A stretch of DNA of 59,598 nt from a virus. Under the pieces are notes generated by a model. The model worked only from the letters and a program-made list of their open reading frames with translations. It was not told the origin of the DNA and did no database searches. The DNA lies in the IMG/VR virus record IMGVR_UViG_3300034782_000053; one strand, written 5' to 3'. Positions 1 to 59,598 of the stretch are shown here, in pieces. The position numbers and the translations under genes are program-made. The first letter of the stretch is position 1. The number at the start of each line of letters is the position of its first letter.

Positions 1-236
1 GCGATGCTGCTCTTGTATTTCACCCATCGCCCGCCGATGAGGTATCCGAAGAAGACAAAGACAAGAGGCATCCACAGGTGTCCCTGGACCCAGAGAATAA
101 CGAGCAGGATGGCCATCGTGATGATGAGCCCGATGAGATGTATCCTCGCCTCGCGACAAAAGGCTCGTGAGATCTTCGCGACGGTCTCTTCGTTGACCCA
201 ACGCTCGTCTTTGTAGTCAATTGCTTTTCGTTTCAT
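1..236 (-). CDS. partial CDS (N-terminal part present; C-terminus runs off the window start): small membrane protein with ~2 predicted TM helices
   Basis: ATG at 236-234 (cat on + strand) with GAGGAG ~13 nt upstream. The frame stays open down to position 1 (MKRKAIDYKDERWVNEETVAKISRAF...ILLVILWVQGHLWMPLVFVFFGYLIGG...). It is absent from the ORF track because no stop lies inside the window. Confidence 0.5.
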   Translation of the reverse strand, partial: MKRKAIDYKDERWVNEETVAKISRAFCREARIHLIGLIITMAILLVILWVQGHLWMPLVFVFFGYLIGGRWVKYKSSI

Positions 237-245
237 GGATCGGGC

Positions 246-2783
246 CTACTCCTCTGTCATCTCTTCCAGACGCAGCCGTGCCTGTTGGTAGTTCGAGAGG
301 AGAAGTCCGTCTTCTGTGACCTTGACGCCCTTGACGCGCGACTCGACGCGACTCAGCAGCTCAGACGCCTTCATCCACTGCATGTAACGCGTCGGCTCGT
401 TAGTGAGCTTCTTCGCGTTGCGGATCTGTTCCTGGAGCCACGCGATGTGCTCGGAGCCAGCGAGTGCGGTCGCATGGCCGTATATGATGGAGGCCGCGAC
501 TTCCCCGGGCGGCGGTCCAGAACCCATCGAGGTCTTGAAGGTGCTCGCGAGCCACGTTCGGTGCTCGGCGATCTCGACCGCGATGCGAGTCTGCTCGCAG
601 GATGGGCAGATGTCGCCGTCTCCTGATGTTTGGCTCTCGACGCCGGGATCGCTCGGGTTGAACACGGTGTTGCAGTCGTCGCACTCTTGGTCCTTCAGAA
701 CCAGAACCTCTGAGCACCGACCGCCCTTCATCTCGATCACCCGCTGCAGCTCTTCCATTCGATTCTTGAGCAGAGCAGTGTCCACCTTGTGCCGGTCACC
801 CTTCTTGCCGGCTTCCCTGACCACCTTGATGATGCCCCGCTGCTTCATGTCTTGGGCGATCTTGCGCCACATGGACTTGTAGCCGCCTGCTGCTTGGATG
901 TGACAGTCCCAGGGGCAGTTGATGAGGTCTTCCCAGGTCTTGCTTCCGCTCTCGTGCTTCAGCGTCATCATGAGAGCACGGAGCTGCACCTCGGGCTTCA
1001 TTTCGGCGTCGATGTCGATAAAACCGAGGAGAGCGAGACGTTCGCGGATTGTATCTTTGTCGACCGTCGCGACGCTGACTTTCTTCCGGGTGAGGTTACC
1101 CATGTGGTCCTCTTTACGCGTCTTCTCTGTACCGACGTTCAGCCACGGGAATTCGAGGCTGTACTGCTTGAAAAGATCTACGTCGATTCCGTTCGCCTCA
1201 GCCGTTCCTTTGATGGCCTTTTGAATGGCCACGTCGGCGTCCGCTCCCTGCCAGCTACCCTGTACTCGGAGCAGGTACTGAAGGACACGCTTCTCACCTT
1301 TGAAGTCTTCATGCTTGTAGCCCATCTTCTGCCTCGTTTCCGCTATCTCATAGAGACGGTTCTCAGCCGCCTGGTAGTCGATGCCGAAGTACTCGATGCC
1401 CTTTTTCATGCCCTCTGGATGGTCGGCAGGTCGCCGGGTCATGAACTGGCGCAACCACTCAAGCTCTTCGCTCTGAACCTGTACGCGCTTCTTCTCGAAG
1501 ATGCCCTGGGTGATGCCCGAGATGAACATCCAGGACCCCCCGTAGTTGTCGACCATCCACTGAAGAGCTTTCTCCTCGCCGGGGAAGCGCTCGCCAGAGG
1601 CGGTGGGATCCCACTCTGTCGCCTCTTTGAGCTTCTGCTCGTCCATGTACTCGCCCAGCGCTCGGTTGAGCTGCTCTTCGTTATAGACGAAGGCGACGAC
1701 ACCCGGCGTCTTCTGGCGCAGGATGCCTTCCCACTGGCACCAGAGACAAAAGACCTTCGTTTGTTCGAGGTTCGAAAAGTATGGACCGCAGCGCAGGTGA
1801 TACCACTCGATCTCGCGGTCGAACTCGTCGCAGTTGTTCTTCTCGGCGATCCATCGGAGTCCTATGAGCGCATTTGGGAAGAAGGGCTGAACGAACCAGC
1901 GAGCCTTGTCCTTGAAGTGTTGTGCGATATAAATGAGGTTGATGTGGTACAGCTCGTCATCCGTCTTGTAGATGAAGTTATTGCAAGCCGACGCCCAGTT
2001 GATAAAAGCGTTGAGCTTTCGATCTGAAGAACCCTTGAACGCTCGGGTAAGGAGCAGGCGCTTATGGAGCTGCCTCAGGGTCATTGGCTTTGCGTAGGTC
2101 GGTGTCTCTTCGCTGCTGGTCTCGGTGGCGACCCACCACAAGGCACTGAGCTGTTCTTGGCGGAGCTTGGTTAGCTCTTCTTGTACGGTTTGAGGCATCG
2201 GCTCCTCCTCATGCTTCTGGAATCTATTGCGGTTGACGATGTCACTGATGAGCTTGTCGACAGCGTCGGGTCTAATTTGGCCGTTCAGCTTGAAGGTGCT
2301 TTCGCACTTCATCCAGACGATGACCGAGTAGACGAAGTCCGCGTCAAAGTCGTACTCTCTAGCGATGTCTCTCGCCGTCGGAAACCCCATCCCACAGTAT
2401 TTTTTCTTGGCGCGATCCCTGAAGTGGTGCAGGACGACAAGCACATTCTGGTCGTAGATCATCGAGTCGAGTTGCTTTTTGTTCAGCTCCAAGACGGCCG
2501 GCTTCATAGCTTCGACCCTGACGGTAAAGATGCCGACGTGTTGACACCAGACGATAAACTCTTCGGTGTCCTTGGCCATGTTGTCGTTCGGCCCGTCGAT
2601 ATAGAAGCGCAGGTATTTGAACCAGTCGTCGCTGGTGCATTCGTAGTCGGAGTTCCCCTCGTGCTCTGTGAGCGCCTTGGCCGCATCGCGAAAATGCTCG
2701 GGGATGACGCAGCCCCCATCGAACCATGTGTCGAAAATGGGGCGCCAGCAGCAGCTCTCTCTGACTCCAACGATCTTAGGCAT
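246..2783 (-). CDS. large hypothetical protein (845 aa) with a C-terminal CxxC...CxxC zinc-ribbon; function unknown
   Basis: Longest ORF in the 5' arm. ATG at 2783. Cys pairs CDDC...CPSC. No Walker A or other signature recognised by eye. Confidence 0.8.
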   Translation of the reverse strand: MPKIVGVRESCCWRPIFDTWFDGGCVIPEHFRDAAKALTEHEGNSDYECTSDDWFKYLRFYIDGPNDNMAKDTEEFIVWCQHVGIFTVRVEAMKPAVLELNKKQLDSMIYDQNVLVVLHHFRDRAKKKYCGMGFPTARDIAREYDFDADFVYSVIVWMKCESTFKLNGQIRPDAVDKLISDIVNRNRFQKHEEEPMPQTVQEELTKLRQEQLSALWWVATETSSEETPTYAKPMTLRQLHKRLLLTRAFKGSSDRKLNAFINWASACNNFIYKTDDELYHINLIYIAQHFKDKARWFVQPFFPNALIGLRWIAEKNNCDEFDREIEWYHLRCGPYFSNLEQTKVFCLWCQWEGILRQKTPGVVAFVYNEEQLNRALGEYMDEQKLKEATEWDPTASGERFPGEEKALQWMVDNYGGSWMFISGITQGIFEKKRVQVQSEELEWLRQFMTRRPADHPEGMKKGIEYFGIDYQAAENRLYEIAETRQKMGYKHEDFKGEKRVLQYLLRVQGSWQGADADVAIQKAIKGTAEANGIDVDLFKQYSLEFPWLNVGTEKTRKEDHMGNLTRKKVSVATVDKDTIRERLALLGFIDIDAEMKPEVQLRALMMTLKHESGSKTWEDLINCPWDCHIQAAGGYKSMWRKIAQDMKQRGIIKVVREAGKKGDRHKVDTALLKNRMEELQRVIEMKGGRCSEVLVLKDQECDDCNTVFNPSDPGVESQTSGDGDICPSCEQTRIAVEIAEHRTWLASTFKTSMGSGPPPGEVAASIIYGHATALAGSEHIAWLQEQIRNAKKLTNEPTRYMQWMKASELLSRVESRVKGVKVTEDGLLLSNYQQARLRLEEMTEE

Positions 2784-3063
2784 GTGCTTTCGCCTCCAGA
2801 AATTCGAGCGCTCGTTCGATCTGCTGAAAATCGATCTCGTAACCGCTCACACGTTTTCCATCGTCAGGACGGTCGAACCGTGTGGGCTTCGTAATCTTGC
2901 GCCATACACACCAGTTGAGAAATTCGGACACAAGTCGATCCTTGTAATCGAACTCGTCAACGACCCAGCCAGCGAGGTGTCCATAGGTCTGAAATCGACC
3001 ATCCTGTTCGCCACAGTTTTTGAGCGCGCAGAGCGCTGCCATCTTTGCTTCGCCGAGCGACAT
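2776..3063 (-). CDS. hypothetical protein (95 aa)
   Basis: ORF with an 8-nt overlap onto the downstream gene. Co-directional and compact. Confidence 0.55.
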   Translation of the reverse strand: MSLGEAKMAALCALKNCGEQDGRFQTYGHLAGWVVDEFDYKDRLVSEFLNWCVWRKITKPTRFDRPDDGKRVSGYEIDFQQIERALEFLEAKAHA

Positions 3064-3072
3064 TGATCCCCC

Positions 3073-3420
3073 CTAGTCGTCGCTGTATCCAGCCTCGCCT
3101 TCTCCGTAAGCCACAGACTCACGGGGCATCGCGCACCGGACGCGCTTCGAGAGAAACTGAATAGCCCTGTTGTCCTCACCGCGACAAACACACATCCAGT
3201 AGGACTCGGTCCCGAGCGGTTCCTCCTCACCAGACTCGTTGACGCTGAGAATCTGCCCTCCTCCAGAGCACTCTGCCGGCTTCGCGCTGTCGCAAATATT
3301 GTTACAGGTCGTCGACGGCGGGTCCTCGCAGCCTGGAGCGGTGAAAATGAAGTTGATCCAGAAGGCAAACATGAGCGCGGTGGGTATCCCCCACCCGATT
3401 GCTTTGGTTCTGTGAGTCAT
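3073..3420 (-). CDS. small Cys-rich secreted/membrane-anchored protein (115 aa)
   Basis: N-terminal hydrophobic segment (IGWGIPTALMFAFWINFIFTA) followed by ~10 Cys. Preceded by the conserved upstream palindromic element (3448-3482). Confidence 0.65.
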   Translation of the reverse strand: MTHRTKAIGWGIPTALMFAFWINFIFTAPGCEDPPSTTCNNICDSAKPAECSGGGQILSVNESGEEEPLGTESYWMCVCRGEDNRAIQFLSKRVRCAMPRESVAYGEGEAGYSDD

Positions 3421-3447
3421 GGGGCCGTACCTTTGACTTTGTGCGGT

Positions 3448-3482
3448 ACCAAAAGTAGCATGTGCTACACAGCGGTGTCCAG
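3448..3482 (-). promoter_or_regulatory. candidate promoter/operator: T-tract + CTGGACA (-35-like) + N7 + palindrome GTAGCACATGCTAC (minus-strand reading)
   Basis: One of three copies of the same architecture. It sits 35 nt upstream of gene 3073..3420. Confidence 0.45.
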
Positions 3483-3527
3483 AAAAAAGGTCGAGGTCTT
3501 GCGGAGATGAATAGTCCTGAGGATGGA

Positions 3528-4373
3528 TTATAACGGAGTCTCGCCGAACAGCTCGACGAGCTTGGCAACGCGCCCAGAGACGGGCATTTCGCAGAACTCC
3601 TCGCCCTGGATCGCCTCGACATGCTTCTGGTGCTTCCAGCCGTCGAGGATCTCATCGATGAGGTCAGAGGACTTACCGGCTTCGATGGCCTCTTTGACGC
3701 GATCGGTGAGTCTCACGTACTTCTCTTCATCGCTGACCACTTCGATGGTAGCCATTCCCTTCTCATCGAGTCGATCGATAAGCATTGCGAAGGCAGCCTG
3801 GGGGTCGGCTAGCGTCCAGGCAGCAATCGCCTCCATGGCGTGGTAGGGTATTTTTTCACCCACCGCGTCGAGAAACTCGACCTCCATCTTCTGCTCTTCG
3901 TCGACCCCGTGGTTGCAGCCGCACTGCCCGCAGTCACAGGCTTCCTCCCCGTGCTCATAGGAGAGTGGTCCTGTCTTGCAGCCTTCGCAGAAATCGTGCG
4001 CTCCAGGGGGCTCGACGAGACACCAGCGCTCGACTTCGTAGTGGTGCTCATGACCTTCGATAGGAGGGAGCTTGGCGAACTGAAAGATGCAGAACTTGTC
4101 TCCGAGCTGCATGGACTCACCGAGATTGATGGCTCGCCCCTCCTCTTTCAGCTCGATCATGTACTCGCCGACCTGATTAAGGATGCTGCCAGCCATCCCG
4201 TAGAGAAACGTCTGGAGCCCGCGAATCTCCAGCTCGGGGAGCCCGAACTTGTCGAGCCCATGGGTATGAACCCAGCCATGAGCCGGGCTCCCCTCCTTGT
4301 CGCTGATGAGATGGACTGCGATCATCTCTTGAATGCGTGGTTTTTCTGTCTCGCTCACAGTATTTCCTCCCAT
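3528..4373 (-). CDS. hypothetical Cys/His-rich protein (start at internal ATG 4373; ORF-track start 4475 is a probable 5' extension)
   Basis: ATG at 4373 (cat 4371-4373). The stretch upstream of 4373 overlaps the NUDIX gene, so the internal start is the more plausible one. CEGC...CDCGQCGC cluster. Confidence 0.55.
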   Translation of the reverse strand: MGGNTVSETEKPRIQEMIAVHLISDKEGSPAHGWVHTHGLDKFGLPELEIRGLQTFLYGMAGSILNQVGEYMIELKEEGRAINLGESMQLGDKFCIFQFAKLPPIEGHEHHYEVERWCLVEPPGAHDFCEGCKTGPLSYEHGEEACDCGQCGCNHGVDEEQKMEVEFLDAVGEKIPYHAMEAIAAWTLADPQAAFAMLIDRLDEKGMATIEVVSDEEKYVRLTDRVKEAIEAGKSSDLIDEILDGWKHQKHVEAIQGEEFCEMPVSGRVAKLVELFGETPL

Positions 4374-4981
4374 GGGCCTATGCCGCATGTCTTGCATGTC
4401 CCCGTGCATCTGGTGCCGAGGTTGAAGTAGTTGGCGACGGGAAGGTATCGGAACATGTCCGCGGTGATCTGGCACTCCGGACAGGTCCCGCCCATCGCAT
4501 CGAGCTTATCGGCATTGGACTGGAGCCCCCTTTGGATCTCAACGGGGACACCTGCGTCGTCGGAGACACCATCCGGCTGCTTTCCAAGGATGTCAGGGTG
4601 TTCCTTCATCAGATTGAAAACGGGGAGAAACTGGGGAAATGGAATGTTGTCCTTTTCAACCCAGAGCCATTTTGCGCACTTATCAGGTTCTCGAAGCGCA
4701 GGCGTGCCTTCTGCATCGGCAAAGAGGAACAGGGTGATGTAGTGCTTCTTCTCTGCAAGAAAGATATCGTTGGTCCATGGGCCACGGCGAATGTTGAGCA
4801 ACCGCAGTCCCGTCTCCTCCATTGCCTCGCGCTCGCAGGCCTGCTCTGGCGTCTCACCGGGCTCGATGTGTCCACCTGGAAAGGACCAGCGGCCGGCCCC
4901 GTGTGAGTTTTTCCTCTGGCCCATGAGGATCTTGCCGTCGCGCTCGATGATGGCTGCTACGCCGACTTTTACTTTGTCCAT
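4355..4981 (-). CDS. NUDIX hydrolase with C-terminal Cys4 zinc-ribbon extension
   Basis: Canonical Nudix box GGHIEPGETPEQACEREAMEETGL (Gx5Ex7REUxEExGU). ATG at 4981 with GGGAGGG SD. Position 5005 in the ORF track is a GTG. C-terminal CPEC...CKTC. Confidence 0.85.
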   Translation of the reverse strand: MDKVKVGVAAIIERDGKILMGQRKNSHGAGRWSFPGGHIEPGETPEQACEREAMEETGLRLLNIRRGPWTNDIFLAEKKHYITLFLFADAEGTPALREPDKCAKWLWVEKDNIPFPQFLPVFNLMKEHPDILGKQPDGVSDDAGVPVEIQRGLQSNADKLDAMGGTCPECQITADMFRYLPVANYFNLGTRCTGTCKTCGIGPWEEIL

Positions 4982-5466
4982 ATCTTCTCGCCCTCCCAGT
5001 CCCACCAGGCGGTTCCTGGCTTGCCTTCGAGGTGGTCCATACAGAACTTGAGCATATCGGTCAGATCGGTGAAGACGACCTCGTCTCCTATCGACTTGAT
5101 CCAGCCATGTCCGTTGTTGAAGTGGGGCTCGACGATGTAGCCGTTTCTCCCGGTGCGTATCGATACTCCCCGCGCCGTCTCTTTCTCGCCGATCATCTCG
5201 TCGCGATCGATAGAGCGAGTCTCAGGAAGCGCGGAGAGGTCTCCTGTCAGGTATGTCCGAAGGTAGGAGACGGCGTCATGTGCGTTCTTGACGATCTGGG
5301 GATTGGTAAAGAGCATGGAGCCACCGAAGTATCCTCCGGACGATCCCCCCTGGTCAGAGGACGACGTAACGGTTGTGATGCGTTCGTTTGTCAAGATGGA
5401 GACGGTGCGCTGAAAGATTCTTTCAGGCATCGCGATGTCGCTGTTCTTTTCTTTTTCCGTCGTCAT
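4969..5466 (-). CDS. hypothetical protein (165 aa)
   Basis: ORF with ATG at 5466. Gly/Ser-rich linker. Compact co-directional context. Confidence 0.6.
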   Translation of the reverse strand: MTTEKEKNSDIAMPERIFQRTVSILTNERITTVTSSSDQGGSSGGYFGGSMLFTNPQIVKNAHDAVSYLRTYLTGDLSALPETRSIDRDEMIGEKETARGVSIRTGRNGYIVEPHFNNGHGWIKSIGDEVVFTDLTDMLKFCMDHLEGKPGTAWWDWEGEKIWTK

Positions 5467-5468
5467 GG

Positions 5469-5951
5469 CTAATCGTCCTTGTCGAATATGGTGGAGTCAA
5501 AGATGCCGCCACCAAAGTCAGACATTTTCGGCATCTTTGGCATCTTCGGCATAGGCGGCTTCGGAGGCATCTTCATCCTCCATGGGCTCGTCTTCGGACG
5601 CATCTTCATCCTCCATGGGCTCGTCGGTGGCTTCGGACGCTTTGGACGCTTCGGACGCTTCGGCTTCTTGATAACCGGCTTCTTCAGCTTCTTCTTCGGG
5701 GGGATGGGTTCTTTGTCGCGAGGCGCGCGTTGGAAGCCATCGGTCACCATTTTGCCGTCGTACCATTCGGCTCCGCAACGGGTGCAGAACTTGTCGATGC
5801 CGGCGTCTGGATGGAGGTGCGAGAGCCCGGCGTTCTTCCCCATGTTGATGCCGAGCACATACCACTTGTGACCGATAAACCAGCAGACGGGCCGAGCCCA
5901 CCAGCGTTTGACGAGCATGGGGGTTTCGATTTTGGTGGTTCGATAGCCCAT
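5469..5951 (-). CDS. hypothetical protein with extremely basic Pro/Lys repeat tail (PKRPKRPKRPK, TSPWRMKM x2, PKMPKMPKM)
   Basis: ATG at 5951. Its DNA contains a 33-bp direct repeat x2 and a 9-bp ttcggacgc repeat x3-4 (5525-5670). Confidence 0.65.
   Translation of the reverse strand: MGYRTTKIETPMLVKRWWARPVCWFIGHKWYVLGINMGKNAGLSHLHPDAGIDKFCTRCGAEWYDGKMVTDGFQRAPRDKEPIPPKKKLKKPVIKKPKRPKRPKRPKPPTSPWRMKMRPKTSPWRMKMPPKPPMPKMPKMPKMSDFGGGIFDSTIFDKDD
5525..5670. repeat. in-gene direct repeats: 33-bp unit x2 (ttcggacgcatcttcatcctccatgggctcgtc) plus 9-bp ttcggacgc x3-4
   Basis: Read directly in the sequence. Encodes PKRPK / TSPWRMKM peptide repeats. Confidence 0.8.
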
Positions 5952-6263
5952 CTATGGAAGCTTCCCGACTCTTGAATCAGCAAACGGGCATTCAGCGCAG
6001 TCGTCGGGTGCGTTGCCGTTTTCATCAAAAAGGGGAGGCTTCGTTATTTCACAGCAGCAGTGGCACTCGCCAACTCCAGCAGCAGCCATAAGCTTGTTCT
6101 TTAGGTCACTGAAATCATGGGGCGACGTGTATACCCTCTCCAAGAAATCGTATAGATTGCTCGGCGCATGACCCGTGGCAAGATCAATGAAGTCCAGCGC
6201 ACATGCAACCTGCACCATCTCAGATCTTGTAAGCTCGACGGTTTCTTTTGATTCTGCTTTCAT
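5952..6263 (-). CDS. hypothetical Cys-rich protein (start 6263 supported by ATGA overlap with the upstream stop; ORF-track start 6311)
   Basis: cat at 6261-6263 overlaps the tca stop at 6260-6262. CHCCCE...CAECP motifs. Confidence 0.55.
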   Translation of the reverse strand: MKAESKETVELTRSEMVQVACALDFIDLATGHAPSNLYDFLERVYTSPHDFSDLKNKLMAAAGVGECHCCCEITKPPLFDENGNAPDDCAECPFADSRVGKLP

Positions 6264-6742
6264 TGTTGTCTCTCCCTCTCTCGGTTTAGTGAATCTATGA
6301 TGTTGACACACAGGAGTAATACGTTGTGAATGGTGCGAATTTCGTCCATCCTCAGGACGACGGTGTCATCGTCCTCGATGCCCTCCTCTCTGTCGACAAT
6401 GCGGCCCAATTCCAAGACGCGCTGAAGCGCTTGCTCGGGTGTCCAATCGAGGAGTAGCTCCCAGGCGCGCTGCTGCGTCTGTGGACAAGGCCCCATCGGG
6501 TAGTAGCCAGTGCCTCCACAGAAGCGGCAGATCCGCATCTGCATGCAAGAACGGCCCTCTTCGGTCAGATACCAGCACCCCCAAGGGTTGACGTCTCCAG
6601 GGCCTTCTTCTCGCTCCGAGAAGTCATGCCACTGTTCCAGGTACTCCATCATCTGCGAGCGATGAAACTCGTAGTATTCCTGCCGGCCAATGATCATCGG
6701 CGCATAGCCAGTGCCTCTGCATTTGATGCAAGTGCGTTTCAT
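6260..6742 (-). CDS. small protein with two DnaJ-type zinc-finger repeats (CxxCxGxG)
   Basis: CIKCRGTGY and CRFCGGTGY motifs. ATG at 6742 in an ATGA overlap with the upstream stop (6739-6741). ORF-track start 6910 is a 5' extension. Confidence 0.65.
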   Translation of the reverse strand: MKRTCIKCRGTGYAPMIIGRQEYYEFHRSQMMEYLEQWHDFSEREEGPGDVNPWGCWYLTEEGRSCMQMRICRFCGGTGYYPMGPCPQTQQRAWELLLDWTPEQALQRVLELGRIVDREEGIEDDDTVVLRMDEIRTIHNVLLLCVNIIDSLNRERERQQ

Positions 6743-7008
6743 AATCCCATCCACGAACGGATGATGACAAAGTACTTTCCGAGACCCGTCTTGGTCTCGA
6801 CCTCTGGATCCTCGATGTAGTATTTGCAGACGAAGGCCACGTGAGCCGGCTTGAATCGAGCATCCATATGCTTGGCGTGGAGGTAACTCCAGTTCTTGCA
6901 GATGCCCCACCAGGCGAATTTGAAGCTGGAGTGCTTGCAGGTGACGCAGCTCTCGACGATTCGGACCTCGTGGTCGGCAAGTATCTTGAGCTTGTTCTCA
7001 TCGGGCAT
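6739..7008 (-). CDS. hypothetical protein (89 aa)
   Basis: ATG at 7008. ATGA coupling to the downstream gene. Confidence 0.6.
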   Translation of the reverse strand: MPDENKLKILADHEVRIVESCVTCKHSSFKFAWWGICKNWSYLHAKHMDARFKPAHVAFVCKYYIEDPEVETKTGLGKYFVIIRSWMGL

Positions 7009-7064
7009 GGGGGCTCACCTCCCGCGGGCCGAGATGAGGAGAAATAGGACTGAGAAAGAACGTT

Positions 7065-7412
7065 TCAATGTCCTTCGACTTCCTCGACGCGAAGACGAGC
7101 CATCTCCGACTGAGCACATTGGCTCTTATTGAACGCTCGCCAATGGATGGCGACGATGTCACCCTTCTTCATTTCGAGCTGGTCACGAAATTCTTTCTTG
7201 GACCCAAGGCTAAGGCGATCACTGAGGATAGAGTGGTTGCCGTCGCGAATCAGAACAATCCGGACATCAGCGAAACGGTAGTCGAGGTCTGCTTCGATTT
7301 TGCAAAGCCCCTCTTGACCGTCCCATTCGACAGAAATGTCTTCCACCCACGTCAACGCAGAACAAAGATGGAGGTTCTGCCGCTTGGTCGTCTTGTAGTC
7401 CCACTGGACCAT
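7065..7412 (-). CDS. hypothetical protein (115 aa)
   Basis: ORF with ATG at 7412. Confidence 0.6.
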   Translation of the reverse strand: MVQWDYKTTKRQNLHLCSALTWVEDISVEWDGQEGLCKIEADLDYRFADVRIVLIRDGNHSILSDRLSLGSKKEFRDQLEMKKGDIVAIHWRAFNKSQCAQSEMARLRVEEVEGH

Positions 7413-7414
7413 CG

Positions 7415-7654
7415 CTACACTTCGTCGTCTTCCTCAGGTGGTCCTTCCTCGTCCATCCCCTCAACGTCCTCTTCGACCCACATCACGGCCTGCTCGAAGT
7501 CGTTGGTGTGTTGTGGTGTTTCTTGTGGGGTGCTCGACTTGGTGCCAGCTTCGAGCACGATGCCGTCACCATCGGCGATCGGGCTCATCCGCGTGATCGC
7601 GTCGGGCCATGCGCAGTGTGCCCCCTTCTCGTCGATAAACAGAATCCAACCCAT
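7415..7654 (-). CDS. hypothetical acidic protein (80 aa)
   Basis: Internal ATG at 7654 with AGGAAGG SD 7 nt upstream. The longer ORF-track version (7846) overlaps the upstream gene. Confidence 0.55.
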   Translation of the reverse strand: MGWILFIDEKGAHCAWPDAITRMSPIADGDGIVLEAGTKSSTPQETPQHTNDFEQAVMWVEEDVEGMDEEGPPEEDDEV

Positions 7655-7677
7655 GTCGTGCCTTCCTTTCTTTACTC

Positions 7678-8217
7678 TCAGCAGAACTTGACGCAGCCTC
7701 CTTGGGCTGCTGTCTCGAACGCAGCATACAGTTTTGTATAGGTTGAGAGAAACCATGGCCCCGTCTTTGCGGAATGCTCGACGACGCGGTATCTCCAGTT
7801 CGCAAAGTCTGTGGCGAGGCGCTGCGACCACTCGGGGCCGATACATCCTTCGTTGTCCCCAAAGAAAAGTATTCCGGCGAAGGTCGACTCGGCGTACTGG
7901 TCCGGATCGTCCCAGAGCGACTCGATTGCTTCAACGTCGTGAACGAGCCTGGCGAGCTGGTTTCGGAACTCGCCATAGAGCGCGTAGGCCCCGATGGGTG
8001 CTCTGCGAAAGTAACGAGTGTCGAAACAACCATAGAGAAGAATGTGGTTCAGGTTGCGAGCCATAACGATGGGCTCGGGGAGCCCTTTACCACGATTGAT
8101 CGACTCCATGATGTTGTAGAGGCATTCGTGGTCTTCTCGTTCGCAGAATTTGCCAAGGTCACCCTCGGCGCATTCGAGCTTCACCAGCGTGTCTGTGAAC
8201 TTGAGATCGAGTCCCAT
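7678..8217 (-). CDS. hypothetical protein (~180 aa)
   Basis: ATG at 8217, adjacent to the stop of the upstream gene (8220). Confidence 0.65.
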   Translation of the reverse strand: MGLDLKFTDTLVKLECAEGDLGKFCEREDHECLYNIMESINRGKGLPEPIVMARNLNHILLYGCFDTRYFRRAPIGAYALYGEFRNQLARLVHDVEAIESLWDDPDQYAESTFAGILFFGDNEGCIGPEWSQRLATDFANWRYRVVEHSAKTGPWFLSTYTKLYAAFETAAQGGCVKFC

Positions 8218-8219
8218 GG

Positions 8220-8543
8220 TTACTCCTGGTTCAGCGCTTCGACCCACGCCTCTTCAGAGCAGATATTGAACTTCACCATTTCCTTGCGGTAGTGCCACCA
8301 GCCTTTGCAGCGCATCTCCCAGATGACCTTGAGCGCCGCGTCAACGTCCTTCTCCTTCAGGCATGGGTACACGTTGCTTTGCCCCACGTCAAAGCCTCGC
8401 CGCCGCAGAAGCTCCTTCTGTGCTGACATAGAGCAAAGATCTCCCCTGAGCGTGAAGGTGTGCTCTTTGTCTCGCTCGCCCCTGGGGTCTTTTACCGCGT
8501 CCTGGAGGAGACCGAAGACGCCTTCGTCTATTGTGAAGCTCAT
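8220..8543 (-). CDS. hypothetical protein (107 aa)
   Basis: ATG at 8543. ATGA overlap with the upstream gene. Confidence 0.6.
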   Translation of the reverse strand: MSFTIDEGVFGLLQDAVKDPRGERDKEHTFTLRGDLCSMSAQKELLRRRGFDVGQSNVYPCLKEKDVDAALKVIWEMRCKGWWHYRKEMVKFNICSEEAWVEALNQE

Positions 8544-8953
8544 GGTTTGTTCTCCTCATCCGGGAACCCCGACGCCGCCAAGAGCGAGTCAGGAAACGAT
8601 GGCAGTGACCTTAGCTTGGCGAGAGCTTTCTCCCGACGGTCTGGGTCGTACTTGTTGAGCAGCTCGTCGGCCCGTCTCAGCGCCTCGTGCGCCTTCTCGG
8701 TGTCGAGCGGGCTGAAGAGGTTGAAATAGTGCTCCATGACGTCGGCCTGCTCCTCTTGCATCATTCGGGTTCGGGCCTTCCACATGTCGCGGTCGTCACG
8801 GTAGGTCACAGCATTCTTAAGGAGTTCAATGACGATCTCGCTCGTCGTCTTCTCACCGTCCAATTCGTCCCCAAGATGATTAATGACCCAGTCGCGGATC
8901 TCGCGGTAGCCGACCTCGGGGACCTCTCTTTTAGGGAGCGTGGGGATTCCCAT
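8540..8953 (-). CDS. hypothetical protein (137 aa)
   Basis: ATG at 8953. Confidence 0.65.
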   Translation of the reverse strand: MGIPTLPKREVPEVGYREIRDWVINHLGDELDGEKTTSEIVIELLKNAVTYRDDRDMWKARTRMMQEEQADVMEHYFNLFSPLDTEKAHEALRRADELLNKYDPDRREKALAKLRSLPSFPDSLLAASGFPDEENKP

Positions 8954-8956
8954 GGC

Positions 8957-9205
8957 TCAGTCCCCGTATTTCCGTTCGACAATGAGCGCGCAGGTCCCCT
9001 CTTCGTCCTCGTTGGGGAGGCGGACGTTGAACGTCGTGTCCTCGCCGTGATTCTCGATCCACACGGTCACATCGACATCGATCGCACGCACCCTGACGTC
9101 GACAACCTCGACCTGCTCCTCCTCGAAATACGCGCGAAGCGCCTTTGCGAGTCGACCCTGAGCCGCACCCTTGGTGACGGGGATCTGATCATCAAGTCTT
9201 GGCAT
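8957..9205 (-). CDS. hypothetical acidic protein (82 aa)
   Basis: ATG at 9205. Confidence 0.6.
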   Translation of the reverse strand: MPRLDDQIPVTKGAAQGRLAKALRAYFEEEQVEVVDVRVRAIDVDVTVWIENHGEDTTFNVRLPNEDEEGTCALIVERKYGD

Positions 9206-9491
9206 TGTCTTCTTTCTCCTTGCAGTCGTGATTGAGCCATTTGGCCCGTGACGGAACGAACTTGGTGACGAGCCCGGTTGCGAGGGCTGCGCCTATCGGA
9301 TAGGCCGCGAGCGACCTGACGTGCTCTGCAAAAATGACTTCACGGATGACGATGACCCAGACGATGCCGACGACCATCGACCAGAAGGCCGGAATGAGGA
9401 AATCGGTTCTATGGGCCACAATTCGAGTGTTGATGCCGATAAACAGCACCCAGATGAACGCAGCAAAAAAGATCTTTGCGAACTCAGCCAC
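9192..9491 (-). CDS. small membrane protein (2 TM), start uncertain (possible GTG at 9491; ORF-track start 9659 overlaps the upstream gene)
   Basis: Hydrophobic segments FAKIFFAAFIWVLFIGI and FWSMVVGIVWVIVI. No ATG lies between the upstream stop and the first TM. Confidence 0.4.
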   Translation of the reverse strand: MAEFAKIFFAAFIWVLFIGINTRIVAHRTDFLIPAFWSMVVGIVWVIVIREVIFAEHVRSLAAYPIGAALATGLVTKFVPSRAKWLNHDCKEKEDNAKT

Positions 9492-9741
9492 GGAGCGCCT
9501 TGAGCTTTCCCAGCATGAAGCCGTAGGCCAGGTGGCCAGCCGAGAGAATCGGCTTGCCACTGACGACAGGGATGACCGCTCGGAGCGCGTAGACGCCCGG
9601 AGAGTCTTCTTTCCAGATCCAGTAGAGCTTGTGCTTCTCGTCGTCCGTCTTGTAGACATCGATCATGAAGTTCATGCCGAGCCACTTGAGCGAGTAGCTC
9701 TTCTGCTTCTTTTGCTTTGGCGCATCTTTGCGACGCATCAT
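9484..9741 (-). CDS. hypothetical basic protein (85 aa; MMRRKDAPKQKKQK...)
   Basis: ATG at 9741-9739 in a TGATG overlap with the upstream stop (9743-9741). ORF-track start 9798 is an extension. Confidence 0.55.
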   Translation of the reverse strand: MMRRKDAPKQKKQKSYSLKWLGMNFMIDVYKTDDEKHKLYWIWKEDSPGVYALRAVIPVVSGKPILSAGHLAYGFMLGKLKALRG

Positions 9742-9896
9742 CAATACCCCAATAATCTCCAGGTGTCCCACATGGAGTAGATGTAGCTGAAGTAGCAAGA
9801 ATCGCAGCGGTATTCACCGAAAAGAAACCAGTCACAGTACTCCATGCGATGGCAGACCGGGCACTCGCTCTTCTCGTAAATCGACTCCTCACCCAT
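9741..9896 (-). CDS. small zinc-ribbon protein (51 aa; CPVC...CDSC)
   Basis: ATG at 9896, 14 nt downstream of the palindromic element GTAGCATATGCTAC. Confidence 0.55.
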   Translation of the reverse strand: MGEESIYEKSECPVCHRMEYCDWFLFGEYRCDSCYFSYIYSMWDTWRLLGY

Positions 9897-9909
9897 AGTG
9901 CAGAGAGAG

Positions 9910-9956
9910 GTAGCATATGCTACATTTCTTGTCCAGTGAAAAAGTAGCAGATGCAA
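9910..9956 (-). promoter_or_regulatory. candidate promoter/operator: T-tract + CTGGACA + N6 + perfect palindrome GTAGCATATGCTAC
   Basis: 14 nt upstream of gene 9741..9896. A second GTAGCAGATGCAA half-site lies upstream. Confidence 0.45.
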
Positions 9957-10241
9957 TTAGTCGTCGAGGCCACCGTCTAGGATGTAGCGACCCATTCGGC
10001 ACTCGTCTGTGGGCGATCGCTCAATCTGCCCGTGAGAGGCACAAGGCGTCTCGCAGTACCAGGGCTCGTCGTGAACGGCGCAGGAATACTCGCCTGGCTT
10101 GTCGCCGACGAGATGCTGACATCGCTCGGGACCATTGAAGCCCACGGCCTTGAGGTTATCTTCTACGATGCCGAGCTTTGGGTCGTCCACGATGACGACC
10201 ATGGTGGTTGTGCAGCAGTAGCCGCAGCGTAGACAGATCAC
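9957..10241 (-). CDS. YkgJ/UPF0153-like CxxCxxCC zinc/iron-chelating domain protein
   Basis: N-terminal CLRCGYCC signature. GTG start at 10241 in a GTGA overlap with the upstream stop. Further Cys/His follow. Confidence 0.55.
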   Translation of the reverse strand: MICLRCGYCCTTTMVVIVDDPKLGIVEDNLKAVGFNGPERCQHLVGDKPGEYSCAVHDEPWYCETPCASHGQIERSPTDECRMGRYILDGGLDD

Positions 10242-10635
10242 TCGGGGTTACCACCGGGGTTGAGACGAGGCTCGGCCTCATCGTAGATAGCTTTGATCTC
10301 GTCGCCAGCCTTCTCCAGCCTGTTGGCTTCGTCCTCGGTGAGCTGGCCCGAGTGATAGGCGCGGTACAGGGACACGAGACCTTCCTGGAGGTGAAGGAGA
10401 GCGGGACCTGACCATAGCACCTTGCCGATGACCTCATTGGCATTGAAGTCCTCGTCGAGCCCATTCTCCTCAGGAAAGTCAACCGATGAGAGGCCGCAGA
10501 CGTGATCGATCTCCATCTTCTTACAGAACGCCTTCATCCCTTCGATATCATCAGGATCGAACCACTTGCCGTCGTTCTTGCGGCCGTCTTTGCAGTAGAT
10601 GTGAAAACGACCCTCGTCGAGTGAAACAAACCAAA
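10238..10635 (-). CDS. hypothetical protein (~132 aa; probable TTG start after a GGAGGAG SD)
   Basis: ORF-track N-terminus (to 10873) overlaps the upstream gene. TTG at 10635, 9 nt after GGAGGAG. Confidence 0.45.
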
Positions 10636-11394
10636 TCAATCTGCCGACTCCTCCCAGGGGTCTGGAGGCCCCTGTTCCTCCATCAGGGCGATCCGCGCTT
10701 CGACGGCTGGCAGGTCGATGGTAAAGGGGTTGCCGGAGCGGAAGCCGCCGATGGTGACGACGTACTGGTAATCCTCGAAGCCGCCGCTCGGCTCGATGAG
10801 CGTGAGGATGGCGCCGCCGCCAATGCCCAGCGTGTCCTGAAGCTCGATGAGGACAGCCCCCTTCTTCCCCCACTGCTTCTCGGGGTTATCGCGCAGGAAA
10901 CGGAGAATCTTCAGCTCCTCGTGGTAGGTCAGCTCGTGGCCCAGCTCCCAGATAGTTCGATGGGTCCTGAAGAAGGAAAGCTCTTCGTCGAGATCGCCGC
11001 ACCACATGTTGCGGCTGAGCGCCTGCCACGCTTCGAGCGCGAACATGCCAGCGTGAGTATTTCCATCGCTGAAGGGGAACTCCATTCGGAACAGATCGTC
11101 CCGGAGCATCTTGGGGCTTTTCGATCCGTAGTCGGCCCCGAGCATGGTGATGAGCGTCCCCATGTCCTCGTGCATCGTTTCGAGCTTGAAGCGGACAACG
11201 ACCCAACACCATGGGTCAGAGAGCACCTGGACGGAGAAGTGGTCCTTTCCCGAGGGGTGCTCTGGATGAGGCACAGCGCGCTTGACCATCTTCATAGGCA
11301 GGCGCACCTGCCCTCCGTCCTCACGACGACTGCACTGAAGCTTGTGCTGGCCCAACATTCTGCACTCGGGGCATCGCTCTTTTTCCTTGGACAT
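10636..11394 (-). CDS. hypothetical protein (252 aa) with N-terminal CPEC zinc knuckle
   Basis: ATG at 11394 with an AAAGGA SD. Preceded by a copy of the CTGGACA + palindrome element. Confidence 0.7.
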   Translation of the reverse strand: MSKEKERCPECRMLGQHKLQCSRREDGGQVRLPMKMVKRAVPHPEHPSGKDHFSVQVLSDPWCWVVVRFKLETMHEDMGTLITMLGADYGSKSPKMLRDDLFRMEFPFSDGNTHAGMFALEAWQALSRNMWCGDLDEELSFFRTHRTIWELGHELTYHEELKILRFLRDNPEKQWGKKGAVLIELQDTLGIGGGAILTLIEPSGGFEDYQYVVTIGGFRSGNPFTIDLPAVEARIALMEEQGPPDPWEESAD

Positions 11395-11427
11395 CACGAT
11401 GGTCCTTTCGCTCGCACATATCCTAGG

Positions 11428-11477
11428 GGTAACATATGCAACCTACCTTGTCCAGAGGATATTGCATGTGCTATATT
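11428..11477. promoter_or_regulatory. divergent regulatory region: CTGGACA + N6 + GTTGCATATGTTAC (degenerate palindrome), plus TTGCATGTGCTAT
   Basis: Lies between minus gene 10636..11394 and the plus-strand methyltransferase (11485). Confidence 0.4.
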
Positions 11478-11484
11478 GCCGCCG

Positions 11485-12231
11485 ATGAAACAGGAACCGC
11501 TCTTTTTTCGCGGGGGACCGCGATTTGTCACTTCACAGGTCGTTAAGCAGGATGCGCTTGACTTTTTGGGAAGTCTTGAGGACGAATCGGTCGACCTCGT
11601 CGTGACCGACCCTCCCTACGAATCACTGGAGAAACACCGAGCAAAAGGGACAACGACCAGGCTCAGCCACTCGAAATCCTCTTCAAATGACTGGTTTCAA
11701 ATCTTCCCAAACTCACGCTTCGATGATCTGTTCAGAGTACTGTACCGCGTCCTCAGGATGGATTCACATTGCTACCTGTTCTGTGACCAGGAAACGATGT
11801 TTGTGGCAAAGCCGATCGCCGAAGAGGCCGGGTTCACGTTCCACAAGCCGCTCGTATGGGATAAGGTCGCCATCGGCATGGGCTATCACTACAGAGCCCG
11901 GTACGAACTGATCCTCTTCTTCGAAAAAGGAAAGCGAAAGCTCAACGACCTCTCCATTCCAGACGTCATCAGAGAGAAACGCATCTACAAGGGCTACCCC
12001 ACCGAGAAGCCAGTCCCCGTCCTCCGGACGCTCATCAGCCAAAGCACTGAGCCTGGCGAAGTCGTCTGCGACCCCTTCTGCGGGAGCGGCTCGGCCGGCG
12101 TCGCGGCTGTCGAGCTGGGGCGCATCTTCTGCGGAAGTGATATTTGCGACGAAGCGATCGAAGTTTCTACACGGCGAATCAAAGAGGCTCAAGCTCAGGA
12201 TCGATCAGAAGAGCCCGCTGCTGATCAGTGA
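11485..12231 (+). CDS. DNA methyltransferase, beta-class (N6-adenine or N4-cytosine); orphan (no cognate restriction enzyme in the window)
   Basis: Motif IV VVTDPPY near the N-terminus precedes motif I FCGSGSAG near the C-terminus. Typical MTase N-terminal GD..L..L...SVDLVVTDPPY. The only convincing plus-strand gene. Confidence 0.85.
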   Translation: MKQEPLFFRGGPRFVTSQVVKQDALDFLGSLEDESVDLVVTDPPYESLEKHRAKGTTTRLSHSKSSSNDWFQIFPNSRFDDLFRVLYRVLRMDSHCYLFCDQETMFVAKPIAEEAGFTFHKPLVWDKVAIGMGYHYRARYELILFFEKGKRKLNDLSIPDVIREKRIYKGYPTEKPVPVLRTLISQSTEPGEVVCDPFCGSGSAGVAAVELGRIFCGSDICDEAIEVSTRRIKEAQAQDRSEEPAADQ

Positions 12232-12985
12232 GTCCTGGCGCTACGCGGGCCAGCTCTTCCCTCAGTCCTGGGTCCTCGATCGCATCGGCGAAGGCGAACC
12301 TCTGGTCAGAGGTGATCGCGAGCTGGAGCGGCAACCTGAGCACGTGGAAGAGAGATTCTTCGTCCTCCAGTGAGTTGATCAGGACGAACTGCTGGTTCTG
12401 CGTCAGCCACTGCTGCGTCTGCAGGAACTCCATCTTCTCGCCGTCCGGGGCTTCAAGTATCAGCTCAAAACGATGAGGATATGTCAGCACCCGCGCCTTG
12501 CGGGCGAGCCAGCCCTTCCACTCGGGAGCGAGCTGGTCGATGAGCTGTCGCTGTCGCTGCTCGTCGAGGAATCGGTACTCGCCCAGAAAGTTCGACCACG
12601 CTTCATCCGTCCCGATGCTCTCGATCATCTGAAGACGAAGCTCTGGGTTGAGGTTGTCGGCATAGAGCGCAGCGTCGGCCCTGTCTTTCTCGGTCAGACT
12701 CAGTGAGAGGCACGCTCGCTGCTCCGCGTTGAGATAGCTGTAGACAGGGAGCGCACCAATATCGCCGCTCGTCGCGAAATCGCCGCCGCGGTTCACGATC
12801 TTCCAGCGCTCGTTGTATTCGAGGTGAGCCCAGGCGTCGTAGAACTTGACAAGGTCACTCATGGGGTAGCCCATCTCGGCGAGAACGACTGCCTCCTCGA
12901 TGTCGTCCTGGTCGATGAGAAGATTCCCCTCGTCGTCGATCTCGATGCCGACGTAGTCATCACCGACCTTGAACATGCACTCCAT
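12179..12985 (-). CDS. EMGY-domain family paralog 1 (268 aa)
   Basis: N-terminal MECMFKVGDDYVGIEIDDEGNLLIDQDDIEEAVVLAEMGYPMSD. ATG at 12985. Confidence 0.8.
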   Translation of the reverse strand: MECMFKVGDDYVGIEIDDEGNLLIDQDDIEEAVVLAEMGYPMSDLVKFYDAWAHLEYNERWKIVNRGGDFATSGDIGALPVYSYLNAEQRACLSLSLTEKDRADAALYADNLNPELRLQMIESIGTDEAWSNFLGEYRFLDEQRQRQLIDQLAPEWKGWLARKARVLTYPHRFELILEAPDGEKMEFLQTQQWLTQNQQFVLINSLEDEESLFHVLRLPLQLAITSDQRFAFADAIEDPGLREELARVAPGLTDQQRALLIDPELEPL

Positions 12986-12987
12986 GG

Positions 12988-13821
12988 CTACTCCGTGCCT
13001 TCAAGATACTTGACGTAGCGGCCAATCTGCCAGGCGCGCTCCTCGGGGAAAAAGCGTTCGTGAAAATCGATTGTTTGTGCAGTCTGAGGAGCATCCGTTG
13101 CCGGAAACCAAATGCCCTCTTCGTAGACAAGAGTATCCTCCCATGTGATTTCTGGGTATTCCTTGAATACCCTAAAATAAGAGGCACCCTTGGCCATGGC
13201 GTCAACGAAATGGTAGAGCTTGGGAAAGCCCATGCCGCCTGGGTCCCACGCGCGCTTGGGGTCTTGATCGATCGCCATCCCCAAGATCCATCGAAGGTGT
13301 GCCTTTACTATGTCGTTGAGGTAGGCCATGTAGTTCCCGTCAAATTCTTGACCCCCATATTCACGAAAACCACTCTGAATTGCTCTTTCGCCAGAGATGT
13401 AATCACCATATTCGAGCGTCCACCACTCCTTGAACTTTCGGTACTGGCCGATAGCTTCCTCATACAGCTCGCCTTGCAGGGGCTCTCCCTCAGTCCCCAG
13501 TTCCCGGATCGCCTCGGCAACCTGATCCATCCAGGGGATGAACTCATCGAACTCGGCGTAGTCCGCGGAGTGCTGCAGGCAGTCGAGCAGGTAGGTAATC
13601 ATCAGCTCGTAGGGGTCGAGTGGCACCCGCTTGAGGAGAAACCGGAGTGTCCTTTGGCTCAACCTCCGAAGGAACGCAAGACACTCGGGTGTGTCGTAGC
13701 CCATCTCTTCGAGCACTTTGGCTTCTTCGATATCGTAGCCGTGAACGTCGAAGCTCCCGTGTTCAAAGAATTCGATCTCGATCTGAGTATTCTCACAGTT
13801 CACAGGAACGATCACTGACAT
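12988..13821 (-). CDS. EMGY-domain family paralog 2 (277 aa)
   Basis: MSVIVPVNCENTQIEIEFFEHGSFDVHGYDIEEAKVLEEMGYDTPEC. ATG 13821 in a TGATG overlap with the upstream stop. ORF-track start 13860 is an extension. Confidence 0.8.
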   Translation of the reverse strand: MSVIVPVNCENTQIEIEFFEHGSFDVHGYDIEEAKVLEEMGYDTPECLAFLRRLSQRTLRFLLKRVPLDPYELMITYLLDCLQHSADYAEFDEFIPWMDQVAEAIRELGTEGEPLQGELYEEAIGQYRKFKEWWTLEYGDYISGERAIQSGFREYGGQEFDGNYMAYLNDIVKAHLRWILGMAIDQDPKRAWDPGGMGFPKLYHFVDAMAKGASYFRVFKEYPEITWEDTLVYEEGIWFPATDAPQTAQTIDFHERFFPEERAWQIGRYVKYLEGTE

Positions 13822-14549
13822 CACGCCTCCAAATACTGCAAGAGCCGAGCGAGCTGCCACGATTCCTCTCGGAACTCGACCTCTTCGATCTCGCTGGCGG
13901 TCGGGTCTTCGAGGTCTCCAGTGGCCCTGGCATAGTCCGACATGATGATACGAAGCTGGCTGACGGTCGTATCAATGTCTCCGCTGGCCATGTCTTCTAG
14001 CAGGTTGTCCTCGTTCAGGATGTACTTGAGAAAATCCTTGAGCAGGACGATGTACTCATTGAGGACTTTTTCCATCTCTTCGCGGTCGTAAGGAACCGGC
14101 TCGCTGCGCACACCATACTGACGCAACCACTTCAGCATCAGGTCGGCACGAATCCACATGCTCTCTTCCAGCTCGACGTTGTCGACGTTCATGTTGTGAG
14201 CACGCGCTATCGTTATGACATCCCCAGCCACCCACTTGAAATCTGGAACCGCCTCTCCAAACTGCTGAGCGACGTGAGCAAAGCAGTCGAGGACGTATTC
14301 GACGGCCGTCCCAGGAATGTCTTCGATGCCGGCGTTGAATGCGAGGCCCGTCCACGACCCCAGGAGAAAGTTGACCATGTCGCCTTCAAGTTCCCTTGCC
14401 GCGCTCAGGCAATCCGAGGGCTCATATCCAAGCTCTTCGAGCGTCAAGTCCTCGCTGAAGTCGTAGCCCACGAACTCGAAGGATCCGTCCTCATAGATGA
14501 TGACGTCCTGACGCTCGTCGTCGCAGTAGATAGTGATCGAAACCGGCAC
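13821..14549 (-). CDS. EMGY-domain family paralog 3 (242 aa)
   Basis: GTG start at 14549 with GAGGAGGA SD. ...VGYDFSEDLTLEELGYEPSDC. Confidence 0.75.
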   Translation of the reverse strand: MPVSITIYCDDERQDVIIYEDGSFEFVGYDFSEDLTLEELGYEPSDCLSAARELEGDMVNFLLGSWTGLAFNAGIEDIPGTAVEYVLDCFAHVAQQFGEAVPDFKWVAGDVITIARAHNMNVDNVELEESMWIRADLMLKWLRQYGVRSEPVPYDREEMEKVLNEYIVLLKDFLKYILNEDNLLEDMASGDIDTTVSQLRIIMSDYARATGDLEDPTASEIEEVEFREESWQLARLLQYLEA

Positions 14550-14551
14550 CG

Positions 14552-15316
14552 TCAGTCCTCCTCGAAGATGATGTTGAGAGCTTTTTCAAAAATCTCTCTA
14601 TTAAATTCCTCGAAAGACTCTTCCCTGACGTCACCGATATCATTGAGACCGCCGCCCGCTTCCACGACTTCATCGACAGCAAGTTCTCTGGCGACCTCTC
14701 TTATCCTATGTACGATTTCCTCTACATTGTCCCATGCATCAATGCGTTTCGCCGCAGACTGCCCACAATCCAACGCCCCCTTGCTGCTTCTGACGTACAA
14801 AGAAATGATCGTTAGGCAAATCTTTTGAACACGGCGCTCCACCTCAGGGTCAGGCCCTCGCCCCACGACGACTGTGGGATACATGGCCTTGTCCTCTCTG
14901 CGCCACCGCGCTTCTTTTTTCAATTGAGTCCAGTTGCGGATCATTTTCTTTGCCCAGACCCAATCGCCTCTTTTGTAACCGTCGCCCTCCTCGATGACAT
15001 TCATCATTCTTTCGAGATGGTTCGCCATGTCCGTCGGGACCGCCTCTCGGACCATGTAAAAATACTCTGCGATCATGCCGTGAAGCAGCAGCCGAAGCTT
15101 TTCGCCACACAAATAGGTCGAGAAAATAACGAGGAATCGAAGGGGCCGATTCTGATAGTCTTCAAGCGTAAACAGACAGTCTTCTCGATACCCCATCTCT
15201 CGAAGCGTCTCGGCTTCTTCCTCGTCGAAGTTCTCAATCTCCATGGACCCGTCTTCGTAGAGGATGAAGGTGTGACGCTCATCGTCACAGACCAACTCGA
15301 AGGTCTTCGACTTCAT
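14552..15316 (-). CDS. EMGY-domain family paralog 4 (254 aa)
   Basis: Internal ATG 15316 adjacent to the upstream stop. MKSKTFELVCDDERHTFILYEDGSMEIENFDEEEAETLREMGYREDC. Confidence 0.8.
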   Translation of the reverse strand: MKSKTFELVCDDERHTFILYEDGSMEIENFDEEEAETLREMGYREDCLFTLEDYQNRPLRFLVIFSTYLCGEKLRLLLHGMIAEYFYMVREAVPTDMANHLERMMNVIEEGDGYKRGDWVWAKKMIRNWTQLKKEARWRREDKAMYPTVVVGRGPDPEVERRVQKICLTIISLYVRSSKGALDCGQSAAKRIDAWDNVEEIVHRIREVARELAVDEVVEAGGGLNDIGDVREESFEEFNREIFEKALNIIFEED

Positions 15317-15735
15317 CGCTCCCGCCGTTCGAGCATCGCCGCCGCGACGCGAGCGAGGACGAATCCTCCAATGATCGCGCCAATTGTGAGAAACCAACCG
15401 TTGCCAGAGCCGTTGCCACTGGCAACAGTGCCGAAGCCTTCGAGTCCCGTCGCCGGGACGATCTGCTTCCACATGGTGGGCTGTGAGATCAGGTCGCCTG
15501 GAACTGAGCCAGGGGGAACGACCGTCAACGTGCGCGTGGGGCCGCTGCGAATATCGTAAGGAGGAAGCACGGTGACAGGCGGCGGGATCGCTGGAAGCCC
15601 AAACTCCTCAGCGATGTACTTGCGCGCTTCCGTTGGCGTCCCATAGACCTGAAGGACGTGAGTGGGGGCCGCGTATCGAACCTTCCCCTCGTTGAAACCA
15701 GGATCAAACTCGGTGACGTAGTCGTATGTCGTCAT
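15313..15735 (-). CDS. C-tail-anchored membrane protein (140 aa), MYEY-like N-terminus (MTTYDYVTEF), interleaved in the EMGY array
   Basis: C-terminal GNGSGNGWFLTIGAIIGGFVLARVAAAMLERRER (NG repeat + TM + basic tail). ATG 15735. Confidence 0.7.
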   Translation of the reverse strand: MTTYDYVTEFDPGFNEGKVRYAAPTHVLQVYGTPTEARKYIAEEFGLPAIPPPVTVLPPYDIRSGPTRTLTVVPPGSVPGDLISQPTMWKQIVPATGLEGFGTVASGNGSGNGWFLTIGAIIGGFVLARVAAAMLERRER

Positions 15736-15744
15736 GAAACTCTC

Positions 15745-16701
15745 CTACAAATGCCAAGCGACAATTTCTCCCTCTCGATCGATCACTCGAAAACCCTCCG
15801 TCTGCTGGTTTGCTGTTCCGATGTCCGTGACGATCTCGAAATGGCGCTTCGCTGACTCCAGGTCGGGATACCAGACCGTCGTGTTGATTTCTCTGCCACC
15901 CTGCGCATGCTGGTCCCAATAGTAGTCGACGAACTCGACACCATACGGACCATCGGGATCTTTCTCCGGAACCCATGGGCGCTCTGGTAGTGGCGGGACT
16001 TGGTCTTCGAGGCCAAAGCTCGCGAGCACGTGATCCATGTCGTTTTTGTTATCCATAGTCCAGAAGTCTGGCCACATCCCTGGGGGCCTGTAGTCGTCGT
16101 CATACTCCCCCATGTCGTGCTCGGTGTAGTACAAGTCGATTACGTCGTTGGTGATCAGGGCCGATCCGCGTTTCCACTTCGCTATCGACTTATCGTTGAT
16201 AACAAGCTCGTTCTCAAAAATCTCAGGGATGTGCTGAAGACTGACATCTTCCAGTATCCGGGAAGGGTCCTCAACATGCACCGAGTGGAGAACGATGCTG
16301 ATCCCATAGCTGTCCGAAAGCGCTCCGATGATGCGAGCGATACTCCTGCTTCTGCTGTCAAAATCTTCCAGGGACTTCTTGAGGAAAGTAGTCAAGTAGT
16401 CCAGAAACTCGTCAAACTCCATGTCGTATCGTTCCGTGAACTCCTCACCGTCAAGCTCGAACGTTGTTTCGGCGCCGGTGACGCCGTCCATGAAGTCTTC
16501 CCACTGACCGTCCTTCTCCAGCAGCGCACGGAAGTCTTTCCAACCCGTCGAAAGCATCATGCATTCTGTGGGCTCATAACCCATCTCGGCGAGCGTCTCG
16601 TCTTCGGAGGCATCGTACTCGAAGATGAGCAGGTCGCCATCATCATCAATGGTGGCGTCGTATTCATTGCCGTCGCATTCAATCTTCAAATCGAAGGACA
16701 T
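15745..16701 (-). CDS. EMGY-domain family paralog 5 (318 aa)
   Basis: MSFDLKIECDGNEYDATIDDDGDLLIFEYDASEDETLAEMGYEPTEC. Confidence 0.8.
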   Translation of the reverse strand: MSFDLKIECDGNEYDATIDDDGDLLIFEYDASEDETLAEMGYEPTECMMLSTGWKDFRALLEKDGQWEDFMDGVTGAETTFELDGEEFTERYDMEFDEFLDYLTTFLKKSLEDFDSRSRSIARIIGALSDSYGISIVLHSVHVEDPSRILEDVSLQHIPEIFENELVINDKSIAKWKRGSALITNDVIDLYYTEHDMGEYDDDYRPPGMWPDFWTMDNKNDMDHVLASFGLEDQVPPLPERPWVPEKDPDGPYGVEFVDYYWDQHAQGGREINTTVWYPDLESAKRHFEIVTDIGTANQQTEGFRVIDREGEIVAWHL

Positions 16702-16702
16702 C

Positions 16703-18388
16703 TCATCGCCTCACGTAGGTTAGTAGCTCATTTATGGTCTCTCCGAGCCGCTGTGTCGCCGCCTGAAGGGGCGTAACCGTGAAGGGGTTGTAGACCTTTT
16801 CCTCTGGCCAGCCCTCGACAGCGTCGAAAACAGCGTTTGCGACGGCGATGATTACGTCGTAGGAGGAAAGCGCCGCCGCCTTGATCGGCTCAGGCATGTC
16901 TTCCTGCGCTTCGACATGAGCGCGCTTCAGCTCGGCGAGAACGACCAGCGGAGGAGCAACGTCTCGGATGTTCTCGACTGATCTCTCGACGTAGGGGAGC
17001 TGGTCCGGCGTCGGGTCGTTGAATTTCTCCTGAGTATCCCGATGCCAGCCGTACTCATACCACTTCCACACCCACATGTTGATGATGCCCAGCTCCTCTT
17101 TGAGATGGGCCACCTCGTAGACAAGGGAATACTGCCACCTCGCCCACTCGTCTTGCCCTGAGTCTCCTCGCCTGGTCAGCTTTCCGAGAGAGCCAAGGAT
17201 GCAGTGAGCAGCCTCAGCGATGTTCTGGGCGCCCAGCTCCAGCATGGTTGCGGATCCGAAGTTGCCGCCCTCAGGCATGCCGCCGTACATCTCGGTGCGG
17301 AGCGGGCATTTCCACTCTTGCGGGTTCTCGTCTGGTGATTCGCGTGATGCAAGGAGCCACTGGGTCTGCATCCACCCCTGGCCAAACTTATCGATCTGCG
17401 GGTGTTTGTGCATCTCTTCACGCCACACGCTCTCGTCGCCTACTTTCTTCCACGGGCTGGCATAGGGCGAAGAAAGATATTCCTGAACTTCGTAGGAACT
17501 CAGCTCGTCGTTTTGAATGCGCACCTCTGTGATAGTCTCTTCGTTTTCGAGCATCGCATGAGCCAGCGCCTCGATCGCCTTCAAGATCTTCACGTTAGCC
17601 TTGCGCGTCCTGTAGATGGTCTGGACCGCGTCGATGACGACGATGGGTCCGGGCTCGACCTCGACCATCTCCATACGAGTTCCGCCCGGCCTCGTTCCGC
17701 CCTCTACCTCTTCGTAGACCCCCTGAGTTCGCCAGGCCCACGCGATGGCAACGGGTTTGTTTCGCCTCTTTTCAACTTTGGAGACGAGATAGAGGCGAGC
17801 GTGGGGACTTTCTATGGTGTCCCAGGCGTATTCGGGGCGGCTCGAACCAGAAACCGACCAATCAAAGATGTCATCAAAGAAGGCGACCCGCGGGTCGATC
17901 GATTCGAGCATCTCGACGCGGTACCCATCGAAGTTGATGATAACGTCTGGCATCGTGTTGTCGAAAAAAGCGCTCCTTGCCTCCGTTACCCACAGCTCTG
18001 CAGCCTCTTCGAGTGGCATCTTCCTCTGCCCGATGTAGACGCCGTCGTCGTGCCCTCGCTCGATGGCCCGCTCGATGAAGTTTCGCCTCCAACCAAGCTC
18101 GATCAGCTCCGCGGGCTCGTCTCCCGTCCATTTTTTGCCGATTCCCTGTTGTTGAACCGCATCGTCGACGACGCGGATCATCTCGATGTCGGTGGCGATA
18201 CCATCATCTATTCCATGCTCGGTGTAGGCCCTTGTGATGCGAGCCCACAGCGGCAGCGGATAGCCCATCTCTTCGAGGACCAGCGCTTCTTCGGCGTCCT
18301 CGTCACTGAAGTCGGTCTTGCCGATCCAGCGGCCTGGAAGCAGCTCGATGCGCTTGCCATCTTCTGGCATCCTCAGGACGAGTCCCAT
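16703..18388 (-). CDS. EMGY-domain family paralog 6 (561 aa, largest member)
   Basis: MGLVLRMPEDGKRIELLPGRWIGKTDFSDEDAEEALVLEEMGYPLP. Long unique C-terminal region. Confidence 0.8.
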   Translation of the reverse strand: MGLVLRMPEDGKRIELLPGRWIGKTDFSDEDAEEALVLEEMGYPLPLWARITRAYTEHGIDDGIATDIEMIRVVDDAVQQQGIGKKWTGDEPAELIELGWRRNFIERAIERGHDDGVYIGQRKMPLEEAAELWVTEARSAFFDNTMPDVIINFDGYRVEMLESIDPRVAFFDDIFDWSVSGSSRPEYAWDTIESPHARLYLVSKVEKRRNKPVAIAWAWRTQGVYEEVEGGTRPGGTRMEMVEVEPGPIVVIDAVQTIYRTRKANVKILKAIEALAHAMLENEETITEVRIQNDELSSYEVQEYLSSPYASPWKKVGDESVWREEMHKHPQIDKFGQGWMQTQWLLASRESPDENPQEWKCPLRTEMYGGMPEGGNFGSATMLELGAQNIAEAAHCILGSLGKLTRRGDSGQDEWARWQYSLVYEVAHLKEELGIINMWVWKWYEYGWHRDTQEKFNDPTPDQLPYVERSVENIRDVAPPLVVLAELKRAHVEAQEDMPEPIKAAALSSYDVIIAVANAVFDAVEGWPEEKVYNPFTVTPLQAATQRLGETINELLTYVRR

Positions 18389-19476
18389 CAGTCCACCTCT
18401 ACCCAGAACGACTTACTTGATAACTTTGCTCCTCCAGCGCTCTTATGGCGGGTAATCTTTCGTGTTTTAGAGACAATCTCCCAGTCTGGACTCACCATAA
18501 AGATCTTGCCGGGGTCCATGTAGTCGAAGTCGTCATCAATTTCAAACACCGGAGGGGAAGGGTTTGTTTTTTTCGCACGCAACACGAATCGTACCCAGCT
18601 CCCACTACGGGGATTGACAATAAACCGATCAATGTAGTCAAGCGCTGCACGAGCAGCCTCTTCGCTGTTGTAGTAAGCGAAGAAGATTTCAAAGGGTTCA
18701 GCGATGGACACGGCCCATCGCCCGTCATGCTGTCCTTCAAGCGGAGAGTACTCCCAGCCTTGATAGACCCAGGGCTCCTCCAGCTCGCACGACCCCTTGT
18801 ATCCGCCCGTGATCCCGTTGAGCAATGCCTTCAGGTTGCGCTGCTCATCCAGCTCTTTGAAGGTAGTCTCGTCATCCAGGCCAGATGACCACTCGACGCT
18901 ATCGTTGACGAAGTCTCCCTCGTACTTGCCGTAATACCACTCATTCCAGGAGACCGCCTCTTTGCCGCCAATCTGCAGAGATGCCCGGCACTTTCCCTCC
19001 ACCAAGGAACCAGGCATTTCGGCCCCCTCCTCGATGGTCATATTTCCACCATCCTCAGGACGTATTTCAAACACTGTCGTCTGACTGACGAGCCCGCCGA
19101 GCTTCTTCAAGATGTCTCGTTGGTTTTCCCAGTCCACCTCGAAATAATTGACAATGTGAAACACCGCCTCGGTGATGTCCTCTTCCCACTCTGGACCGTA
19201 CCGCGCCTCGATCGTTTTCGGGTCCGCGTTCTCCAAGAACGAGTTGAGCCTCCCTGGGTCGACGAACAATGCAGCGAGCCCGTGTTCGTTGTAGCTCTGG
19301 ACAAGCTCTGCAATCGGCGACAGCTCGTAACCCATCTCGCCGAGTACGATCTCTTCCTCAAGCTCCTCCTGTGTGTAGCCGGCGACGTCGAGTCCTTCCT
19401 GTGAGACGTAGCAGAAGACCATCTCCGAGATGAGGTCGCTCTCGTCGATCACGAATTCGACGCCCGAGTAATTCAT
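18388..19476 (-). CDS. EMGY-domain family paralog 7 (362 aa)
   Basis: ...DVAGYTQEELEEEIVLGEMGYELSP. ATG 19476. ATGA overlap. Confidence 0.8.
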   Translation of the reverse strand: MNYSGVEFVIDESDLISEMVFCYVSQEGLDVAGYTQEELEEEIVLGEMGYELSPIAELVQSYNEHGLAALFVDPGRLNSFLENADPKTIEARYGPEWEEDITEAVFHIVNYFEVDWENQRDILKKLGGLVSQTTVFEIRPEDGGNMTIEEGAEMPGSLVEGKCRASLQIGGKEAVSWNEWYYGKYEGDFVNDSVEWSSGLDDETTFKELDEQRNLKALLNGITGGYKGSCELEEPWVYQGWEYSPLEGQHDGRWAVSIAEPFEIFFAYYNSEEAARAALDYIDRFIVNPRSGSWVRFVLRAKKTNPSPPVFEIDDDFDYMDPGKIFMVSPDWEIVSKTRKITRHKSAGGAKLSSKSFWVEVD

Positions 19477-20213
19477 CGTCCAAAGTCTCCCGTTTCCCAG
19501 GGCATCACGGACGGAAACGTCATTTGGGGGTACGGTTTGCCTTTCAACTCAGCGTCCATCACCTTGTAGATGCGTTTGATCTGCCATAGCGTTGTCTTTT
19601 TTGACCAAGATGGGAACATTGACGCGTTGATGTGGGCGTAATTCGATGCCCCGAAGACGCCTCCTCTGATTGGAAGCACACCCCCCGAGCCAACCAACCT
19701 CTGGACAGCATTGAGAGCTTGACGGACTGACATCGTGGCCCCATTACCGACCTGCTTGCCGACCAATGTCATCATCGATGTGTATCGAGATGGTTTCCCT
19801 GGATATTCGTATTCTCTGGCAAATTTTCTTTCTATTTTCTGAACCTGCGCCTTTGCATCTATGAGGGCCTGGAACGAAGCCCCTGAAACAGCTTTCTCGC
19901 GACCGATACTCACGGCTTTCCGCAGCAGCGCTGTAAGCTCATCGGGATAAAGACGGCCAAAAACAGGGATGACATACTCAGCGAAATCCAAACCGAGGAG
20001 CACGGTCAGGGTGCGTGACTGCACTATGAACTCGATCAGGAACTGCACTGGCCAATTGTCGATTAAAACGAACTTGGAAAAGCACTCGGATGGCTCATAT
20101 CCCATCTCGACGAGCGTTGCTTCTTCCTCAAAAGGATAATCAGTGAGGATCTCACCGTCGGGCTTCAGCTCGACATCGTACTCCTCCCCACCGCATTCGA
20201 CCTCGAAGATCAT
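19473..20213 (-). CDS. EMGY-domain family paralog 8 (246 aa)
   Basis: MIFEVECGGEEYDVELKPDGEILTDYPFEEEATLVEMGYEPSEC. Confidence 0.8.
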   Translation of the reverse strand: MIFEVECGGEEYDVELKPDGEILTDYPFEEEATLVEMGYEPSECFSKFVLIDNWPVQFLIEFIVQSRTLTVLLGLDFAEYVIPVFGRLYPDELTALLRKAVSIGREKAVSGASFQALIDAKAQVQKIERKFAREYEYPGKPSRYTSMMTLVGKQVGNGATMSVRQALNAVQRLVGSGGVLPIRGGVFGASNYAHINASMFPSWSKKTTLWQIKRIYKVMDAELKGKPYPQMTFPSVMPWETGDFGR

Positions 20214-21361
20214 TCATCCTCCAATAGAGCCCACTCATCCATCCAGTCTGGACGGTCAAGAATTTCCTCCTCGAACAGTGACTCCTGTCGCGCCCGAAAT
20301 TCTTCCTCCTCTATCTCCTCGTCAGTCTTCTTGCGCAGCAGCGCGATGTCATACTTCTTCTGTTCACCGTCGCGCCTGATGATCGCCTCGGAAAGCCACA
20401 CTGCGTCTCTCGCTTCGTGAAGCTCGTTATAGGCAACGACGACCTCCTCATCGACGCCAAGGCGAACGTCGCCCTCACCTGAAACCCACTTCGTGTCGTA
20501 GATGGTGTAGAGGACACCGTAGTCCGCCAGAAATTCGTCATCGGCCGGCGTGGGGTGGTCTGGTTCTTCGACCTCCTCCTCTTCAGGACCGGGCTCTTCC
20601 AGTCCAAGGCCATTGAGAGCATCTGACAACCCCTGACCAATGGTGTGTCCAGCGGCGTCATACTCTTCCCAGTCAGTGGCTTCGCTATAAAAGTGAATAG
20701 GATCGAAGATTCGCTTCTCGATCGCCCGCTTCCAACTAGCGATATCTTCATTGTCAACAACAAGGGTGTACTCGCAATCGAGCCGGCTTTCCCAGTCCTC
20801 AAGTCCGTAGGCGTGGAAGCACGAGGACTCTATGCGAGCGCCCTCTTCAAGCCTCGTCGAAAGCAGGCTGGCAAGCTCTTCAGCATAGACGCCATCGAAG
20901 CCGTGTTTTCCAGCCTCTTGCTTCAGCCGCTCGATCAGCAGTTCCTTGAATCGGTCCTCACCAATCACAGAGACGATCAAGTCTTCGACATCTCGTTTGC
21001 CCTTGAGCTGCTGCTCGATGAGCACGCTGAACAGTTTTTCTGCTTTGAACTCTGGGCCGTACTCTTCAATGCCCTGCTCTTCGATAGCATCGGCTAGGGC
21101 ATCTGCCCAATCGTCGTCATAGACGCCGTGCAGGAGAAGGTTCTTGAGCGCAGTGACGGGACCACCCTCCGCACCTTCCGTGAACGCCTGGTAGAACTCG
21201 AACGGCTCGTCCTCGACTTCGTAGCCCATCTCATTGAGGGTGAGCGCATTTTCGATATCGTAGCCGCGGACTTCGATGGTACCGTCCGCTGAAATATCGA
21301 TCTCGACGTCGATATCTTCTCCGTCTTCTTCCTCGAAGGGCAATATGATTGTCAGTGGCAT
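20210..21361 (-). CDS. EMGY-domain family paralog 9 (383 aa, strongly acidic C-terminal half)
   Basis: ...RGYDIENALTLNEMGYEVED. C-terminal region similar to paralogs 10 and 14. Confidence 0.8.
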   Translation of the reverse strand: MPLTIILPFEEEDGEDIDVEIDISADGTIEVRGYDIENALTLNEMGYEVEDEPFEFYQAFTEGAEGGPVTALKNLLLHGVYDDDWADALADAIEEQGIEEYGPEFKAEKLFSVLIEQQLKGKRDVEDLIVSVIGEDRFKELLIERLKQEAGKHGFDGVYAEELASLLSTRLEEGARIESSCFHAYGLEDWESRLDCEYTLVVDNEDIASWKRAIEKRIFDPIHFYSEATDWEEYDAAGHTIGQGLSDALNGLGLEEPGPEEEEVEEPDHPTPADDEFLADYGVLYTIYDTKWVSGEGDVRLGVDEEVVVAYNELHEARDAVWLSEAIIRRDGEQKKYDIALLRKKTDEEIEEEEFRARQESLFEEEILDRPDWMDEWALLEDE

Positions 21362-21364
21362 CTG

Positions 21365-22495
21365 CTAATCCTCGTCCTCCAGTATGACCCAGTCTTTGGT
21401 CCATTCCGGAGGCTCCTCGAACTCGAAAAGAACACCCTGTCTTTCCAGCAATTCATCCTCGCGACGCTCATCTGCGGACTTTTCTCTTACCAGCCACATC
21501 GCACGGATTGGGGAGTCGCCTTCATGTTCGACAATCGTCTCCGAAAGTTCCTTCGCCTCGGTGGCATGGAATAGCGTGTCATACGGAACGACCGTGTATT
21601 CAACGGGTGCGTCAGGCTTCCATCCCGCTGGGTCAATCTCGTAGAGCACCCCGTGCCAAGGATGGGGATCTTTGGCTGTCGCCTTCATGGGATAATCGGG
21701 CGGCTCTGGGTCTTCCAGCTCAGGCTCGTCAAGGCCAAGCTCATTCAGCACACCGCTGACGTTATCGGGCAGCTTCGCTTCTTCGATGCCCCACTCCTCG
21801 CCCCAGTCAACGACCTCCCCGTTGAATCCGACGGGGTCATATATCCTGAATTCAAGGGTGCGAGACCAGCACGCAACCTCGATGTCCGAGATGACAAGAC
21901 AGTAGCGAGCATCGAGGATGTTGTTCCATGACATGACATTCGGATCGTAGACGTCGCGATAGCCCTGATGACGAACCTCGACCTCCATGTGGTCTGGTTC
22001 GACGAGGTAGGGCTCAAGCATCTGCGCGACCTCGCCCGATTCACCTTTTCCGTAAAATCTCTTCCCTGCCTGCTCCTCAGCGATGCGATCCTTGAGCAGG
22101 AGGATGCCTTGCCTCACGTATTCGTCTTCGCCAAGGATCGCGTAGTGAGCTTCTTGTGCATCCCAGTCGGACTCGTCGGAATCGGTCCCCTCGAAGAACC
22201 GCTTGAAGAGAATCTTGGAGACGAGCTGTGCTGTTTGTTCAGCCGTGAGCTTGGTCCTCGGCCTCACCTTCTTGAGCGCGTCGAAAAAATCTTTCTCGTA
22301 CTTCTCTAGCGCCCTGACGATTCCAAGAACCGGCGAGGTTTCGTAGCCCATCTCTTCGAGGACGATAGCTTCTTCCAGATCGAAATCGCCCACGTCCAGG
22401 GTGCGATCCATGAGGTAGTGCACCTCGACGGGAACCACTTCCTCGTTGTCTTCGTCCCAAAGGTTCAGGGTCAGAGTTGCGTGGATGGGAGACAT
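21365..22495 (-). CDS. EMGY-domain family paralog 10 (376 aa, acidic)
   Basis: Internal ATG 22495 adjacent to the upstream stop. ...GDFDLEEAIVLEEMGYETSP. Confidence 0.8.
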   Translation of the reverse strand: MSPIHATLTLNLWDEDNEEVVPVEVHYLMDRTLDVGDFDLEEAIVLEEMGYETSPVLGIVRALEKYEKDFFDALKKVRPRTKLTAEQTAQLVSKILFKRFFEGTDSDESDWDAQEAHYAILGEDEYVRQGILLLKDRIAEEQAGKRFYGKGESGEVAQMLEPYLVEPDHMEVEVRHQGYRDVYDPNVMSWNNILDARYCLVISDIEVACWSRTLEFRIYDPVGFNGEVVDWGEEWGIEEAKLPDNVSGVLNELGLDEPELEDPEPPDYPMKATAKDPHPWHGVLYEIDPAGWKPDAPVEYTVVPYDTLFHATEAKELSETIVEHEGDSPIRAMWLVREKSADERREDELLERQGVLFEFEEPPEWTKDWVILEDED

Positions 22496-22497
22496 GG

Positions 22498-23541
22498 CTA
22501 TCCGCTCCTGATTTCGTAATAGTAGTACATGTCGTCGTAGTTGATGTCGTCTTCCTCGGGGTTCCACTCATCCGGGTCGATCGCCATCAGCTCGATCTCG
22601 GCCCCCTGAGACTTGTAGTCCTTGGCATCGCGCAGGGCGTCGAAAAGAAACTCCGCGTCCTCCTGGCCCCAACATGTCATCACGCGTTCTCCATCGACAA
22701 AAACAGAGAAGTAGCCCTTGTCCTCGTTGCAGTAGGGAAGCCACGGCTCTTCCAGGTCAAGGTAGTCTTCGAAGTCTGTATTCTCCCCCATGACTTCGAG
22801 CAGGTGAGCGGCGTTGTCGCTGAGGCTCATTGAGTTTTCGCACTCATCCACGTCCCAGCCAAGACCGACAAGATCGTTGAACCATCCTTCAAAGCAGACG
22901 TTGATGTCCTCTACTATCTCATCAGCGACATGAAGCTCAACCAGCAGCTCAGCCTTGATGTGTCCGGCGCCTTTTTCGTACTTCGGAGTTCCAAACTCCA
23001 ACCGGTAAAGGGTCGAGTTCGTCGCGGGGTCTAGCCTCTTTATGAAATCAATATCCTCCTGCTCGTAAGCGGACGATACCAGCTCCATCTCTCGATCGAG
23101 GTATCCTCTGGTTTGAAAAAACTCTGGCCACTTGTCCTTGATGATTTCGAGGATGACATCGTTATCCATCTCGCTACGAATATTGGTCATCGCAACTTCT
23201 TGAACCAAAAAATCCATCAACACCTCGGCAAAGTCTTCATCGTCGACCGGATACTCATCACCGAGTGTTTCAACACCCTGATCGTAGATTGCTTCCATAA
23301 ATGGCTCGAATCGACCTTGCTTTTTGAAGATGCTGACGATGCCGCCCTTCTCAACGCTGATTTTGAAACCGATACAGTCGGGAAGGTCGTAGCCCATCTC
23401 GTCGAGCACGATATGCTCTTCGACATCGATCTCCGGAGGAAGCTCGACGAGCATCTCACCTGTTCTGGTGTCGGCTGTGATGTGCACGATGACGTTGCCC
23501 TCGTCATACAGCTCGCAGGGTATTGTGACCTTCAGCGCCAT
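22498..23541 (-). CDS. EMGY-domain family paralog 11 (347 aa)
   Basis: MALKVTIPCELYDEGNVIVHI...EIDVEEHIVLDEMGYDLPDC. Close duplicate of paralog 12. Confidence 0.8.
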   Translation of the reverse strand: MALKVTIPCELYDEGNVIVHITADTRTGEMLVELPPEIDVEEHIVLDEMGYDLPDCIGFKISVEKGGIVSIFKKQGRFEPFMEAIYDQGVETLGDEYPVDDEDFAEVLMDFLVQEVAMTNIRSEMDNDVILEIIKDKWPEFFQTRGYLDREMELVSSAYEQEDIDFIKRLDPATNSTLYRLEFGTPKYEKGAGHIKAELLVELHVADEIVEDINVCFEGWFNDLVGLGWDVDECENSMSLSDNAAHLLEVMGENTDFEDYLDLEEPWLPYCNEDKGYFSVFVDGERVMTCWGQEDAEFLFDALRDAKDYKSQGAEIELMAIDPDEWNPEEDDINYDDMYYYYEIRSG

Positions 23542-23543
23542 GA

Positions 23544-24590
23544 CTACGACCTCATCGTGAAGTAGTTACCTGGATCGTCGAGGTCGATGTCGTCCTCTTC
23601 AGGATCTAGCTCGTCGTCGAGTTCCATCAAAGCAATGGAGTCATGCTTGTTCTGCACGTCCCTTGAATCTTCGAGGGCGTCAAAGAGGTTGTCAGCATCG
23701 CTGTAGTCGTCAAACGTCGCGACCCTTACATCGTTAACGAAAACCGAATATCGGCCCTCACCCTCATCGTAGGGGACATCAGGTTCGTAAAGACGAAACT
23801 CGGACTCGAAGTCCGTTCCTTCTCCCATAGTGTCGAGAAAATCTTCGGCCGTCGCCGTGGGCTCCCCGTGCTCGTCGCACTGCTCGACTTCCCAATCGAG
23901 CATTTCGAGGTCTACGTATCCGAGATAACAAACGTCCCACTCATCTACGGTCTCCTCACCGACTGTCAGTGTGACGAACCCCATGACCTTCGCATGTCCT
24001 GGGCCGTCCGAAGACGACGTCTCTTGTACGTTCACCTCGTATAGCGTCGACTGGGTGACCTCATCGAGCTTTTTGATGAAGTCATGCTCCTCATTCTCGT
24101 AGGCGAGCCGAACCAGCTCCATCTCCTTGTCATGGTAGGCGTTTGTCTTGAAGAACCCCTCCCAGTGTTCTTTGATGATCTCAACAACCAGCTCGAAGTC
24201 CATGTCCGTCTTGACGTCCGAGCCATGGGCCATCGCATCTACGAGAAGAATAGCTAATGCACCAGCGACAGCTTCTTCGTCGACCTCCCAGGTCTCCTTG
24301 TCTCCGATTGCCTGCGGTCCCTGCGCCTCGATGGCCTCGAAGAATGCCTGGAAGTACTCCTCTTTGGAAAAGATGTTTCTGAGACCATGACCCTTCTCGA
24401 CGTCCACCTTGAACTGGACGCAGTCGGGGAGATCGTAGCCCATCTCGGCGAGGGTGAGGTGCTCATCCACGTCGATCTCTTCTGGCAGTTCGACGAGAAA
24501 TGAGTTGCTGTAGGGGTCATCGAGAGAGACAATCGCTTCGACCTCGCCTTCTTCGACCAGCTCACAGGGAATCTTGACTCTCAGCGCCAT
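23544..24590 (-). CDS. EMGY-domain family paralog 12 (348 aa)
   Basis: MALRVKIPCELVEEGEVEAIV...EIDVDEHLTLAEMGYDLPDC. Confidence 0.8.
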   Translation of the reverse strand: MALRVKIPCELVEEGEVEAIVSLDDPYSNSFLVELPEEIDVDEHLTLAEMGYDLPDCVQFKVDVEKGHGLRNIFSKEEYFQAFFEAIEAQGPQAIGDKETWEVDEEAVAGALAILLVDAMAHGSDVKTDMDFELVVEIIKEHWEGFFKTNAYHDKEMELVRLAYENEEHDFIKKLDEVTQSTLYEVNVQETSSSDGPGHAKVMGFVTLTVGEETVDEWDVCYLGYVDLEMLDWEVEQCDEHGEPTATAEDFLDTMGEGTDFESEFRLYEPDVPYDEGEGRYSVFVNDVRVATFDDYSDADNLFDALEDSRDVQNKHDSIALMELDDELDPEEDDIDLDDPGNYFTMRS

Positions 24591-24602
24591 GGTTCTTCTC
24601 CC

Positions 24603-25328
24603 TCAGTCAGAAAAATCTTCTTCCAGTTGCTGCTCTTCGAGCAGCTCGATGAGCCGGCTCGCCTGCCAGGCGTTTTCTCTAGTCCCTGCTTTCGTTCGAT
24701 CTTTACCCTGAAAATCAGCCTTTTCCTGAACTGCCCCGACACACTTTCCCAGTACATCCTTTATGCGCCTCTCATATTTTGACTGTGCGCCGCGAGGAAA
24801 ATACCAGGGGCGAATATGAAAAAGACGGGCCATTCTGATGAGGTCGAGTGCCGCGTTACAGGCCGCTTTCGCTGCCCTATCGTCGTCTTTGGATCCTCGT
24901 CTCCAAGCATCTGCCGCCGCATCATCGCATGCTATGACGAGATCGGACTCAAGCTCGTCAATCTCTTCCTCGTCAACATGTTCGCCGCTTAGAACAGCCT
25001 TAACCATCCCAATAATTTGCTGGGGCTCATCGCGCTTTGGATGAACCGCTGCCCAGCAAGGGATGACTCGCTCCAATTGCTCCACTCCAATCCGAAGCAA
25101 CAAATCAGCATCGAGCCCAGAATCAATGAGGTTAATGACGAGGACCGCTGGCTGGTCTTGCATGACACGCTTGAGGTTGAGGCAAGGATGGACATTGTAG
25201 CCCATCTCTTCGAGGACAATGGCCTCTTCCTCATCAAAATCAAGGATGGTGATATCGAGGCCGCGAGTGATCTCGAACTCTTTGGACCTTCCCTCGTAGT
25301 CGCAGAATATTTCAAGGACCACGCTCAT
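24603..25328 (-). CDS. EMGY-domain family paralog 13 (241 aa)
   Basis: MSVVLEIFCDYEGRSKEFEITRGLDITILDFDEEEAIVLEEMGYNVHPC. Confidence 0.8.
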   Translation of the reverse strand: MSVVLEIFCDYEGRSKEFEITRGLDITILDFDEEEAIVLEEMGYNVHPCLNLKRVMQDQPAVLVINLIDSGLDADLLLRIGVEQLERVIPCWAAVHPKRDEPQQIIGMVKAVLSGEHVDEEEIDELESDLVIACDDAAADAWRRGSKDDDRAAKAACNAALDLIRMARLFHIRPWYFPRGAQSKYERRIKDVLGKCVGAVQEKADFQGKDRTKAGTRENAWQASRLIELLEEQQLEEDFSD

Positions 25329-25330
25329 GC

Positions 25331-26410
25331 TCAGCCCTCAAAATCCTCAGGACGATCTTGCCAGTTCTCTTCCAGGGGGCGCCACTCCAGATAGATGGGA
25401 TCGGGCTCTTCGACCTCCTGGGTAGCGCCACCGTTGAAAAGCCTGTACTGACGTCTCAGCGCGGCACGGTCTTTGGCCTCTTCGATGTCCTCGGCCTCTT
25501 CAGAAGGAGTACGACGCCGCACAAGAGACACCTCTACACTGTCTCCTGTTTCTCCTATCATCTTTTGCGCCAGTGCAGCCGCTTCGCTTGCGTCGCTTTC
25601 TCTGGCGTAAATGACGACCTCGACCTCAACCTCGGGTTCTTCGAGCTTCCCCTTGGTCGGATGCCAATAGGTCATCTCTTCGTACATCACCCCGAATAGC
25701 TCGTCGCTGTCTTCGTCTTCTGGCCTGGGAACGTAAAGATCGTCTTCGTCTGGCCCCTCTGGCTCTTCATCTTCAAGACCAAGCGCTTCAAGAACTTCTG
25801 TGAGCCCTTCGACCATTTCAGGGCCAATCTCAAGCCCAGCTTCTCTGAGGTCTGTCAGATCCGAATCAAAATACTTGTAGCTGTACGACGACCTCTCAAC
25901 AGCGTGCTCCCACTGAGCAATTTCCTCTCCGTCGATCATCAGCCGATGTGTCTCGTATCGAACCACTCGCGGATACCCGAATTGGTCTTCGCTGAGATGC
26001 GACTCTACCGTTATCTCTGGCATATCATTCAGGGACCACGGCATCTCCTTGATGACGCTGGCGACCGCAACGGCGTCGTCCGTGTATTCCTTGTTCATGT
26101 AGTGCTGAAGAGCGAGGACAAGGGCACTCTTGACATCATCGATGTCGAACGGCCACAGGCTTCGTCCGACGTAATAATCGTACTGGGTGCGTTTTCCCTG
26201 AAGCGCTTCGATGAAATCATCGAGCTGCCCTTCTTCCTTGAGGGCCTGGAGAACGAGGTCCCACGACTTAACAATCCAATAGTCGAGTCCCAGCTCATAG
26301 CCCATCTCGGCAAGGACAGCTTGCTCCTCCGGGTCATAGCCAGGGACTTCGAGACTTCCGTCGTCATGAATTATCGCGTCGAAGTCGCCGATTTTTATTT
26401 CGTAGGCCAT
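25331..26410 (-). CDS. EMGY-domain family paralog 14 (359 aa, acidic C-terminal)
   Basis: ATG 26410 (TGATG overlap). MAYEIKIGDFDAIIHDDGSLEVPGYDPEEQAVLAEMGYELG. Confidence 0.8.
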   Translation of the reverse strand: MAYEIKIGDFDAIIHDDGSLEVPGYDPEEQAVLAEMGYELGLDYWIVKSWDLVLQALKEEGQLDDFIEALQGKRTQYDYYVGRSLWPFDIDDVKSALVLALQHYMNKEYTDDAVAVASVIKEMPWSLNDMPEITVESHLSEDQFGYPRVVRYETHRLMIDGEEIAQWEHAVERSSYSYKYFDSDLTDLREAGLEIGPEMVEGLTEVLEALGLEDEEPEGPDEDDLYVPRPEDEDSDELFGVMYEEMTYWHPTKGKLEEPEVEVEVVIYARESDASEAAALAQKMIGETGDSVEVSLVRRRTPSEEAEDIEEAKDRAALRRQYRLFNGGATQEVEEPDPIYLEWRPLEENWQDRPEDFEG

Positions 26411-27177
26411 CACAGCTCATCCTTATGCGCTTGGGTTACACGGGAAGTAATGCGAAGGAGATCAGAGACTACAAAGAACACGGCCACCGATAACTCATCA
26501 CCCCCCAGCGCTTCCTGACGACCGGAATACAGCGCGACATGAAGAGCTTCGGTTATAGACCGCCTCGCGTTTTTGTAGAAGGCCTCGACGTTATAGGCCC
26601 CAGCCCAAAGATCCCCAACACAGCGCAGCATGTAATCCAGGGACGATACAGCGTTATTCTCCACCACCTCATTGTCACGGATACGAGCGATGTCGTAGTA
26701 CGCCGCAATCGTGTGATGCAGGTCATCGAAGTCCTCGTCGTCATCCGGGTCCATATACCTGTGCTCTTTGGTCACCATGTCCAGGAACGACTCGGACCTG
26801 TCAACAAATACTTCAGGCGTTATCTCGAAATCATCGAAGCTTCCGCTCCCCTTGGAACGATAGGTGGAGACAGTAAAGGTGTAGTTCTCTGGCGGCAGTG
26901 CTGGGATTGACCAGGAACGCGCCAGCTCAATCAGGAAACGCGCGACGACCTCCGGAGACCAGATTTCCGAGGTCGTAAACGCCTCAATGAAGTGCCGATC
27001 GCCAAGCATCCCCACGAACCTCGAACACTGGCTCCCTGGTTCGTAGCCCATCTCGACCAGGACTCGGTCTTCCGCGATTTCCTCATCTCCATGATCGGCG
27101 AAAACGTAGATGTCCCTTGCACCCTCAACATCGACCCTGTGGACCTCATCACCATCCTGGAGATAGAAGGTGTCCAT
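26410..27177 (-). CDS. EMGY-domain family paralog 15 (255 aa)
   Basis: ...FADHGDEEIAEDRVLVEMGYEPGSQC. Confidence 0.8.
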   Translation of the reverse strand: MDTFYLQDGDEVHRVDVEGARDIYVFADHGDEEIAEDRVLVEMGYEPGSQCSRFVGMLGDRHFIEAFTTSEIWSPEVVARFLIELARSWSIPALPPENYTFTVSTYRSKGSGSFDDFEITPEVFVDRSESFLDMVTKEHRYMDPDDDEDFDDLHHTIAAYYDIARIRDNEVVENNAVSSLDYMLRCVGDLWAGAYNVEAFYKNARRSITEALHVALYSGRQEALGGDELSVAVFFVVSDLLRITSRVTQAHKDEL

Positions 27178-27179
27178 GG

Positions 27180-28025
27180 CTATGAATGCCTCCGTTCAAG
27201 AACCTGGACGAACTGACCGATGAGCTGCCGGCGCGTCTCATAGGAAAAGTCAGCCGCTTCTGACTTCGTGGCTCCGTCCAGTGCGGCCTCGTAGATGGCG
27301 GCGAGGCCGATATACTTCTGGATCTCCTCGAAATTTGAGTGTGCTCTTTCGAGTCGGGCATCGTTGTCATTTCTGATCATCTGACCAAGGGCGAAGAGCG
27401 CACTGGCGGCATAGAACCTGGCCTTGAGGACAAATTGTGGGTAGCGTGAGTAGTCCGTCTTCCAAGGAATATCGTTCTTCTCTGATTGCTCAAAGTTTGC
27501 GTCGCTGACCGCGCGCCCCATAAACCTGTTGTGCTTTTCGAGGTCTCTCTTCGCCTTTCTGTCGTCGGTTCCGAGGTCTGGATCGAAATCGTACAGCTCT
27601 CCGTAGATCTCCTTGAGCCCCTCAACCCACTCCACTGGGTCGACCTGGTAGTAATCCGGCTCATCTTCGCCACCGCGGAAGTAAGAGGCTATTGGGTGCG
27701 CGACGACAAACGGTGGGCTTCCGATCTTCTTGAGAATGGTGAGCGCTCGCTTCACCCAAATGAAGCCGGTTTCTGCCTTGATGTCGTACCAAGGCCCCGA
27801 CGTCCAGTATTCGTTGTCCTCCCACCTGAATAGCGCGAACAGTGTTTTAAACGGATTGGTCTGCCACTTGAGATAGGTTTTTGCACAGAGGTCAGGCTCG
27901 TAACCCATCTCGACGAGAACAAGCGCGTCTTCGATGTCGAACTCCTCAAAGACGAGGTCTCCAGATCCTGTCACCTCCACGTTCTGAATCTCGCCGTCGC
28001 ACTCTATCTTCAGCAGAATGCCCAT
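27180..28025 (-). CDS. EMGY-domain family paralog 16 (281 aa)
   Basis: MGILLKIECDGEIQNVEVTGSGDLVFEEFDIEDALVLVEMGYEPDLC. Confidence 0.8.
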   Translation of the reverse strand: MGILLKIECDGEIQNVEVTGSGDLVFEEFDIEDALVLVEMGYEPDLCAKTYLKWQTNPFKTLFALFRWEDNEYWTSGPWYDIKAETGFIWVKRALTILKKIGSPPFVVAHPIASYFRGGEDEPDYYQVDPVEWVEGLKEIYGELYDFDPDLGTDDRKAKRDLEKHNRFMGRAVSDANFEQSEKNDIPWKTDYSRYPQFVLKARFYAASALFALGQMIRNDNDARLERAHSNFEEIQKYIGLAAIYEAALDGATKSEAADFSYETRRQLIGQFVQVLERRHS

Positions 28026-28789
28026 CAGCCGTGCCTTTCGAGAACCCTGAGCGCTGCGAGCGCCAGCTTCTGATTCACCTCATCGATCTCCTCCTGGATC
28101 ATCCAGACTGACTCGGTGAATATTTTGTGATCTGATTCAAATGGGTGGCGATGCGATGCGACCGTTGGATAGTGGATGACTATGGATTGCATTGCTGCTT
28201 TTGCCACCTCGCAGGGGAGCTGTAGCGGAGTTTGAAGACCGCCCACCATTTCGATCTCGTTGACATACTCGGCAATCACCGATGCACAACCGAGAACTGC
28301 ATCGAGCGTCCTCTCACCTGCAAAAGGTGGGCGCCAGTTCGACCCCGCAAAGCTCTCTCGCCTCTTGTTGACATAGGCGTTCCAGCAATCAAATACCTGC
28401 TGTTTCGCCGAGTAGACTCGCTTGAGCGGCATTCCCCTCTTCGCGGACCAAAAACGTCGACACGCTCCGAGGAGAGATTTCATTTGCTTGACGCATCCGA
28501 TGCTCTGGTTGAGCAACGCCTCGTTTCGCGCTAATGCCTCGGCAGCCCATTGACAGGTGACGAAGCCGAGGAGGTTTGTCGGAATGATGTCAGAGCGACA
28601 GAGAAAATCGATCGGCGCCCTCTCCCACTCCCTCAGTATTTCAAGGCACAGAGGCGTCTCGTAGCCCATCTCTTCAAGGACAACATCTTGCTCGATGTCG
28701 TAGTCGACAAAAACCATCTCACCATCGCTCGTAATTTCGATGGTGGCGAGACCATCCTCTTCGCAGGGGAGCTGCAGGAAGATACTCAT
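28025..28789 (-). CDS. EMGY-domain family paralog 17 (254 aa)
   Basis: MSIFLQLPCEEDGLATIEITSDGEMVFVDYDIEQDVVLEEMGYETPLC. Confidence 0.8.
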   Translation of the reverse strand: MSIFLQLPCEEDGLATIEITSDGEMVFVDYDIEQDVVLEEMGYETPLCLEILREWERAPIDFLCRSDIIPTNLLGFVTCQWAAEALARNEALLNQSIGCVKQMKSLLGACRRFWSAKRGMPLKRVYSAKQQVFDCWNAYVNKRRESFAGSNWRPPFAGERTLDAVLGCASVIAEYVNEIEMVGGLQTPLQLPCEVAKAAMQSIVIHYPTVASHRHPFESDHKIFTESVWMIQEEIDEVNQKLALAALRVLERHG

Positions 28790-29526
28790 TCCTCATCCTC
28801 CTGGTCAGAAAAATAGTCGAGAATGTAGTCGAGCTGCCATTGGTACTCGTTGCCGTAAGCTTTCTGGTCTCGCTCAGCCATACCCTGCTGCGTCGCTGAC
28901 TGCCTTGTATAAGACGCTGTGTCCTGCGAAAACTTCCGCACAAGCACGGGAGCTGGCCCGGCGAGCTGTGTATGTCCGTAGAGGTGAGCATGAAGAGCCT
29001 TCATCGCCTCTCGGACGGCAGTGGCGATCAGCTCATCGCTGTAGGCGATTCTGAAAGCCTTGTCTGCTTCAGAAACATCCTTGCGATGCTCGGCGAGTTT
29101 TACCTCCCCCCTTGCTCTTTCAAGCAAGCGATAAGCCTGTGAAGCCCTCGTTATATTTCCGGACATCATAATGATGTCTCTCAAAGCGAGTCTTTTTTCA
29201 GGAGAGTCCGAAAAATAGTCTTTTCCGTGATACCTCCCGAATCTCTCGATCGCATGGTCCGCTATGCCAATCGCCAACAGCACCCTATCCGCCTCAGGAA
29301 TGAGCAACGCCTCATTACTGAGAAGAGCCTTGACGGGCTCATCCTCGAACTCTCGGACGAGACTAAGGCAGTCCGACGCTGGATACCCCATCTCTTCGAG
29401 CGCGATGTCTTCTTCGAGGTCGTAGTCGAGGGTCAAATCGCCGTCATCGTCGACTTGGGCATCGACGATTTGGTCGTCGCATCGGGCAGCAAGTACGAAG
29501 GACACGAGTTCACCCCCATCGCTCAC
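28786..29526 (-). CDS. EMGY-domain family paralog 18 (246 aa)
   Basis: GTG start 29526 in a GTGA overlap with the VWA gene stop. ...LDYDLEEDIALEEMGYPASDC. Confidence 0.75.
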   Translation of the reverse strand: MSDGGELVSFVLAARCDDQIVDAQVDDDGDLTLDYDLEEDIALEEMGYPASDCLSLVREFEDEPVKALLSNEALLIPEADRVLLAIGIADHAIERFGRYHGKDYFSDSPEKRLALRDIIMMSGNITRASQAYRLLERARGEVKLAEHRKDVSEADKAFRIAYSDELIATAVREAMKALHAHLYGHTQLAGPAPVLVRKFSQDTASYTRQSATQQGMAERDQKAYGNEYQWQLDYILDYFSDQEDEE

Positions 29527-31256
29527 TTGCCAGAGGTGATGTAGATGACATCACCGAACGGTGGTATTCCGCCCCACCTCTCCATCTGCGCCTCATCGCT
29601 TCCGACGATACCGATAACAACCCGCATGTTGGGCGGCGGAGAGTCGGGCCAGAGAGTGCCACCGTCCGTCAGGACTACCATGATGTTCGGGCGGGGCTGC
29701 GAATGATAGGCAGCGTTCATCCCAACTGTCAGGTCTGTTCCGCCGCCGATCTTTGCCTCACTCAGATACTTCTGAATGTCAGACGGGTTAAAAATCCGAC
29801 CAGTCCACGAGACCGTCGTGTCCGTCGCGAAGACACTGACACCTATCGTCGAACCGAACTGCCTGACAATTTCTGCAACTTCTCCCATCGCCTGTTCGAG
29901 GAGCGTGTAATTCCCCTTCGCCTTGGCGCTGCCATCGTTGAACGCGGCGAACATCGAGGCGGAGACATCGATGATGATTGCCACCTCAGGCACAGGGTGA
30001 ACGAGGCCTGGGAGTAGAATGTCTTTCTGGTGCCATTGGCGCCGGCTCACGCGACGGCGAGAGAACTCGAAAGAACCTGCCACAAAGTTGATAGCGTTCG
30101 AGACAGCGCTTCGGAGCTGCTGCTGCCAATTCACCGCAGATGGCGAAAGCTCTTCTTCGGCCCACTGAACTATTGTCGAGCCCACGCCCGTTCCACGACC
30201 CGTAGCTGACTCCTCGATGACCTTGTCGGCCGTTTTTTTTCGGATGAAGTCCTCTTGCGATCGATCAACGAAGTCGTCGGGCTCATCCTCCCAGGGAGCC
30301 GGGATACCAGTTGCGGATGAACCACAATCGCCCTCTCCGACATGCGGCGTGGAGCTAGGCTCACCACCTGTGGTCTGCCCCTGCTCGACCTGCTCTCCCT
30401 CGTCGTACTTGTCTTCAGCGCTCTTACCTTCGCCTTCGCCTTCACCTTCGCCTTCTTCGAAATCACCTTCGCCCTCTACCGGCTGACCTCTCTCTCCTAC
30501 GCCTTCTTCTCCTTCTTGAGGCAGGCGAGGATCGTAAATGACATAAGGAGGTTTCGTCCCTGGAGGCCGCTCTCCTGTCCAGGGTTCTTCGTACTCATAG
30601 ACAATAACCGGATCCGGCGGAGGACCAACTGGCGGCGGCTCGTCTTCTTCTCCTTCTTGCGGCGGCTCGGGAGGCGGTTCTTTCCCAGGCTTCTTCACCT
30701 TGATGATGGTTCGCTTGTACACCTTGACGTCGCCGTCAGGCGTCTCACCGAAGACATCGCCCTTTGGAGCTTCGAGGAGCATTTCGTAATACTCCTCCGC
30801 CAGCAGCCCCTTTTCGAAGTTGAAGCTCTCTGGAGTGATCGGCTCGAATCCAGGAATCTCTTTGAGCCGTTTCACGAGCGTATCGTCAGAATGGATCTCC
30901 GCGTCTGCCGCGAAGTTCCAGACCTTCGCCAGATCGCGGGGCACGTTCAGTTTTCGGGCGCGCTCTCCGTGACGACGGAGCAGGTGCCACAGCTCATGCT
31001 CCATGACAGCCGCGCCAGCTTCGACACCTGCCCTGTCCAAAAACTCATCGTTGAAGTACATCCGCCAGCTCGAATCGACAGCCGCTGTCGGGATGCTTTT
31101 GTCGTGCACCATGCGAAGCGTCATCGCTGCTGTCGCGAGATAGGGCCGCTGCGATGCCCTGAGCAGAAAAAGGCGCGCTGCCCGCACCAGCTCATATGGG
31201 TCACCAGGGTTTCGCCCCCTTCGAGGCCTTCCTGGGTTGATCATTCGAATCGTCAT
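29523..31256 (-). CDS. VWA-domain protein with N-terminal HExxH metallopeptidase-like domain (DUF2201-type MoxR partner) and a Pro/Glu-rich linker
   Basis: MEHELWHLLRRH (HExxH). C-terminal VWA with MIDAS IIIDVSASM (DxSxS). Low-complexity linker PPPEPPQEGEEDEPPP...VIVYEYEEPW...GEGEGEGEG. Translationally coupled on both sides. Confidence 0.8.
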   Translation of the reverse strand: MTIRMINPGRPRRGRNPGDPYELVRAARLFLLRASQRPYLATAAMTLRMVHDKSIPTAAVDSSWRMYFNDEFLDRAGVEAGAAVMEHELWHLLRRHGERARKLNVPRDLAKVWNFAADAEIHSDDTLVKRLKEIPGFEPITPESFNFEKGLLAEEYYEMLLEAPKGDVFGETPDGDVKVYKRTIIKVKKPGKEPPPEPPQEGEEDEPPPVGPPPDPVIVYEYEEPWTGERPPGTKPPYVIYDPRLPQEGEEGVGERGQPVEGEGDFEEGEGEGEGEGKSAEDKYDEGEQVEQGQTTGGEPSSTPHVGEGDCGSSATGIPAPWEDEPDDFVDRSQEDFIRKKTADKVIEESATGRGTGVGSTIVQWAEEELSPSAVNWQQQLRSAVSNAINFVAGSFEFSRRRVSRRQWHQKDILLPGLVHPVPEVAIIIDVSASMFAAFNDGSAKAKGNYTLLEQAMGEVAEIVRQFGSTIGVSVFATDTTVSWTGRIFNPSDIQKYLSEAKIGGGTDLTVGMNAAYHSQPRPNIMVVLTDGGTLWPDSPPPNMRVVIGIVGSDEAQMERWGGIPPFGDVIYITSGK

Positions 31257-31993
31257 GGTGACGTCTCCTCATGGTATCGCTCGATGAAGTCGAGCGTGTG
31301 ATCGAGCTGCCACTTCTTCTCTTCCATCTCCGCCTTGTCAGGATCTTCGTTCTCCTGAATGGCCTTGTTCCTCACGGCCTCTTGTGCTTGCGAGCTGACC
31401 TCGAAGATGTACTTGAAAAAGTTCTTTTCGGCCTTTGCCCGAACCTTTGGTAGCGAGATGGCAACGAGCCACTCTGCAGCGTTGATGAGCTGAACGGCAC
31501 TTTTATTGGCGTGGTACGCAGCAGGTGGATGACCGACATACAGCCCTTGATCTCGAAGGTTTTTCCGAACCTTGTCGAGCATCATCGTTGTAAAACGACC
31601 CTCCAGCGAACCCTCTACCGCTCTCACGGCACTGTAAAACCAGGGGTGCTCAGCCTCCGCGAACATTTCAAAGTGCTGCTGCTGCCCGCGTTCAGAGAAT
31701 ACCCAATCGATGTGATGGACATAGTCAATCCCTAGCTGCACCCAGGCCTCGTATGGGAGAATGCCGACTCCGTAATCTTCCGTTGCCCAAAGCCCCCTCT
31801 GAAGCATCATGAGGACGTAGAGAGGCTTGGTGGGGTAGAAGTTGATAGCCTGGTAGCAGGGGCTACCGGAGTAACCCATCTCGACGAGAACGGCCTCCTC
31901 GTCGTAGTCAAAATCGAAGATGGTTAATCCACCGCGGTCTACTTCGACCTCGTGTACTCCACCTCCGCAGCGTATCTCCGTGACAATGGCCAT
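31253..31993 (-). CDS. EMGY-domain family paralog 19 (246 aa)
   Basis: MAIVTEIRCGGGVHEVEVDRGGLTIFDFDYDEEAVLVEMGYSGSPC. Sits between the VWA gene and the AAA+ ATPase genes. Confidence 0.8.
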   Translation of the reverse strand: MAIVTEIRCGGGVHEVEVDRGGLTIFDFDYDEEAVLVEMGYSGSPCYQAINFYPTKPLYVLMMLQRGLWATEDYGVGILPYEAWVQLGIDYVHHIDWVFSERGQQQHFEMFAEAEHPWFYSAVRAVEGSLEGRFTTMMLDKVRKNLRDQGLYVGHPPAAYHANKSAVQLINAAEWLVAISLPKVRAKAEKNFFKYIFEVSSQAQEAVRNKAIQENEDPDKAEMEEKKWQLDHTLDFIERYHEETSP

Positions 31994-31995
31994 CC

Positions 31996-33459
31996 CTACT
32001 TCTTTTTCTTCGCCAGACCCTTCAAGACGCCGACCTTTTTCATCATGGGGAAGAACTTCTTCACCAGGCGGCTCGGCGGCTTCGTGCCCTTGATCTGTGG
32101 ATAGCGATCACTCGTAGCGATCTTGGTCAGATCGAGGACCGTCGTAAACATTGCGTCGACCTTGTTTGTCTCGTCGACGACGTAACCGACGACATCCCAC
32201 GCCTGAAGGAAACGCTCTTCTGAGGGCTTTCGCTGTACCGCCGCGACGAGCGACTGACCGACAGCGTAGATCTGATCGCTGCGGGCGTTCTTCACGTCCC
32301 AGATGGTTGGATCGAGCATGACCTCTTCTGCGTCTGGCAGGTCTCTCTCCTTGATCCAGTTCATGAACTCGCCGCCTGGACCTTCACCCACGCACCCCTT
32401 GACAAGCAGCGCCTGAACGTCCATCGGAGCCCAGACAGCACGTCCTGCCCCGAGGGCTTCTGCCGCCATGTCCCAGGTTCGCGGGCTCGGCCACGCAAGG
32501 CCGCGCTCTGTCTGCGTCTTCGGCATCATCATGAAAAGCTCTTCACGACGACGAAGGAAGGCCGCAATATCCTCCTTGGCGCTCATGGCCTCTGAAGTCT
32601 TTCGCCAGTCCTTCGGAAGTGAGAACAAGCGAGGCCTGGCCCACCCGAGCATCAGACCGAGACCCCAGATGATCCCAGAGGGCTCTGGCCACTTGATGTG
32701 GAGCATCCGGTTTGCCGCTGGCGGCGGCAAGTCGATGGCTCCAGCACCCTCTCCAGACGGATTCGCGGCGGCGACGACACTGCATGCCTCTCCACGGAGC
32801 GGCCCGCTCTTCGGATCGAAGTTCAGCTCCCCAGCGATCTTCTCGCGCACCACCCGCAGCATAGCGGCATGAACGAGTGGGCTCATGCTCGTGAACTCGT
32901 CCAGGAACAGAACCGAGCGCTTACCCTGATCGGCCCTGGCCCTGATCTCCTGAGCCCAAACTGGTGGGACCAGCGAGCCATCGAGCTTCATGATGCCGCC
33001 GATGTCTGCCGGGTCTTTCGTCGAGCCAATAACGGTGAAGACCTCGGCATCCATCGCTTCGCCGAGAGCTTCCAGCCAGGTCGTTTTACCGATACCAGGA
33101 GCGCCCCACAAGATGGTTGGGACACCGGACTGGACGGCGATTGCAGCAGCCTGCTGTGCGATCTGAGCCTCACTCAGCTCATCGGGATTGCGAAGAATAC
33201 GGGAGCGCTTGACGAAGTAGATGCCGGCTCCAACACCAACGCCGATCCCAACCCAAAACCACCAGGGGCGTCCAGCAAATTGTCCGTCCTCAGGATTTTC
33301 TGTTCCGAGGTTACTACACCCTGCGCAGCTCGCAATCGGAGAGTCGTCGTCGTATATGGGTACGATAGCCCCCATCTGCGGGGGTATGACCTGCTGGGCA
33401 GTGAGCGGAGGGCGAACTGCTACGTAGCGCCCATCATCGTTGTCGTCTCGATAGTTCAT
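31996..33459 (-). CDS. MoxR-like AAA+ ATPase (AAA_5 type) with N-terminal TM segment
   Basis: Walker A LWGAPGIGKTT, Walker B VLFLDEF, sensor AAAN. N-terminal hydrophobic WWFWVGIGVGVGAGIYFV. ATGA coupling to the upstream ATPase. Confidence 0.85.
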   Translation of the reverse strand: MNYRDDNDDGRYVAVRPPLTAQQVIPPQMGAIVPIYDDDSPIASCAGCSNLGTENPEDGQFAGRPWWFWVGIGVGVGAGIYFVKRSRILRNPDELSEAQIAQQAAAIAVQSGVPTILWGAPGIGKTTWLEALGEAMDAEVFTVIGSTKDPADIGGIMKLDGSLVPPVWAQEIRARADQGKRSVLFLDEFTSMSPLVHAAMLRVVREKIAGELNFDPKSGPLRGEACSVVAAANPSGEGAGAIDLPPPAANRMLHIKWPEPSGIIWGLGLMLGWARPRLFSLPKDWRKTSEAMSAKEDIAAFLRRREELFMMMPKTQTERGLAWPSPRTWDMAAEALGAGRAVWAPMDVQALLVKGCVGEGPGGEFMNWIKERDLPDAEEVMLDPTIWDVKNARSDQIYAVGQSLVAAVQRKPSEERFLQAWDVVGYVVDETNKVDAMFTTVLDLTKIATSDRYPQIKGTKPPSRLVKKFFPMMKKVGVLKGLAKKKK

Positions 33460-35036
33460 CGTAGACCTCCGAAGACTCGAACACCCTCGACGCGATACTC
33501 ATCGAGCATTTCGTCTTCGGGAATCTCCGCGTCCTTGATGGCTGCCACGAAGCGCTTGTCTTTGGTCAAGGCCATCAGCCTGTCGGCCGCGAGCGCCAGC
33601 ACCTCTGGCCTGTCAGACTTCGCCCTGGCGTGCTCCATGAACTCCCAAGCCCGCTCCCAGGCATCCCGCGACGGCGACTTCTTGACCTCGTTTACGACAG
33701 CGTTTGCGGCGGCATAGAGGACGTCAGGACGACCTAGCTGCACCTCATATTTCTTGGGAGCTGCGAGAATGTCTCGTCCATCAACAGCGTCTCGGTCGTT
33801 GAGCCAATCGAAGAACTTCTTGGCTGGCAGCATCCCGACCGCACCAGAGACAAGCTTGAAGATGACCTGGGGAGGAGCGTTGACGACTCGGGCGGCGCCC
33901 AGAGCGTCCGCAGCCATCTCCCAGCTCCTGGGGCTCGGCCATGCCTCGCCTCTTGCTGCCGATGTCGCAGGCAGTTCCAGCATGTACCTCTGCTGATAGG
34001 CGACGAAAGCCGCGACGTCTTCCTCTGCGCTGACAGCCTCACGAGTCCTCTTCCAGTCTCTCGGGAGTGCCGGGAGCTGAGGCTTTGGCCACTCCGAAGA
34101 AAGAAGCCCCACTCCCCACTCCACAACAGAAGGCGGCACCCACTTGATATGAATGAGCCGGTTAGCGGCCGGAGGAGGAAGCTCCATCGAGCCTGCACCT
34201 TCCTCGGGGGCGTTCGCGGCGGCGACAACTGAGACATACCTGTCAGTGGGGTCGAAGTTCAGCTCTCCGGCGATCTTTTCCCGAACGACTCGAAGCAGCG
34301 CGGCGTGCACGAGCGGGCTCATGCTCGTGAACTCGTCCAGGAACAGAACCGAGCGCTTTCGCTGGTCCGAACGCTTGCGAATCTTCTGAGCCCACATGGG
34401 CGGGATCGTTCTGCCTTCGAGATTCATGATGCCGCCAATGTCGGCTGGATCCTTGGTTGAGCCGATGACCGTAAAGACCTCGGCGTTCATCGCTTCGCCG
34501 AGGGCTTCCAGCCAGCTCGACTTCCCTATTCCAGGAGGCCCCCAAAGGATGGTGGGAAGCCCTGCCTGCACTGCGAGTGCAGCGGCCTGCTGAGCCGCCT
34601 CGGAATCGGTGACGTCCCTGGGGTTTTCGAAGATGCCGCTTTTTGTAAGCAAGTAGAGCGCACCGCCCACACCAAGGCCGATTCCAACCCAGAACAGCCA
34701 GGAGTGTCCTGTCCTTTCCTCGACTCCGACGTTAGAGAGAGCCGAGTTCTGACATCCGACGCAGCATTCTTCGATCGATGGATCGCAGCTCCCAACGAGC
34801 TGAGACCTCGTCCTCTGGACGATTCCAGGTCCAAATCGATACACCTTCGCACCGGAGGGCTGGATAGCCCCCATCCCGTCAAAGAGCTGAGCTTCGGAGG
34901 GCTGGATGGCTCCCATGCCGCTGAAGAGCTGAGCCTCTGAGGGCTGAATCGCGCCAAGGCCCTGGCTGAAGATCTGAGCACGCGACAGGTTTATGAGACC
35001 CAGCGGCTGTCGACCTTTTGTGTTGTACTCGTACAT
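33456..35036 (-). CDS. MoxR-like AAA+ ATPase paralog with N-terminal MYEY tag, 15-aa x3 tandem repeat and TM segment
   Basis: Starts MYEYNTKGRQ. Repeat EAQLF.GMGAIQPS x3. Walker A LWGPPGIGKSS, Walker B VLFLDEF. GGAGGA SD. Confidence 0.85.
   Translation of the reverse strand: MYEYNTKGRQPLGLINLSRAQIFSQGLGAIQPSEAQLFSGMGAIQPSEAQLFDGMGAIQPSGAKVYRFGPGIVQRTRSQLVGSCDPSIEECCVGCQNSALSNVGVEERTGHSWLFWVGIGLGVGGALYLLTKSGIFENPRDVTDSEAAQQAAALAVQAGLPTILWGPPGIGKSSWLEALGEAMNAEVFTVIGSTKDPADIGGIMNLEGRTIPPMWAQKIRKRSDQRKRSVLFLDEFTSMSPLVHAALLRVVREKIAGELNFDPTDRYVSVVAAANAPEEGAGSMELPPPAANRLIHIKWVPPSVVEWGVGLLSSEWPKPQLPALPRDWKRTREAVSAEEDVAAFVAYQQRYMLELPATSAARGEAWPSPRSWEMAADALGAARVVNAPPQVIFKLVSGAVGMLPAKKFFDWLNDRDAVDGRDILAAPKKYEVQLGRPDVLYAAANAVVNEVKKSPSRDAWERAWEFMEHARAKSDRPEVLALAADRLMALTKDKRFVAAIKDAEIPEDEMLDEYRVEGVRVFGGLR
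34850..34990. repeat. 45-bp tandem repeat x3 inside the AAA+ ATPase gene (encodes EAQLF.GMGAIQPS x3)
   Basis: gagggctggatagcccccatcccgtcaaagagctgagcttcg / gagggctggatggctcccatgccgctgaagagctgagcctct / gagggctgaatcgcgccaaggccctggctgaagatctgagc. Confidence 0.8.
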
Positions 35037-35047
35037 GAGTCCTCCGG

Positions 35048-35587
35048 TTAATACTGCTCAAACTCCGGGAAGCCTGGGAGCAGCTCGGCTACCGGGTCCA
35101 TGAAGTTGATGAGTTCGATCTCGTTCGAGATGGCAAAATCAACGATGTCAGGGAAATACTCGTCCAGCTCAGCATCTTCGTAGAGCTGCTCGCGCGCCCC
35201 CGGTTCGAGCGGAATCTCAAAGACGACTCCATTTACCCAACCCTCGAAGTAGTGATCGTACCAGTTGGCGTCGGGACCGCTCGCGTTACCGATGCGAGTG
35301 ACGGTTCTGTTTATCATCTTCGGGAGATTACGCCGCGGTACAACGAGCATCGGACGCGTAAAGTCGAAGGCAGGTGGCAACAGCCCCATTTCGACGCAGA
35401 AGGAGTAGGGGTTTATCGACCACTTGCGATAAAGCTGAAGGCACTCGCTTGCTGGATACCCCATCTCTGCGAGCGTCACATCGTGATCAAGGTCGTAATC
35501 GAGGAACTCTGGCTCGCCGTCTTCTCCAGGACGTACCAGAACAGTCTTTCCGTCACACTCGAACTCTATGGCGCGCATCTTCCACAT
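35048..35587 (-). CDS. EMGY-domain family paralog 20 (179 aa)
   Basis: ...AIEFECDGKTVLVRPGEDGEPEFLDYDLDHDVTLAEMGYPASEC. Confidence 0.8.
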   Translation of the reverse strand: MWKMRAIEFECDGKTVLVRPGEDGEPEFLDYDLDHDVTLAEMGYPASECLQLYRKWSINPYSFCVEMGLLPPAFDFTRPMLVVPRRNLPKMINRTVTRIGNASGPDANWYDHYFEGWVNGVVFEIPLEPGAREQLYEDAELDEYFPDIVDFAISNEIELINFMDPVAELLPGFPEFEQY

Positions 35588-35589
35588 GG

Positions 35590-36117
35590 TTACCAGCTAC
35601 CGGACACCGTCAACGCAGGTGCGTCATCAGCGAACTCCACCACAAAAACACCTATCGACACGGCGTATGCACAAATATCTATCAGCTTCTTGCTGTAACC
35701 AACTTTCTTCCTTACCCCTCGAAGCTCTTCAAAGAATCCATCTTCATCTGGGATACTTACGAGATACCCTCTTTGAATTGTTTGCACCTCAAACCAGGTG
35801 TCATAGTTCAGCGCTTTACGGTCGTTCTCTTCTCTTTCGAGCGTAAACCGATCCGACGGTTTTATGCTTTCGATTGAAACCGTTAGAACAGCGTAAGAGG
35901 CCTCCATACTTTCTGGAAGAAACCCGTTGTCTCTGTAGAAAGAATAAGGCTCGTTAACGAGCTGATGCCACAGCGTGTAGCACTCCGTCGGGTCGTAACC
36001 CATCTCGACGAGCGTGATGTCGTGCTCAATATCGTAGTTGAGAAACTCAGGACCCTCAGGCGTCAGCCGGATACGAATGGGGCGTCCCTCACATTCGACT
36101 TCAATGACCGGGGTCAT
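35590..36117 (-). CDS. EMGY-domain family paralog 21 (175 aa)
   Basis: Internal ATG 36117 adjacent to the upstream stop. MTPVIEVECEGRPIRIRLTPEGPEFLNYDIEHDITLVEMGYDPTEC. Confidence 0.8.
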   Translation of the reverse strand: MTPVIEVECEGRPIRIRLTPEGPEFLNYDIEHDITLVEMGYDPTECYTLWHQLVNEPYSFYRDNGFLPESMEASYAVLTVSIESIKPSDRFTLEREENDRKALNYDTWFEVQTIQRGYLVSIPDEDGFFEELRGVRKKVGYSKKLIDICAYAVSIGVFVVEFADDAPALTVSGSW

Positions 36118-36377
36118 CTCGACCTCAGGATGTAGCCGATGACCATCCCCGTGATGGCTCCCCACGCCACGAGATCGCATCGTCTCCGCACGTACCACGG
36201 GCGCTGGCTTTCTCGCACCCGGGCCAGCTCTTGATTTGCGACTGCCTGCGCCGGATGCTGATGCAGCGCCGCCTCTTGCTGACCTATGACGACAGCGTAT
36301 TGCTCCACGAACGGTTCGAGCGTCGCCGGGTCTGAGAGCGGCATCTGGTTCGGCATATTGGCGTCAGGGCTCTGCAT
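36114..36377 (-). CDS. small protein with C-terminal hydrophobic anchor (87 aa)
   Basis: ATG 36377. C-terminal LVAWGAITGMVIGYILRSR. Confidence 0.55.
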   Translation of the reverse strand: MQSPDANMPNQMPLSDPATLEPFVEQYAVVIGQQEAALHQHPAQAVANQELARVRESQRPWYVRRRCDLVAWGAITGMVIGYILRSR

Positions 36378-36380
36378 GAA

Positions 36381-36767
36381 TCACTTCCCTGCTGTTGTGA
36401 ACAGAGCGATGCCGCCGATAAGAGCGACGATCCCAACAGACACGATCCCGATCTTGACCCAGTAAGCACCGCTCTCAGGATCTGGGCCGGGCTCGACCGT
36501 GTGACCTGGCTCTCCCTCTTCGGGCCGTCGGCCCCACTGTCGGAAGTGTGGGTTGACCCAGACTCCCTCAGGCACCAGACCAGCCTCGATCTGCGCCATA
36601 AAAGCTTCGCGCTCTTCCTCTGTCTCAGGGACCTGAATCCCGCGGAACCTCGCATCCGCGGGGATCGCCCAGTCCCACTCATGGACAGGAGGAATCGTTC
36701 TTCCGTCTGGCATGACCCCCATCGGCCTGACGTCATCAGTACCAAGTCCTGTCATGTATTCGTACAT
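36381..36767 (-). CDS. MYEY-family C-tail-anchored membrane protein (128 aa)
   Basis: Starts MYEYMTGLG. C-terminal YWVKIGIVSVGIVALIGGIALF. ORF-track start 36857 is an extension. Confidence 0.75.
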   Translation of the reverse strand: MYEYMTGLGTDDVRPMGVMPDGRTIPPVHEWDWAIPADARFRGIQVPETEEEREAFMAQIEAGLVPEGVWVNPHFRQWGRRPEEGEPGHTVEPGPDPESGAYWVKIGIVSVGIVALIGGIALFTTAGK

Positions 36768-36780
36768 CGATCCTCCCCAC

Positions 36781-37137
36781 CTACTCCTCGGACTCTTCGC
36801 CCTCGCCACGCTTGATGAGCCACCAAATGCCTCCGCCAACGAGTGTGAGAATACCAACGCCAGCTACACCGTAGACCCACATTGGCATCCCTGGGGCTCC
36901 TGGCTCATCAAGGGCGTAAGTATCTGTTGTGCTCTGCTGCTCGGGATCGGGGAGCACGATGTCGCCTCTTTCGATGGCTTGTATTACGCCGCGAACGCCG
37001 GGGCTCGAAATCAAGCTCGTCGCCTGAAGAGTCCCTGGACCTACAGTGCTGATACCCCCCCGATCTTGGACCGATGCGATAACTGACCCAAGGCCGCACC
37101 CAAGACACCCGGCCCCTGCTGTGCTCTGCTGATACAT
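36781..37137 (-). CDS. tail-anchored membrane protein, CxxC subfamily (MYQQSTAGAGCLGCGLG), 118 aa
   Basis: C-terminal PGMPMWVYGVAGVGILTLVGGGIWWLIKRGEGEESEE. Confidence 0.75.
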   Translation of the reverse strand: MYQQSTAGAGCLGCGLGSVIASVQDRGGISTVGPGTLQATSLISSPGVRGVIQAIERGDIVLPDPEQQSTTDTYALDEPGAPGMPMWVYGVAGVGILTLVGGGIWWLIKRGEGEESEE

Positions 37138-37158
37138 GAAAACCCTTTTCTACCGCGG

Positions 37159-37446
37159 TTACTCCGCTGCCTCTTCGCTCGGCCGCAGATACCACCAGAC
37201 GCCTGCGCCAATGAAACCAAGCAGCCCAACACCAGCAACGCCCCAAACCCACCAAGGCATCCCAGGAGGAGCACTCACCTGGCCATTTGTTGGCAGGCCT
37301 GTAACTTCACCCTGACGAGCGGCCAACGCGAACCGAATGGCCGAAGGATCGATACTCACGATCCTCATCATTTGGCCCGAGGAATCATCCTCTGTACCCA
37401 GGCCGCACCCAAGACAACCTGTTCCTGATGTGCTTGCCTGATACAT
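37159..37446 (-). CDS. tail-anchored membrane protein, CxxC subfamily (MYQASTSGTGCLGCGLG), 95 aa
   Basis: Paralog of the previous gene. C-terminal PGMPWWVWGVAGVGLLGFIGAGVWWYLRPSEEAAE. Confidence 0.75.
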   Translation of the reverse strand: MYQASTSGTGCLGCGLGTEDDSSGQMMRIVSIDPSAIRFALAARQGEVTGLPTNGQVSAPPGMPWWVWGVAGVGLLGFIGAGVWWYLRPSEEAAE

Positions 37447-37449
37447 GGC

Positions 37450-37731
37450 CTACTCCTCCTCGGATTCGCCGCGTTTCATCCACCACCAGACACCACCACC
37501 GATGGCCCCGAGTATTGCCACGCCTCCGACGCCCCAAACCCACCACGGGAGCCCCTCCTCATGCTCGAAACCACCAGGCTCCGGGTGAGGGATGTCTTCC
37601 TCTCCAGCCTCGGCAGCAGCACGAGCCGCCTGTTGCTGAGCAGCGAATTCCGGATCGATCGATGAAATCTGTGGCCCGATGTTGAGAAGAACGGGCTCGC
37701 TTCCCATTCCGTGAGGGTTGTACTCGTACAT
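37450..37731 (-). CDS. MYEY-family tail-anchored membrane protein (94 aa)
   Basis: ATG 37731-37729 in a TGATG overlap. MYEYNPHGMG...GLPWWVWGVGGVAILGAIGGGVWWWMKRGESEEE. Confidence 0.75.
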   Translation of the reverse strand: MYEYNPHGMGSEPVLLNIGPQISSIDPEFAAQQQAARAAAEAGEEDIPHPEPGGFEHEEGLPWWVWGVGGVAILGAIGGGVWWWMKRGESEEE

Positions 37732-38159
37732 CACTCCTCCTCCGCGGCTCGCCTTCTCTTGACGAGCCACCAAATACCGCCGCCAACCAGAGAGAGGAGG
37801 ACGACACCGCCAATCCCCATGACGATCATCCCAGTTCGCTGCTCTGCCTCGGCCTGTTGACGCATTAGTCGCTCTTGCGTCGCCTGGCGACCAGACTCCC
37901 ATTCAGCCTGATCCGCGGCCTGCTGAGCTTCTTGCCGCGCCAGGTGTTCTTGTCGTCGCTGCTCTTTCTGCTGCTCTGAAGCTGCAGTAAGGGCCTCGGC
38001 CATCACCTGGAACCCTTGCGGGTTCTCCTGCATGAGCTGCGATGCATGAGCCGCCAGCGCGGCACCACCTTCGAGACGCCGGCCTATCATTCCGATTACG
38101 CCGAGACCGCTCTCCTCACAGCCCAGGCAGCCAGCGCCCGACCTGTTCGACTCGTACAT
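37731..38159 (-). CDS. tail-anchored membrane protein, CxxC subfamily (MYESNRSGAGCLGCEESGLG) with Gln/Ala-rich coiled segment, 142 aa
   Basis: C-terminal IVMGIGGVVLLSLVGGGIWWLVKRRRAAEEE. Confidence 0.75.
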   Translation of the reverse strand: MYESNRSGAGCLGCEESGLGVIGMIGRRLEGGAALAAHASQLMQENPQGFQVMAEALTAASEQQKEQRRQEHLARQEAQQAADQAEWESGRQATQERLMRQQAEAEQRTGMIVMGIGGVVLLSLVGGGIWWLVKRRRAAEEE

Positions 38160-38168
38160 GGAACCCTC

Positions 38169-38516
38169 CTAGAGCTTGGAGAGTCCCCACACGATGCCGA
38201 CCGCCGCGACCGGTGCGAGAATGAGACCGAGGAACGGCATCATGCTGCCGTTGCCGTTGGCCGTTCCCATGCCGCTGAACACGCCGTCGCCGTTCGAGAA
38301 GACGCCGTTGTCCACACCCATTCCACAGCCGCAGCCCCCCATCGAGGGAACGCGACCCGTCGGAGCCGCTGGAATCCTGGACGCACCGTGAACGGCTGAG
38401 CCGATATCCCTGATGGGATCGTTCGAGCCGATCGTCGGCGGATGTGAGAGCGCTGCGCCCGGGATGAGCGCACCGATGCTTCCGGGGCCGTAAGACTTCA
38501 TGATGTACTGAGACAT
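38169..38516 (-). CDS. Gly-rich small membrane protein (MSQYIMKSYGPGSIGAL), 115 aa
   Basis: AGGAGAGG SD. C-terminal MPFLGLILAPVAAVGIVWGL. Paralog of the next gene. Confidence 0.7.
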   Translation of the reverse strand: MSQYIMKSYGPGSIGALIPGAALSHPPTIGSNDPIRDIGSAVHGASRIPAAPTGRVPSMGGCGCGMGVDNGVFSNGDGVFSGMGTANGNGSMMPFLGLILAPVAAVGIVWGLSKL

Positions 38517-38543
38517 TTTCTACCTCTCCTGATTCCTGCTGGC

Positions 38544-38951
38544 CTAGAAAGCCAGCTCGGCCTCTTCCTCGCGCTTTCGCAGCATGTAGGCGAGACCGAT
38601 TCCGATGGCCAGACCGACGCCCACGGGGAGCATCCAACCACCGTTTCCGTTTCCGTTTCCGCTGCCATTGGTTCCCATGCCAGCACCGGCTCCACGATTG
38701 CCTGATCCGGCAGGTGCACCTCCACAGTAAACCGTTGGAAAGACCTGGTAATCCAGGCCCATCCCAAACAGCCCAGCCTGTCGAACCGGTGCTCCAGCCT
38801 TCGGATGCATCGGCTTGAACGGGAAAGCTGGCTTGATAGGTCGGCCGACGTCCTCAGCACCGATTGTCGGTTCCCGGCTCGTCAGTCCGATCGTTGGTGG
38901 AAGCGCGGCGATGTCGCCGGGTCCGTATGTCCTTCGCACGTACTGAGACAT
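38544..38951 (-). CDS. Gly/Asn-rich tail-anchored membrane protein (MSQYVRRTYGPGDIAAL), 135 aa
   Basis: AGGGAAGGG SD. NGSGNGNGNGGWMLPVGVGLAIGIGLAYMLRKREEEAELAF. Confidence 0.7.
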   Translation of the reverse strand: MSQYVRRTYGPGDIAALPPTIGLTSREPTIGAEDVGRPIKPAFPFKPMHPKAGAPVRQAGLFGMGLDYQVFPTVYCGGAPAGSGNRGAGAGMGTNGSGNGNGNGGWMLPVGVGLAIGIGLAYMLRKREEEAELAF

Positions 38952-38976
38952 TTCTACACCCTTCCCTTAATCGGGA

Positions 38977-39579
38977 TTACATGTATTCCCCGATGTCATC
39001 GAAGAATCGAGCCGCTCGCCTATACGCAGCGCCGCTGCTTTTGAACCTTCGATCACCCCAGTGCCAACGGTAGTACCACCTGCCGTCTGGCTTCAGAACG
39101 AGAAATCCTTTTATGTCGAAGTTGTCGCCGACGGCCCATTCGCCGTCCTTTCCCTTGCTCCAATAGATGGACCATGGGCCGGTTCCGTGTTCATCTTGCT
39201 GTCGAATCGCACTTTGCATCATCTTCCGGAACACGGTCTTCACAGTGGCAGGGGCGAAATCCGGAAGGCCGTCTTCTCCAGTCCCGCTTGCCCTACGCCC
39301 CCGGTTCTCTGTCCACCCTCGGCGAGCGTACTCGGCATACTCCTCGTCGCGCTTGCTGGACCGGTGGATGAAGTAGGCCCCAACGCCAATGGCGACAAGG
39401 ACACCAAGCGGCAGCCAGCCGTAGTTTCCGTTATCCCCATTGCCGTTCGTTCCGAGGCCCAATTCCTTGAGAGCTGGCTGATAGATCGCCGGCATGTCTG
39501 CGGGCTCGGGGACAGGCTGCATGAACGCGCTTCGGTCACTCCGGCTGATGGCCCTGGCTTTTAGTGTCTGATTTCTCAT
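38977..39579 (-). CDS. N-terminally anchored membrane protein (200 aa)
   Basis: ATG 39579 with GGTGAGGA SD. ORF-track start 39588 is a GTG. NGNGDNGNYGWLPLGVLVAIGVGAYFI. Confidence 0.7.
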   Translation of the reverse strand: MRNQTLKARAISRSDRSAFMQPVPEPADMPAIYQPALKELGLGTNGNGDNGNYGWLPLGVLVAIGVGAYFIHRSSKRDEEYAEYARRGWTENRGRRASGTGEDGLPDFAPATVKTVFRKMMQSAIRQQDEHGTGPWSIYWSKGKDGEWAVGDNFDIKGFLVLKPDGRWYYRWHWGDRRFKSSGAAYRRAARFFDDIGEYM

Positions 39580-39598
39580 CGTCCTCACCTATTCTAAC

Positions 39599-39611
39599 CG
39601 TCCTGAGGATG
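39599..39611. other. copy of the recurrent 13-mer CGTCCTGAGGATG (CATCCTCAGGACG on the coding strand), intergenic
   Basis: 27 nt upstream of the start of 38977..39579. See the 13-mer finding for the other copies. Confidence 0.5.
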
Positions 39612-39622
39612 AAAACCTCACG

Positions 39623-40225
39623 CTATTCTTCGCCCTCACGAGCTTTCTTACGCTTGCGGAGCCACGTCCAGAACAGGGCGCCTCCACCAACAGCAAGGGT
39701 GATGATCGCAAACGCCTTGATCGGTCGCTCTCGCCGCTCTCGTTCTTCGATGACCTGAAGAAACTCGGCCGGCTTGACAAGCCTCCTTCGCCAACCGGTT
39801 ATGCCAGCGACGTCAAGAACCTTCTCGCTCATGGCCTCACGGAACCCCGGAGACGCGATGAGATCAGCGCCCTCTTGTAGCCACTGCTCTCTCCATTCAG
39901 CGCAGCGGCGCTCACGCCACGGATCCCGCTGATGTGCCCCCTGATGTACTTCGGGAGGACACTCCGTTGAAGCATTGCAGGAGCAGATGAAGTTGTGCCC
40001 CGGTACGGAAATCTCCATGGTGTACGGAACAGACGACCGAAGCACTTCTTCACGCGGAGCATTGTGGTAACAGCGACAGTTGACGTTTTCCAGAGAGACC
40101 TCAGCGATCGCCCAAGGAGCTACGCGCCTGGTCTCGCTAAAAGGAATGTAGCGATCGCCAAGCGCACCGAGCGCCGTAGGGTATGGCTTGGTCGAAACAC
40201 TTTTTCCGGTGTTGTATTCGTACAT
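39623..40225 (-). CDS. MYEY-family tail-anchored membrane protein (200 aa), Cys-rich
   Basis: ATG 40225 gives MYEYNTGKS. Positions 40231-40226 are TTG-ATC. C-terminal AFAIITLAVGGGALFWTWLRKRKKAREGEE. Confidence 0.75.
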   Translation of the reverse strand: MYEYNTGKSVSTKPYPTALGALGDRYIPFSETRRVAPWAIAEVSLENVNCRCYHNAPREEVLRSSVPYTMEISVPGHNFICSCNASTECPPEVHQGAHQRDPWRERRCAEWREQWLQEGADLIASPGFREAMSEKVLDVAGITGWRRRLVKPAEFLQVIEERERRERPIKAFAIITLAVGGGALFWTWLRKRKKAREGEE

Positions 40226-40227
40226 GA

Positions 40228-41688
40228 TCAACTCTCCGTCGGTGCGATCAGCTTATAGATCGCAAACGCCCCGACCGCTGCTGCGCCTACGCCAAACGCG
40301 AGAACTCCGATGCTTGGGCCTCGCCGACCCAGTCTTCGAGGCGCCGGCCGTGGCTTCAGGCGATCGCCAAATGTGATCGGCTGAAGAATCGGAAGCATCA
40401 TCGGACCAAGCACTGTCGACTGAGCCCTCGCCTCCGCACCGCGCGGCTCGCCATCCATCTTTGTCATGACTGGAACGTAGGGAAACTCATCGTGCATCTC
40501 GACGAGCATGGCCCTCATCTGCCAGAAGGAGACAAAGCGCATGAAGGGCCACCACTCGAATGGCACATCCATGGGCTCGTATTCTTTACCCTTCCTCATC
40601 TGTCCCAGGACATCGATCGCCGTCTCTGTCACCCCGGCTTCTCTGAGAATCTCTCGAAATCTCTCTCCACCCAGCTTTCGGCCGTAGACCCAGACATCGT
40701 GCATCATCCACACGATGGACGCGTACCAACGAGAACCTCGACGACGTCTTTGATCGTGAACGTCGTCCTCGCCTACAGCCGGCATGCCTTCGAGCACGTC
40801 CTCCATGCACTCCATGGTGCGGCAAAGGATCTGATCCAGTTCCATCCAAGCGAGGATGTTGTGAACTTTCCAAGAACGGGCGAAATATGTCCCCGCCGGG
40901 CATGTCCACGGTTCCGACATGCTCTTAACAATTTCGTCTGTAGATGGGTTAGAACCACCCCACCCCAGGTATAGTCTTCTTCCGTTAGCAGTAAGTGGCG
41001 CGTATTTACTGTTTGTCCGCCAGCGCTCTATGCACCAGGCATTCGCTGCAGTTTTCCCTATAACTCTCCCGTCACCGAGGAATAGCTGGGGCATTCTGAG
41101 GGCATTCGCCCCTCGAACCTGTCCAGCCGAAACAGGCTCTGCCTCCATCACATCAACGTCGAGGCCCTCAACAATCAGGCCGTCATGGAAGTACTTGATA
41201 AAGGAGCAGCGGTGGCTCTTGTAGTCGCACCCGCAATCGCTCTTGTTAGTCCATTTGGACTCATTCCCAGGATGAAGCCCAACGAGCGCTTGCAAGTGCC
41301 GTGTGTAATTCCTTCTGTCGTAGCTTGTATCCCTGTCATATCCGCCACAGTGATACTTGTCGCACTCGATGTAGAATAGCTTGGCGAACCACCTGACGAT
41401 GGCGCCGATCGCCGCTAGCACGACGCCGATGATGGTTCCTACACCTGGGATGATAGCGATGGCCGCGCCGATCCCCATCAGCGCGTTACCAACAGCATCT
41501 GTAGTGGCCTCGTTCTCGTCGTCCGAAGCTGTGGCATTGGCAGCCATCTCGGCCATCGCCGTCGAGACCGTCTCGCTGCCGCTGTCCATGTACTCCTGGG
41601 TAGCGAAAGGGCTCATCCCAGCCTCTCGGCACAGGCCATAAAAATCCAACCACATCAACGTGGTTGTTGTTCGAGCACGCATCGTCAT
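40228..41688 (-). CDS. large bitopic membrane protein (486 aa; N-terminal TM + C-terminal TM), paralog of 41685..43058
   Basis: MTMRARTTTTLMWLDFYGLCREAGMSPFATQEYMD...CDKYHCGGYDR...LCRTMECMEDVL. ATGA coupling. Confidence 0.8.
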   Translation of the reverse strand: MTMRARTTTTLMWLDFYGLCREAGMSPFATQEYMDSGSETVSTAMAEMAANATASDDENEATTDAVGNALMGIGAAIAIIPGVGTIIGVVLAAIGAIVRWFAKLFYIECDKYHCGGYDRDTSYDRRNYTRHLQALVGLHPGNESKWTNKSDCGCDYKSHRCSFIKYFHDGLIVEGLDVDVMEAEPVSAGQVRGANALRMPQLFLGDGRVIGKTAANAWCIERWRTNSKYAPLTANGRRLYLGWGGSNPSTDEIVKSMSEPWTCPAGTYFARSWKVHNILAWMELDQILCRTMECMEDVLEGMPAVGEDDVHDQRRRRGSRWYASIVWMMHDVWVYGRKLGGERFREILREAGVTETAIDVLGQMRKGKEYEPMDVPFEWWPFMRFVSFWQMRAMLVEMHDEFPYVPVMTKMDGEPRGAEARAQSTVLGPMMLPILQPITFGDRLKPRPAPRRLGRRGPSIGVLAFGVGAAAVGAFAIYKLIAPTES

Positions 41689-43058
41689 GACGTCACCAGC
41701 TTATATACCGCGAAGGCGCCGATTGCCGCCGCACCAGCTCCAAACGCGATTGTTCCCAACCCAGGACCACGGGGACCGACGTGGGCTGGGACAGGCTGCA
41801 TGTTGCGGTTGAACTTCACTGCCGTGCGGATCGGAATCAGCATCGGAGCGAGCGTTACTGTTCGAACGCGCGCCTCCTCACCTTCTGGAGCGGCCTGACC
41901 AACGGGCGGCTCGTAGGGGAAGAGCGGCTTCATCTTGATGAGCAGGTCACGGAGCTGCCACCAGGAGAAATGGTAGAGGAAGGGCCACCATTGAAATGGC
42001 ATTTGCTCGGGGGGATAAACGTGTCCATCGCGCATCTTATGAAGATCAGCGATGACGGTATCATTCGCCCCGACCTCGCGCGACAACCTCTCGAACTCAC
42101 TCCATCCGAGCTTCTTTCCCGTCTCCCAAACGTCGTTCATCATCCAGACAATCGACGCATACCAGCGGGATCCCCTTCGACGCTTCTGATTGCCGGAGCT
42201 ATCACCCTCGACACTTGTTGTGTTCAGAAGCACATCTTCCATACACTCCATCGTCCTGCAAAGGATGTGCTCCTGCATCCACCAGAGGACCGCATGGACC
42301 CTGAAAGATCGGCCGTAATAGCTATCAATGGAATTTTCCCATGGGTCGCTTCTGCTTCCCGTTGAAATAGCGTTTCCATCTTCTTTCAGCGGCTTGTAGT
42401 CGGCGTGGTCTCGCCAGTATCTCTCACAGCCTTCGTTGTACCCCCGGCCGTAACCGTTGACACCACGCACTCGGCCTGCCGTCGTGGGCTGAGCATCTGT
42501 TTGATCGAGGTCTATGCCATTGACCATGAGCCCGTCATGCATGTATCGAATGAACGAGCACTCGTGGCTTCGGAGCTTGCACCGGCAGTTACTTTCTGCA
42601 TCTGTCGCGCTTTTAGACGCCCGAGTCAGATTCACTCCAACAAGTGCTTGCTGGTGCTGCGCATATCGACGCCTTCGCGTCTTCGTGTTTCTGTCATACC
42701 CACCGCAGTGATACTTGTCGCACTCGACATAGAAGAGCTTGGCGAACCACTTGACGATGGCGCCAATTGCTGCAATCACAATACCCACGACCGCGCCGAT
42801 GACGGACTCACCTGCGACTGCAACAATTCCGGCTCCAATGGCCATCATCGCATCGCCTACGGCATCGGTGACCGCCTCGCTTTCAGCATCCTCGGCCCCT
42901 GCGTTCGCAGCCATCTCGGCCATCGCACCGTTGACGGTATCGCTCCCTTCGTCCATATACTGCTGAGTGGCGAAAGGGCTCATCCCCGCTTCCCTGCAAA
43001 GGCCATAGAAATCGAGCCAGGTCAGCGTTTTCTTTGTGCGATCCTTGGTAAAAGCCAT
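41685..43058 (-). CDS. large bitopic membrane protein (457 aa), paralog of 40228..41688
   Basis: Internal ATG 43058 with GGAGAG SD. MAFTKDRTKKTLTWLDFYGLCREAGMSPFATQQYMD...CDKYHCGGYDR. Confidence 0.75.
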   Translation of the reverse strand: MAFTKDRTKKTLTWLDFYGLCREAGMSPFATQQYMDEGSDTVNGAMAEMAANAGAEDAESEAVTDAVGDAMMAIGAGIVAVAGESVIGAVVGIVIAAIGAIVKWFAKLFYVECDKYHCGGYDRNTKTRRRRYAQHQQALVGVNLTRASKSATDAESNCRCKLRSHECSFIRYMHDGLMVNGIDLDQTDAQPTTAGRVRGVNGYGRGYNEGCERYWRDHADYKPLKEDGNAISTGSRSDPWENSIDSYYGRSFRVHAVLWWMQEHILCRTMECMEDVLLNTTSVEGDSSGNQKRRRGSRWYASIVWMMNDVWETGKKLGWSEFERLSREVGANDTVIADLHKMRDGHVYPPEQMPFQWWPFLYHFSWWQLRDLLIKMKPLFPYEPPVGQAAPEGEEARVRTVTLAPMLIPIRTAVKFNRNMQPVPAHVGPRGPGLGTIAFGAGAAAIGAFAVYKLVTS

Positions 43059-43071
43059 CAGAACTCTCCGT

Positions 43072-43611
43072 CTACAGCTCGCCTCGATAATATGCGCCGT
43101 ACCAGTGAAGCACCTCGAAGCCGACAAAAACACCAGCAGCGAGCAAGAAGACTGGAAGCATCCACAAAGATGCTCCAGCAGGCTGCTCACCATTCGAGCC
43201 GAGCCCAGCCATTACTGGTGGAAAGGGTGACCCGACAAAAAGAGCATCACCAGGACAGCACCATTCCTGGCTCGGAGCCCGAGCGGACCCTCCACAGCGG
43301 CGCCCGGTTGCGACGCACCCTTGCTGCATGAGACCTTCCTCTTGAGGACCGATTTCAGGTGGCCAGCCACGCCCGGTCTCCAACCCCTTCTCGCCATAAG
43401 GAGCACCAACACACACGCTTCGACCACCACTGACCTCGCTGCAAGAACCTGGTCCCGGAGGACGCTGTCCAGGCTTCGTATACATTGGGCCAAACGTAGC
43501 GCCGCCGCCGGGGCCACCCGGTGCATAGAGGCCGGCACCATAGGCAAACTGGCCACGCTCCCACACAGGAACGTCTCCCACAGGACTGTATTCGTATGCT
43601 TCGTAGGTCAT
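43072..43611 (-). CDS. MYEY-like tail-anchored membrane protein (MTYEAYEYSPVG), Gly/Pro-rich, 179 aa
   Basis: C-terminal WMLPVFLLAAGVFVGFEVLHWYGAYYRGEL. Confidence 0.7.
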   Translation of the reverse strand: MTYEAYEYSPVGDVPVWERGQFAYGAGLYAPGGPGGGATFGPMYTKPGQRPPGPGSCSEVSGGRSVCVGAPYGEKGLETGRGWPPEIGPQEEGLMQQGCVATGRRCGGSARAPSQEWCCPGDALFVGSPFPPVMAGLGSNGEQPAGASLWMLPVFLLAAGVFVGFEVLHWYGAYYRGEL

Positions 43612-43623
43612 ATTTGCCTCTCT

Positions 43624-43929
43624 CTATTCCATCCCCGAGGGGGGCGGCGTCATTGCACTTTCAAGCCGGTCAACGCGCTTACTGGTCTTCACACACAGCT
43701 CAACGACAGCGTCAGTCCTTTCGGAAAAATTCTGATCTATCTTCAACAGGCGATTGAGCATTTCTTCCTGCGTCACCGTCACTTGCTGAAGCGCCTGTGT
43801 AACAAGGTCCAGCCTTTCACCAAGGCCATCGATCTCATTGACGACAAGATCGCCTGTGTCCAGTATTCGGTCGATCTTCTCTGCTTGCGCCTGCAAAGTA
43901 TCGAAAATCTTTTGAACCTTTCGATCCAT
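43624..43929 (-). CDS. small coiled-coil protein (101 aa)
   Basis: Heptad-like LQAQAEKIDRIL...LVTQALQQVTVTQEEMLNRLLKIDQNF. Confidence 0.65.
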   Translation of the reverse strand: MDRKVQKIFDTLQAQAEKIDRILDTGDLVVNEIDGLGERLDLVTQALQQVTVTQEEMLNRLLKIDQNFSERTDAVVELCVKTSKRVDRLESAMTPPPSGME

Positions 43930-44252
43930 TAGCCCGGCTCTCCCCCGTCCGTTTTATCTGGGTCAAACGCCCTTGGTATTGGCGATATCTGTTGCTCAAG
44001 GCCTGTGATTCGGTCGTGGAGCTTTGCCATCACCCCCTGGCATGAGCCCGCCTGCTCTGCGTAGTGATCTTCAAGAGACGACTGTCTCTTTCCAATCCTC
44101 CTCTGGGCTTCGCTGATCATTTTCATCTCGGCGTCGATCGTGTCCAGGCGCCTGCCGATCGTTGTGAGAGCTGCTCCTTGCTTCTTCAAGTACTCCAGAA
44201 TCGCATCCAGCTTCTCATCGGTGGCATTCTGCTTCTCATCGGTGTCTGACAT
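43929..44252 (-). CDS. small coiled-coil protein (107 aa)
   Basis: Internal ATG 44252 with GGAGA SD. MSDTDEKQNATDEKLDAILEYLKKQGAALTTIGRRLDTIDAEMKMISEAQRRIG. Confidence 0.6.
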   Translation of the reverse strand: MSDTDEKQNATDEKLDAILEYLKKQGAALTTIGRRLDTIDAEMKMISEAQRRIGKRQSSLEDHYAEQAGSCQGVMAKLHDRITGLEQQISPIPRAFDPDKTDGGEPG

Positions 44253-44281
44253 CGCTTTATCTCCGCAGTCCCCCGTCACTC

Positions 44282-45211
44282 TCAGCCTTCCACCAGAACG
44301 AAATCCTTTTCTTCTTTGGCCCCCAGAAGCTGAGCAAGCGAATAGAGACCCAGCGGCGTGAGAGCCGCCACTGTCATCGCTGCATATGCTCCCACTAACC
44401 CCCATGGAAGACTCCCTCCTATTTTTTGGCCTGCCCAAAAACCTAAAACTGGGCTCGAAACAATAAACATTGTCAGGTATTTTCCACCAAACGCCGCCTC
44501 CATCGCGAAGGCAGCGGCTTTTACATAAACACGAAGAGGCCAGAGAGCCCTCCCGGTCAATCTATTCTGTGACCAGGTGATCATGGCCTTTGCCAGCTTG
44601 TAACGACCGTAGGTCAGAACATGCACCGGCTCTTCTATCGGCGGCATGTCCCGCAGAGTCTTCCTCACCTTGTACTCGGCAAGCAGAGAGTCGCGCTGAC
44701 CAAAAACAAATCGAGCCTGAACGAGGCAATAGGGAGCACTGCAGGTCTTGAGGCGCCATGATTCAGCAATCGCCTTGTTGAGCGAATCTGTTAGCTCCTC
44801 GTCAGACATCTGCTTGACCACGGATGGTTTCTCCGGGATCGGAACAATGCTTTCGACCGGGAGAGGCGTGTCTTCGTCATCCAGGTCTGCCCCAAGAACA
44901 TCCTGAGGACCACTGTTAAAGGAATTAATACGATGAGAGTAAGCAGCCGGGCTCTCTTCCATCGTCCGCATGGTCCAGGTGTATGACCGTGGGAAGGGCT
45001 TCACTCGCCCACCACCGATAGGAATCGAGTAGTTACGGTTAACGCGGATTTCGCCGTTGAGGCAGACCCGATGTTCCCCCTCAGGTTGTATTGGGCGAGC
45101 TGACCATACGCCGGCAAAGCGTGGAACGATTCCACTTGCGGCATAAACCTTTGAGCCGTTCTTGCTCTTACGAACACGCACATAAGGCGCCTTTTGAATT
45201 CCGTAGCTCAT
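44282..45211 (-). CDS. membrane protein with C-terminal 2-TM region (MSYGIQKAPY...), 309 aa
   Basis: ATG 45211 in a TGATG overlap. C-terminal FIVSSPVLGFWAGQKIGGSLPWGLVGAYAAMTVAALTPLGLYSLAQLLGAKEEKD. Confidence 0.7.
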   Translation of the reverse strand: MSYGIQKAPYVRVRKSKNGSKVYAASGIVPRFAGVWSARPIQPEGEHRVCLNGEIRVNRNYSIPIGGGRVKPFPRSYTWTMRTMEESPAAYSHRINSFNSGPQDVLGADLDDEDTPLPVESIVPIPEKPSVVKQMSDEELTDSLNKAIAESWRLKTCSAPYCLVQARFVFGQRDSLLAEYKVRKTLRDMPPIEEPVHVLTYGRYKLAKAMITWSQNRLTGRALWPLRVYVKAAAFAMEAAFGGKYLTMFIVSSPVLGFWAGQKIGGSLPWGLVGAYAAMTVAALTPLGLYSLAQLLGAKEEKDFVLVEG

Positions 45212-45771
45212 CAAGTCTCCGGAAGCATGGATGCAAGCATGCAGGGGACGACGACGCCTACTGCATAACCGACGGCTCCATAACCCAAAAGCCTCTTCCC
45301 GAACCCTTCTCTGTGATAGTCAATGGCAACTCCAATGAGAGCGCAAAAGAGAGGCATCGCGCGAAAAAACCAATGCCCCCCTCTTATTACCCCTGGGATC
45401 GCCTGTCCGACCATACAGGTTGCCGCTGTCGCAACTCTTCTGTTAGGAACAATTCCGTAAAACCATCCCCTAATCTGCCTTGTTCGGTCCAGGACATCTG
45501 CGCGTAGTGCAGGAGCCGTATCTGGAGGACAGCAAAAAGCTGTTTGCTCGAAATAGCTCGTTGTTGTTCCAGCCGCTCCTCTCATTGTCATGGTTGCAGT
45601 AAAGGGTCCTAGGTTTCTACAGCCTTCTTCCCCATAGCGAGAAATGCTTCTTTCGTCCCTGGCCCACTGAAGCAGCTCTCCCTCTTCGCACTCTGCCTCT
45701 GTGGATGGCGGTGCATCAGGCGCCTCATCAGTCCCGAGAGAAAACAGCGATCCTGGCCCGTAGTAGCTCAT
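45211..45771 (-). CDS. MSYYGP-subfamily membrane protein (186 aa)
   Basis: Internal ATG 45771 (TGATG overlap). MSYYGPGSLFSLGTDEAP... C-terminal TM region. Confidence 0.7.
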   Translation of the reverse strand: MSYYGPGSLFSLGTDEAPDAPPSTEAECEEGELLQWARDERSISRYGEEGCRNLGPFTATMTMRGAAGTTTSYFEQTAFCCPPDTAPALRADVLDRTRQIRGWFYGIVPNRRVATAATCMVGQAIPGVIRGGHWFFRAMPLFCALIGVAIDYHREGFGKRLLGYGAVGYAVGVVVPCMLASMLPET

Positions 45772-46316
45772 CAAAAAGAAGGCCTCCTCCCGGTGACACC
45801 CTCGCGAGCAGCCATAGCTCCTCCCAGAAGAAGCATTGGAACAAATGGAGAAAGTACGCCAATGGCAACCCCGCCACCCACCGCAGCAGCAACGCGCACC
45901 TTGTTTTCCGGCCACTTCTTGTAAGCCCAGTAGCCTCCCACTCCTCCGAGGACAAAAGGAAGCACAGCAATGACCCAGTCGAATGTCATAGGTCTTTGAC
46001 CATGCGTGACAGGTTCTGGACGATCGAACGTCTGATAAACAGCAGTGCAGTATGGGCCAGCGATCCACCAGTTATCGCATGGCCTTCTGTCATGAGGCTC
46101 TTGCACTGGCTCCCACCCAGGAGCCATCGCCGACTCCTCCGTTCCGAGAGCTGGTGACCGCCACAAGCGCTGCCTTCGCATCCCCGAGGCCCTTCTGGCA
46201 ACGGGCGATCGCTGCATCGGCGCACGAATCTTCGGGTGAAGCGAAAAAATTCTGGTCGGAATCTCTTCGGGCGGCTCTTCTGGCTGCCCCATCCCATATG
46301 GTCCGTAGTAGCTCAT
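45771..46316 (-). CDS. MSYYGP-subfamily membrane protein (181 aa)
   Basis: Internal ATG 46316 adjacent to the upstream stop. MSYYGPYGMGQPEEPPEE... C-terminal LPFVLGGVGGYWAYKKW...AAAVGGGVAIGVLSPFVPMLLLGGA. Confidence 0.7.
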   Translation of the reverse strand: MSYYGPYGMGQPEEPPEEIPTRIFSLHPKIRAPMQRSPVARRASGMRRQRLWRSPALGTEESAMAPGWEPVQEPHDRRPCDNWWIAGPYCTAVYQTFDRPEPVTHGQRPMTFDWVIAVLPFVLGGVGGYWAYKKWPENKVRVAAAVGGGVAIGVLSPFVPMLLLGGAMAAREGVTGRRPSF

Positions 46317-47041
46317 CGTCCGCGCTTGGCCAGCATCTTTCCGATCACGAAACCACCAGCGACCCCGAGCCCCAGAGAGAGAAGCGGCCACTTGCGAACG
46401 GTCTCGCGCGTCTCCTGAACAGCCGGCTCGACAACCGGAGCTGCTCCTGCCTCGATTTCTCGAAGGACGGGTCCGACCTCGGCCTCGACATCTCGGATGA
46501 CAGGCGTCATCGTGATCGCGATATCGCTCCCGACGACCCCCAGCTCCTTACGAAGCGCTACATAGAGCGCCTGAGCCTCATCAGAAAGCTCCATCGCAAC
46601 CGGCTGAACTCCGGATTGAACATCGCTTCCTATCTGTCTGGCCTCGACGTAAAACATCTGAGCTTCTTGAGCCAAAAGACCGTTTCCGTTTCCGTTTCCG
46701 TTTGCCATCGGGTCTTCCTCCTGTCCCATTGGCATGAAGTCAACACGCCAGTCATCCGGCATCGCGTAGGGCGGACAGCAATACGCTTCACCAGGCTCCA
46801 ACGTGTCGCACTTTTGACGCACGCTGATAGGCGCGGGGATGTGCTTCATGGCAAGCAGCCGGTCTGGATATCGACACAACTGCGTCAAATCTGGACGAGC
46901 CAGATGATCGAACCTGTTGGCATGCGCTACAGGCTGATCACAAATTTCTAGATGCGGCTCGTCCCAGGCAAAGATGCCAGGATCGAGAATCAGAGTGCCC
47001 TTATCCCAGGTGTAGAACCTGTTGTAGTTATCGTGCGCCAT
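46313..47041 (-). CDS. tail-anchored membrane protein (MAHDNYNRFY...), 242 aa
   Basis: ATG 47041 (TGATG overlap). MANGNGNGNGLLAQEAQMFYVEA coiled segment. C-terminal KWPLLSLGLGVAGGFVIGKMLAKRGR. Confidence 0.7.
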   Translation of the reverse strand: MAHDNYNRFYTWDKGTLILDPGIFAWDEPHLEICDQPVAHANRFDHLARPDLTQLCRYPDRLLAMKHIPAPISVRQKCDTLEPGEAYCCPPYAMPDDWRVDFMPMGQEEDPMANGNGNGNGLLAQEAQMFYVEARQIGSDVQSGVQPVAMELSDEAQALYVALRKELGVVGSDIAITMTPVIRDVEAEVGPVLREIEAGAAPVVEPAVQETRETVRKWPLLSLGLGVAGGFVIGKMLAKRGR

Positions 47042-47424
47042 CACATACCCCAGTATTCGTGGGCCTGCTCTTCCATCAGGTCCAACCGCTCGTAGTAGTC
47101 TGGAAATTCATTGAGGTGCGCCCAGGCAATCTTCCCCGTAATGAGAAGGTCGTCTCCGGTCACGTCCGTTCTCGGATCGGCGCCCCCATGCTCCATCTCG
47201 ACAATGATTCCACGGGCGAATTGATCGACAGAAAACGGAGCGGTTCGCCAATCTATACCAATCGCCTCGCCTACTCGCCGAGCGACCTTGCGGGTTGCGC
47301 GACGGCGATTTGCCTCGGGACTGGTGTCCTTAATGATATTCCATAGCAGCAAAACACCGCCGCCCATGATTATCAGGGCTGCAACGAACCTGCCCGTCTC
47401 ATCACTGCCGTTACCGTTATTCAT
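47041..47424 (-). CDS. N-terminally anchored small membrane protein (MNNGNGSDETGRFVAALIIMGGGVLLLW), 127 aa
   Basis: ATG 47424 (TGATG overlap). Confidence 0.7.
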   Translation of the reverse strand: MNNGNGSDETGRFVAALIIMGGGVLLLWNIIKDTSPEANRRRATRKVARRVGEAIGIDWRTAPFSVDQFARGIIVEMEHGGADPRTDVTGDDLLITGKIAWAHLNEFPDYYERLDLMEEQAHEYWGM

Positions 47425-47912
47425 CAAGCAGCTCCGAGCGCCTCGCTGAACTCGCGTCCGAGACGGCGCTTGTAGGCAGCCTTATACGAAGCGCTCCTCT
47501 TGTAGGCGCGCTGATACACCTTGTTCAGGTAGGCGACGGCCTTGTAGATGCTTCCCGTCAGCGTCCCTCTCGAAAGGATGAACTCGGGCAGGTCGCTTGT
47601 GACTCGAATACGGTCGTACCTTTCGGGTGGAAAGGCACGGAACGACCGCCCAGTACCTCTGACGATGGTCCCGATGAGATCCTCTGACTTTCCGGTGGGC
47701 CGCATCGCGTAGACAGCGTACATGCCCTCTGGAAGGCCGTCTTTGCGAACCATGAGGAGGTTCCCATCGATCTCGAAGATCTGACCGCCAGGGTTCGAGG
47801 TCATGCGCCGCTTCTGGAGCAGCGTCATGCCGACAAAGCCCAACACCAGGCCACCGGCTGCATACATCCAGCCGTTGCTGCAATTCCCATTGGCGCAATT
47901 CTCGATGTTCAT
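47424..47912 (-). CDS. N-terminally anchored membrane protein with basic Tyr/Lys-rich C-terminus, 162 aa
   Basis: ATG 47912 with AGGAGA SD. MNIENCANGNCSNGWMYAAGGLVLGFVGMTLL. Confidence 0.65.
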   Translation of the reverse strand: MNIENCANGNCSNGWMYAAGGLVLGFVGMTLLQKRRMTSNPGGQIFEIDGNLLMVRKDGLPEGMYAVYAMRPTGKSEDLIGTIVRGTGRSFRAFPPERYDRIRVTSDLPEFILSRGTLTGSIYKAVAYLNKVYQRAYKRSASYKAAYKRRLGREFSEALGAA

Positions 47913-47920
47913 AACATCTC

Positions 47921-49204
47921 CTACTCTTTGCCCCACACCTCAGCATGGTGCTCGCTTTTTACCATCCCGACCTGGCCCTGCGGACCCACCATGGCGAAGC
48001 GATATGTCCTCTTGGTGCTCATCATTGGGAGCAACTTTTTTTGCTCCGTGGTGAGTTGAGTGCTCTTCCTGAGTTTTTTGATGTCGGGTCGCTCCACAAT
48101 GCGACGCTTTCTTCGCACCTCAGGCCTGTGCCCCCGTCCTGCAATAACACGCTCGGCGCCCTTCTCGATTCGCTGAAAAGATGTTCTTTTTTCACTCGTC
48201 GCGACTGCGTAGATCAGATTTCGCCCTGCGAGCTGAAGGCCGTACCGAACGATCTCTTTTTCTGGGATACCAGTGTCTGCCTTAACTTCGGCCGGAGACC
48301 GCTCTTTGTAGTGCTTCATCCGCCAGAACTGCTCGACACGGCGAGCGCGCTGTCCCTTTTTCTTAGGCAGCGTCTTGTACTTCGGCGGCACAAAACGTCG
48401 TTTCTTCCCCTTGACGAAGGAGCGAGCCAGATAGCCCATGAGCTGGTGCGCGACATAGACGGAAGTGACCGCACGCTTGCGAGTCGTTCCGATTTCAAGC
48501 TGCAGCTTTTTCTTGCCGACCCAGAAGTAAGCGTCATAAGCACGACCGCGGCGCTCGATGACACCAGCCCGGTCATCGCCAACCCAAACGATGAACCGAT
48601 TTTCCCCTGCGCCTACAGTGGGTTCGACTTCTATATTCTTGACCCAGCTCGGAACTGCGACCTCGACAGTCGTTGGTTCGGGGAGGGGCTCGGGCAGACC
48701 TGCCCACCGGCGATAAACAGCGGCGGCTGCCTTCTTCGCGCTGGAAAAATCCTCCATAAAGGGATCGATCTGGCTCCCCTCATAGGCTGCCCAATCCCCC
48801 GACTCGGTGCGCGTAACTGTTCCGATAAATCGCCTGTCAGCCGAGACGTTTCCTTCTTGGTGAGGTACTTCCCATTCAATTTTAAAAGGCTCTTTTGGGG
48901 CTTTCTCCTGCTGCCAAAATTCAAATACAGACTGAGCAGCTTGTTCCGCCCTCATCGCCTCAACGGACTGCATGGGCTGGTCCTTGAAGTTGTAGGGCAT
49001 CCAGCCGCTGACATAGGTGTCAAGAATGGATCCGATCTTCTCGTCACCCACCCAGACATTGGATTCAGCCTTTGACGGCTCTCCATCGTCATCGAGCCAA
49101 TCGAGACGCCATTCCGGATTTCGTCTTGGGGACGAATCAAAAAGTAGCTTCCCAAAAAGCCAACCACCGGCTACACCGGCAGCTATGTACACGAGGCCTC
49201 GCAT
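47921..49204 (-). CDS. N-terminally anchored protein (427 aa) with highly basic C-terminal third
   Basis: ATG 49204 (TGATG overlap). MRGLVYIAAGVAGGWLFGKLLF. C-terminal KKRRFVPPKYKTLPKKKGQRARR...RRKRRIVERPDIKKLRK. Confidence 0.75.
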   Translation of the reverse strand: MRGLVYIAAGVAGGWLFGKLLFDSSPRRNPEWRLDWLDDDGEPSKAESNVWVGDEKIGSILDTYVSGWMPYNFKDQPMQSVEAMRAEQAAQSVFEFWQQEKAPKEPFKIEWEVPHQEGNVSADRRFIGTVTRTESGDWAAYEGSQIDPFMEDFSSAKKAAAAVYRRWAGLPEPLPEPTTVEVAVPSWVKNIEVEPTVGAGENRFIVWVGDDRAGVIERRGRAYDAYFWVGKKKLQLEIGTTRKRAVTSVYVAHQLMGYLARSFVKGKKRRFVPPKYKTLPKKKGQRARRVEQFWRMKHYKERSPAEVKADTGIPEKEIVRYGLQLAGRNLIYAVATSEKRTSFQRIEKGAERVIAGRGHRPEVRRKRRIVERPDIKKLRKSTQLTTEQKKLLPMMSTKRTYRFAMVGPQGQVGMVKSEHHAEVWGKE

Positions 49205-49947
49205 CACTCCTCGGACTGGCTCCTCTTCTTTATGACGCCAGCAACTAGGCCAACCGCCACCGCGCCACCCGCAAACAACAACAGAGCCCCATACCTTTGA
49301 AAGAAGCCGTATTCGGGTTCAGCAGACTCGATGAGGATCTGTTCACGCTCGGCTATCCGCGCTTCTCTTTCAGCCAAATTAGCCGCCTGCTGCTCAGGGG
49401 TGAGTTCCGCATGGACGAAACGAGGACCCTCAGCAAGGCGAAATTCTACAGGACCGGGCTCTCTTCGCTTGCAGCAGATGAGCTGATGCGGACCTTCGAT
49501 AACACCGGTTTCATGGCAAGTTGTTGGAACATAGGCAATCTTCGGTGCCCACTTTGGATCGCTAGGATGCTCCTCGCCGGTTCGTGTCATAACAATAGGT
49601 CTGCAAAGACCCATTTCATTGAACCGGGTCGCCTCCTCCTCGGTCATTGGACGATGTTCTGGTAGGTCTTCGAGCGCGCAGCACCACGTCGCAACGCGAT
49701 TATAGCCAGGCTTTCCCGCCTCAAGAATTTCACCTGTGAAAAAGCAAGAGTCTTTATCGACCTTGCCACGGCCTGTTGGGTCCTGCGGACGAGGGGGTGG
49801 TTCTGTCGTCGAGTAAGAGAAGTACTCGCGGTGCTTCCACTTTGGACAGGTCTTTGTCCTCTCGACGAGAGGTTTCCCAGCATTTTTTTCCTGCCACATG
49901 ATATCGGGGCCAAGAATGCCGAGACCTGTCATGTACTCGTAGGACAT
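49204..49947 (-). CDS. MYEY-family tail-anchored membrane protein, Cys-rich domain (247 aa); paralog of 52199..52984
   Basis: ATG 49947 gives MSYEYMTGLG. C-terminal YGFFQRYGALLLFAGGAVAVGLVAGVIKKRSQSEE. Confidence 0.8.
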   Translation of the reverse strand: MSYEYMTGLGILGPDIMWQEKNAGKPLVERTKTCPKWKHREYFSYSTTEPPPRPQDPTGRGKVDKDSCFFTGEILEAGKPGYNRVATWCCALEDLPEHRPMTEEEATRFNEMGLCRPIVMTRTGEEHPSDPKWAPKIAYVPTTCHETGVIEGPHQLICCKRREPGPVEFRLAEGPRFVHAELTPEQQAANLAEREARIAEREQILIESAEPEYGFFQRYGALLLFAGGAVAVGLVAGVIKKRSQSEE

Positions 49948-49950
49948 CAC

Positions 49951-50475
49951 CTACCTCGTTTTCCAGTACCAGACCGCCCCACCGATACCGAGACCCAAAA
50001 CTCCCAGCACCGCGACGGCTCCCCATGGGAAGCCGCCCGGCTGCTCAGCGGGCAGTGCCTCTTCTGCTGGCGCAGCAGTTTCAGCAGTTTCCTGCGGAGT
50101 GACCTCAAGCTCAGTCGGCATCATCAAGGTCATCTGTTGAATGGCCTGCGGGCAGCAGTACCAGGACATCCCATCTTCCATGCACTGAAGGGAGCATCCT
50201 CTTTCGCGCATTTCGTTTTCAAGAGCGAGCGCGGCCACCGCATCGCTGTAGTCGGGTCGAACGCCTTCTCGAACTGTGCCATCGGGGCAACCTACCCCGC
50301 TGCATGCTTGTTCGCGAATAGCCGCTATCCTCTCCTGGCGACCTTCACGAAGACGACGAAAAGCTGCCACGCCATTCGACGATGTCGTCTCAGTTGCTTG
50401 CTTGAGAAAAGCCGGTCCAAAGAAAGCAGAAATCGTCTCACCCGCACCCATCCCCGTCATGTACTCATACGCCAT
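49951..50475 (-). CDS. MYEY-family tail-anchored membrane protein (174 aa)
   Basis: MAYEYMTGMG... C-terminal GGFPWGAVAVLGVLGLGIGGAVWYWKTR. Confidence 0.8.
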   Translation of the reverse strand: MAYEYMTGMGAGETISAFFGPAFLKQATETTSSNGVAAFRRLREGRQERIAAIREQACSGVGCPDGTVREGVRPDYSDAVAALALENEMRERGCSLQCMEDGMSWYCCPQAIQQMTLMMPTELEVTPQETAETAAPAEEALPAEQPGGFPWGAVAVLGVLGLGIGGAVWYWKTR

Positions 50476-50980
50476 GGCTTACCCTCGTTACGGTCTTGCC
50501 GAGGAACGGAATGTCCTCTCCAGCCTGGACCCGTTTCTTCCAACTCCACACGACCAAGGCGAGCGCCGCGAGAACACCAACAACAAGGATGACGCCGATG
50601 GTCCTTCGCCTCGACTGATACTGATCGCTCTCAGTCCACTGTTGAAAAACCTGCTCGACACGCTCTGGGTTGCAACACCAGACGTCCGTGTAGTCGCGGA
50701 TTGCTCTAGCGCCAAACGGTCTTTCTTCGTCTGGATCGCTCCACTCGACGCCAGCTCGAACAGCCTGCGTACCGAGGTCTACACAACCGGCGCGGCCGTA
50801 CAGCTCGGCGTCCATCCAGTCCATCTGAGCGAAACGCTGTCCACCCTCGGTCTCGGGACATGGTCGGCCGGTCGCTCGTCTGAAAGCGCCTCGTCCTGCG
50901 CCAATCCTGCTGTACAGCTCGCGATAGGCATAGGACTCGGGGTCCAAGTCGGCCAAGGCCGTTGTGTACTCGTATGCCAT
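50465..50980 (-). CDS. MYEY-family tail-anchored membrane protein (171 aa)
   Basis: Internal ATG 50980 (TGATG overlap). MAYEYTTALADLD... C-terminal TIGVILVVGVLAALALVVWSWKKR. Confidence 0.75.
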   Translation of the reverse strand: MAYEYTTALADLDPESYAYRELYSRIGAGRGAFRRATGRPCPETEGGQRFAQMDWMDAELYGRAGCVDLGTQAVRAGVEWSDPDEERPFGARAIRDYTDVWCCNPERVEQVFQQWTESDQYQSRRRTIGVILVVGVLAALALVVWSWKKRVQAGEDIPFLGKTVTRVSHGV

Positions 50981-51291
50981 CAGGACTCCAACGCCCACCG
51001 ACGCATCATCTCGTTGATGCGACGCTTCCCGCTCTCTGTGAAAACAAGCTTGTAGACCGCGATACCGCCAACAATGACAGCACCCAGCATCGCGACACCG
51101 TACCAATTGACCGTCAGAACACCAGGGAGGACGCGCACGGACGTATCGCCAACCTCGATCTCTCGCGAGCCGACGTAGTGCTGCGTCGTTCCGGGAGTCG
51201 CCAACATCTCAGCGACAAGAGCGTCACGCTCTTCCGGAGTGTCCGTCCTCACGACACCCAGAGGCGCCGCTGATGTCCTGACGTAGGCCAT
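50980..51291 (-). CDS. small tail-anchored membrane protein (MAYVRTSAAPLG...), 103 aa
   Basis: Internal ATG 51291. C-terminal VNWYGVAMLGAVIVGGIAVYKLVF. The ORF-track N-terminal Arg/Ser-rich stretch is probably non-coding. Confidence 0.6.
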   Translation of the reverse strand: MAYVRTSAAPLGVVRTDTPEERDALVAEMLATPGTTQHYVGSREIEVGDTSVRVLPGVLTVNWYGVAMLGAVIVGGIAVYKLVFTESGKRRINEMMRRWALES

Positions 51292-51295
51292 CACC

Positions 51296-52177
51296 TCACC
51301 AGCAGTTCTTGCAGGGAGTCTTGTTTCGGCGCGGGACCTCGACCATTGTCTCAGCCGGAACAGTCTTGGCCTTGCCCAGCCTCTCCACCGCCTTCTTTTC
51401 CTGACGGTTTCTCCACGCCTTGGCCGCGACAGCACCGCCAACGACGCCGCCGAGGATCCAAAACCAGTTATTCTTGATCCCTGCCCAAAGCGGGTGGTCG
51501 AGCCCGAGCATCGCGTTCGACGGAACACCCTTCCACTGAGTCGACTTCGCGAAGGCGAAAAGCTCAGCGGGAACAGGGAGCGCAGTCGGAGTGGCACCAG
51601 CCTCAGCGTTCTGGACGATGAAGGCAGCAAAGCCCGCTCGATCGACCTCAGCCCACCAACGAAGGAATGGTTCCATATCAGCGAGGGCCGGCATCGTCGT
51701 TCCAGCGGCGACAAGCGCCCGGACACGATTCATCGAGGCGACGTAGAGGTTGTACAGCTCCTGCTTGAACCGAAGAGTGTTTCCTTCGAGCCATTCGGGG
51801 AGCACAACGCCCTCGGCCATGAACAAGTCTTTGGACAGCTTCAGGGCCATGATTTTCATGAACCAGTCCATGTAGCCCTGGTCATAGGCCATGAGCCACT
51901 GAACGAACTCCATGCCGCTGGGCGAATCCTTGTCCAGGTAGACGAAGGGTCCCTTCTCGGCCTTCAGCTCGTCGACGAACACCGTCAGCTCCGGAGAAAC
52001 CATCCCACCTGAAGGAAGGGATTCAGGGGGGCCAAGGATAATCCCCGGGTCAGGACCAACCGAAGTGGGTGCGCCCAAAATGATCCCCGAATCAGGCGGC
52101 ACTGGAACTCCAGGGCCAAGTTGTATCCCGCTGTCCGTGAATGCCTGAGTCCCCATTCCTGTCATGTACTCGTACAT
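51296..52177 (-). CDS. MYEY-family tail-anchored membrane protein (293 aa)
   Basis: MYEYMTGMGTQAF... Pro/Gly-rich repeats (GIILGAPTSVGPDPGIILGPPES). C-terminal NNWFWILGGVVGGAVAAKAWRNRQEKK. Confidence 0.8.
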   Translation of the reverse strand: MYEYMTGMGTQAFTDSGIQLGPGVPVPPDSGIILGAPTSVGPDPGIILGPPESLPSGGMVSPELTVFVDELKAEKGPFVYLDKDSPSGMEFVQWLMAYDQGYMDWFMKIMALKLSKDLFMAEGVVLPEWLEGNTLRFKQELYNLYVASMNRVRALVAAGTTMPALADMEPFLRWWAEVDRAGFAAFIVQNAEAGATPTALPVPAELFAFAKSTQWKGVPSNAMLGLDHPLWAGIKNNWFWILGGVVGGAVAAKAWRNRQEKKAVERLGKAKTVPAETMVEVPRRNKTPCKNCW

Positions 52178-52198
52178 ATCTCTCTCCTGATCCCCGGT

Positions 52199-52984
52199 TT
52201 ATTCTTCGTCCTTCTTCGCCTTGGCCCTCTTGACGAGCCCGGCTGTGATTCCGATTCCCAATGCTCCAACGCCGAGGAGCAGGAAAACGCCGTATCGTTG
52301 AAAGAACCCGTACTGAGGCTCTGCCGTTTCTGCGAGCATCCTCTCTGTCTCAGCGATTCGCGCCTCTCGCTCCTGAGCCTGCTGCTCAATCATCTCGGCG
52401 CTGGGCGCCGCGAACTGAATGCCGTTTTCCGGCATTACGAAACGGACTTTTCCAGGCTCTTTCCGCTTACAGCAGATGAGCCTGTAATCGCCGTCATAGA
52501 CCGATGTCGTGTGGCAGGTGTTCGGAATATAGGCATCCTTGTCGCGCCACTCTGGGTCACTCGGGTACTCCTCGCCCGTTGTCGGCATCGTGATGGGGTT
52601 GCAAACCCCCAGCGATAGATAACGATCAGCCTCTTCAGCCGTCAGCGTTCGCTTGGGAGCATAGGTGTGCTTTGGGCAGCACCATTCTTCTCGACGAGAG
52701 CCACCAGGCGCTCTTGCTTCTTGGATACGTCCCGTCTTGTAGCAGGCTGTATCCGGAACCATTTCGCCCCGGTGCGCATACTTTGGAGGCCCCAAATTTG
52801 GCGGAAGATGGCTGCGCTCGTTTGAACTCGGACAGGAACGCGTTTCCGACGTGATCCACTTTCCCGCGTTCTCACGACTCCACGGCTGATCTGGGCCGAA
52901 GAATTCAGCGCCCATGCCCTGATCCTCGCCATCCGTCGGACAACGAGTCACGTTATAGTAGGGCGAGATGAACACGTAAGACAT
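52199..52984 (-). CDS. tail-anchored membrane protein, Cys-rich domain (261 aa); paralog of 49204..49947
   Basis: MSYVFISPYYNV...GEEYPSDPEWRDKDAYIPNTCHTTSVYDGDYRLICCKRKEPG... C-terminal YGFFQRYGVFLLLGVGALGIGITAGLVKRAKAKKDEE. Confidence 0.8.
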   Translation of the reverse strand: MSYVFISPYYNVTRCPTDGEDQGMGAEFFGPDQPWSRENAGKWITSETRSCPSSNERSHLPPNLGPPKYAHRGEMVPDTACYKTGRIQEARAPGGSRREEWCCPKHTYAPKRTLTAEEADRYLSLGVCNPITMPTTGEEYPSDPEWRDKDAYIPNTCHTTSVYDGDYRLICCKRKEPGKVRFVMPENGIQFAAPSAEMIEQQAQEREARIAETERMLAETAEPQYGFFQRYGVFLLLGVGALGIGITAGLVKRAKAKKDEE

Positions 52985-52993
52985 GCCGTCCCC

Positions 52994-54361
52994 CTACAGG
53001 CCCGACGGGTGACGTCGAGATTTTGGTGGGGGAAGCATCATGTTTTCAGCCAGCTCGGCCACCTCTTCTTCGGCCCTGGATCGTCTCACCCACCACCAGG
53101 CGGCTCCGCCCATTGCCGCGAGTGCGCCGATCGCGATGAACCACTTGTAGCGAGAGAAGAAACCGGGCTCTTCATCCAACAGGTCGCCATTGGTATAGAG
53201 AGGAGCGCCGTTCCCATTCCCGTTCGTCACGAGTGGTGAGAGATCGACATCTAGCTCCGGTGTCGGAGTCGTCACCGTAACATGCCCCTCAGCATCATCG
53301 ACTGGAGCCGTTTCCGGCTGAGGCTGCCCGCGCTGATCGACCCCCGGAGGAGTTTCCCATGGCCTCAGGAAGTCTGGTGGACAGCAGTAGATGTTCTTGT
53401 CTGGGGCTCCGCTGACGATCGTTTTCACGACACCACAGCCCTCTGCCCTCATCTGCTCCTCGTAGCGCTTTTCAGCGATAACCGAGAGAGTAGCCCCTGG
53501 CTTGCAAGTCATCTGGGCGATCTCTGCGGGATCTGTTGGCGGCTGGTATTCGACAGGGGTATCTGGGTCTCGCCCTGCCTGAGCAGGCGGGGCGACCGCC
53601 ATTTCGGACGCCTTCCACTGGTCCTTGATTTTGAACAGGCTATTGAGCGTTGATGAGCTGGGACAGGGCGGCGTTCTCGTGCTCTTCCCGAATGTCCCAC
53701 CACCAAGCAGCTTGCTGCCGTGGTGACTGACGAACCAGTTGAAGGCATCTCTCGGAACGATGCTGTCGTTGAAAGTGTGTGTGGTCAGCCACATAGCCCA
53801 CGTGGGCTTGTGGCAACGACGCCACCATGAAAAGAACCTTTTACGATCCTCCTCCGCACGTCTCTTTTTCAGCGTTGTCGTTGCAGCCGCGACAGGGTTG
53901 AAGAAATCGCGCCCGAGCTGAGCCTGAGAAAGCATGGCGTTGCGGAAATCGGCCAGAAGCTCCGCCTCCATGTAGGTGTACTCGGGGTCCTCATCCTTTC
54001 GGCATGCCGCCGAAGAGCTGCCAAACATCTGGCAGTTCCACATCTTGAGGCTGTAGCGCTCCTCGGGCATCGTCAGGACAGTTCCGGGAGGATTGGTCGG
54101 CGTCAGGATGGTCCCGAAAATAACCAACTGGATTCCAGCGGTCTGCTCTGTCTCCGTCTTTCCAGTGCTCGAAGCGCCGCCGACCAACGTCCTCATTCCA
54201 GATGCACTTGCAAGAGTGAACTGGTTGGATCCTTTGGCGAAAGATCCACTTGAGCTGGAACCAGATGTAGAACCACCATTGCTCGAAGGCATTGTCATCG
54301 TGCCCTCGGCGAGTGGCTTTACCGTCATCTGCCCGAGCCCTGTCATATACTCATAAGTCAT
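52994..54361 (-). CDS. MYEY-family tail-anchored membrane protein (455 aa)
   Basis: MTYEYMTGLGQMT... C-terminal NGNGNGAPLYTNG...PGFFSRYKWFIAIGALAAMGGAAWWWVRRSRAEEE. Confidence 0.8.
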   Translation of the reverse strand: MTYEYMTGLGQMTVKPLAEGTMTMPSSNGGSTSGSSSSGSFAKGSNQFTLASASGMRTLVGGASSTGKTETEQTAGIQLVIFGTILTPTNPPGTVLTMPEERYSLKMWNCQMFGSSSAACRKDEDPEYTYMEAELLADFRNAMLSQAQLGRDFFNPVAAATTTLKKRRAEEDRKRFFSWWRRCHKPTWAMWLTTHTFNDSIVPRDAFNWFVSHHGSKLLGGGTFGKSTRTPPCPSSSTLNSLFKIKDQWKASEMAVAPPAQAGRDPDTPVEYQPPTDPAEIAQMTCKPGATLSVIAEKRYEEQMRAEGCGVVKTIVSGAPDKNIYCCPPDFLRPWETPPGVDQRGQPQPETAPVDDAEGHVTVTTPTPELDVDLSPLVTNGNGNGAPLYTNGDLLDEEPGFFSRYKWFIAIGALAAMGGAAWWWVRRSRAEEEVAELAENMMLPPPKSRRHPSGL

Positions 54362-54385
54362 CGTTTGTGCCTTTCATCCAAGGTT

Positions 54386-56227
54386 TCAGTAGTCTTCCAT
54401 GTTGGCTTCAAGACCAGACGGCGAAGACGGAAGTTCCTGTTGACGACGGCGGTAGTACCAGTAGCCACCGCCTGCTACCCCGAGCGCGAGAAGGAGTAGC
54501 CACCACCAGTTTTGCTGACACCAGGTTCTCTCTGGGCCGACCTCCTGGGCAGTAGCCGCAGCCTCCTGGGTGGTGAGGTTGATATCTTGCAGTATTTCGT
54601 TCGCTTCCGTTTCAGCATCCAGAACATCCTCAGCAGCTATGGCGACATCCTGCTCCATGTCCTGAATGGTCTCTTGAACCTGTGACACCTGACCCTGTGG
54701 AACAGCACCAGCGGCGAGCAGACGGCGAAGGCGATTGATTTCCTCCTCCATACGGTAAATCTGCTCCTGGTTCTTTTCCGCAGCGACGCGAGCTGCTTCG
54801 AGGTGTTCCTTCTGAGCGGCGGCGAGCGCGGCCGTCAGCTCATCGACTTCTTTTTTCAAACGTTCCAAGTCCTCAGGGCTTGCGGTTCCGGCCGCAACCT
54901 CGTCTTTCTTGGCGTCAAGCTCGTCCTTCTTCGAGTCGAGTTTTTCTTTGATATCCTCGACTTCCTCTTCTTTTTGGGACGCTTGAAGGACGGCCTCCTC
55001 GGCTTTTTCTGGGTCTTTCGCAACGTCGTAGATAGGATCCTCTGGCTCCCTTTCGCCCTCCATGATTCTGCGGTGCACTTCCTCCCCCCGCACCAGTAGC
55101 CTTGTACCTGTGGTCGCATCTTGAGCGACCTCTTCTGCCGTTGAAGGGGTCGTCGGCTCGATGTAACCGAAGATCTCCATGCGAGCCGTACCGACAGGGC
55201 ACGAAACAACGTTTTTCTCGGCGGCGACGTCGTAGATGGGGGCGACCACCCCGACCGCCGTTGAGCGCTTGGACCCACCAGCCGTTTCGACGTCTGTTTT
55301 CCGGATCGCGTCCTCTGCCTTTCGCTCGGCCTCGTGTCGAGCGAACATATCCGTGCGTTCTCGCTCGCGACGAGCACGAGCCTCTGCACGTACTTCAGGG
55401 GTCGCCGTCTCCAGGGCCTTTCTTTCGGCGTCATGCCTAGCCCTCAGATCGCGCACCTCCTGGCTCCGTCGCTTCTCCGCGTCTCTTCGCTGCTCAGCGT
55501 GCCGCTGCACTGCGCCGACTTCGATAGCGCCGAGACCAATCGAACCTACAGGCGCGGGGGCGCTTCTCCCCCCATTTCCGTTCCGAGCATCCTGGCGGAT
55601 ATCCCAGTATTGGAAGGTTAGAGCCGGGATATGATTCGGATACACAGTGCTCGCCGAAGATGCAAAGGTGTGAAGCGCAGCCCAGAAGTCCTTATCACAC
55701 CCCTCACACCAGCTTTTGAACAGCTCGACCTTGCCGAGCGCACGTTGTTGGGCGACCGCAAGAGACACAGCTTCTTGCTGCTGAATCTTCTTCGCGATAT
55801 CGGTGATCGTGATCGAATCCTTCAGCGTCCTGAGGACTCTGGCCTTTGCGTTGAGGTAGTTGCGATAGTTTGCAGCAGGAACCCGAATCGGTGTCGCATG
55901 CCAGTTGATAGAGTTAAAGACAGATATCGGATACCGCTTTCGCAGGTACATTCGAAGAGTTGCAACGTCGACAGCCTTCACAGCGGACATCGGAACTGTG
56001 GGCGCCGCTTTTCCAGCGGTCGATTTCACAACCATCGTTGGCGCCACTGTGCGCGCCGTCGAAGTTGGCGCCACTGAGACAGTCGAAACCTGTGATGGCG
56101 CAGATTTCCCGATGGTTGGGATTGACGTTGGGTAGTAGGCCGATTTTGAAGCAGGTGTTCTTGAAATCGACGTTTGGACTGTTGATGCAGCGCCCATGCC
56201 GGCCATGGGGTAGTGCTCGTAAGGCAT
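54386..56227 (-). CDS. long coiled-coil, C-terminally membrane-anchored protein (613 aa), MYEY-like N-terminus (MPYEHYPMAGMG)
   Basis: ATG 56227, 6 nt after AGGAGG. The ATG at 56233 abuts the SD. Extended heptad-rich region. C-terminal WWWLLLLALGVAGGGYWYY. Confidence 0.75.
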   Translation of the reverse strand: MPYEHYPMAGMGAASTVQTSISRTPASKSAYYPTSIPTIGKSAPSQVSTVSVAPTSTARTVAPTMVVKSTAGKAAPTVPMSAVKAVDVATLRMYLRKRYPISVFNSINWHATPIRVPAANYRNYLNAKARVLRTLKDSITITDIAKKIQQQEAVSLAVAQQRALGKVELFKSWCEGCDKDFWAALHTFASSASTVYPNHIPALTFQYWDIRQDARNGNGGRSAPAPVGSIGLGAIEVGAVQRHAEQRRDAEKRRSQEVRDLRARHDAERKALETATPEVRAEARARRERERTDMFARHEAERKAEDAIRKTDVETAGGSKRSTAVGVVAPIYDVAAEKNVVSCPVGTARMEIFGYIEPTTPSTAEEVAQDATTGTRLLVRGEEVHRRIMEGEREPEDPIYDVAKDPEKAEEAVLQASQKEEEVEDIKEKLDSKKDELDAKKDEVAAGTASPEDLERLKKEVDELTAALAAAQKEHLEAARVAAEKNQEQIYRMEEEINRLRRLLAAGAVPQGQVSQVQETIQDMEQDVAIAAEDVLDAETEANEILQDINLTTQEAAATAQEVGPERTWCQQNWWWLLLLALGVAGGGYWYYRRRQQELPSSPSGLEANMEDY

Positions 56228-56277
56228 TCCCATCCTCCTGAGGGTGGAGTTCTCTCTGAATTTCTCAGAAGGGGGCC

Positions 56278-56300
56278 GGCGTGATAGAACATATCACGCC
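56278..56300. other. perfect hairpin palindrome GGCGTGATA-GAACA-TATCACGCC in the largest intergenic gap of the cluster
   Basis: 9-bp stem and 5-nt loop. Followed on the plus strand by TTTAAATGTTAAAG. A 13-mer motif copy is nearby (56319-56331). Confidence 0.5.
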
Positions 56301-56347
56301 TTTAAATGTTAAAGCAAGCGTCTTGAGGATGAACGAACCTTGGCAGC

Positions 56348-56698
56348 TCAGTTCGCAGCGGCTCGATAGGGCACGTAGACAGGCACCCGAGAGTAGCCAG
56401 CAAGCTGCGGAGCCTCGTAAAGCTCTGTCCCGGTCGGCTCCTCCTCCTCGCCATGCGAAAGCATCATCTCTTTGATGGCGAGCCCGACGGCCGTCAGAAT
56501 AATCGCCGGAATTATTGGCCTTTCTGGCCACTTCTTGATAGCCCACAGCCCGATTGGCAGGCTAACAATCGTTCCTACGACACCGATTTTCACCAGGAGC
56601 TTGATGATGTCCCAGTCCTGCTGAGACAACGAAAGTAAACCGCCACTCTCGGTCGGCTGTTGCAGTGCTTCACTGCCGAGAGGAGCGAGAGAATACAT
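56348..56698 (-). CDS. small 2-TM membrane protein (116 aa)
   Basis: MYSLAPLGSE...IVSLPIGLWAIKKWPERPIIPAIILTAVGLAI. Confidence 0.65.
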   Translation of the reverse strand: MYSLAPLGSEALQQPTESGGLLSLSQQDWDIIKLLVKIGVVGTIVSLPIGLWAIKKWPERPIIPAIILTAVGLAIKEMMLSHGEEEEPTGTELYEAPQLAGYSRVPVYVPYRAAAN

Positions 56699-56713
56699 GG
56701 GTTCAAGCTAGCA

Positions 56714-56726
56714 CGTCCTCAGGATG
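56714..56726. other. copy of the recurrent 13-mer (CGTCCTCAGGATG), intergenic, 19 nt upstream of gene 56348..56698
   Basis: Read directly in the sequence. Confidence 0.5.
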
Positions 56727-56730
56727 TAGG

Positions 56731-57531
56731 TCAATCCAGTAGCCCACCCCAGCTTCCTTTGTTGCGAACCATGCTGTCGGAGTTCAGTGCGATCTCCTTG
56801 TTCTTGTACCAGCGCCGCTTGTAGTTCCCCCTGTGCCTGTGGAACTGGTGCATCGGGGCAAGGCCCTTGTCGCCGAGGTTGACCGGAGGCGTCTTGTTCA
56901 TATGCAAGCGCCTGACCATATCGTCGTCCTCGAAGCCCCACCCCCACAGACGCTCGTCGTAACCACGCATCTCGAAGAGCAGGTCCCTCTCGATAAAAAA
57001 ACATCCACCCTTCGCAGCAGCGTCGATGGAGCCATTTTTTCGGTTCTCAACGAAGTCGGACACCTCGAACTGCTCGTAGATTGGGCTCTGAGGCCCCTGC
57101 CTCATCCTGTGGACTGGTGAGTACGCCGCCTTCTCCTCGTCCCCAATTATCTTTCGCACCGCACGGAGGGTGCCAGGATGAAGGACGATATCAGCATCCA
57201 CGAAACCGACGATCCGTCGCTGCGCTCGCCTAGCGCCTGCGTTGCGAGCCAGAGCTACCGGAAACTCCGGGAGGTCATGCTCAACCATAACCAGAGAGAA
57301 CCCAAACACGTGATCGTACTGATACGCCAAGCTAACAAAAGGATCGACCTGGACAGGATACTCCGATGACTCCTTGCAGTAAGAGATAGATACAATAACT
57401 TCTATGCGATCTTTGCAGCCCTTCTGGGCCTCAAGCGCAGCAAAGCAATTAGCAAGGTAGTCAATGTATTTGGTCGAAGAAACAGGTATAACAATGCTCA
57501 CCCCTGAAGAGGACGTTTTCTTTCGCCGCAT
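56731..57531 (-). CDS. family-2 glycosyltransferase (GT-A fold)
   Basis: VSIVIPVSS...ARNAGARRAQRRIVGFVDADIVLHP (DxD). ATG 57531 immediately after the upstream TAA (57535-57533). Confidence 0.8.
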   Translation of the reverse strand: MRRKKTSSSGVSIVIPVSSTKYIDYLANCFAALEAQKGCKDRIEVIVSISYCKESSEYPVQVDPFVSLAYQYDHVFGFSLVMVEHDLPEFPVALARNAGARRAQRRIVGFVDADIVLHPGTLRAVRKIIGDEEKAAYSPVHRMRQGPQSPIYEQFEVSDFVENRKNGSIDAAAKGGCFFIERDLLFEMRGYDERLWGWGFEDDDMVRRLHMNKTPPVNLGDKGLAPMHQFHRHRGNYKRRWYKNKEIALNSDSMVRNKGSWGGLLD

Positions 57532-57532
57532 C

Positions 57533-59191
57533 TTAACGGGTTCTCTTTTGCATGAGCTTTTTGAAGATCGCATTAGCGCGGCTGTTAGCAATGAACCCCC
57601 TTTCCCTCGCACTTAGCTCAGTTTTCCAGCGATCGTCTACGGAGATATCTTCTCTCTTGTGCGCCTTGGGATTTCCACCGACCGCATGATACTCGACCGC
57701 TGCGTAGTCCTTCTCCTCCGGCAGCTCACCAGGGATTCCAAGAGCCTTGCGAACTTTTTCTGTCATTCCCCAGGGATCTTCAGCCAACTCTTCGTAGTTA
57801 ACAAAGAGAAGCCGACGACAGTACTGAGGCGCCCAACGAAGCATACCGTCGTACATTCCAGCATAGCCGGCGACGGCCTGCTCGACCGTCTGACCTTCGT
57901 TTCTCATGTCGCTGAGAGCTGCCGCCTCCGGCCGCTTGAACAAAACAATGCCATCAACATTGTTTCTGGCGCAGCACTGGCTGTAATGACCCGTCAGCTT
58001 GTCAGAGACAACAAGAGTGTCCACCCCCATCCTCTCCGCAACCTCACGGTAGAGATCCTTCTTTTTCGGGGGGCTGGCGATGAAGCTCTCGCTGAAAACA
58101 CGGCACTTCTCTCCGCATTTTACGCACCTACGAGTGACGGGCCATCCAGCTTTCGTCTTCACGTCACCAATGAGCGGTGCATCATGGACCCAGTGCAGCT
58201 CTCCCGCTGCGCCGACACCGTCGATAGCCGCCATCAGACGGCTGAGTAAAGTGCTCCCGCAAAAGCTTCTACCGATGATTCCGATGATCCGCGGCCCCTC
58301 GACGCATTCACCAAAGCTGTCTACGGGTTTGAGGTTATCCTTGAAGCTCTGGGTCTCGTCCCCCTCTACGCAATCGATCTCAGGCACCTCTTCTTCGAGG
58401 TTGTGTCCACAGGCGTTCCACAGGGGCGCGTTTTTCAGGTGCCACTTGTTGTAAAAGATCTGACATGAGCGCCAAATCATCTCCGATGACCACCGGTCTT
58501 GGTTGTACTCAGCATTTGTACAAATATGCTTGTGATGTACACATGTGGGGTTCATCATATGAGCGTACTGAACACCCGCCATCCACATCTGATATGCGAA
58601 GTCAATATTCTCTCCAGAAACAAAATATCGTGGGTCTGGGCAGATGCCCCTTTTGAATGTTTCTACAGGAATAACAGTCACACCCATGCCAGAATAATCG
58701 CAGATTTCGTAGTTGGCAAAACCGCTAAGCTTCCGTGTTGCGTGAGTTCCGTTATAAAAAACCAATTGGCCATTTTCTTTACGAAACAATCTGGACGGAA
58801 TATCACCAGGAGAGATAAACCCAGCACCTACATCGAACTCTCCTCTCTTCCGCTCAGCCTCGATTGCCCTGATGAGCAAGTCCCATCCCCACTTGGGGAT
58901 CGTGATGTCGTCATCGACCTTGGCCCACCACGGACTCTCAAGACGCTCGATGCTCTCGTGAAGCGGCAAAGACAGACCAACGTTCTTCTCTTTATGATCA
59001 ACGACCAGCTCGAACTTGAACTCGCTCGCCCTTGGAAGAGAAATACCTTTTTGAAGGGGACCCTGGACAACCAGCTCGACACGGTGAGGCTTCTTGGTTG
59101 CAAACTCCAGGGCGCCGAGGGTATTGAGCAGGCAGTTTAGCGGCCGTCTCGGATGGTAGAGAACGATTGTCGTCAAGAAAGGCTGTGCCAT
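57533..59191 (-). CDS. bifunctional protein: N-terminal GT2-like glycosyltransferase domain + C-terminal sulfotransferase-like domain
   Basis: N-terminal TIVLYH...VDDDITIP. C-terminal IIGIIGRSFCGSTLLSRLM (PAPS-binding 5'PSB-like loop, compare Sulfotransfer_3 PRSGTTLL) and later LFKRPEAAALS (3'PB-like). ATG 59191. Confidence 0.6.
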   Translation of the reverse strand: MAQPFLTTIVLYHPRRPLNCLLNTLGALEFATKKPHRVELVVQGPLQKGISLPRASEFKFELVVDHKEKNVGLSLPLHESIERLESPWWAKVDDDITIPKWGWDLLIRAIEAERKRGEFDVGAGFISPGDIPSRLFRKENGQLVFYNGTHATRKLSGFANYEICDYSGMGVTVIPVETFKRGICPDPRYFVSGENIDFAYQMWMAGVQYAHMMNPTCVHHKHICTNAEYNQDRWSSEMIWRSCQIFYNKWHLKNAPLWNACGHNLEEEVPEIDCVEGDETQSFKDNLKPVDSFGECVEGPRIIGIIGRSFCGSTLLSRLMAAIDGVGAAGELHWVHDAPLIGDVKTKAGWPVTRRCVKCGEKCRVFSESFIASPPKKKDLYREVAERMGVDTLVVSDKLTGHYSQCCARNNVDGIVLFKRPEAAALSDMRNEGQTVEQAVAGYAGMYDGMLRWAPQYCRRLLFVNYEELAEDPWGMTEKVRKALGIPGELPEEKDYAAVEYHAVGGNPKAHKREDISVDDRWKTELSARERGFIANSRANAIFKKLMQKRTR

Positions 59192-59194
59192 TGC

Positions 59195-59598
59195 TCAAAA
59201 CTCCTCACTCACCTCGGGGCCACCGGCCCGAAAGACCTCTTCTGTGCCATCGGGGAACTTGCCGAAAACGTTCTTGTAAAGACCGACATCGTTCAGGCCC
59301 CATTTATCAACCAGCTTCTGCCATGCTTCCCTTTTTTGCTGGTCGCCGAGTCTCACAGCTTCATACTCAGGAGGGCTACAACGTTTTTTCTGATGAGGCG
59401 CCAGCGGATCAGTGATATGAATCGCAAGATAGCCCTGCTTCAGCATCTGCAAAGCCAGGTCGATGTGCTCACTCGCGACAAAGTGCTGCGGATCAAAGTT
59501 GCAGCCGCTTCGAAAAACCTCTGGAAGATAGATAACGGCGCCATTGCCACAGATGTCACAAATGGCGTACCTCGTCTTTTCGAGATCACGTTCAACGT
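59195..59598 (-). CDS. partial CDS (C-terminal part; N-terminus beyond window end), Cys-rich (…ICDICGNGAVIYLPE…)
   Basis: The frame is open from the window end down to the stop at 59195. ORF-track entry 59195..59452 is its 3' portion. Confidence 0.5.
   Translation of the reverse strand, partial: VERDLEKTRYAICDICGNGAVIYLPEVFRSGCNFDPQHFVASEHIDLALQMLKQGYLAIHITDPLAPHQKKRCSPPEYEAVRLGDQQKREAWQKLVDKWGLNDVGLYKNVFGKFPDGTEEVFRAGGPEVSEEF

Follow-up and report, generated by a model that had tools for sequence, protein, structure and literature searches.

The window analysed here is a stretch of 59,598 nucleotides from the IMG/VR virus record IMGVR_UViG_3300034782_000053. Its minus strand carries a co-directional array in which 21 ORFs sharing an N-terminal module (N-module) are found together with genes for MoxR-type AAA+ ATPases and a VWA protein (Table 1). 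The gaps between array genes range from -4 to +17 nt, SD-like cores are present at 20 of the 24 junctions, and no excess of promoter- or terminator-like sites was observed inside the array. Five of the paralogs, named A1, A2, A3, B1, and B2, are the acidic proteins considered below; the gene at 24603-25328 lies within the same span but outside these five, and the match of its product to Imm5 is weak (E = 3.7e-4, 21.1 bits, under the 25-bit cut-off). For A2, the ATG at 22495 was preferred, as in public gene calls, over the GTG at 22567 of the mechanical ORF. In A1, the N-module occupies residues ~4-62, with LNEMGY at 42-47. The DUF2201/VWA protein has HELWH at residue 87 and a MIDAS-like DVSAS at residue 430, and it also carries a long acidic insert rich in Pro, Glu, and Gly. 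Both MoxR proteins are extended at the N-terminus by ~120-165 aa that include a Gly-rich hydrophobic segment; the HExxH, MIDAS, and Walker A and B motifs are intact in these proteins. The other large window proteins had no family match (about 25 of ~37 other ORFs, one or two libraries each), with the exception of DUF4026_C on 3528-4475, a sub-threshold Sulfotransfer_3, and the methyltransferase. No relatives were found in GTDB genomes or IMG/VR.

Table 1. Position and composition of the features of the array (D+E and K+R in residues)
Feature	Position	Strand	Length (aa)	D+E	K+R	Details
N6_N4 DNA methyltransferase	11485-12231	+				closes array in opposite orientation; likewise in L010, L014
Whole array	12179-36198	-				21 N-module paralogs, MoxR and VWA genes; tightly packed
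A1, long class	20210-21361	-	383	107	32	27.9% D+E, net -75, pI 4.07
A1 acidic C-terminal helix and tail	20213-20323	-				DEEIEEEEFRARQESLFEEEILDRPDWMDEWALLEDE
A1 strap, acidic, Pro-rich, interdomain	20531-20599	-				residues 255-277; EEPGPEEEEVEEPDHPTPADDEF
A2, long class	21365-22495	-	376	90	35	length from ATG at 22495
A2 tail	21368-21424	-				...WVILEDED
A2 strap	21656-21715	-				residues 261-280; EDPEPPDYPMKATAKDPHPW
B1, long class	22498-23541	-	347	87	24	25.1% D+E, net -63
B1 acidic tail	22501-22578	-				DPDEWNPEEDDINYDD...
B2, long class	23544-24590	-	348	95	21	27.3% D+E, net -74; 45% identity to B1
B2 tail	23547-23618	-				DDELDPEEDDIDLDD...
Short-class paralog	24603-25328	-	241			helical Imm5-like body
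A3, long class	25331-26410	-	359	92	30	25.6% D+E; modelled protein
A3 tail	25334-25417	-				EVEEPDPIYLEWRPLEENWQDRPEDFEG; last codons hold SD-like core of next gene
A3 strap	25691-25780	-				residues 211-240; GLEDEEPEGPDEDDLYVPRPEDEDSDELFG
DUF2201_N + DUF2201/VWA protein	29523-31256	-	577
N-module paralog between MoxR and VWA gene	31253-31993	-				position kept in L018, L019, L020, L037
Two tandem MoxR-type AAA+ ATPases	31996-35036	-				31996-33459 and 33456-35036, 52% identical

The N-module, about 45-60 aa long and with the window consensus C..DG.L...YD.EE..L.EMGY...C, marks a previously undescribed paralog family, of which the five acidic genes are a conserved "long class" composed of subfamilies A and B. 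The family is rare: an exhaustive profile search of 1.84 billion proteins gave 95 representatives, in which the module is essentially always at the protein N-terminus, and across this wider family only its D and G are nearly invariant, the E not being universal. Among 92 representatives, the partner domains were ankyrin (23), Imm5_like (4), and DUF5983_C (4); polymorphic toxin systems count Imm5 and Imm-ank among their immunity-protein classes (PMC3482391). Within the long class, homology between subfamilies A and B extends over 286 columns (hhalign probability 96.9%, E = 1.4e-10). BLAST alignments to the loci put the long-class orthologs, present in at least seven divergent metagenomic elements, at 23-40% identity, and the database relatives P0097 and P0098 show 67% and 47% identity, respectively. 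The orthologs are equally acidic (21-27% D+E), and across loci the long-class ORFs average 21.4% D+E vs 16.6% for the short class (p = 3e-6). The initial annotation had envisaged an anti-defense arsenal of diversified effectors with a shared N-module. The module is indeed shared, and an array of binders or inhibitors carrying it fits the family's ankyrin and Imm5_like partners, but the acidic members are conserved orthologous subfamilies, not diversified ones.

All 21 paralogs are acidic (pI 4.05-5.45), and the description of these five as extremely acidic was borne out by the composition count: 23-28% D+E, a net charge of -55 to -75 (-0.15 to -0.21 per residue), and a pI of 4.05-4.4. The 31 non-family ORFs of the window have 12.8 ± 2.6% D+E, against which the five stand at z = 3.9-5.7 (Mann-Whitney p = 2e-4), so their acidity is above chance; they also exceed the remaining 16 paralogs (mean 18.6% D+E, p = 7e-4). 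Because the rest of the window's proteins are not acidic, a halophile-type proteome bias is ruled out. Apart from one array of three 6-nt units (score 33, 25615-25634), no notable DNA tandem repeats underlie the acidic stretches. All the acidic strings quoted in the initial annotation were found on the minus strand, but to call them long runs of D/E was an overstatement: the longest unbroken run is four residues, and 9-12 residues are acidic in the densest 20-aa window. Nor is the acidity a separate C-terminal module, as had been proposed, for the charge is spread over the entire protein. Every segment is net negative, the N-module included, 21-35 basic residues are kept per protein, and the peaks lie in an interdomain strap (28-42% D+E) and in the last ~20-30 residues (38-48% D+E).

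A3 was modelled with AlphaFold2 from a shallow alignment of 14 rows (pLDDT 79.1, pTM 0.68). In the model, the N-module (residues 1-41) is followed by a helical bundle (42-122), a β-sheet (132-187), the acidic strap (~188-238), a β-β-α-β unit (239-299), and a long helix (302-326), while the C-terminal region is of low confidence or disordered, with pLDDT < 50 at 328-334 and 348-359. By this prediction, the acidic long-class proteins are folded multidomain α/β bodies. No fold relative of the A3 model was found among solved structures, which are presumed to include the known mimics such as Ocr and ArdA, and the acidic proteins had no sequence match in the PDB and none in Pfam, PHROG, PADLOC, or NCBIfam.

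The strap of A3 is modelled as coil with a block-mean pLDDT of about 81-86, and its acidic and Pro positions are kept across 10 aligned sequences. The alignment contains 32 columns that are at least 70% acidic, eight of which (nine with position 201) cluster in the strap; the acidic columns of the strap are kept at an overall identity of 17-68%, which indicates that selection acts on specific residues and not on composition alone. The tail motif W..LE...DRP(E/D)DFE(G/D) is kept in the A3 orthologs of other elements. Negative charge is conserved and is highest in the Pro/Asp/Glu strap and the C-terminal tail, which the model shows as ordered and disordered, respectively. The terminal EDE, EDED, and DFEG noted earlier are present (...LLEDE, ...ILEDED, and ...PEDFEG), and their codons (TTG GAG GAT GAA, CTG GAG GAC GAG GAT, and GAG GAT TTT GAG GGC) contain SD-like cores (GGAGGA/GAGG) that belong to the closely spaced gene downstream; in A1, the core is GGAGGA and the next gene overlaps by 4 nt. 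Being SD-encoded, these termini owe at least part of their sequence to the close spacing of the genes.

The gene pairs that the arrays directly follow, MoxR AAA+ and DUF2201 (HExxH + VWA/MIDAS), belong to one clade. The order MoxR, DUF2201, array holds in the window and in loci L010 and L014, and all close relatives examined show the linkage. When 80 DUF2201 loci were scanned for N-module genes (E <= 1e-5), such genes were, apart from one isolated match in L040, confined to the surroundings of L015-L020 and L037, whose DUF2201 ranks with the closest relatives (37-55% identity); several short contigs of comparable best-segment DUF2201 identity had none. MoxR is upstream, mostly directly, in the great majority of loci reaching that far, and in five loci MoxR and DUF2201 are separated by one N-module gene. 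Locus L012 has an array of ~29 N-module genes, mostly ankyrin, with no MoxR or VWA gene in its 20.6 kb (<=10 kb of flank; the array nearly reaches both ends), and L013, with a solitary family member, also has neither in its locus. Among phage families, MoxR matches phrog_1297 (E = 1.7e-42) and DUF2201 matches phrog_1314 (E = 5e-36). The linkage to MoxR and VWA, absent from the initial annotation, is the strongest clue at the locus.

On the basis of synteny, we tentatively propose that the acidic paralogs, with bodies that bind or inhibit, are clients or adaptors of a MoxR–VWA machine, a reading that we hold to be possible though short of probable. The N-module would offer the MoxR–VWA(–peptidase) machine a common handle on each paralog, whether for docking, remodelling, or cleavage. 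In known systems, the VWA partner of MoxR binds a substrate peptide, after which the protein so captured is remodelled by MoxR (PMC7159879).

It appears unlikely that the acidity is a compositional or structural trait (solubility, cation binding, or an acidic linker of the kind found in other AAA+/VWA systems), SD-reinforced at the C-terminus and devoid of any target-mimicking role, in proteins of an unrelated MoxR–VWA-dependent process. The general acidity of the 21 paralogs, N-modules and the 16 less acidic members included, the acidic insert of the DUF2201 protein itself, and the SD-encoded termini would all suit such a trait, and acidic Pro-rich linkers are known in BchD, the VWA subunit of Mg-chelatase. 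In many loci, however, the long class exceeds the short class significantly in acidity, and the acidic positions of the strap are kept column by column.

Rather improbable is that the long class serves a huge phage as virion-internal, ejection, or scaffold-like proteins, with the N-module as a packaging/targeting domain or propeptide and MoxR–VWA as a chaperone of assembly. Conserved acidic orthologous sets in every related element are expected of core or assembly genes, and the two phage-family matches of MoxR and DUF2201 point the same way. T4 and phiKZ-like phages have paralogous internal head proteins with N-terminal targeting sequences, and the L-x-E that is invariant in the LxEMGY of the window resembles the T4-type prohead-protease motif, L/I-x-E. 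The E of the module is not universal, however, only the D and G being nearly invariant, and both conservation and the confident model run through and past EMGY, which argues that it is part of a folded domain and not a cleavage site. The T4 internal proteins and phiKZ inner-body paralogs are likewise acidic or charged sets with a shared N-terminal region, whereas the N-module is a predicted folded domain of ~60 aa and lacks a family-wide L-x-E. Furthermore, the partner domains are ankyrin and Imm5-like binders and not structural folds; the neighbors, a methyltransferase, a NUDIX protein, and glycosyltransferases, include no recognizable structural gene; and no capsid, portal, terminase, protease, or other head gene was identified among the ORFs scanned against domain libraries.

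The DNA mimicry of Ocr (T7 gp0.3)/ArdA type put forward in the initial annotation is improbable. Known DNA mimics measure about 90-170 aa, and we know of no fold common to them, so the lack of a fold match in libraries presumed to include the known mimics is weak evidence against mimicry. The charge density did prove mimic-like, the net charge per residue being near the -0.24 of Ocr, whose 116 aa include 34 acidic residues and only 6 basic ones (PMC4872106), but the positive evidence ends at composition. The acidity is kept across orthologs of these mobile-element-encoded proteins, and the orphan DNA methyltransferase closing the array fits a concern with restriction, although it could equally be an independent anti-restriction device. 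Ocr and ArdA are compact, elongated mimics, whereas the acidic paralogs are about three times larger (347-383 aa), keep their basic residues, belong to a MoxR–VWA-linked family, and, in the structure prediction that had been suggested as a check, show a multidomain α/β fold unrelated to either, the charge being highest in a strap of coil and in a disordered tail instead of on a rigid rod-like surface.

The client or adaptor reading can also be set beside other known systems. Many immunity proteins of nuclease toxins are acidic. To our knowledge, none has an extra N-terminal module of the N-module type, which all members here possess. The locus resembles poly-immunity loci (PMC3482391) in its tandem array of diverse small binders or inhibitors with Imm5_like or ankyrin bodies, but the five acidic proteins match no Imm family, no toxin genes were found in the array parts scanned against domain libraries, and a MoxR–VWA pair precedes the arrays, which are carried by large mobile elements. 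Poxvirus ANK/PRANC and giant-virus or symbiont-phage ankyrin arrays also consist of tandem paralogs with common ankyrin bodies and one short constant domain; here, however, that domain stands at the N-terminus and is unrelated, the surrounding genes are of bacterial type (SD sequences, 4-nt overlaps), and the putative docking partner is a MoxR–VWA machine. As in the MoxR–vWA "ternary" conflict systems (PMC7159879), adjacent MoxR AAA+ and VWA/MIDAS genes accompany a conserved third component, which here is not VMAP, iSTAND, FtsH, or a β-propeller but 7-21 N-module paralogs (~29 in the unlinked L012). An acidic, Pro-rich region in the VWA protein is shared with known MoxR–VWA pairs (RavA–ViaA, CbbQ–CbbO, BchI–BchD; phrog_1297 with phrog_1314), from which the present pair differs in its DUF2201-type VWA protein with an HExxH domain, its extended MoxR with a hydrophobic segment, and its setting in a phage-like or extrachromosomal element.

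If the acidic paralogs are clients or adaptors of this machine, the variable bodies (ankyrin, Imm5-like, and the acidic long class) would be modules that bind or inhibit proteins of the host or of competitors. Basic partners may be bound by the acidic long-class surfaces; these could be nucleic-acid-binding proteins, in which case the paralogs would resemble mimics solely in their effect. As an alternative, the MIDAS site of the VWA protein or the pore of the AAA+ ATPase may have the strap or tail as its acidic ligand. As conserved orthologous subfamilies, the acidic proteins resemble core or assembly components more than a fast-turnover anti-defense arsenal.

The five paralogs at 20210-26410 that were initially annotated as extremely acidic are indeed exceptional in composition. 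Their products, of 347–383 aa, contain 23–28% D+E and 6–9% K+R, with a net charge of -55 to -75 (-0.15 to -0.21 per residue) and a pI of 4.05–4.4, and the acidic peptides quoted for them were all found in their places. Against the 31 non-family ORFs of the window (12.8 ± 2.6% D+E), the five stand at z = 3.9–5.7 (p = 2e-4), and the other 16 paralogs of the family, with a mean of 18.6%, also lie below them (p = 7e-4). A halophile-type proteome bias was ruled out by the D+E content of the non-family proteins and by their pI, which ranges from about 4.2 to 10.7 and lies between 5 and 10 in about two-thirds of them. Slippage of low-complexity DNA was likewise ruled out, the only array found under the acidic stretches being a trivial one of three 6-nt units. 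The observation of extreme acidity is real, though it was imprecisely described. The "long runs" of D/E amount to four uninterrupted residues at most. Charge does peak in the last 20–30 residues, but the whole chain is negative, including the N-terminal module, and a second peak lies in an internal, proline-rich acidic segment between domains (the strap).

Part of the C-terminal acidity can be traced to the nucleotide sequence. Across the array of genes (12179-36198), the gaps between genes range from -4 to +17 nt, and at 20 of the 24 junctions a Shine-Dalgarno-like core of the downstream gene is embedded in the last 2–6 codons of the upstream gene, biasing the C-termini toward E, D, G, and R (e.g., LEDE, LEDED, EDFEG, QEDEE, FEED, and GGLR). 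The EDE, EDED, and DFEG ends pointed out earlier are present, but they are encoded by the GGAGGA or GAGG cores of the next gene. The outermost C-terminal residues thus reflect, at least in part, how closely the genes are packed.

Alignments placed the five acidic proteins and the products of 15745-16701 and 18388-19476 in a single architecture, the long class, whose body comprises a helical region, a β-sheet with the motif L.V...I..W, a strap with LGLE-P, a small α/β domain, and an acidic tail. Subfamily A (genes starting at 20210, 21365, and 25331) and subfamily B (22498 and 23544) align over 286 columns (hhalign probability 96.9%, E = 1.4e-10). Orthologs of each acidic subfamily, 23–40% identical in BLAST alignments, occur in the related metagenomic loci L010, L014, L015-L018, and L020, and two database relatives show higher identity, 67% for P0097 and 47% for P0098. 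As the orthologs are equally acidic (21–27% D+E, pI 4.05–4.5), these subfamilies form a conserved core of the array, and not the fast-diversifying accessory set that the term "diversified effectors" had implied. Among ten aligned sequences of 17–68% identity, 32 columns are at least 70% acidic, eight of them grouped in the strap beside an invariant proline, and the tail motif W..LE...DRP(E/D)DFE(G/D) is kept in orthologs of other elements. Over all loci, ORFs with the N-terminal module average 21.4% D+E in the long class versus 16.6% in the short class (p = 3e-6). Acidity as a non-specific trait of the family, a reading to which the composition of the other window paralogs would lend itself, is unlikely beside this difference between classes.

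From a single sequence, AlphaFold yielded no usable model of the 20210 product (pLDDT 40.8). For the 25331-26410 product, a 14-row alignment that combined window paralogs with database homologs led to a model with a mean pLDDT of 79.1 and a pTM of 0.68, and this model predicts that the long-class proteins have a folded, multidomain architecture. No structural neighbors of the model were found in the PDB or BFVD. The JGI label of this minus-strand gene, "ketosteroid isomerase-like protein," is not a reliable guide, since Foldseek returned only insignificant NTF2-like matches (E 0.2–0.7).

Coordinates of the acidic gene cluster, of the units predicted in the 25331-26410 product, and of the methyltransferase gene that closes the array
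Feature	Position	Sequence or model
Six minus-strand genes: five acidic paralogs (20210-21361, 21365-22495, 22498-23541, 23544-24590, 25331-26410) and a shorter paralog (24603-25328)	20210-26410	Window
N-module: β-hairpin and helix	Residues 1-41	Model of 25331-26410 product
Helical bundle	Residues 42-122	Model of 25331-26410 product
β-sheet	Residues 132-187	Model of 25331-26410 product
Coil strap, confidently placed (block-mean pLDDT 73-92), bearing GLEDEEPEGPDEDDLYVPRPEDEDSDE	Residues ~188-238	Model of 25331-26410 product
β-β-α-β unit	Residues 239-299	Model of 25331-26410 product
Long helix	Residues 302-326	Model of 25331-26410 product
Disordered acidic tail	Residues 348-359	Model of 25331-26410 product
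N6_N4 DNA methyltransferase closing the array in three divergent elements	11485-12231 (+)	Window
	18670-19359	L010
	16328-17119	L014

The N-terminal module (N-module) defines a family that is previously undescribed. A six-frame motif scan and a profile search found it, with a length of ~60 aa, in 21 consecutive minus-strand ORFs of the array; its consensus in the window is C..DG.L...YD.EE..L.EMGY...C, with L, E, G, and Y invariant there, and the bodies downstream diverge between paralogs. The five acidic proteins match the N-module profile over residues ~2-94 with E = 1.8e-13 to 3e-20, scores that are partly circular because the profile was built with these five included and searched (hmmsearch) against the ORFs of the window and a few related loci. 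The module matched nothing in Pfam or the PDB. It is rare. Searched exhaustively with HMMER, 1.84 billion representatives yielded 95 proteins, with the module at the N-terminus in essentially all of them and internal in two, both very long. Every family protein looked up is encoded on a metagenomic contig, of 270 kb at most, and bears an uninformative name. A putative Zn site of conserved Cys and His residues in the module was discarded, as the His is kept only in the subgroup fused to ankyrin repeats and several window paralogs have no Cys.

Among 92 family representatives, the partner domains include ankyrin repeats (23), Imm5_like (four), and DUF5983_C (four). Judged by this domain content, an arsenal with a shared N-module would be compatible with the family. 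Ankyrin and Imm5-like bodies are domain types that serve as immunity proteins (PMC3482391). The HMM scan gave no Imm5 or Imm5_like match for any of the five acidic proteins and a weak Imm5 match for 24603-25328 (21.1 bits, cut-off 25); among family members elsewhere, only P0083 passed the Imm5_like cut-off (39.5 bits, E = 6.3e-10), with P0041, P0094, and P0061 just below the 25-bit threshold (23.4–24.8 bits). The short class also carries a C-terminal motif, WQ(I/V)(R/K)RF(V/I)D.MEA....PWPPLE, equivalent to the C-terminal portion of the Pfam Imm5_like domain and present in the window at 19473-20213 (minus strand) and in P0010, P0041, P0066, P0083, and P0094; in the window its sequence, LWQIKRIYKVMDAELKGKPYPQM, has diverged beyond what Pfam detects. 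Other bodies were observed as well. A third type, of ~175–200 aa and ending in ...PLPGFPEFE(W/Y), is encoded by the tandem pair 35048-35587 and 35590-36198 (minus strand) that heads the array immediately upstream of the MoxR genes, and has relatives on other contigs (P0001, P0006, P0023, P0031, and P0064). The minus-strand gene 16703-18388 encodes a 561-aa paralog whose large extra body is distantly similar to an 875-aa protein of L015, while 15313-15735 (minus strand) is a 140-aa gene inside the array that has no N-module.

Gene organization in the element is bacterial in type: the genes are densely packed and run in one direction, with Shine-Dalgarno sequences and 4-nt overlaps. About 25 of the ~37 other window ORFs were searched against Pfam and/or PHROGs, and nearly all were without a match. 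The window sequence also occurs on contigs 1 and 2, the largest two of JGI assembly 3300035191 (165.6 kb and 113 kb; at least 278 kb for the element), next to NUDIX, glycosyltransferase, radical-SAM, and methyltransferase genes. At 56731-59191 and beyond (L006:1-8461) lies a same-strand cluster of glycosyltransferase, radical-SAM, methyltransferase, and sulfotransferase-like genes, which may be a glycan or nucleic-acid modification module. No relatives were found in 185,579 GTDB species genomes, and IMG/VR held only one distant DUF2201 protein; two large neighboring proteins had no tblastn match in 50,697 phage records. No tRNA genes were found, and no hallmark virion genes were identified among the window ORFs scanned. 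The most fitting description is that of a large element, phage-like or extrachromosomal.

Internal proteins of T4 type have a short N-terminal targeting peptide, are cut by the prohead protease at L/I-x-E, and are packaged in the virion. By analogy, the acidic paralogs could be virion-internal or scaffold-like proteins with the N-module as targeting domain. The L-x-E sequence is invariant in the window, in line with such a role, but it is not conserved outside this lineage and was rejected as a protease site common to the family. Among the window ORFs scanned, none was identified as a protease or head gene, and this explanation seems quite improbable.

Ocr, to which the acidic proteins had been likened together with ArdA, is a small (~116 aa), elongated helical dimer that mimics bent B-DNA through the carboxylates on its surface. 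Unlike it, the acidic proteins are three times or so as long and are modeled as multidomain α/β proteins. Ocr has 29% D+E, 5% K+R, and a charge of -0.24 per residue (PMC4872106), each slightly beyond the range of the five. Extreme acidity is necessary but not specific for DNA mimics. The proposed relationship found no backing in the libraries searched: none of the five matched the Ocr family (Pfam-A scan, E up to 1), no sequence or fold match to ArdA was obtained, Pfam, PHROGs, PADLOC, and NCBIfam gave no significant match, and sequence searches of the PDB with single sequences and profiles gave none. A word-indexed homolog search with the 20210 product retrieved nothing, the product itself included. 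Genuine DNA mimicry, for which composition is the sole basis, is very unlikely.

The genes in and around the array, together with the undescribed family, are more informative than the DNA-mimic idea. The array includes two tandem MoxR-type AAA+ genes and a single gene that combines DUF2201_N with DUF2201/VWA. The MoxR proteins match AAA_5/AAA with intact Walker A (GAPGIGKT or GPPGIGKS) and Walker B (VLFLDE) motifs, and the bpMoxR profile scored only 18.4 bits (cut-off 27); the DUF2201 protein matches DUF2201/VWA_2 with intact HELWH and MIDAS-like DVSAS motifs. The phage families matched are phrog_1297 (E = 1.7e-42) and phrog_1314 (E = 5e-36), and distant homologs are found in actinobacterial replicons and in phages, N4-like and other. 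Two divergent elements, L010 (100.7-kb contig) and L014 (269.6-kb contig), repeat the gene order: MoxR, DUF2201, the N-module array, and an N6_N4 methyltransferase on the opposite strand. In L014, the peptidase and VWA parts appear as two separate genes.

A metagenome scan with the DUF2201 alignment recovered 80 loci. MoxR lies upstream of DUF2201, mostly directly, in the great majority of those reaching that far (about 60 of the 80). N-module genes (E <= 1e-5) accompany L015-L020 and L037, all of them among the nearest DUF2201 relatives (37–55% identity), and no other locus apart from an isolated match in L040; several short contigs with comparable best-segment DUF2201 identity had none. In five independent loci, namely the window (31253-31993, minus strand), L018, L019, L020, and L037, a single N-module gene sits between MoxR and DUF2201, which suggests a dedicated core partner that is separate from the array downstream. 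The N-module arrays are tightly and recurrently linked to one clade of MoxR–DUF2201 (HExxH + VWA) pairs. As exceptions to this pattern, L013 is a solitary family member, and L012:500-20100 (ENA ERZ27256796, 143.6-kb contig) holds ~29 consecutive N-module genes, mostly ankyrin fusions; the 20.6-kb locus fetched contains neither a MoxR nor a VWA gene. Its module variant reads C.G..H.IG...DG.L.LLDHDIEEEE.L..MG...SEC, and the C, H, H, and C invariant in this subgroup might form a metal site.

The MoxR proteins of array-bearing loci have an N-terminal extension of ~100–150 aa that is absent from most other MoxR proteins checked. In the window, the two copies (31996-35036, minus strand) are 52% identical, with extensions of ~120–165 aa containing Gly-rich hydrophobic segments, WWFWVGIGVGVGAGIYFV and WLFWVGIGLGVGGALYLL, which are possible membrane anchors. 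The upstream copy has three GAIQPSEAQLF repeats, seen as a 42-nt tandem repeat at 34853-34946. Small ORFs upstream of the L010 MoxR (L010:5249-5829) have M(S/Y)EY... starts and Gly/Pro/Ala-rich repeats (e.g., GAIQPS and GPGDIAALPPTIG), and both features are also seen in the MoxR N-termini of L010 and of the window (33456-35036). Between the HExxH and VWA domains of the DUF2201/VWA protein (29523-31256, minus strand), residues ~165-330 form a long Pro/Glu/Gly-rich insert (EPPPEPPQEGEEDEPPP..., EGEGEGEGEGK) that is presumably disordered.

MIDAS sites of integrin-I/VWA domains coordinate an acidic side chain of the ligand. In MoxR–vWA systems, characterized and predicted, the vWA domain captures a substrate peptide and MoxR remodels the bound protein, and "ternary" systems have an extra third protein (PMC7159879). 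Like the latter (Kaur et al. 2020), the element has adjoining MoxR (Walker A and B) and vWA/MIDAS genes; no VMAP, iSTAND, FtsH, or vWA-fused β-propeller was found in it, the associated component being the N-module array. From these parallels in substrate capture and remodeling, the ternary third protein, and acidic-ligand binding, we tentatively favor the N-module as a common handle for the MoxR–VWA machine, as the likeliest of the readings, if still short of an even chance. The variable bodies would then act as binders or inhibitors. In the long class, the strap and tail could bind basic partners, possibly nucleic-acid-binding host proteins, and so be mimic-like in effect, or could offer an acidic ligand or pore-engaging tail to the VWA/AAA+ pair.

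A fuller version of this handle model, speculative and with little probability as a whole, would see a phage-like lineage in which a MoxR and VWA–Zn-peptidase machine, possibly membrane-anchored, uses interchangeable N-module adaptors to capture host proteins. Each adaptor would join the constant handle to one of several binder bodies (ankyrin, Imm5-like, or acidic long class), and the targets, including defense or nucleic-acid-binding factors, would be remodeled, sequestered, or cleaved, with the acidic long class as conserved core receptors for basic targets. In prokaryotic viruses, such an array would correspond to the substrate-receptor arrays exemplified by the poxviral ANK/F-box proteins. 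As the conserved core of the array, the acidic long class is therefore the best entry point for experiments. Should its members prove to be ordinary acidic assembly proteins, the finding would be only locally interesting. If the linkage is functional, it would represent a new type of third component for MoxR–VWA systems, a new route for large mobile elements to deploy many binders via one ATP-driven machine, and a testable role for the widespread, uncharacterized phage MoxR/DUF2201 pair.

Follow-up and report, generated by a model that had tools for sequence, protein, structure and literature searches.

Phage-encoded pairs consisting of a MoxR AAA+ ATPase and a metallopeptidase-vWA protein have been described in jumbo phages, and a role in virion assembly and processing has been proposed for them (Iyer, Anantharaman, Krishnan, Burroughs & Aravind 2021, Viruses; PMC7824862). 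Such pairs are common among phages. The soluble version, an ATPase with a zincin-VWA partner, is present on more than 515 IMG/VR viral contigs, and the partner lies within 3 kb of the ATPase at 46 of the 47 testable viral loci and at 26/28 testable metagenome loci. For example, the pair adjoins replication genes in jumbo phage Phosso, while the early region of N4-like phages includes a related ATPase together with a zincin-only gene. The novelty of the locus examined here is a variant of this known pair that is predicted to be membrane-tethered and is situated between two novel protein families, referred to as MYEY and EMGY. It is carried by very large, uncultivated genetic elements belonging to a rare lineage, with contigs of up to 270 kb.

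The window (the entire 59,598-nt stretch analyzed) encodes the module on its minus strand (Table 1). An earlier note had claimed three ORFs, two for ATPases and one for a VWA protein, and all three were recovered on that strand. The genes are tightly packed, with a 4-nt ATGA overlap between ATPase-A and ATPase-B, a 2-nt gap between ATPase-B and the following EMGY paralog, and 4-nt overlaps on either side of the VWA gene, the second being GTGA. GGAGG Shine-Dalgarno sites precede both ATPase genes. The arrangement proposed in the note requires some revision. The ATPase pair does share a gene cluster with the VWA gene, but an EMGY paralog separates the latter from ATPase-B. Likewise, the module was said to lie upstream of the tail-anchored array (36.4-56 kb), but because the genes are on the minus strand, the array is transcribed before the module and not after it. 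Embedding of the module inside an EMGY array holds only for some relatives; the conserved layout, found in 8/8 related elements, is a membrane block, the ATPase(s), the VWA gene and then an EMGY-type array.

Table 1. Positions of the module, its flanking genes and its motifs in the window.
Feature	Coordinates	Strand	Evidence
ATPase-A, 526 aa, MYEY-tagged, membrane-anchored (predicted) MoxR/AAA_5-type AAA+ ATPase	33456..35036	-	ORF, Pfam, PHROG, motifs
ATPase-B, 487 aa, ancient paralog of ATPase-A, DDGRYV N-terminal motif, membrane-anchored (predicted)	31996..33459	-	ORF, AAA_5, phrog_1297
EMGY-family paralog, 246 aa, between ATPase-B and VWA gene	31253..31993	-	ORF
Zincin(HExxH)-VWA protein, 577 aa (DUF2201_N + DUF2201)	29523..31256	-	ORF, Pfam
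Two EMGY-type paralogs (179 and 175 aa), directly before ATPase-A	35048..36117	-	ORFs; DUF5983 matched weakly (E=0.074 and 0.0061)
Small tail-anchored protein, 87 aa; head motif fused to ATPase-1 in L010 and L011	36114..36377	-	alignment A6
First member of downstream EMGY array; GTG start, 4-nt overlap with VWA stop	28786..29526	-	ORF
MYEY tag, N-terminus of ATPase-A	35025..35036	-	motif location
Three G(L/M)GAIQPSxAxxF repeats, head of ATPase-A	34839..34961	-	motif location
CVGC (CxGC) motif, head of ATPase-A	34752..34763	-	motif location
CxGC motif, ATPase-B	33316-33327	-	motif location
Predicted glycine-zipper transmembrane helix of ATPase-A, residues 113-130, WLFWVGIGLGVGGALYLL	34647..34700	-	hydropathy scan
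Predicted glycine-zipper transmembrane helix of ATPase-B, residues 66-83, WWFWVGIGVGVGAGIYFV, then KRSR	33211..33264	-	hydropathy
AAA+ core of ATPase-A, Walker A to Walker B	34329..34541	-	Walker A GPPGIGKS 34518-34541, Walker B VLFLDEF 34329-34349
AAA+ core of ATPase-B	32473..33105	-	Walker A GAPGIGKT 33082-33105, Walker B VLFLDEF 32893-32913
ATPase-B sensor 1 VVAAAN	32761-32778	-	motif location
ATPase-B Arg finger PPPAANR	32707-32727	-	motif location
ATPase-B sensor 2 WPSPRTW	32473-32493	-	motif location
HELWH (HExxH) predicted zinc-binding/catalytic motif, residues 87-91	30984..30998	-	motif location
Second conserved motif AADAEIHSD of zincin-VWA protein	30885-30911	-	motif location
Disordered E/P/G-rich insert, residues 170-302, between two halves of peptidase domain	30351..30749	-	pLDDT <50
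MIDAS residues of VWA domain	29658..29969	-	DVSAS 29955-29969, GGGTD 29733-29747, LTDGG 29658-29672

The identification of the components as two MoxR-type ATPases and a zinc-peptidase/VWA partner, as originally suggested, is correct with near certainty, being borne out by Pfam, PHROG and invariant catalytic residues. Both ATPases match Pfam AAA_5 (ATPase-A, 7e-9, 36.3 bits; ATPase-B, 3e-7, 31.0 bits; gathering cut-off 22) and phrog_1297 'ATPase' (1.7e-42 and 9.2e-43, respectively). The Walker motifs claimed for them were all located, and the MoxR-like motifs AAANP..EGAG...LPPPAANR and WPSPRxW are present. In a 43-sequence alignment (A2), K125, D187, E188, N233, R251 and R327 of ATPase-B are invariant, as are the Walker A/B counterparts of K, D and E in ATPase-A; both proteins retain all ATP-binding and hydrolysis residues. 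Among solved structures, the A2 profile best matched the Midasin AAA modules (1.8e-29) and also matched the MoxR structure 2r44 (1.2e-8). The two ATPases are 48% identical overall, with nearly identical AAA+ cores. B-type ATPases form a clade of their own across 5 elements, and all extended ATPases together make up a monophyletic group. The duplication into A and B is ancient, being older than the divergence of the elements.

In the partner, the HExxH site is intact and the MIDAS is complete, in agreement with the HExxH and C-terminal VWA domains first attributed to it. It matches Pfam DUF2201_N (4.4e-25, 89.2 bits; cut-off 23.2), the VWA-like DUF2201 (1.9e-11) and VWA_2 (4e-6). Within a 13-sequence alignment of its clade, H87, E88, H91, D118, E120 and H122 are invariant; in the wider family this is true of H87 and H91, but not of E88. 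The MIDAS motifs DVSAS, GGGTD and LTDGG occupy residues 430-434, 504-508 and 529-533, and across 51 sequences there is no variation at D430, S432, S434, T507 or D531. The disordered insert (E28, P23 and G22 of 133 residues) differs in length among homologs. The JGI gene call, at 529 aa, misses part of the protein: the M-x-IRVINP N-terminus conserved among homologs supports the 577-aa start.

Unlike their soluble relatives, ATPases of this clade possess a 90-140 aa N-terminal extension, such that Walker A is found at residues 109-167 compared to approximately residue 33 in the soluble viral proteins (median length 363 aa). The extension comprises a CxGC motif, a predicted hydrophobic helix of the glycine-zipper kind and, depending on the paralog, either the MYEY tag (A) or DDGRYV (B); the G(L/M)GAIQPSxAxxF repeats of ATPase-A also occur in the A-type ATPases of the related elements L001 and L004. 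The N-terminal transmembrane segment reported for each ATPase is indeed predicted in both, but within the N-terminal region, behind a 60-110 aa head. The helix is only moderately hydrophobic (Kyte-Doolittle mean ~1.5), and its pattern RPWW(F/H)W..G.G.G is kept in ~25 long-form homologs. The ATPases are quite likely tethered to the membrane. The basic residues following the ATPase-B helix would fit an N-out/C-in topology with a cytoplasmic AAA+ domain. Cytoplasmic AAA+ domains would also imply that tagged heads face outward without a signal peptide, which sits uneasily with the size of the largest of these proteins (455-615 aa).

Several features of the extension are also encountered in the neighboring membrane proteins. 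Across 7 elements, an M(x)YE-type tag is present on 27/101 upstream proteins, on 4/12 of the ATPases themselves and on 2/109 of the proteins downstream of them; of the 27 tagged upstream proteins, 24 contain a hydrophobic helix. The single-pass tail-anchored neighbors have the MYEY tag of the A-type ATPases and a glycine-rich helix similar to that of both ATPases; some, beginning MYQxSTxGxGCLGC, also have the CxGC found in both. Furthermore, two elements encode an ATPase joined to the head of a small membrane protein, as can be seen in alignment A6 from the 87-aa protein of the window (VVIGQQEAALHQHP), the small protein of L004 (AVEVGRQEAALHEHP) and the ATPase N-terminus of L011 (RLAAEVGRQEQALYTNP). 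When an HMM of ATPase N-termini was applied, only membrane-block proteins scored above shuffled decoys, though weakly. Taken together, these resemblances make it reasonably probable that the module is functionally integrated with the MYEY membrane set.

The EMGY family is represented in the window by 21 paralogs with an invariant L-x-E-M-G-Y. The paralog between ATPase-B and the VWA gene has no Pfam or PHROG match; its N-module (residues 1-66) is predicted by AF2 as three strands and three short helices (pLDDT 86-97), and one EMGY paralog in L004 and two in L007 occupy the same position. The earlier note emphasized EMGY proteins, and their adjacency to the module does extend to 8/8 elements, but it is to the MYEY membrane set that the evidence links the ATPases. 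That EMGY proteins are clients of the module is possible, but doubtful. A functional link to the families is thus plausible, with better support on the side of the MYEY membrane set than on that of EMGY.

As for how such a module might operate, we give an even chance to a membrane-held A/B ring that, with its docked VWA protein, acts upon element-encoded clients. The A and B subunits would assemble, probably together, into a ring at the cytoplasmic side of the membrane, where the shared helix would hold it among the MYEY-tagged proteins. The soluble VWA protein would dock on the ring in the manner of NorD on NorQ, CbbO on CbbQ, ViaA on RavA or the MIDAS domain on the Rea1 ring. The metal site in the MIDAS of this protein could then grip an acidic residue of the client, while ATP hydrolysis by the ring would remodel or assemble the client and the fused zinc peptidase might trim it; that the peptidase serves as a maturation protease is possible, but doubtful. 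The most likely clients would be proteins of the same element, with the MYEY membrane set as the first choice. EMGY-module proteins would be the second choice, and the N-terminal handle that they share, which includes a conserved Glu-x-Gly loop, would lend itself to a common docking site.

The strongest competing explanation is that the adjacency reflects inherited gene order only. In this case, the pair would perform its usual phage job, such as virion assembly/processing or host takeover, on clients other than the neighboring families, and the anchor would merely position it. The functional link is unproven precisely because conserved adjacency could have this origin. The note had envisaged a machine dedicated to the families, yet the generic module, an ATPase+DUF2201 pair, occurs in many phages, including Phosso, and in a Streptomyces chromosome, in each case without the families; the EMGY module was sought at 159 soluble-clade loci and found at none. 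Since hundreds of viral contigs encode the generic pair in the absence of both families, its basic job cannot depend upon them. Moreover, the eight elements are related and syntenic over the entire 17-22 kb fetched (five of them, reached through the VWA protein, have 42-55% identity in that protein), so the co-occurrence counts as a single evolutionary event and the adjacency has little independent weight. Inherited order does not account as readily for the tag, CxGC and helix type common to the extension and the co-encoded membrane proteins, for the head fusion, or for the extended clade, which in the sample examined is seen only with the families and never apart from them. We consider this explanation unlikely, albeit a serious contender, and the dedication claim is only partly borne out.

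It is also conceivable, if improbable, that the module works as a split membrane AAA+ metalloprotease resembling FtsH and served by a battery of adaptors, in which EMGY proteins are substrate adaptors rather than clients. Their variable binder domains (ankyrin, Imm5-like and other helical repeats) would capture diverse host or competitor proteins, and the common N-module would dock on the VWA MIDAS to deliver them for unfolding and cleavage, much like poxvirus Ank-PRANC adaptors. The N-module is always N-terminal, on proteins of 130-380 aa, and its 143 representatives include 31 with ankyrin repeats, 12 with Imm5_like and 4 with DUF5983; the ankyrin-bearing ones, however, may come from other elements. 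In the window, one paralog has a sub-threshold Imm5 match, but most match no Pfam family. The arrays are ancient, and each of their members is conserved and keeps its place in the order (e.g. the ...DRPEDFEG C-termini); a TM-anchored AAA+ with an HExxH peptidase does constitute the FtsH parts list, but MoxR ATPases are known as remodelling chaperones rather than protease motors. A MoxR-vWA 'ternary' system for defense or conflict, with the arrays as diversified effectors or a poly-immunity locus, is very improbable: MoxR-vWA cores with variable linked proteins do act as conflict systems (Kaur et al. 2020, PMC7159879), and Imm5 and ankyrin are classic immunity-protein families of poly-immunity loci (PMC3482391), but a PADLOC search gave no significant match, bpMoxR stayed below its cut-off (18.4 versus 27 bits), no VMAP, iSTAND, FtsH or beta-propeller third component was found, the arrays consist of conserved orthologs whose order is fixed rather than of hypervariable members, and both core genes are closest to phage families.

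For the proposed membrane-held ring and its docked partner, the nearest counterpart is the phage pair (PMC7824862; PHROG families 1297 and 1314), which has both genes in identical order, an N-terminal zincin (DUF2201_N) with intact HExxH fused to VWA, almost obligatory adjacency, and full-length BFVD matches in phages Zuri, PBS1 and Ruegeria V13. Unlike that pair, the ATPase here is duplicated into ancient A and B paralogs with the 90-140 aa head and at most 35% identity to viral relatives, a family paralog is inserted between the ATPase and VWA genes, and the module is flanked by two large families absent elsewhere. The classical bacterial MoxR-VWA pairs (RavA-ViaA, NorQ-NorD, CbbQ-CbbO and CoxD-CoxE), reportedly chaperones (Snider & Houry 2006; Wong & Houry 2012), similarly have an AAA_5/MoxR-type ATPase gene adjoining that of a MIDAS-containing VWA partner, and presumably the same logic of a ring and a client-gripping adaptor. 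However, their ATPases are soluble, any membrane anchor is usually on the VWA partner (e.g. BatA/BatB), none is known to have a zincin fused to VWA and their clients are metabolic enzymes. FtsH resembles the module in its parts list, a functionally speculative likeness, but belongs to another AAA+ clade and peptidase family (M41) and is one polypeptide. Rea1/Midasin, a single eukaryotic polypeptide with six AAA modules, provides the best match to the ATPase profile among solved structures, and the gripping by its MIDAS of a conserved Glu on the small shared UBL domain of Rsa4 and Ytm1 could be paralleled by the EMGY N-module. Finally, p618 (MoxR) and p892 (VWA) of Acidianus two-tailed virus, an archaeal virus, are cited within PMC7824862 and PMC7911831 as tail-assembly chaperones; likened to our module by description, and having neither a peptidase domain nor a membrane anchor, they exemplify a MoxR-VWA pair that is encoded by a virus and has been implicated in building part of the virion.

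The two ATPases and the zincin-VWA protein encoded together in this element would constitute a membrane-tethered form of the phage MoxR/zincin-VWA chaperone, physically integrated into a set of tail-anchored, single-pass membrane proteins (the MYEY set, many of which start with an M(x)YE-type tag). This model is based upon the conservation of the active sites, the features that the N-terminal ATPase extensions share with the membrane set, the ancient paralogy of ATPase-A and ATPase-B, and the conserved gene order. According to an ORF scan, the minus strand carries all of the long ORFs of the window from 12 kb to 56 kb. ATPase-A and ATPase-B overlap by 4 nt (ATGA), and a 2-nt gap separates ATPase-B from a paralog of the EMGY family, whose members share an N-terminal module (N-module) with the motif L-x-E-M-G-Y. 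This paralog overlaps the VWA gene by 4 nt, and the VWA gene in turn overlaps the next EMGY gene by 4 nt (GTGA). Both ATPase genes are preceded by GGAGG sites, and the VWA gene, transcribed in the same direction, follows ATPase-B at a distance of 740 nt. The JGI call for the VWA gene (529 aa) begins 48 codons too late; the longer start, which overlaps the preceding stop codon, is preferred because the resulting MxIRVINP N-terminus is conserved in homologs. Antisense ORFs at 32698-33717 (+; 339 aa) and 30342-31301 (+; 319 aa) overlap the ATPase and VWA genes, and since it is the minus-strand genes that have homologs, both are most likely artefacts of GC-rich sequence.

Genes of the ATPase/zincin-VWA module in the window, in order of transcription
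Feature	Position	Strand	Length (aa)	Place in the module
ATPase-A	33456-35036	-	526	first
ATPase-B	31996-33459	-	487	second
EMGY-family paralog	31253-31993	-	246	between ATPase-B and the VWA gene
Zincin-VWA protein	29523-31256	-	577	fourth

The earlier note had recognized an ATPase pair next to a HExxH/VWA protein, and this identification stands, as all of the motifs it quoted are present and the Pfam and PHROG matches agree. The ATPases carry Walker A (GAPGIGKT and GPPGIGKS) and Walker B (VLFLDEF) motifs, with G119, G122, G124, K125, D187, and E188 invariant in a 43-sequence alignment. Sensor 1, the Arg finger, and sensor 2 are likewise present (VVAAANP...EGAG...LPPPAANR, WPSPR(S/T)W), and N233 (the sensor-1 Asn in AAANP), R251 (Arg finger), and R327 (SPR sensor 2) are invariant in 43 homologs. 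These motifs fit the consensus ATQNPxExEGTYxLPEAQxDRF together with SPR, which we take to be the MoxR signature. In Pfam, AAA_5 scores above its cut-off in both proteins (31.0 and 36.3 bits vs. 22), the MoxR-specific AAA_3 falls just below (24.0 and 22.2 bits vs. 27), and bpMoxR is also below (18.4 bits vs. 27); phrog_1297 matches both (~1e-42). Among solved structures, the ATPase family profile matched the Midasin AAA modules best (1.8e-29) and MoxR 2r44 as well (1.2e-8). It was the profile alone that succeeded, as ATPase-B searched as a single sequence against PDB sequences yielded no match. Since MoxR motifs and structure-profile matches are present and AAA_3 lies just under its cut-off, the ATPases are filed as putative MoxR/AAA_5-type proteins; the JGI product name is 'MoxR-like ATPase'. 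A VWA/MIDAS partner gene is adjacent to the ATPase in 8/8 related elements.

The partner protein matches DUF2201_N (89.2 bits, cut-off 23.2; 4.4e-25) and DUF2201 (44.6 bits, cut-off 26.4; 1.9e-11) in N-to-C order, as well as VWA_2 in Pfam and phrog_1314 in PHROG (5e-36). Its HExxH motif reads HELWH (residues 87-91); H87, E88, and H91 do not vary within the clade of 13 members, and neither does a second motif, AADAEIHSD. The HExxH motif is retained by 65 of the 66 viral homologs; in a wider, mostly bacterial sample its Glu is often replaced (consensus HHVCH). Judged by these residues, the protein has an intact HExxH zinc site and is putatively catalytic. The VWA fold includes a complete MIDAS (DxSxS...T...D), with D430, S432, S434, T507, and D531 invariant in 51 sequences. 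In the AF2 model, residues 20-168 and 310-400 are confident, the VWA domain is moderately confident, and residues 170-302 form a disordered insert rich in E, P, and G. For the peptidase half, no relative was found among solved structures, and the VWA-clade profile returned noise only (E>0.2) from PDB sequences. A hydropathy flag for a membrane helix at residues 412-440 was rejected, this segment being the buried VWA beta-strand that carries DVSAS. Within the disordered insert, VYEYEE (30585-30602; residues 219-224) resembles the MYEY tag, which may be due to chance; the stretch is specific to the window's protein. On the 270-kb contig of a related element (L010:13161-14926), the partner is split or partly duplicated: a gene for the peptidase half (DUF2201_N, 214 aa) lies next to one for a 373-aa protein, which opens with the IRVINP N-terminus typical of the family.

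The ATPase plus zincin-VWA pair is already a known and common phage module, which Iyer et al. (PMC7824862) proposed to function in virion assembly with proteolytic processing. A related ATPase is found on >515 IMG/VR contigs, and a DUF2201 gene lies within 3 kb on the same strand in 65 of the 80 IMG/VR loci fetched and in 46/47 of those with at least 3 kb of flank on both sides. A second control set of 79 metagenome loci gave a DUF2201 partner in 26 of 28 testable loci; the ATPase-profile scan behind this set, which served only as a control, included at least one long-form locus among the matches listed. The pair also occurs in the jumbo phage Phosso, in one phage-like contig, and in one Streptomyces chromosome, and BFVD contains full-length structural matches from phages Zuri, PBS1, and Ruegeria V13. 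In Streptomyces sp. (GCA_042669245.1; L015:3129-8416), a soluble MoxR+DUF2201 pair ends a four-gene operon whose first two products (378 and 580 aa) have no Pfam match, making this locus a chromosomal version of the module with its own partners. Given the frequency of the pair in viral contigs, its presence in Phosso and Streptomyces, and the occurrence of the EMGY N-module in 0/159 control loci (80 IMG/VR and 79 metagenome), the generic module exists in unrelated genomes without the families, which the earlier note had named as evidence against its own reading. That reading, a dedicated machine serving the families, holds for the identity of the components and is partially supported as regards service to the families.

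The window's version is characterized by the N-terminal extension of its ATPases, due to which Walker A lies at residues 109-167 in this clade vs. approximately residue 33 in the soluble relatives (median 363 aa). Long-form ATPases make up roughly 50 clusters. The A-type extension begins with M-Y-E-Y and contains G-x-G-x-I-Q-P-S-x-A-Q-x-F repeats, the B-type has a DDGRYV motif, and both include CxGC and a hydrophobic glycine-zipper helix with the conserved pattern RPWW(F/H)W..G.G.G, after which basic residues follow. An N-terminal TM segment had been assigned to each ATPase; the hydrophobic helix is indeed found in each, but behind a head of 60-110 aa and not at the extreme N-terminus. The single-pass tail-anchored proteins whose genes lie just upstream are likewise defined by the MYEY tag and a glycine-rich helix, and several of them contain CxGC as well. 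In a set of seven elements, 27 of the 101 upstream proteins begin with an M(x)YE-type tag, and 24 of these 27 have a hydrophobic helix; the tag occurs on 4 of the 12 ATPases and on 2 of the 109 proteins downstream. An HMM of the ATPase N-termini searched against all neighboring ORFs gave weak matches (E 1e-4 to 1) exclusively to membrane-block proteins, ahead of shuffled decoys, a link that is suggestive only, because some soluble sequences contaminated the model. The A-type ATPases of two elements carry another head, AEVGRQEQAL (L010:10001-10360; L011:10001-10360). In the window (36114-36377) and in a further element (L004:5934-6149), this head has a gene of its own, which encodes a small tail-anchored protein with the motif (A)VEVGRQEAAL; the two arrangements are linked by gene fusion or fission. 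In a neighbor-joining tree without bootstrap, the extended ATPases form one clade apart from the soluble ones, and the A- and B-types separate across five elements. The duplication is therefore old and both copies have been retained.

The membrane block itself (36381-56233) encodes approximately 20 predicted single-pass proteins, often starting with M(x)YEYxxxG(L/M/P)G, and in many of these a glycine-zipper helix precedes a basic-then-acidic tail (e.g. KRGESEEE). Its gene order is conserved across elements, and the heads of its proteins reach 455-615 aa without a signal peptide to take them outside. The block had been placed downstream of the module, whereas it is transcriptionally upstream. 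Directly upstream of the block lies a cluster of modification enzymes (window 57533-59191 and, in its flank, L018:599-8461), this upstream flank encoding a methyltransferase, two GT2 glycosyltransferases, a radical SAM enzyme, and a sulfotransferase-like protein (552 aa). With such a cluster, the membrane proteins or a surface structure could be glycosylated or sulfated.

The second family surrounding the module is the EMGY family, with 21 N-module paralogs in the window (array at 12179-29526 and 35048-36117), in all of which L-x-E-M-G-Y is invariant. An exhaustive profile search of 1.84 billion representatives identified only 147 N-module proteins, three of which were very long, repetitive, and set aside as spurious, and a word-indexed homolog search with an EMGY paralog recovered, apart from the query, a single relative (82%). 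The EMGY N-module thus defines a rare family of restricted occurrence. The remaining proteins of the profile search are 61-447 aa long, mostly 130-380 aa, and carry the module at the N-terminus or very close to it. AF2 models the N-module (pLDDT 86-97) as three beta-strands and three short helices, with EMGY at the end of the first helix. Among 143 representatives, the fused domains are ankyrin repeats (31), Imm5_like (12), DUF5983 (4), and Imm5 (1). Within the window, the paralog at 24603-25328 has a sub-threshold Imm5 match (E=3.7e-4; 21.1 bits vs. a cut-off of 25), and those at 35590-36117 and 35048-35587 have weak DUF5983 matches (E=0.0061 and 0.074, respectively). Based upon these fusions and weak matches, the N-module resembles a portable handle attached to domains of the protein-binding or immunity type, and the array looks like a battery of binder or immunity-type proteins with one common handle. 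DUF5983 is a reported partner of CbtA toxins in E. coli, located downstream of them (PMC10790755), and the N-module arrangement recalls poly-immunity loci (PMC3482391). The array is interrupted at 15313-15735 by a 140-aa protein that lacks the N-module and has a hydrophobic helix at its C-terminus. A recent tandem amplification was rejected as the origin of the array, since its members have orthologs in fixed order across elements (e.g. those with ...DRPEDFEG C-termini); the array is therefore ancient.

Eight elements on contigs of 40-270 kb (the window, L001, L004, L007, L009, L010, L011, and L180) share one gene order: MYEY/tail-anchored proteins, one or two extended ATPases, zero to two N-module paralogs, the zincin-VWA gene, and then an array of 200-400 aa proteins sharing the N-module. 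The large contigs include JGI 3300035191 Ga0373587_0000002 and ENA ERZ25039554 contig_26207 and contig_132536. The conserved core spans at least 20 kb where comparable. The module had been described as embedded inside the EMGY array, which is true of the window, L004, and L007, but not of the other related elements. The principal alternative to a functional association is that the adjacency reflects inherited gene order only. The related elements are collinear throughout, and their synteny consequently counts as a single evolutionary event, which favors this alternative. For a functional association, the shared tag and the fusion would favor the MYEY set as client, and operon coupling together with the common handle favors the EMGY proteins.

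The window element corresponds to JGI 3300042731 (83 kb) and also lies on contigs of 113 and 165.6 kb. A scan of IMG/VR with VWA-clade patterns found no relatives, the ATPase relatives in IMG/VR are at most 35% identical, tblastn against phages reached no more than 27% identity, and the clade was not found in cultured phages. GTDB genomes yielded one 2.4-kb contig in a Gemmatimonadaceae MAG, which is uninformative on host, and one ATPase homolog, located on a contig of just 4.7 kb, carries a Planctomycetota MAG label. Searches of the window for tRNA and Rfam matches found none, an NCBIfam search gave no match, and almost no matches outside of the module were obtained when 10 other large proteins of the window were scanned against Pfam and PHROG; the three module genes and two flanking genes have PHROG matches. 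Most genes of the lineage match no known family. The downstream flank encodes NUDIX, DUF4026_C, an 845-aa orphan, DUF5662/phrog_20637, a phage-type methyltransferase, and an N6/N4 DNA methylase. The 845-aa protein (246-2783) is identical on at least six contigs of the window element and has no match in Pfam, PHROG, NCBIfam, or phage tblastn. Capsid, terminase, and portal genes were not seen in the 60-kb window and its ~20-kb flanks (~80 kb read). The source is most likely a very large phage or other large mobile element of a Shine-Dalgarno-using host, and the module marks the conserved core of a rare large-element lineage that is missing from IMG/VR and essentially missing from GTDB.

Under the membrane-tethered chaperone model, several steps can be envisaged. 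ATPases A and B would form a mixed ring on the cytoplasmic face of the membrane, upon which the VWA protein would dock, by analogy with NorQ-NorD, CbbQ-CbbO, RavA-ViaA, and the Rea1 ring with its MIDAS domain. The MIDAS would presumably capture an acidic residue of a co-encoded client, which the zinc peptidase might then trim. A lesser alternative is an adaptor-fed, FtsH-like degradation machine; the ankyrin and Imm5-type fusions would supply the adaptors. Kaur et al. 2020 described MoxR-vWA ternary conflict systems of VMAP, iSTAND, FtsH, or beta-propeller types, which also have effector-associated domains, but a defence-system reading was rejected here, as the defining third component was not found (no VMAP, inactive STAND, FtsH, or beta-propeller-vWA domain in the scanned proteins or in the pre-computed Pfam annotations of neighboring genes) and PADLOC gave no significant match. 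A far more ambitious proposal, which we regard as improbable, is that the A/B MoxR ring, the zincin-VWA protein, the ~20 MYEY single-pass proteins, and ~20 EMGY binder proteins form one undescribed membrane-embedded apparatus of a new giant uncultivated lineage. The MYEY peptide and EMGY N-module would then act as two novel signals for sorting or docking, which the VWA MIDAS recognizes and the zinc peptidase trims. Such an apparatus would be either a membrane structure built by the virus, with an assembly motor of its own, or a split FtsH-like machine for degradation or export that ankyrin/Imm5-type adaptors feed.

The predicted membrane anchor of the ATPases, the tag they have in common with co-encoded proteins, and the rare giant-element context together offer a concrete, testable handle on a widespread module. 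Because the ATPase and the co-encoded proteins have both tag and membrane helix in common, this variant nominates candidate partners and a location, a membrane, for a module whose role has so far been a matter of conjecture. If the link holds, the role of phage MoxR-VWA pairs in general could become accessible to simple experiments. The MoxR ATPase and zincin-VWA protein are among the most widespread phage gene pairs without a known client, and this is, to our knowledge, the first variant in which the ATPase itself bears features, a tag and a membrane helix, common to a defined set of co-encoded proteins.

Follow-up and report, generated by a model that had tools for sequence, protein, structure and literature searches.

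A membrane-anchored MoxR-class ATPase that shares an N-terminal motif with neighbouring single-pass proteins in a probable phage-like element

INTRODUCTION

The window analysed here, the whole stretch of 59,598 nucleotides from a virus (IMGVR_UViG_3300034782_000053), encodes an AAA+ ATPase whose first residues, MYEY, also open small membrane proteins encoded nearby. This raises the question of whether that opening is truly part of the ATPase and, if so, what such an enzyme has in common with a family of single-pass proteins. The window genes lie nearly all on one strand and nearly all lack an assigned function. Its MoxR and metallopeptidase-vWA genes are members of phage families, which makes a large uncultivated phage or phage-like replicon the probable identity of the element. 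Searches of 19 window proteins against PHROGs and of 16 against Pfam gave no match to a capsid, terminase, or portal protein, and no close relative of the locus was found in IMG/VR or in 185,579 species genomes (GTDB).

RESULTS

Translation start of the ATPase

33456..35036, minus strand: membrane-anchored MoxR-class AAA+ ATPase, paralogue 1 (ORF, Pfam AAA_5, PHROG 1297, structural matches)
35040..35045, minus strand: Shine-Dalgarno (SD) sequence GGAGGA, 4 nt before the ATG (read directly from sequence)
34995..35036, minus strand: N-terminal tag MYEYNTKGRQPLGL (M-Y-E-Y ... G-φ), residues 1-14 (conservation, gene-start enrichment, synonymous codon variation)

The ORF at 33456..35036 (minus strand; ATPase 1) encodes 526 aa and opens with MYEYNTKGRQ, as stated in the initial annotation. 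Its ATG at 35036 is the first start codon past an in-frame stop, the upstream gene ends with a TAA at 35050-35048, just before the SD sequence, and the GGAGGA that had been placed ahead of the ATG is indeed found at 35045-35040. None of the internal in-frame ATG, GTG, or TTG codons ahead of the ATPase core (aa 41, 55, 65, 123, and 129) is preceded by an SD-like sequence, which agrees with the earlier claim that there is no alternative SD-preceded start. Judged from these features, translation of 33456..35036 begins at MYEY.

Conservation bears on the same point. M1, Y2, E3, and G13 are invariant across 15 aligned ATPase tails, an MYE[YFL] opening is present in 23 of 61 extended ATPase homologues, and the tag codons differ synonymously between loci. 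Six codons differ between two of the tail repeats (c2 and c3, below), five synonymously and one non-synonymously, and this ratio, together with the synonymous variation in the tag, indicates that the tail is translated and constrained. The N-terminal extension could instead have been an annotation artefact, with the true start near the ATPase core, as the AAA+ core is the very start of the nearest non-extended relatives (356-365 aa) and P0002 was called from an internal Met. However, the internal starts all lack an SD, the tail is conserved at the amino acid level with invariant residues in ~60 homologues, the substitution pattern supports translation, and Rfam holds no element in the tail-coding region, so that this reading is effectively refuted and we give it next to no weight.

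Class of the AAA+ core

34518..34541, minus strand: Walker A GPPGIGKS, residues 166-173 (G166, P168, G169, G171, and K172 invariant)
34329..34346, minus strand: Walker B LFLDEF, residues 231-236 (L231 to F236 invariant)

The assignment as an AAA+ ATPase was confirmed by Pfam AAA_5 (36.3 bits against a cut-off of 22, E 7e-9), and matches were also obtained to Pfam AAA (31.7 bits against a cut-off of 21.2) and to PHROG 1297, 'ATPase' (1.7e-42). Pfam AAA_3, MoxR proper, remained below threshold (22.2 bits against a cut-off of 27). The top Foldseek matches in the PDB were RavA (6q7l, E 7e-7), CHU_0153 (2r44), and NorQ (9qh*), with modest TM-scores of 0.32-0.49, and Vps4, FtsH, and p97 ranked below the MoxR class. 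AlphaFold2 models the AAA+ core confidently, and K172, D234, E235, N275, R293, and R370, among them the conserved sensor and arginine positions, are invariant in 43 sequences. The ORF is thus a MoxR-class AAA+ ATPase plus an extra N-terminal module of ~140 residues.

The N-terminal module and its topology

34809..34982, minus strand: four tandem aromatic-Gly units, residues 19-76, three of them 15, 14, and 14 aa long and the last a degenerate 15-aa unit (TRF, translation)
34982-34938, minus strand: repeat c1, RAQIFSQGLGAIQPS, 15 aa (translation)
34937-34896, minus strand: repeat c2, EAQLFSGMGAIQPS, 14 aa (translation)
34895-34854, minus strand: repeat c3, EAQLFDGMGAIQPS, 14 aa (translation)
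34853-34809, minus strand: repeat c4, GAKVYRFGPGIVQRT, degenerate (translation)
34752..34775, minus strand: juxtamembrane Cys motif IEECCVGC, residues 88-95, family consensus I-E-x-C-x-x-G-x-C (conservation)
34641..34700, minus strand: Trp/Gly-rich transmembrane (TM) helix, residues 113-132, WLFWVGIGLGVGGALYLL (AlphaFold2 helix, conservation)
34620..34625, minus strand: N-P dipeptide (N138, P139) between helix and ATPase core (invariant in 43 sequences and in aligned set A3)

Three 15-aa repeats, encoded by 45-bp units, had been described behind the tag. Tandem units are present, but only c1 is 15 aa long, c2 and c3 having 14 aa (TRF: period 42 bp, 2.2 copies, score 132, at 34853-34946), and a degenerate c4 has to be added. 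The units follow the motif φ-F-x-G-φ-G-x-I-x-P-S, their copy number varies among ATPase homologues, and residues 1-110 are predicted to be disordered (AlphaFold2 pLDDT <50).

The TM helix that had been placed ahead of the ATPase core corresponds to the AlphaFold2 helix at residues 113-132. It is kept in essentially all of the ~60 extended homologues, with W113 invariant and P-W-W and G120/G122 conserved at ≥90%, and its hydrophobicity is modest (Kyte-Doolittle 0.9-1.9) because it is Gly-rich. Nearly all extended homologues also carry the Cys motif (I88, C91, G94, and C95 are invariant in A3), and the I-E-x-C-x-x-G-x-C motif, R-P-W-W, the Gly-rich helix, K/R, and N-P make up a cassette common to ~60 homologues, which are known from metagenomes only.

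Since the ATPase needs ATP, the C-terminal side of the helix must be cytoplasmic. K+R is 1.16 before the helix and 2.28 after it in 61 homologues, and Cys content is 2.65% in the ATPase tails versus 0.41% in the cytosolic parts. In the proteins with the same tag, K+R is 1.26 before the TM and 3.0 after it (35 proteins), and Cys is 2.18% before versus 0.44% after, with even numbers in 20 of 21; this charge bias and the even-numbered N-side cysteines suggest that all tagged window proteins are N-out/C-in. We infer that the ATPase is cytoplasmic and that its tail, like the tagged N-terminal domains of its neighbours, lies across the membrane. The idea that the repeats form a flexible substrate-binding arm for the ATPase is therefore unlikely in its direct sense, as an arm on the far side of the membrane would have no direct way to supply the ring. 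The arm appears both disordered and constrained, and a binding role on the trans side is plausible.

Simple inspection, rather than a dedicated predictor, revealed no Sec, Tat, or lipoprotein signal peptide in the tagged proteins: their first 8 residues contain 0-1 K/R, neither an RR nor a lipobox context is present, and the maximum 10-residue hydropathy within the first 35 aa is 0.14-1.93. The pre-TM domains reach 408 aa, and it is difficult to see how domains of that size would become N-out with no signal peptide. Even Cys numbers could also mean metal sites instead of disulfides, and some large viruses make disulfides in the cytoplasm.

Tagged single-pass proteins in the window

36381..38159, minus strand: five tagged small single-pass genes (gene starts)
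38159-37731, minus strand: tagged single-pass gene, MYES
37731-37450, minus strand: tagged single-pass gene, MYEY
37446-37159, minus strand: tagged single-pass gene, MYQA
37137-36781, minus strand: tagged single-pass gene, MYQQ
36767-36381, minus strand: tagged single-pass gene, MYEY
36114..36377, minus strand: 87-aa single-pass protein, separate here but in some elements fused with the N-terminus of the ATPase (BLAST matches in the N-terminal parts of P0021, E 1e-6, and P0029)
39623..40225, minus strand: tagged 200-aa single-pass protein, MYEYNTGK... (17 metagenome-only homologues, opening MYEY or MYIY)
49204..54361, minus strand: distal tagged single-pass proteins (gene starts)
54361-52994, minus strand: distal tagged protein, MTYEYMTGLG
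52177-51296, minus strand: distal tagged protein, MYEYMTGMG
50475-49951, minus strand: distal tagged protein, MAYEYMTGMG
49947-49204, minus strand: distal tagged protein, MSYEYMTGLG

The tag, in the form M-Y-[EI]-[YF]...G-φ-G, opens 11 window proteins, each with a single TM, and every single-pass protein of the neighbouring clusters. Gene starts matching M(x)YE[YF] account for 8 of 62 curated window genes (binomial 5.6e-18) and for 20 of 204 when six related loci are added (3e-42). The tagged proteins end in short, presumably cytoplasmic tails of K/R and then oligo-Glu.

Comparison among elements ties the ATPase to these proteins in several ways. Within each element the tag of the ATPase resembles the tags of its neighbours, and the ATPase P0051 and its neighbour have the cassette of tag, TM, and NP in common. 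In the related locus L030, the orthologue of 36377..36114 is the gene immediately upstream of the ATPase, and it matches P0021, P0023, P0013, P0024, and P0020. The MYE[YFL] openings among the extended homologues, the within-element likeness of the tags, and the fusion of 36377..36114 indicate a conserved design and not a coincidence. The link between the ATPase and the MYEY family proposed in the initial annotation thus stands as regards tag, anchoring, and comparative data, but it does not extend to overall sequence: BLAST of the ATPase tail against the small proteins gave no significant overall similarity, and all that they have in common is the tag, a CxxC motif, and the Trp/Gly-rich helix. 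The resemblance amounts to a shared cassette or architecture rather than to demonstrated homology.

The paralogue and the downstream partners

31996..33459, minus strand: membrane-anchored MoxR ATPase 2, paralogue, 487 aa (52% identity over 417 aa to ATPase 1)
31253..31993, minus strand: gene for a 246-aa 'EMGY-domain' protein, conserved, located between ATPase 2 and the vWA gene (synteny with L030 and L036)
29523..31256, minus strand: metallopeptidase-vWA partner (DUF2201_N + DUF2201) with HELWH and a DVSAS MIDAS motif (Pfam 4.4e-25 and 1.9e-11; PHROG 1314, 5e-36)

The start of ATPase 2 overlaps the stop of ATPase 1 in ATGA, with GGAGG 8 nt upstream, an arrangement that suggests translational coupling of the two. 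ATPase 2 retains one degenerate repeat unit (AQQVIPPQMGAIVPI), a CAGC motif, and the TM helix. As noted before, it starts with MNYRDDNDD and lacks the tag, but this holds for this window only, since both paralogues open with MYEY in L030. The tandem pair also occurs in L030 and L033. In three of six related loci the ATPase is present only once, and a mixed ring is for that reason not obligatory.

Two genes downstream lies the vWA partner (DUF2201_N + DUF2201/VWA_2), which has neither a signal peptide nor a TM and whose pairing with the ATPase is conserved in six related loci. The gene between them is one of at least 17 paralogues. The conserved order runs from small TM genes through the ATPase(s) and the EMGY gene to the vWA gene.

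DISCUSSION

That the ATPase and about ten membrane proteins encoded nearby open with the same motif suggests a system dedicated to the assembly of membrane proteins. Taking the MoxR-vWA pairs NorQD, CbbQO, and RavA-ViaA as well as the phage pair as models, we tentatively propose, at slightly less than even confidence, a tethered MoxR chaperone for the element's tagged membrane proteins. The two coupled paralogues would assemble into a mixed ring that their Gly-rich helices keep beneath the membrane, and this ring, together with the soluble metallopeptidase-vWA co-chaperone, would act on the tagged single-pass proteins of the element itself by remodelling, assembling, or processing them. The K/R-then-oligo-Glu tails of these proteins could plausibly be bound by the vWA MIDAS site; on the trans side, the tag and repeats may act as multivalent short binding motifs that keep the ATPase in one assembly with its clients.

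Other readings of the tag have to be weighed against a tethered chaperone. The tag may have no signal function at all, the ATPase having acquired its N-terminus by recombination or gene conversion from a neighbouring small membrane-protein gene, so that only anchoring matters and tag and repeats persist by shared ancestry and local homogenisation. The likeness of tags within an element (MYEYN in the window, MQHYNDGIFGS and MMRHYNDGIFGS in L038), the swapping of N-terminal modules between ATPases and their splitting from or fusion with small genes, and the varying repeat copy number, as slippage predicts, are all consistent with this. We nevertheless consider it unlikely, as the tag was retained while the rest diverged past BLAST recognition, was kept through synonymous changes between elements whose ATPases are only 40-50% identical, and is followed by repeat copies whose 5:1 ratio of synonymous to non-synonymous differences points to purifying selection, not drift. 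A bolder reading, which we regard as quite improbable, is that M-Y-[EI]-[YF]...G-φ-G acts as an N-terminal sorting signal not recognised before and replaces a signal peptide, the MoxR pair and the peptidase-vWA protein being a dedicated insertion or assembly machine. In similarly doubtful terms, the tag could be an export signal for N-out single-pass proteins that is read by the anchored MoxR ring and the vWA-peptidase for translocation, insertion, or extraction in the manner of Bcs1 or Msp1, with the ATPase using the same route. The tag is the sole N-terminal feature shared by proteins whose N-domains of up to 408 aa are apparently exported with no Sec, Tat, or lipoprotein signal, it is under selection at the amino acid level, and Bcs1 and Msp1 likewise have an N-terminal TM ahead of an AAA+ domain. 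However, the structural matches are to RavA, MoxR, and NorQ and not to Bcs1 or Msp1, no MoxR-class ATPase is known to thread or translocate substrates, the topology is itself putative, only one ATPase is encoded in three of the related loci, and other N-termini (DDGRYV or VGRQEQAL) occur among the ATPase homologues. If the tag were a sorting signal, it would route a whole set of Cys-rich N-out single-pass proteins, and the ATPases too, into or across a membrane in a new lineage of large phage-like elements.

The tag could also be a propeptide, removed in maturation by the DUF2201_N zinc peptidase after delivery by the vWA domain and the ATPases, much as the phage T4 prohead protease removes N-terminal capsid-targeting sequences. 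The metallopeptidase fused to the vWA partner has an intact HExxH, the tag is short, lies at the N-terminus, and precedes small residues (G-φ-G), and proteolytic processing of structural proteins has been proposed for the phage pair (Iyer et al., PMC7824862). The peptidase, however, without a signal peptide or TM, would be cytoplasmic while the tag is inferred to be trans, and the spacing for cleavage is not conserved, G-φ-G lying 2 to 13 residues past YEY, so that a propeptide seems very unlikely. Still less credible, and in our view barely worth retaining, is that Y-E-Y is a site of tyrosine modification such as sulfation, with the gene at 57533..59191 and its sulfotransferase-like C-terminal half as the candidate enzyme. 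Its match to Sulfotransfer_3 is weak and below the Pfam cut-off (E 1.3e-5, 26 bits against 27), it has a PSB-like GRSFCGSTLL motif, and the Glu-flanked tyrosines of the tag resemble known sulfation sites. Its N-terminal half, however, is glycosyltransferase-like, pointing to glycan and not protein modification, the gene lies >20 kb away, and the MYIY variant of the tag has no acidic residue.

The tethered chaperone that we favour can be set beside several known systems. Like the T4 capsid-targeting sequence, the tag is a short N-terminal peptide common to otherwise unrelated proteins and found next to a dedicated peptidase, but its sequence is unrelated, its carriers are all single-pass membrane proteins, and its cleavage is hypothetical. 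The bpMoxR/vWA-MoxR ternary conflict systems (PF20030; Kaur et al. 2020, PMC7159879) also combine MoxR with vWA, and PF20030 occurs in the nearest non-extended relatives. Membership of ATPase 1 in bpMoxR was rejected (PF20030 at 18.4 bits, cut-off 27), neither a Pfam scan of six neighbouring proteins nor the Pfam annotation of homologous loci showed a VMAP, beta-propeller, or effector partner, and PADLOC gave no family match beyond weak P-loop hits.

The cellular pairs RavA-ViaA, NorQ-NorD, and CbbQ-CbbO likewise have an AAA_5-type core and an adjacent vWA partner with MIDAS, and by analogy the same logic, in which a ring ATPase acts on a client through a vWA adaptor, likely applies. The ATPases of these pairs are soluble, whereas here the ATPase has its own TM anchor and ecto-tail, and the partner has a zinc peptidase at its N-terminus. 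Msp1/ATAD1, Bcs1, and FtsH also have an N-terminal TM ahead of a cytoplasmic AAA+ ring, an arrangement that here stands beside C-terminally anchored single-pass proteins; a functional analogy in membrane extraction, translocation, or quality control is possible, but those machines belong to another AAA+ clade, and the ATPase described here has neither a protease nor a Bcs1-specific domain.

A further counterpart is the MoxR and metallopeptidase-vWA pair of jumbo phages, for which a role in virion assembly and processing was proposed (Iyer et al. 2021, PMC7824862). Both families of this module (group 2.2 jumbo phages; PHROG 1297 and 1314) are matched here with peptidase and MIDAS motifs intact, and the order of ATPase, small gene, and phrog_1314 gene recurs in the N4-like phage KPP21 (ORF076/ORF078). 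The core module is thus already known from phages, and the anchor, tag, and repeats are new: the phage MoxR ATPases, to which tblastn identity is only ~25%, have ~356 aa and begin at the AAA+ core, whereas ~140 residues comprising the tag, repeats, Cys motif, and TM helix are added here, and the ATPase is duplicated in tandem amid ~11 tagged single-pass proteins and at least 17 EMGY-domain paralogues.

The extended N-terminus of ATPase 1

ATPase 1 (33456..35036, minus strand) is a protein of 526 residues that begins with MYEYNTKGRQ, and the initial annotation was right to place its true start there. The ATG is the earliest start codon downstream of an in-frame stop, and it is preceded by GGAGGA at 35045-35040, 4 nt upstream, and by the stop of the preceding gene at 35050-35048. 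No Shine-Dalgarno-like sequence accompanies the other in-frame ATG, GTG or TTG codons upstream of the ATPase core, located at residues 41, 55, 65, 123, and 129. Tandem Repeats Finder located a repeat at 34853-34946, with a period of 42 bp, 2.2 copies and a score of 132. Translation gives four aromatic-Gly units:

34982-34938, minus strand: repeat unit c1, RAQIFSQGLGAIQPS, 15 aa
34937-34896, minus strand: repeat unit c2, EAQLFSGMGAIQPS, 14 aa
34895-34854, minus strand: repeat unit c3, EAQLFDGMGAIQPS, 14 aa
34853-34809, minus strand: repeat unit c4, GAKVYRFGPGIVQRT, degenerate

The repeat had been described as three 15-residue, 45-bp copies; its presence and position hold, but the units are 15, 14, and 14 aa long with a 42-bp period. 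AlphaFold2, run with 43 homologues, modeled residues 1-110 with pLDDT below 50, a helix at residues 113-132 (WLFWVGIGLGVGGALYLL), and, with confidence, an AAA+ core with its helical lid from residue ~144 to ~500. This helix, kept as a Gly-rich helix in essentially all extended relatives, bears out the transmembrane (TM) segment that had been proposed before the core.

A search of 5.8 billion proteins returned ~60 N-terminally extended relatives of ~500 aa, all metagenomic. A MYE[YFL] opening is found in 23 of 61 extended relatives, and essentially all carry a juxtamembrane cassette consisting of I-E-x-C-x-x-G-x-C, R-P-W-W-x-W, the Gly-rich helix, K/R, and an invariant N-P. Across 15 aligned tails, the invariant positions are M1, Y2, E3, G13, G26, G40, I58, I88, C91, G94, C95, W113, G120, G125, N138, and P139. 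The repeat unit reads φ-[FY]-x-G-φ-G-x-[IV]-x-P-[SA] in the homologues, with none to four copies as counted by eye. Non-extended relatives (356-365 aa) begin at the AAA+ core with their first residues, so the whole difference is an N-terminal module of ~140 residues. When a profile of the N-terminal cassette was searched against 1.84 billion cluster representatives, only seven proteins matched: five ATPases of this clade, the frameshifted call P0138, and the junk repeat protein P0139. P0138 has its MYEY tag and repeats at residue 175 of the frameshifted gene call. In another metagenome protein, P0053, an upstream VGQQEAAL module is in frame with MYEH, which reflects either a true fusion of modules or an error in the called start.

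The MoxR and metallopeptidase-vWA module

Pfam AAA_5 and AAA scored above cut-off for ATPase 1, while AAA_3 and bpMoxR remained below it. The protein matches PHROG 1297 at 1.7e-42, and its closest solved structures are RavA, MoxR CHU_0153, and NorQ; a PDB sequence search gave only weak P-loop matches to midasin. Membership of a defense system was rejected, with nothing meaningful in PADLOC or NCBIfam and bpMoxR under its cut-off. The paralogue ATPase 2 (31996..33459, minus strand) is 52% identical to ATPase 1 from residue 85 on. The stop of ATPase 1 and the start of ATPase 2 overlap in an ATGA at 33456-33459, and a GGAGG 8 nt upstream falls within the final codons of ATPase 1; this arrangement suggests coupled and roughly equimolar synthesis. 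The two paralogue classes have distinct conserved C-termini, ...EGVxVF versus Lys-rich tails.

Two genes downstream of ATPase 1, 29523..31256 encodes a protein with DUF2201_N and DUF2201/VWA domains (Pfam), an HELWH sequence, and a DVSAS MIDAS motif; it matches PHROG 1314 at 5e-36. The order ATPase, small gene, PHROG-1314 gene is also present in the N4-like phage KPP21. Group 2.2 jumbo phages encode exactly such a MoxR and metallopeptidase-vWA pair, for which virion assembly with proteolytic processing has been proposed by analogy with the ATV tail-assembly pair (Iyer et al. 2021, PMC7824862). The core module is already known. What appears to be undescribed is the addition of an anchor, a tag, and repeats to a MoxR ATPase, together with the set of tagged proteins that surrounds it; a literature search on DUF2201 with MoxR, membrane-anchored MoxR, and DUF5983/DUF5661 found nothing relevant.

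Tagged single-pass proteins and their relation to the ATPase

ATPase 1 shares its N-terminal tag (M-Y-[EI]-[YF]...G-φ-G) with neighboring single-pass proteins.

N-terminal tags in the window, by position of the start codon
38159: MYES
37731: MYEY
37446: MYQA
37137: MYQQ
36767: MYEYMTGLG
40225: MYEYNTGK
54361: MTYEYMTGLG
52177: MYEYMTGMG
50475: MAYEYMTGMG
49947: MSYEYMTGLG
35036: MYEY (ATPase 1)

Of 62 curated window genes, 8 start with the strict form M(x)YE[YF] (binomial 5.6e-18), as do 20 of 204 genes when six related loci are added (3e-42); variants in related elements include MYIY, MSEY, MSYE, and MQHYNDGIFGS. Each of the eleven true window carriers has one Gly-rich TM helix. In all but the ATPase, this helix is close to the C-terminus, with K/R and then acidic residues after it. 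With tyrosine at position 2, the initiator methionine is expected to be retained under the usual methionine-aminopeptidase rule. Tagged protein 40225..39623 belongs to a family of 17 members, all metagenomic. Two of the tagged genes are shortened in public JGI calls: 36781-37137 (minus strand) to 77 aa instead of 118, losing its MYQQ start, and 37731-38159 (minus strand) to 119 aa instead of 142, losing MYES (compare locus L001). The longer forms are supported by MYQ.ST.G.GCLGCGLG, conserved between the paralogues.

The initial annotation had tied the ATPase to this family through tag and membrane anchoring. That connection stands as a common cassette but not as overall homology, which we dropped because BLAST of the ATPase tail against the small proteins gave no significant global similarity, its matches being short, weak, and confined to tag, CxxC motif, and TM segment. 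As read from these alignments, the link is architectural, comprising the tag, the CxxC motif, and a Trp/Gly-rich helix. Three further observations strengthen it. An 87-aa single-pass protein (36377..36114) and its counterpart immediately upstream of the ATPase in the related locus L030 match ATPase homologues at their extreme N-terminus (P0021, P0023, P0013, P0024, P0020, and P0029), a split/fused relation. In locus L038, the ATPase (MQHYNDGIFGS...) and its upstream neighbor (MMRHYNDGIFGS...) have the same tag, TM segment, and N-P but different C-terminal domains. The Cys motif, TM, and N-P cassette (IENCANGNC, TM, KRRMTSNP) also heads an unrelated 170-aa protein (47936..47424, minus strand), indicating that the anchor cassette is mobile between different cytoplasmic domains. 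L030 1177-1650 shows this arrangement as well. Synteny is kept in L030, L033, L036, L037, and L038, where small TM genes are followed in order by one or two ATPases, the EMGY gene (31253..31993 in the window), the metallopeptidase-vWA gene, and more EMGY paralogues.

Predicted topology

Since the ATPase must face ATP, the segment C-terminal to the helix would be cytoplasmic, and we infer that the tail lies across the membrane from it. Charge and cysteine content both support this placement. Across 61 ATPases, the 15 residues preceding the helix contain on average 1.16 K+R, compared with 2.28 after it, and 35 tagged single-pass proteins show 1.26 and 3.0. Cysteine makes up 2.65% of ATPase tails versus 0.41% of the cytosolic parts, and 2.18% of pre-TM versus 0.44% of post-TM segments in tagged proteins, where it is even-numbered in 20 of the 21 that have any. 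Even counts would fit disulfide-bonded extracytoplasmic domains, although they could reflect metal sites instead. The Cys-rich N-domains, with pre-TM lengths of up to 408 aa, appear from their composition to be outside the cytoplasm, despite the lack of a signal-peptide-like N-terminus in any of the ATPases or tagged proteins. An aromatic-C-C-P motif recurs in these N-domains (49204-54361; L030 5906-6163), for example as EWCCPKH, TWCCALE, WYCCPQA, IYCCPPD, and VWCCPGD.

A proposed membrane-tethered chaperone and its alternatives

The reading with the best support is that the phage-type MoxR and peptidase-vWA chaperone exists here in a membrane-tethered form. The ATPase ring, mixed where there are two paralogues, would be held beneath the membrane by its Gly-rich helices, and the soluble vWA-peptidase would dock on it in the manner of other MoxR-vWA pairs. 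The tagged single-pass proteins encoded alongside are its probable clients; their short cytoplasmic tails of K/R followed by oligo-Glu may suit the MIDAS site. On the other side, the tag and aromatic-Gly units could act as multivalent short binding motifs that keep the ATPase in the same assembly. The repeats had been suggested to form a substrate-binding arm, but with the predicted topology they are across the membrane from the ring and cannot feed it directly. The whole mechanism is our inference.

Other explanations of the tag were weighed. Its codons in ATPase 1 (ATGTACGAGTAC) and at other loci (ATGTATGAATAT, ATGTACGAATAC, and ATGTACGAGTAT) differ synonymously (TAC/TAT, GAG/GAA), which excludes a nucleotide-level signal at the start and points to selection on the peptide; units c2 and c3 differ at six codons, five synonymously and one non-synonymously. 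Judging from these patterns, the tail is translated and under selection. A tag functionless on its own, inherited or homogenized among neighbors, is unlikely though plausible, and it is distinctly unlikely that the tag serves as a signal for sorting or export, recognized by a machine built on the ATPase. A cleaved propeptide is decidedly improbable, and a tyrosine-modification site very much more so. That the N-terminal extension is an annotation artifact is barely credible: the Shine-Dalgarno sequence and start position, the alternative starts lacking one, and the absence of any Rfam match in the tail region rule out a wrong start or a non-coding repeat.

MoxR ATPases are widespread, with clients known for few, and to our knowledge they have been described as soluble proteins. 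ATPase 1 is instead predicted to sit directly in the membrane. By giving it the same signature as about eleven co-encoded single-pass proteins, the genome itself names likely clients, which makes MoxR-vWA function open to test. Of the loose ends, the most interesting is the cell-biological puzzle of Cys-rich N-domains of up to ~400 aa without a signal peptide. If their extracytoplasmic location is confirmed, an unrecognized insertion or export route would be indicated, and such N-out proteins could prove to be the categorically new part.

Distribution and other genes of the element

The element is unexplored, with nearly all genes lacking recognizable function and no presence in reference genomes or IMG/VR. 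The window is nearly wholly unannotatable; all recognizable genes but one are on the minus strand, GC skew is negative in every 2-kb window bar one, and no tRNA genes were found. No close ATPase relative was present among 185,579 species genomes (GTDB) or in IMG/VR, where the matches were phage ATPases alone at ~25% identity. The GTDB scan was discarded as a clue to host or taxonomy, its single Treponema match being irrelevant. The sole named relative is on a 4.7-kb MAG contig labeled Planctomycetota. The element also appears on the metagenome contigs that carry homologues P0001, P0013, P0023, P0035, and P0046, which are 143-270 kb long with nearly no Pfam or PHROG matches.

The sole clearly annotatable gene, among few plus-strand candidates, is an N6/N4 DNA methylase (10486-12231). 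Homologues span just 20-40% of the protein, which has ~350 extra N-terminal residues, and many relatives contain intein or homing-endonuclease domains. They were rejected as host clues, being mobile and uninformative (e.g., Myxococcota MAGs).

At least 17 EMGY paralogues of 240-560 aa lie at 12179-36198 (minus strand) and flank both ATPases and the vWA gene. They have in common an N-terminal domain of ~60 residues only, in which L-x-E-M-G-Y is invariant and Cys is conserved at two positions; the C-terminal parts are unrelated. AlphaFold2 modeled this domain confidently over 66 residues, as three strands plus helices, with no PDB match in Foldseek (best E 1.5), and Pfam gave only a weak DUF5983 match for the EMGY protein.

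A 552-aa protein (57533-59191, minus strand) has a GT-A glycosyltransferase-like N-terminal half (DDD motif) and a C-terminal half near threshold for Sulfotransfer_3 (26 bits versus 27) with a PSB-like GRSFCGSTLL motif; it could modify glycans or Tyr-rich tags. Finally, 40228-43193 (minus strand) encodes two tandem paralogues of 486 and 502 aa, for which no database match was found. Each contains a pair of hydrophobic helices in its center and a TM segment at the C-terminus, along with conserved CDKYHCGGYDR and CRTMECMEDV motifs, and orthologues are present in L030, L033, L036, L037, and L038.
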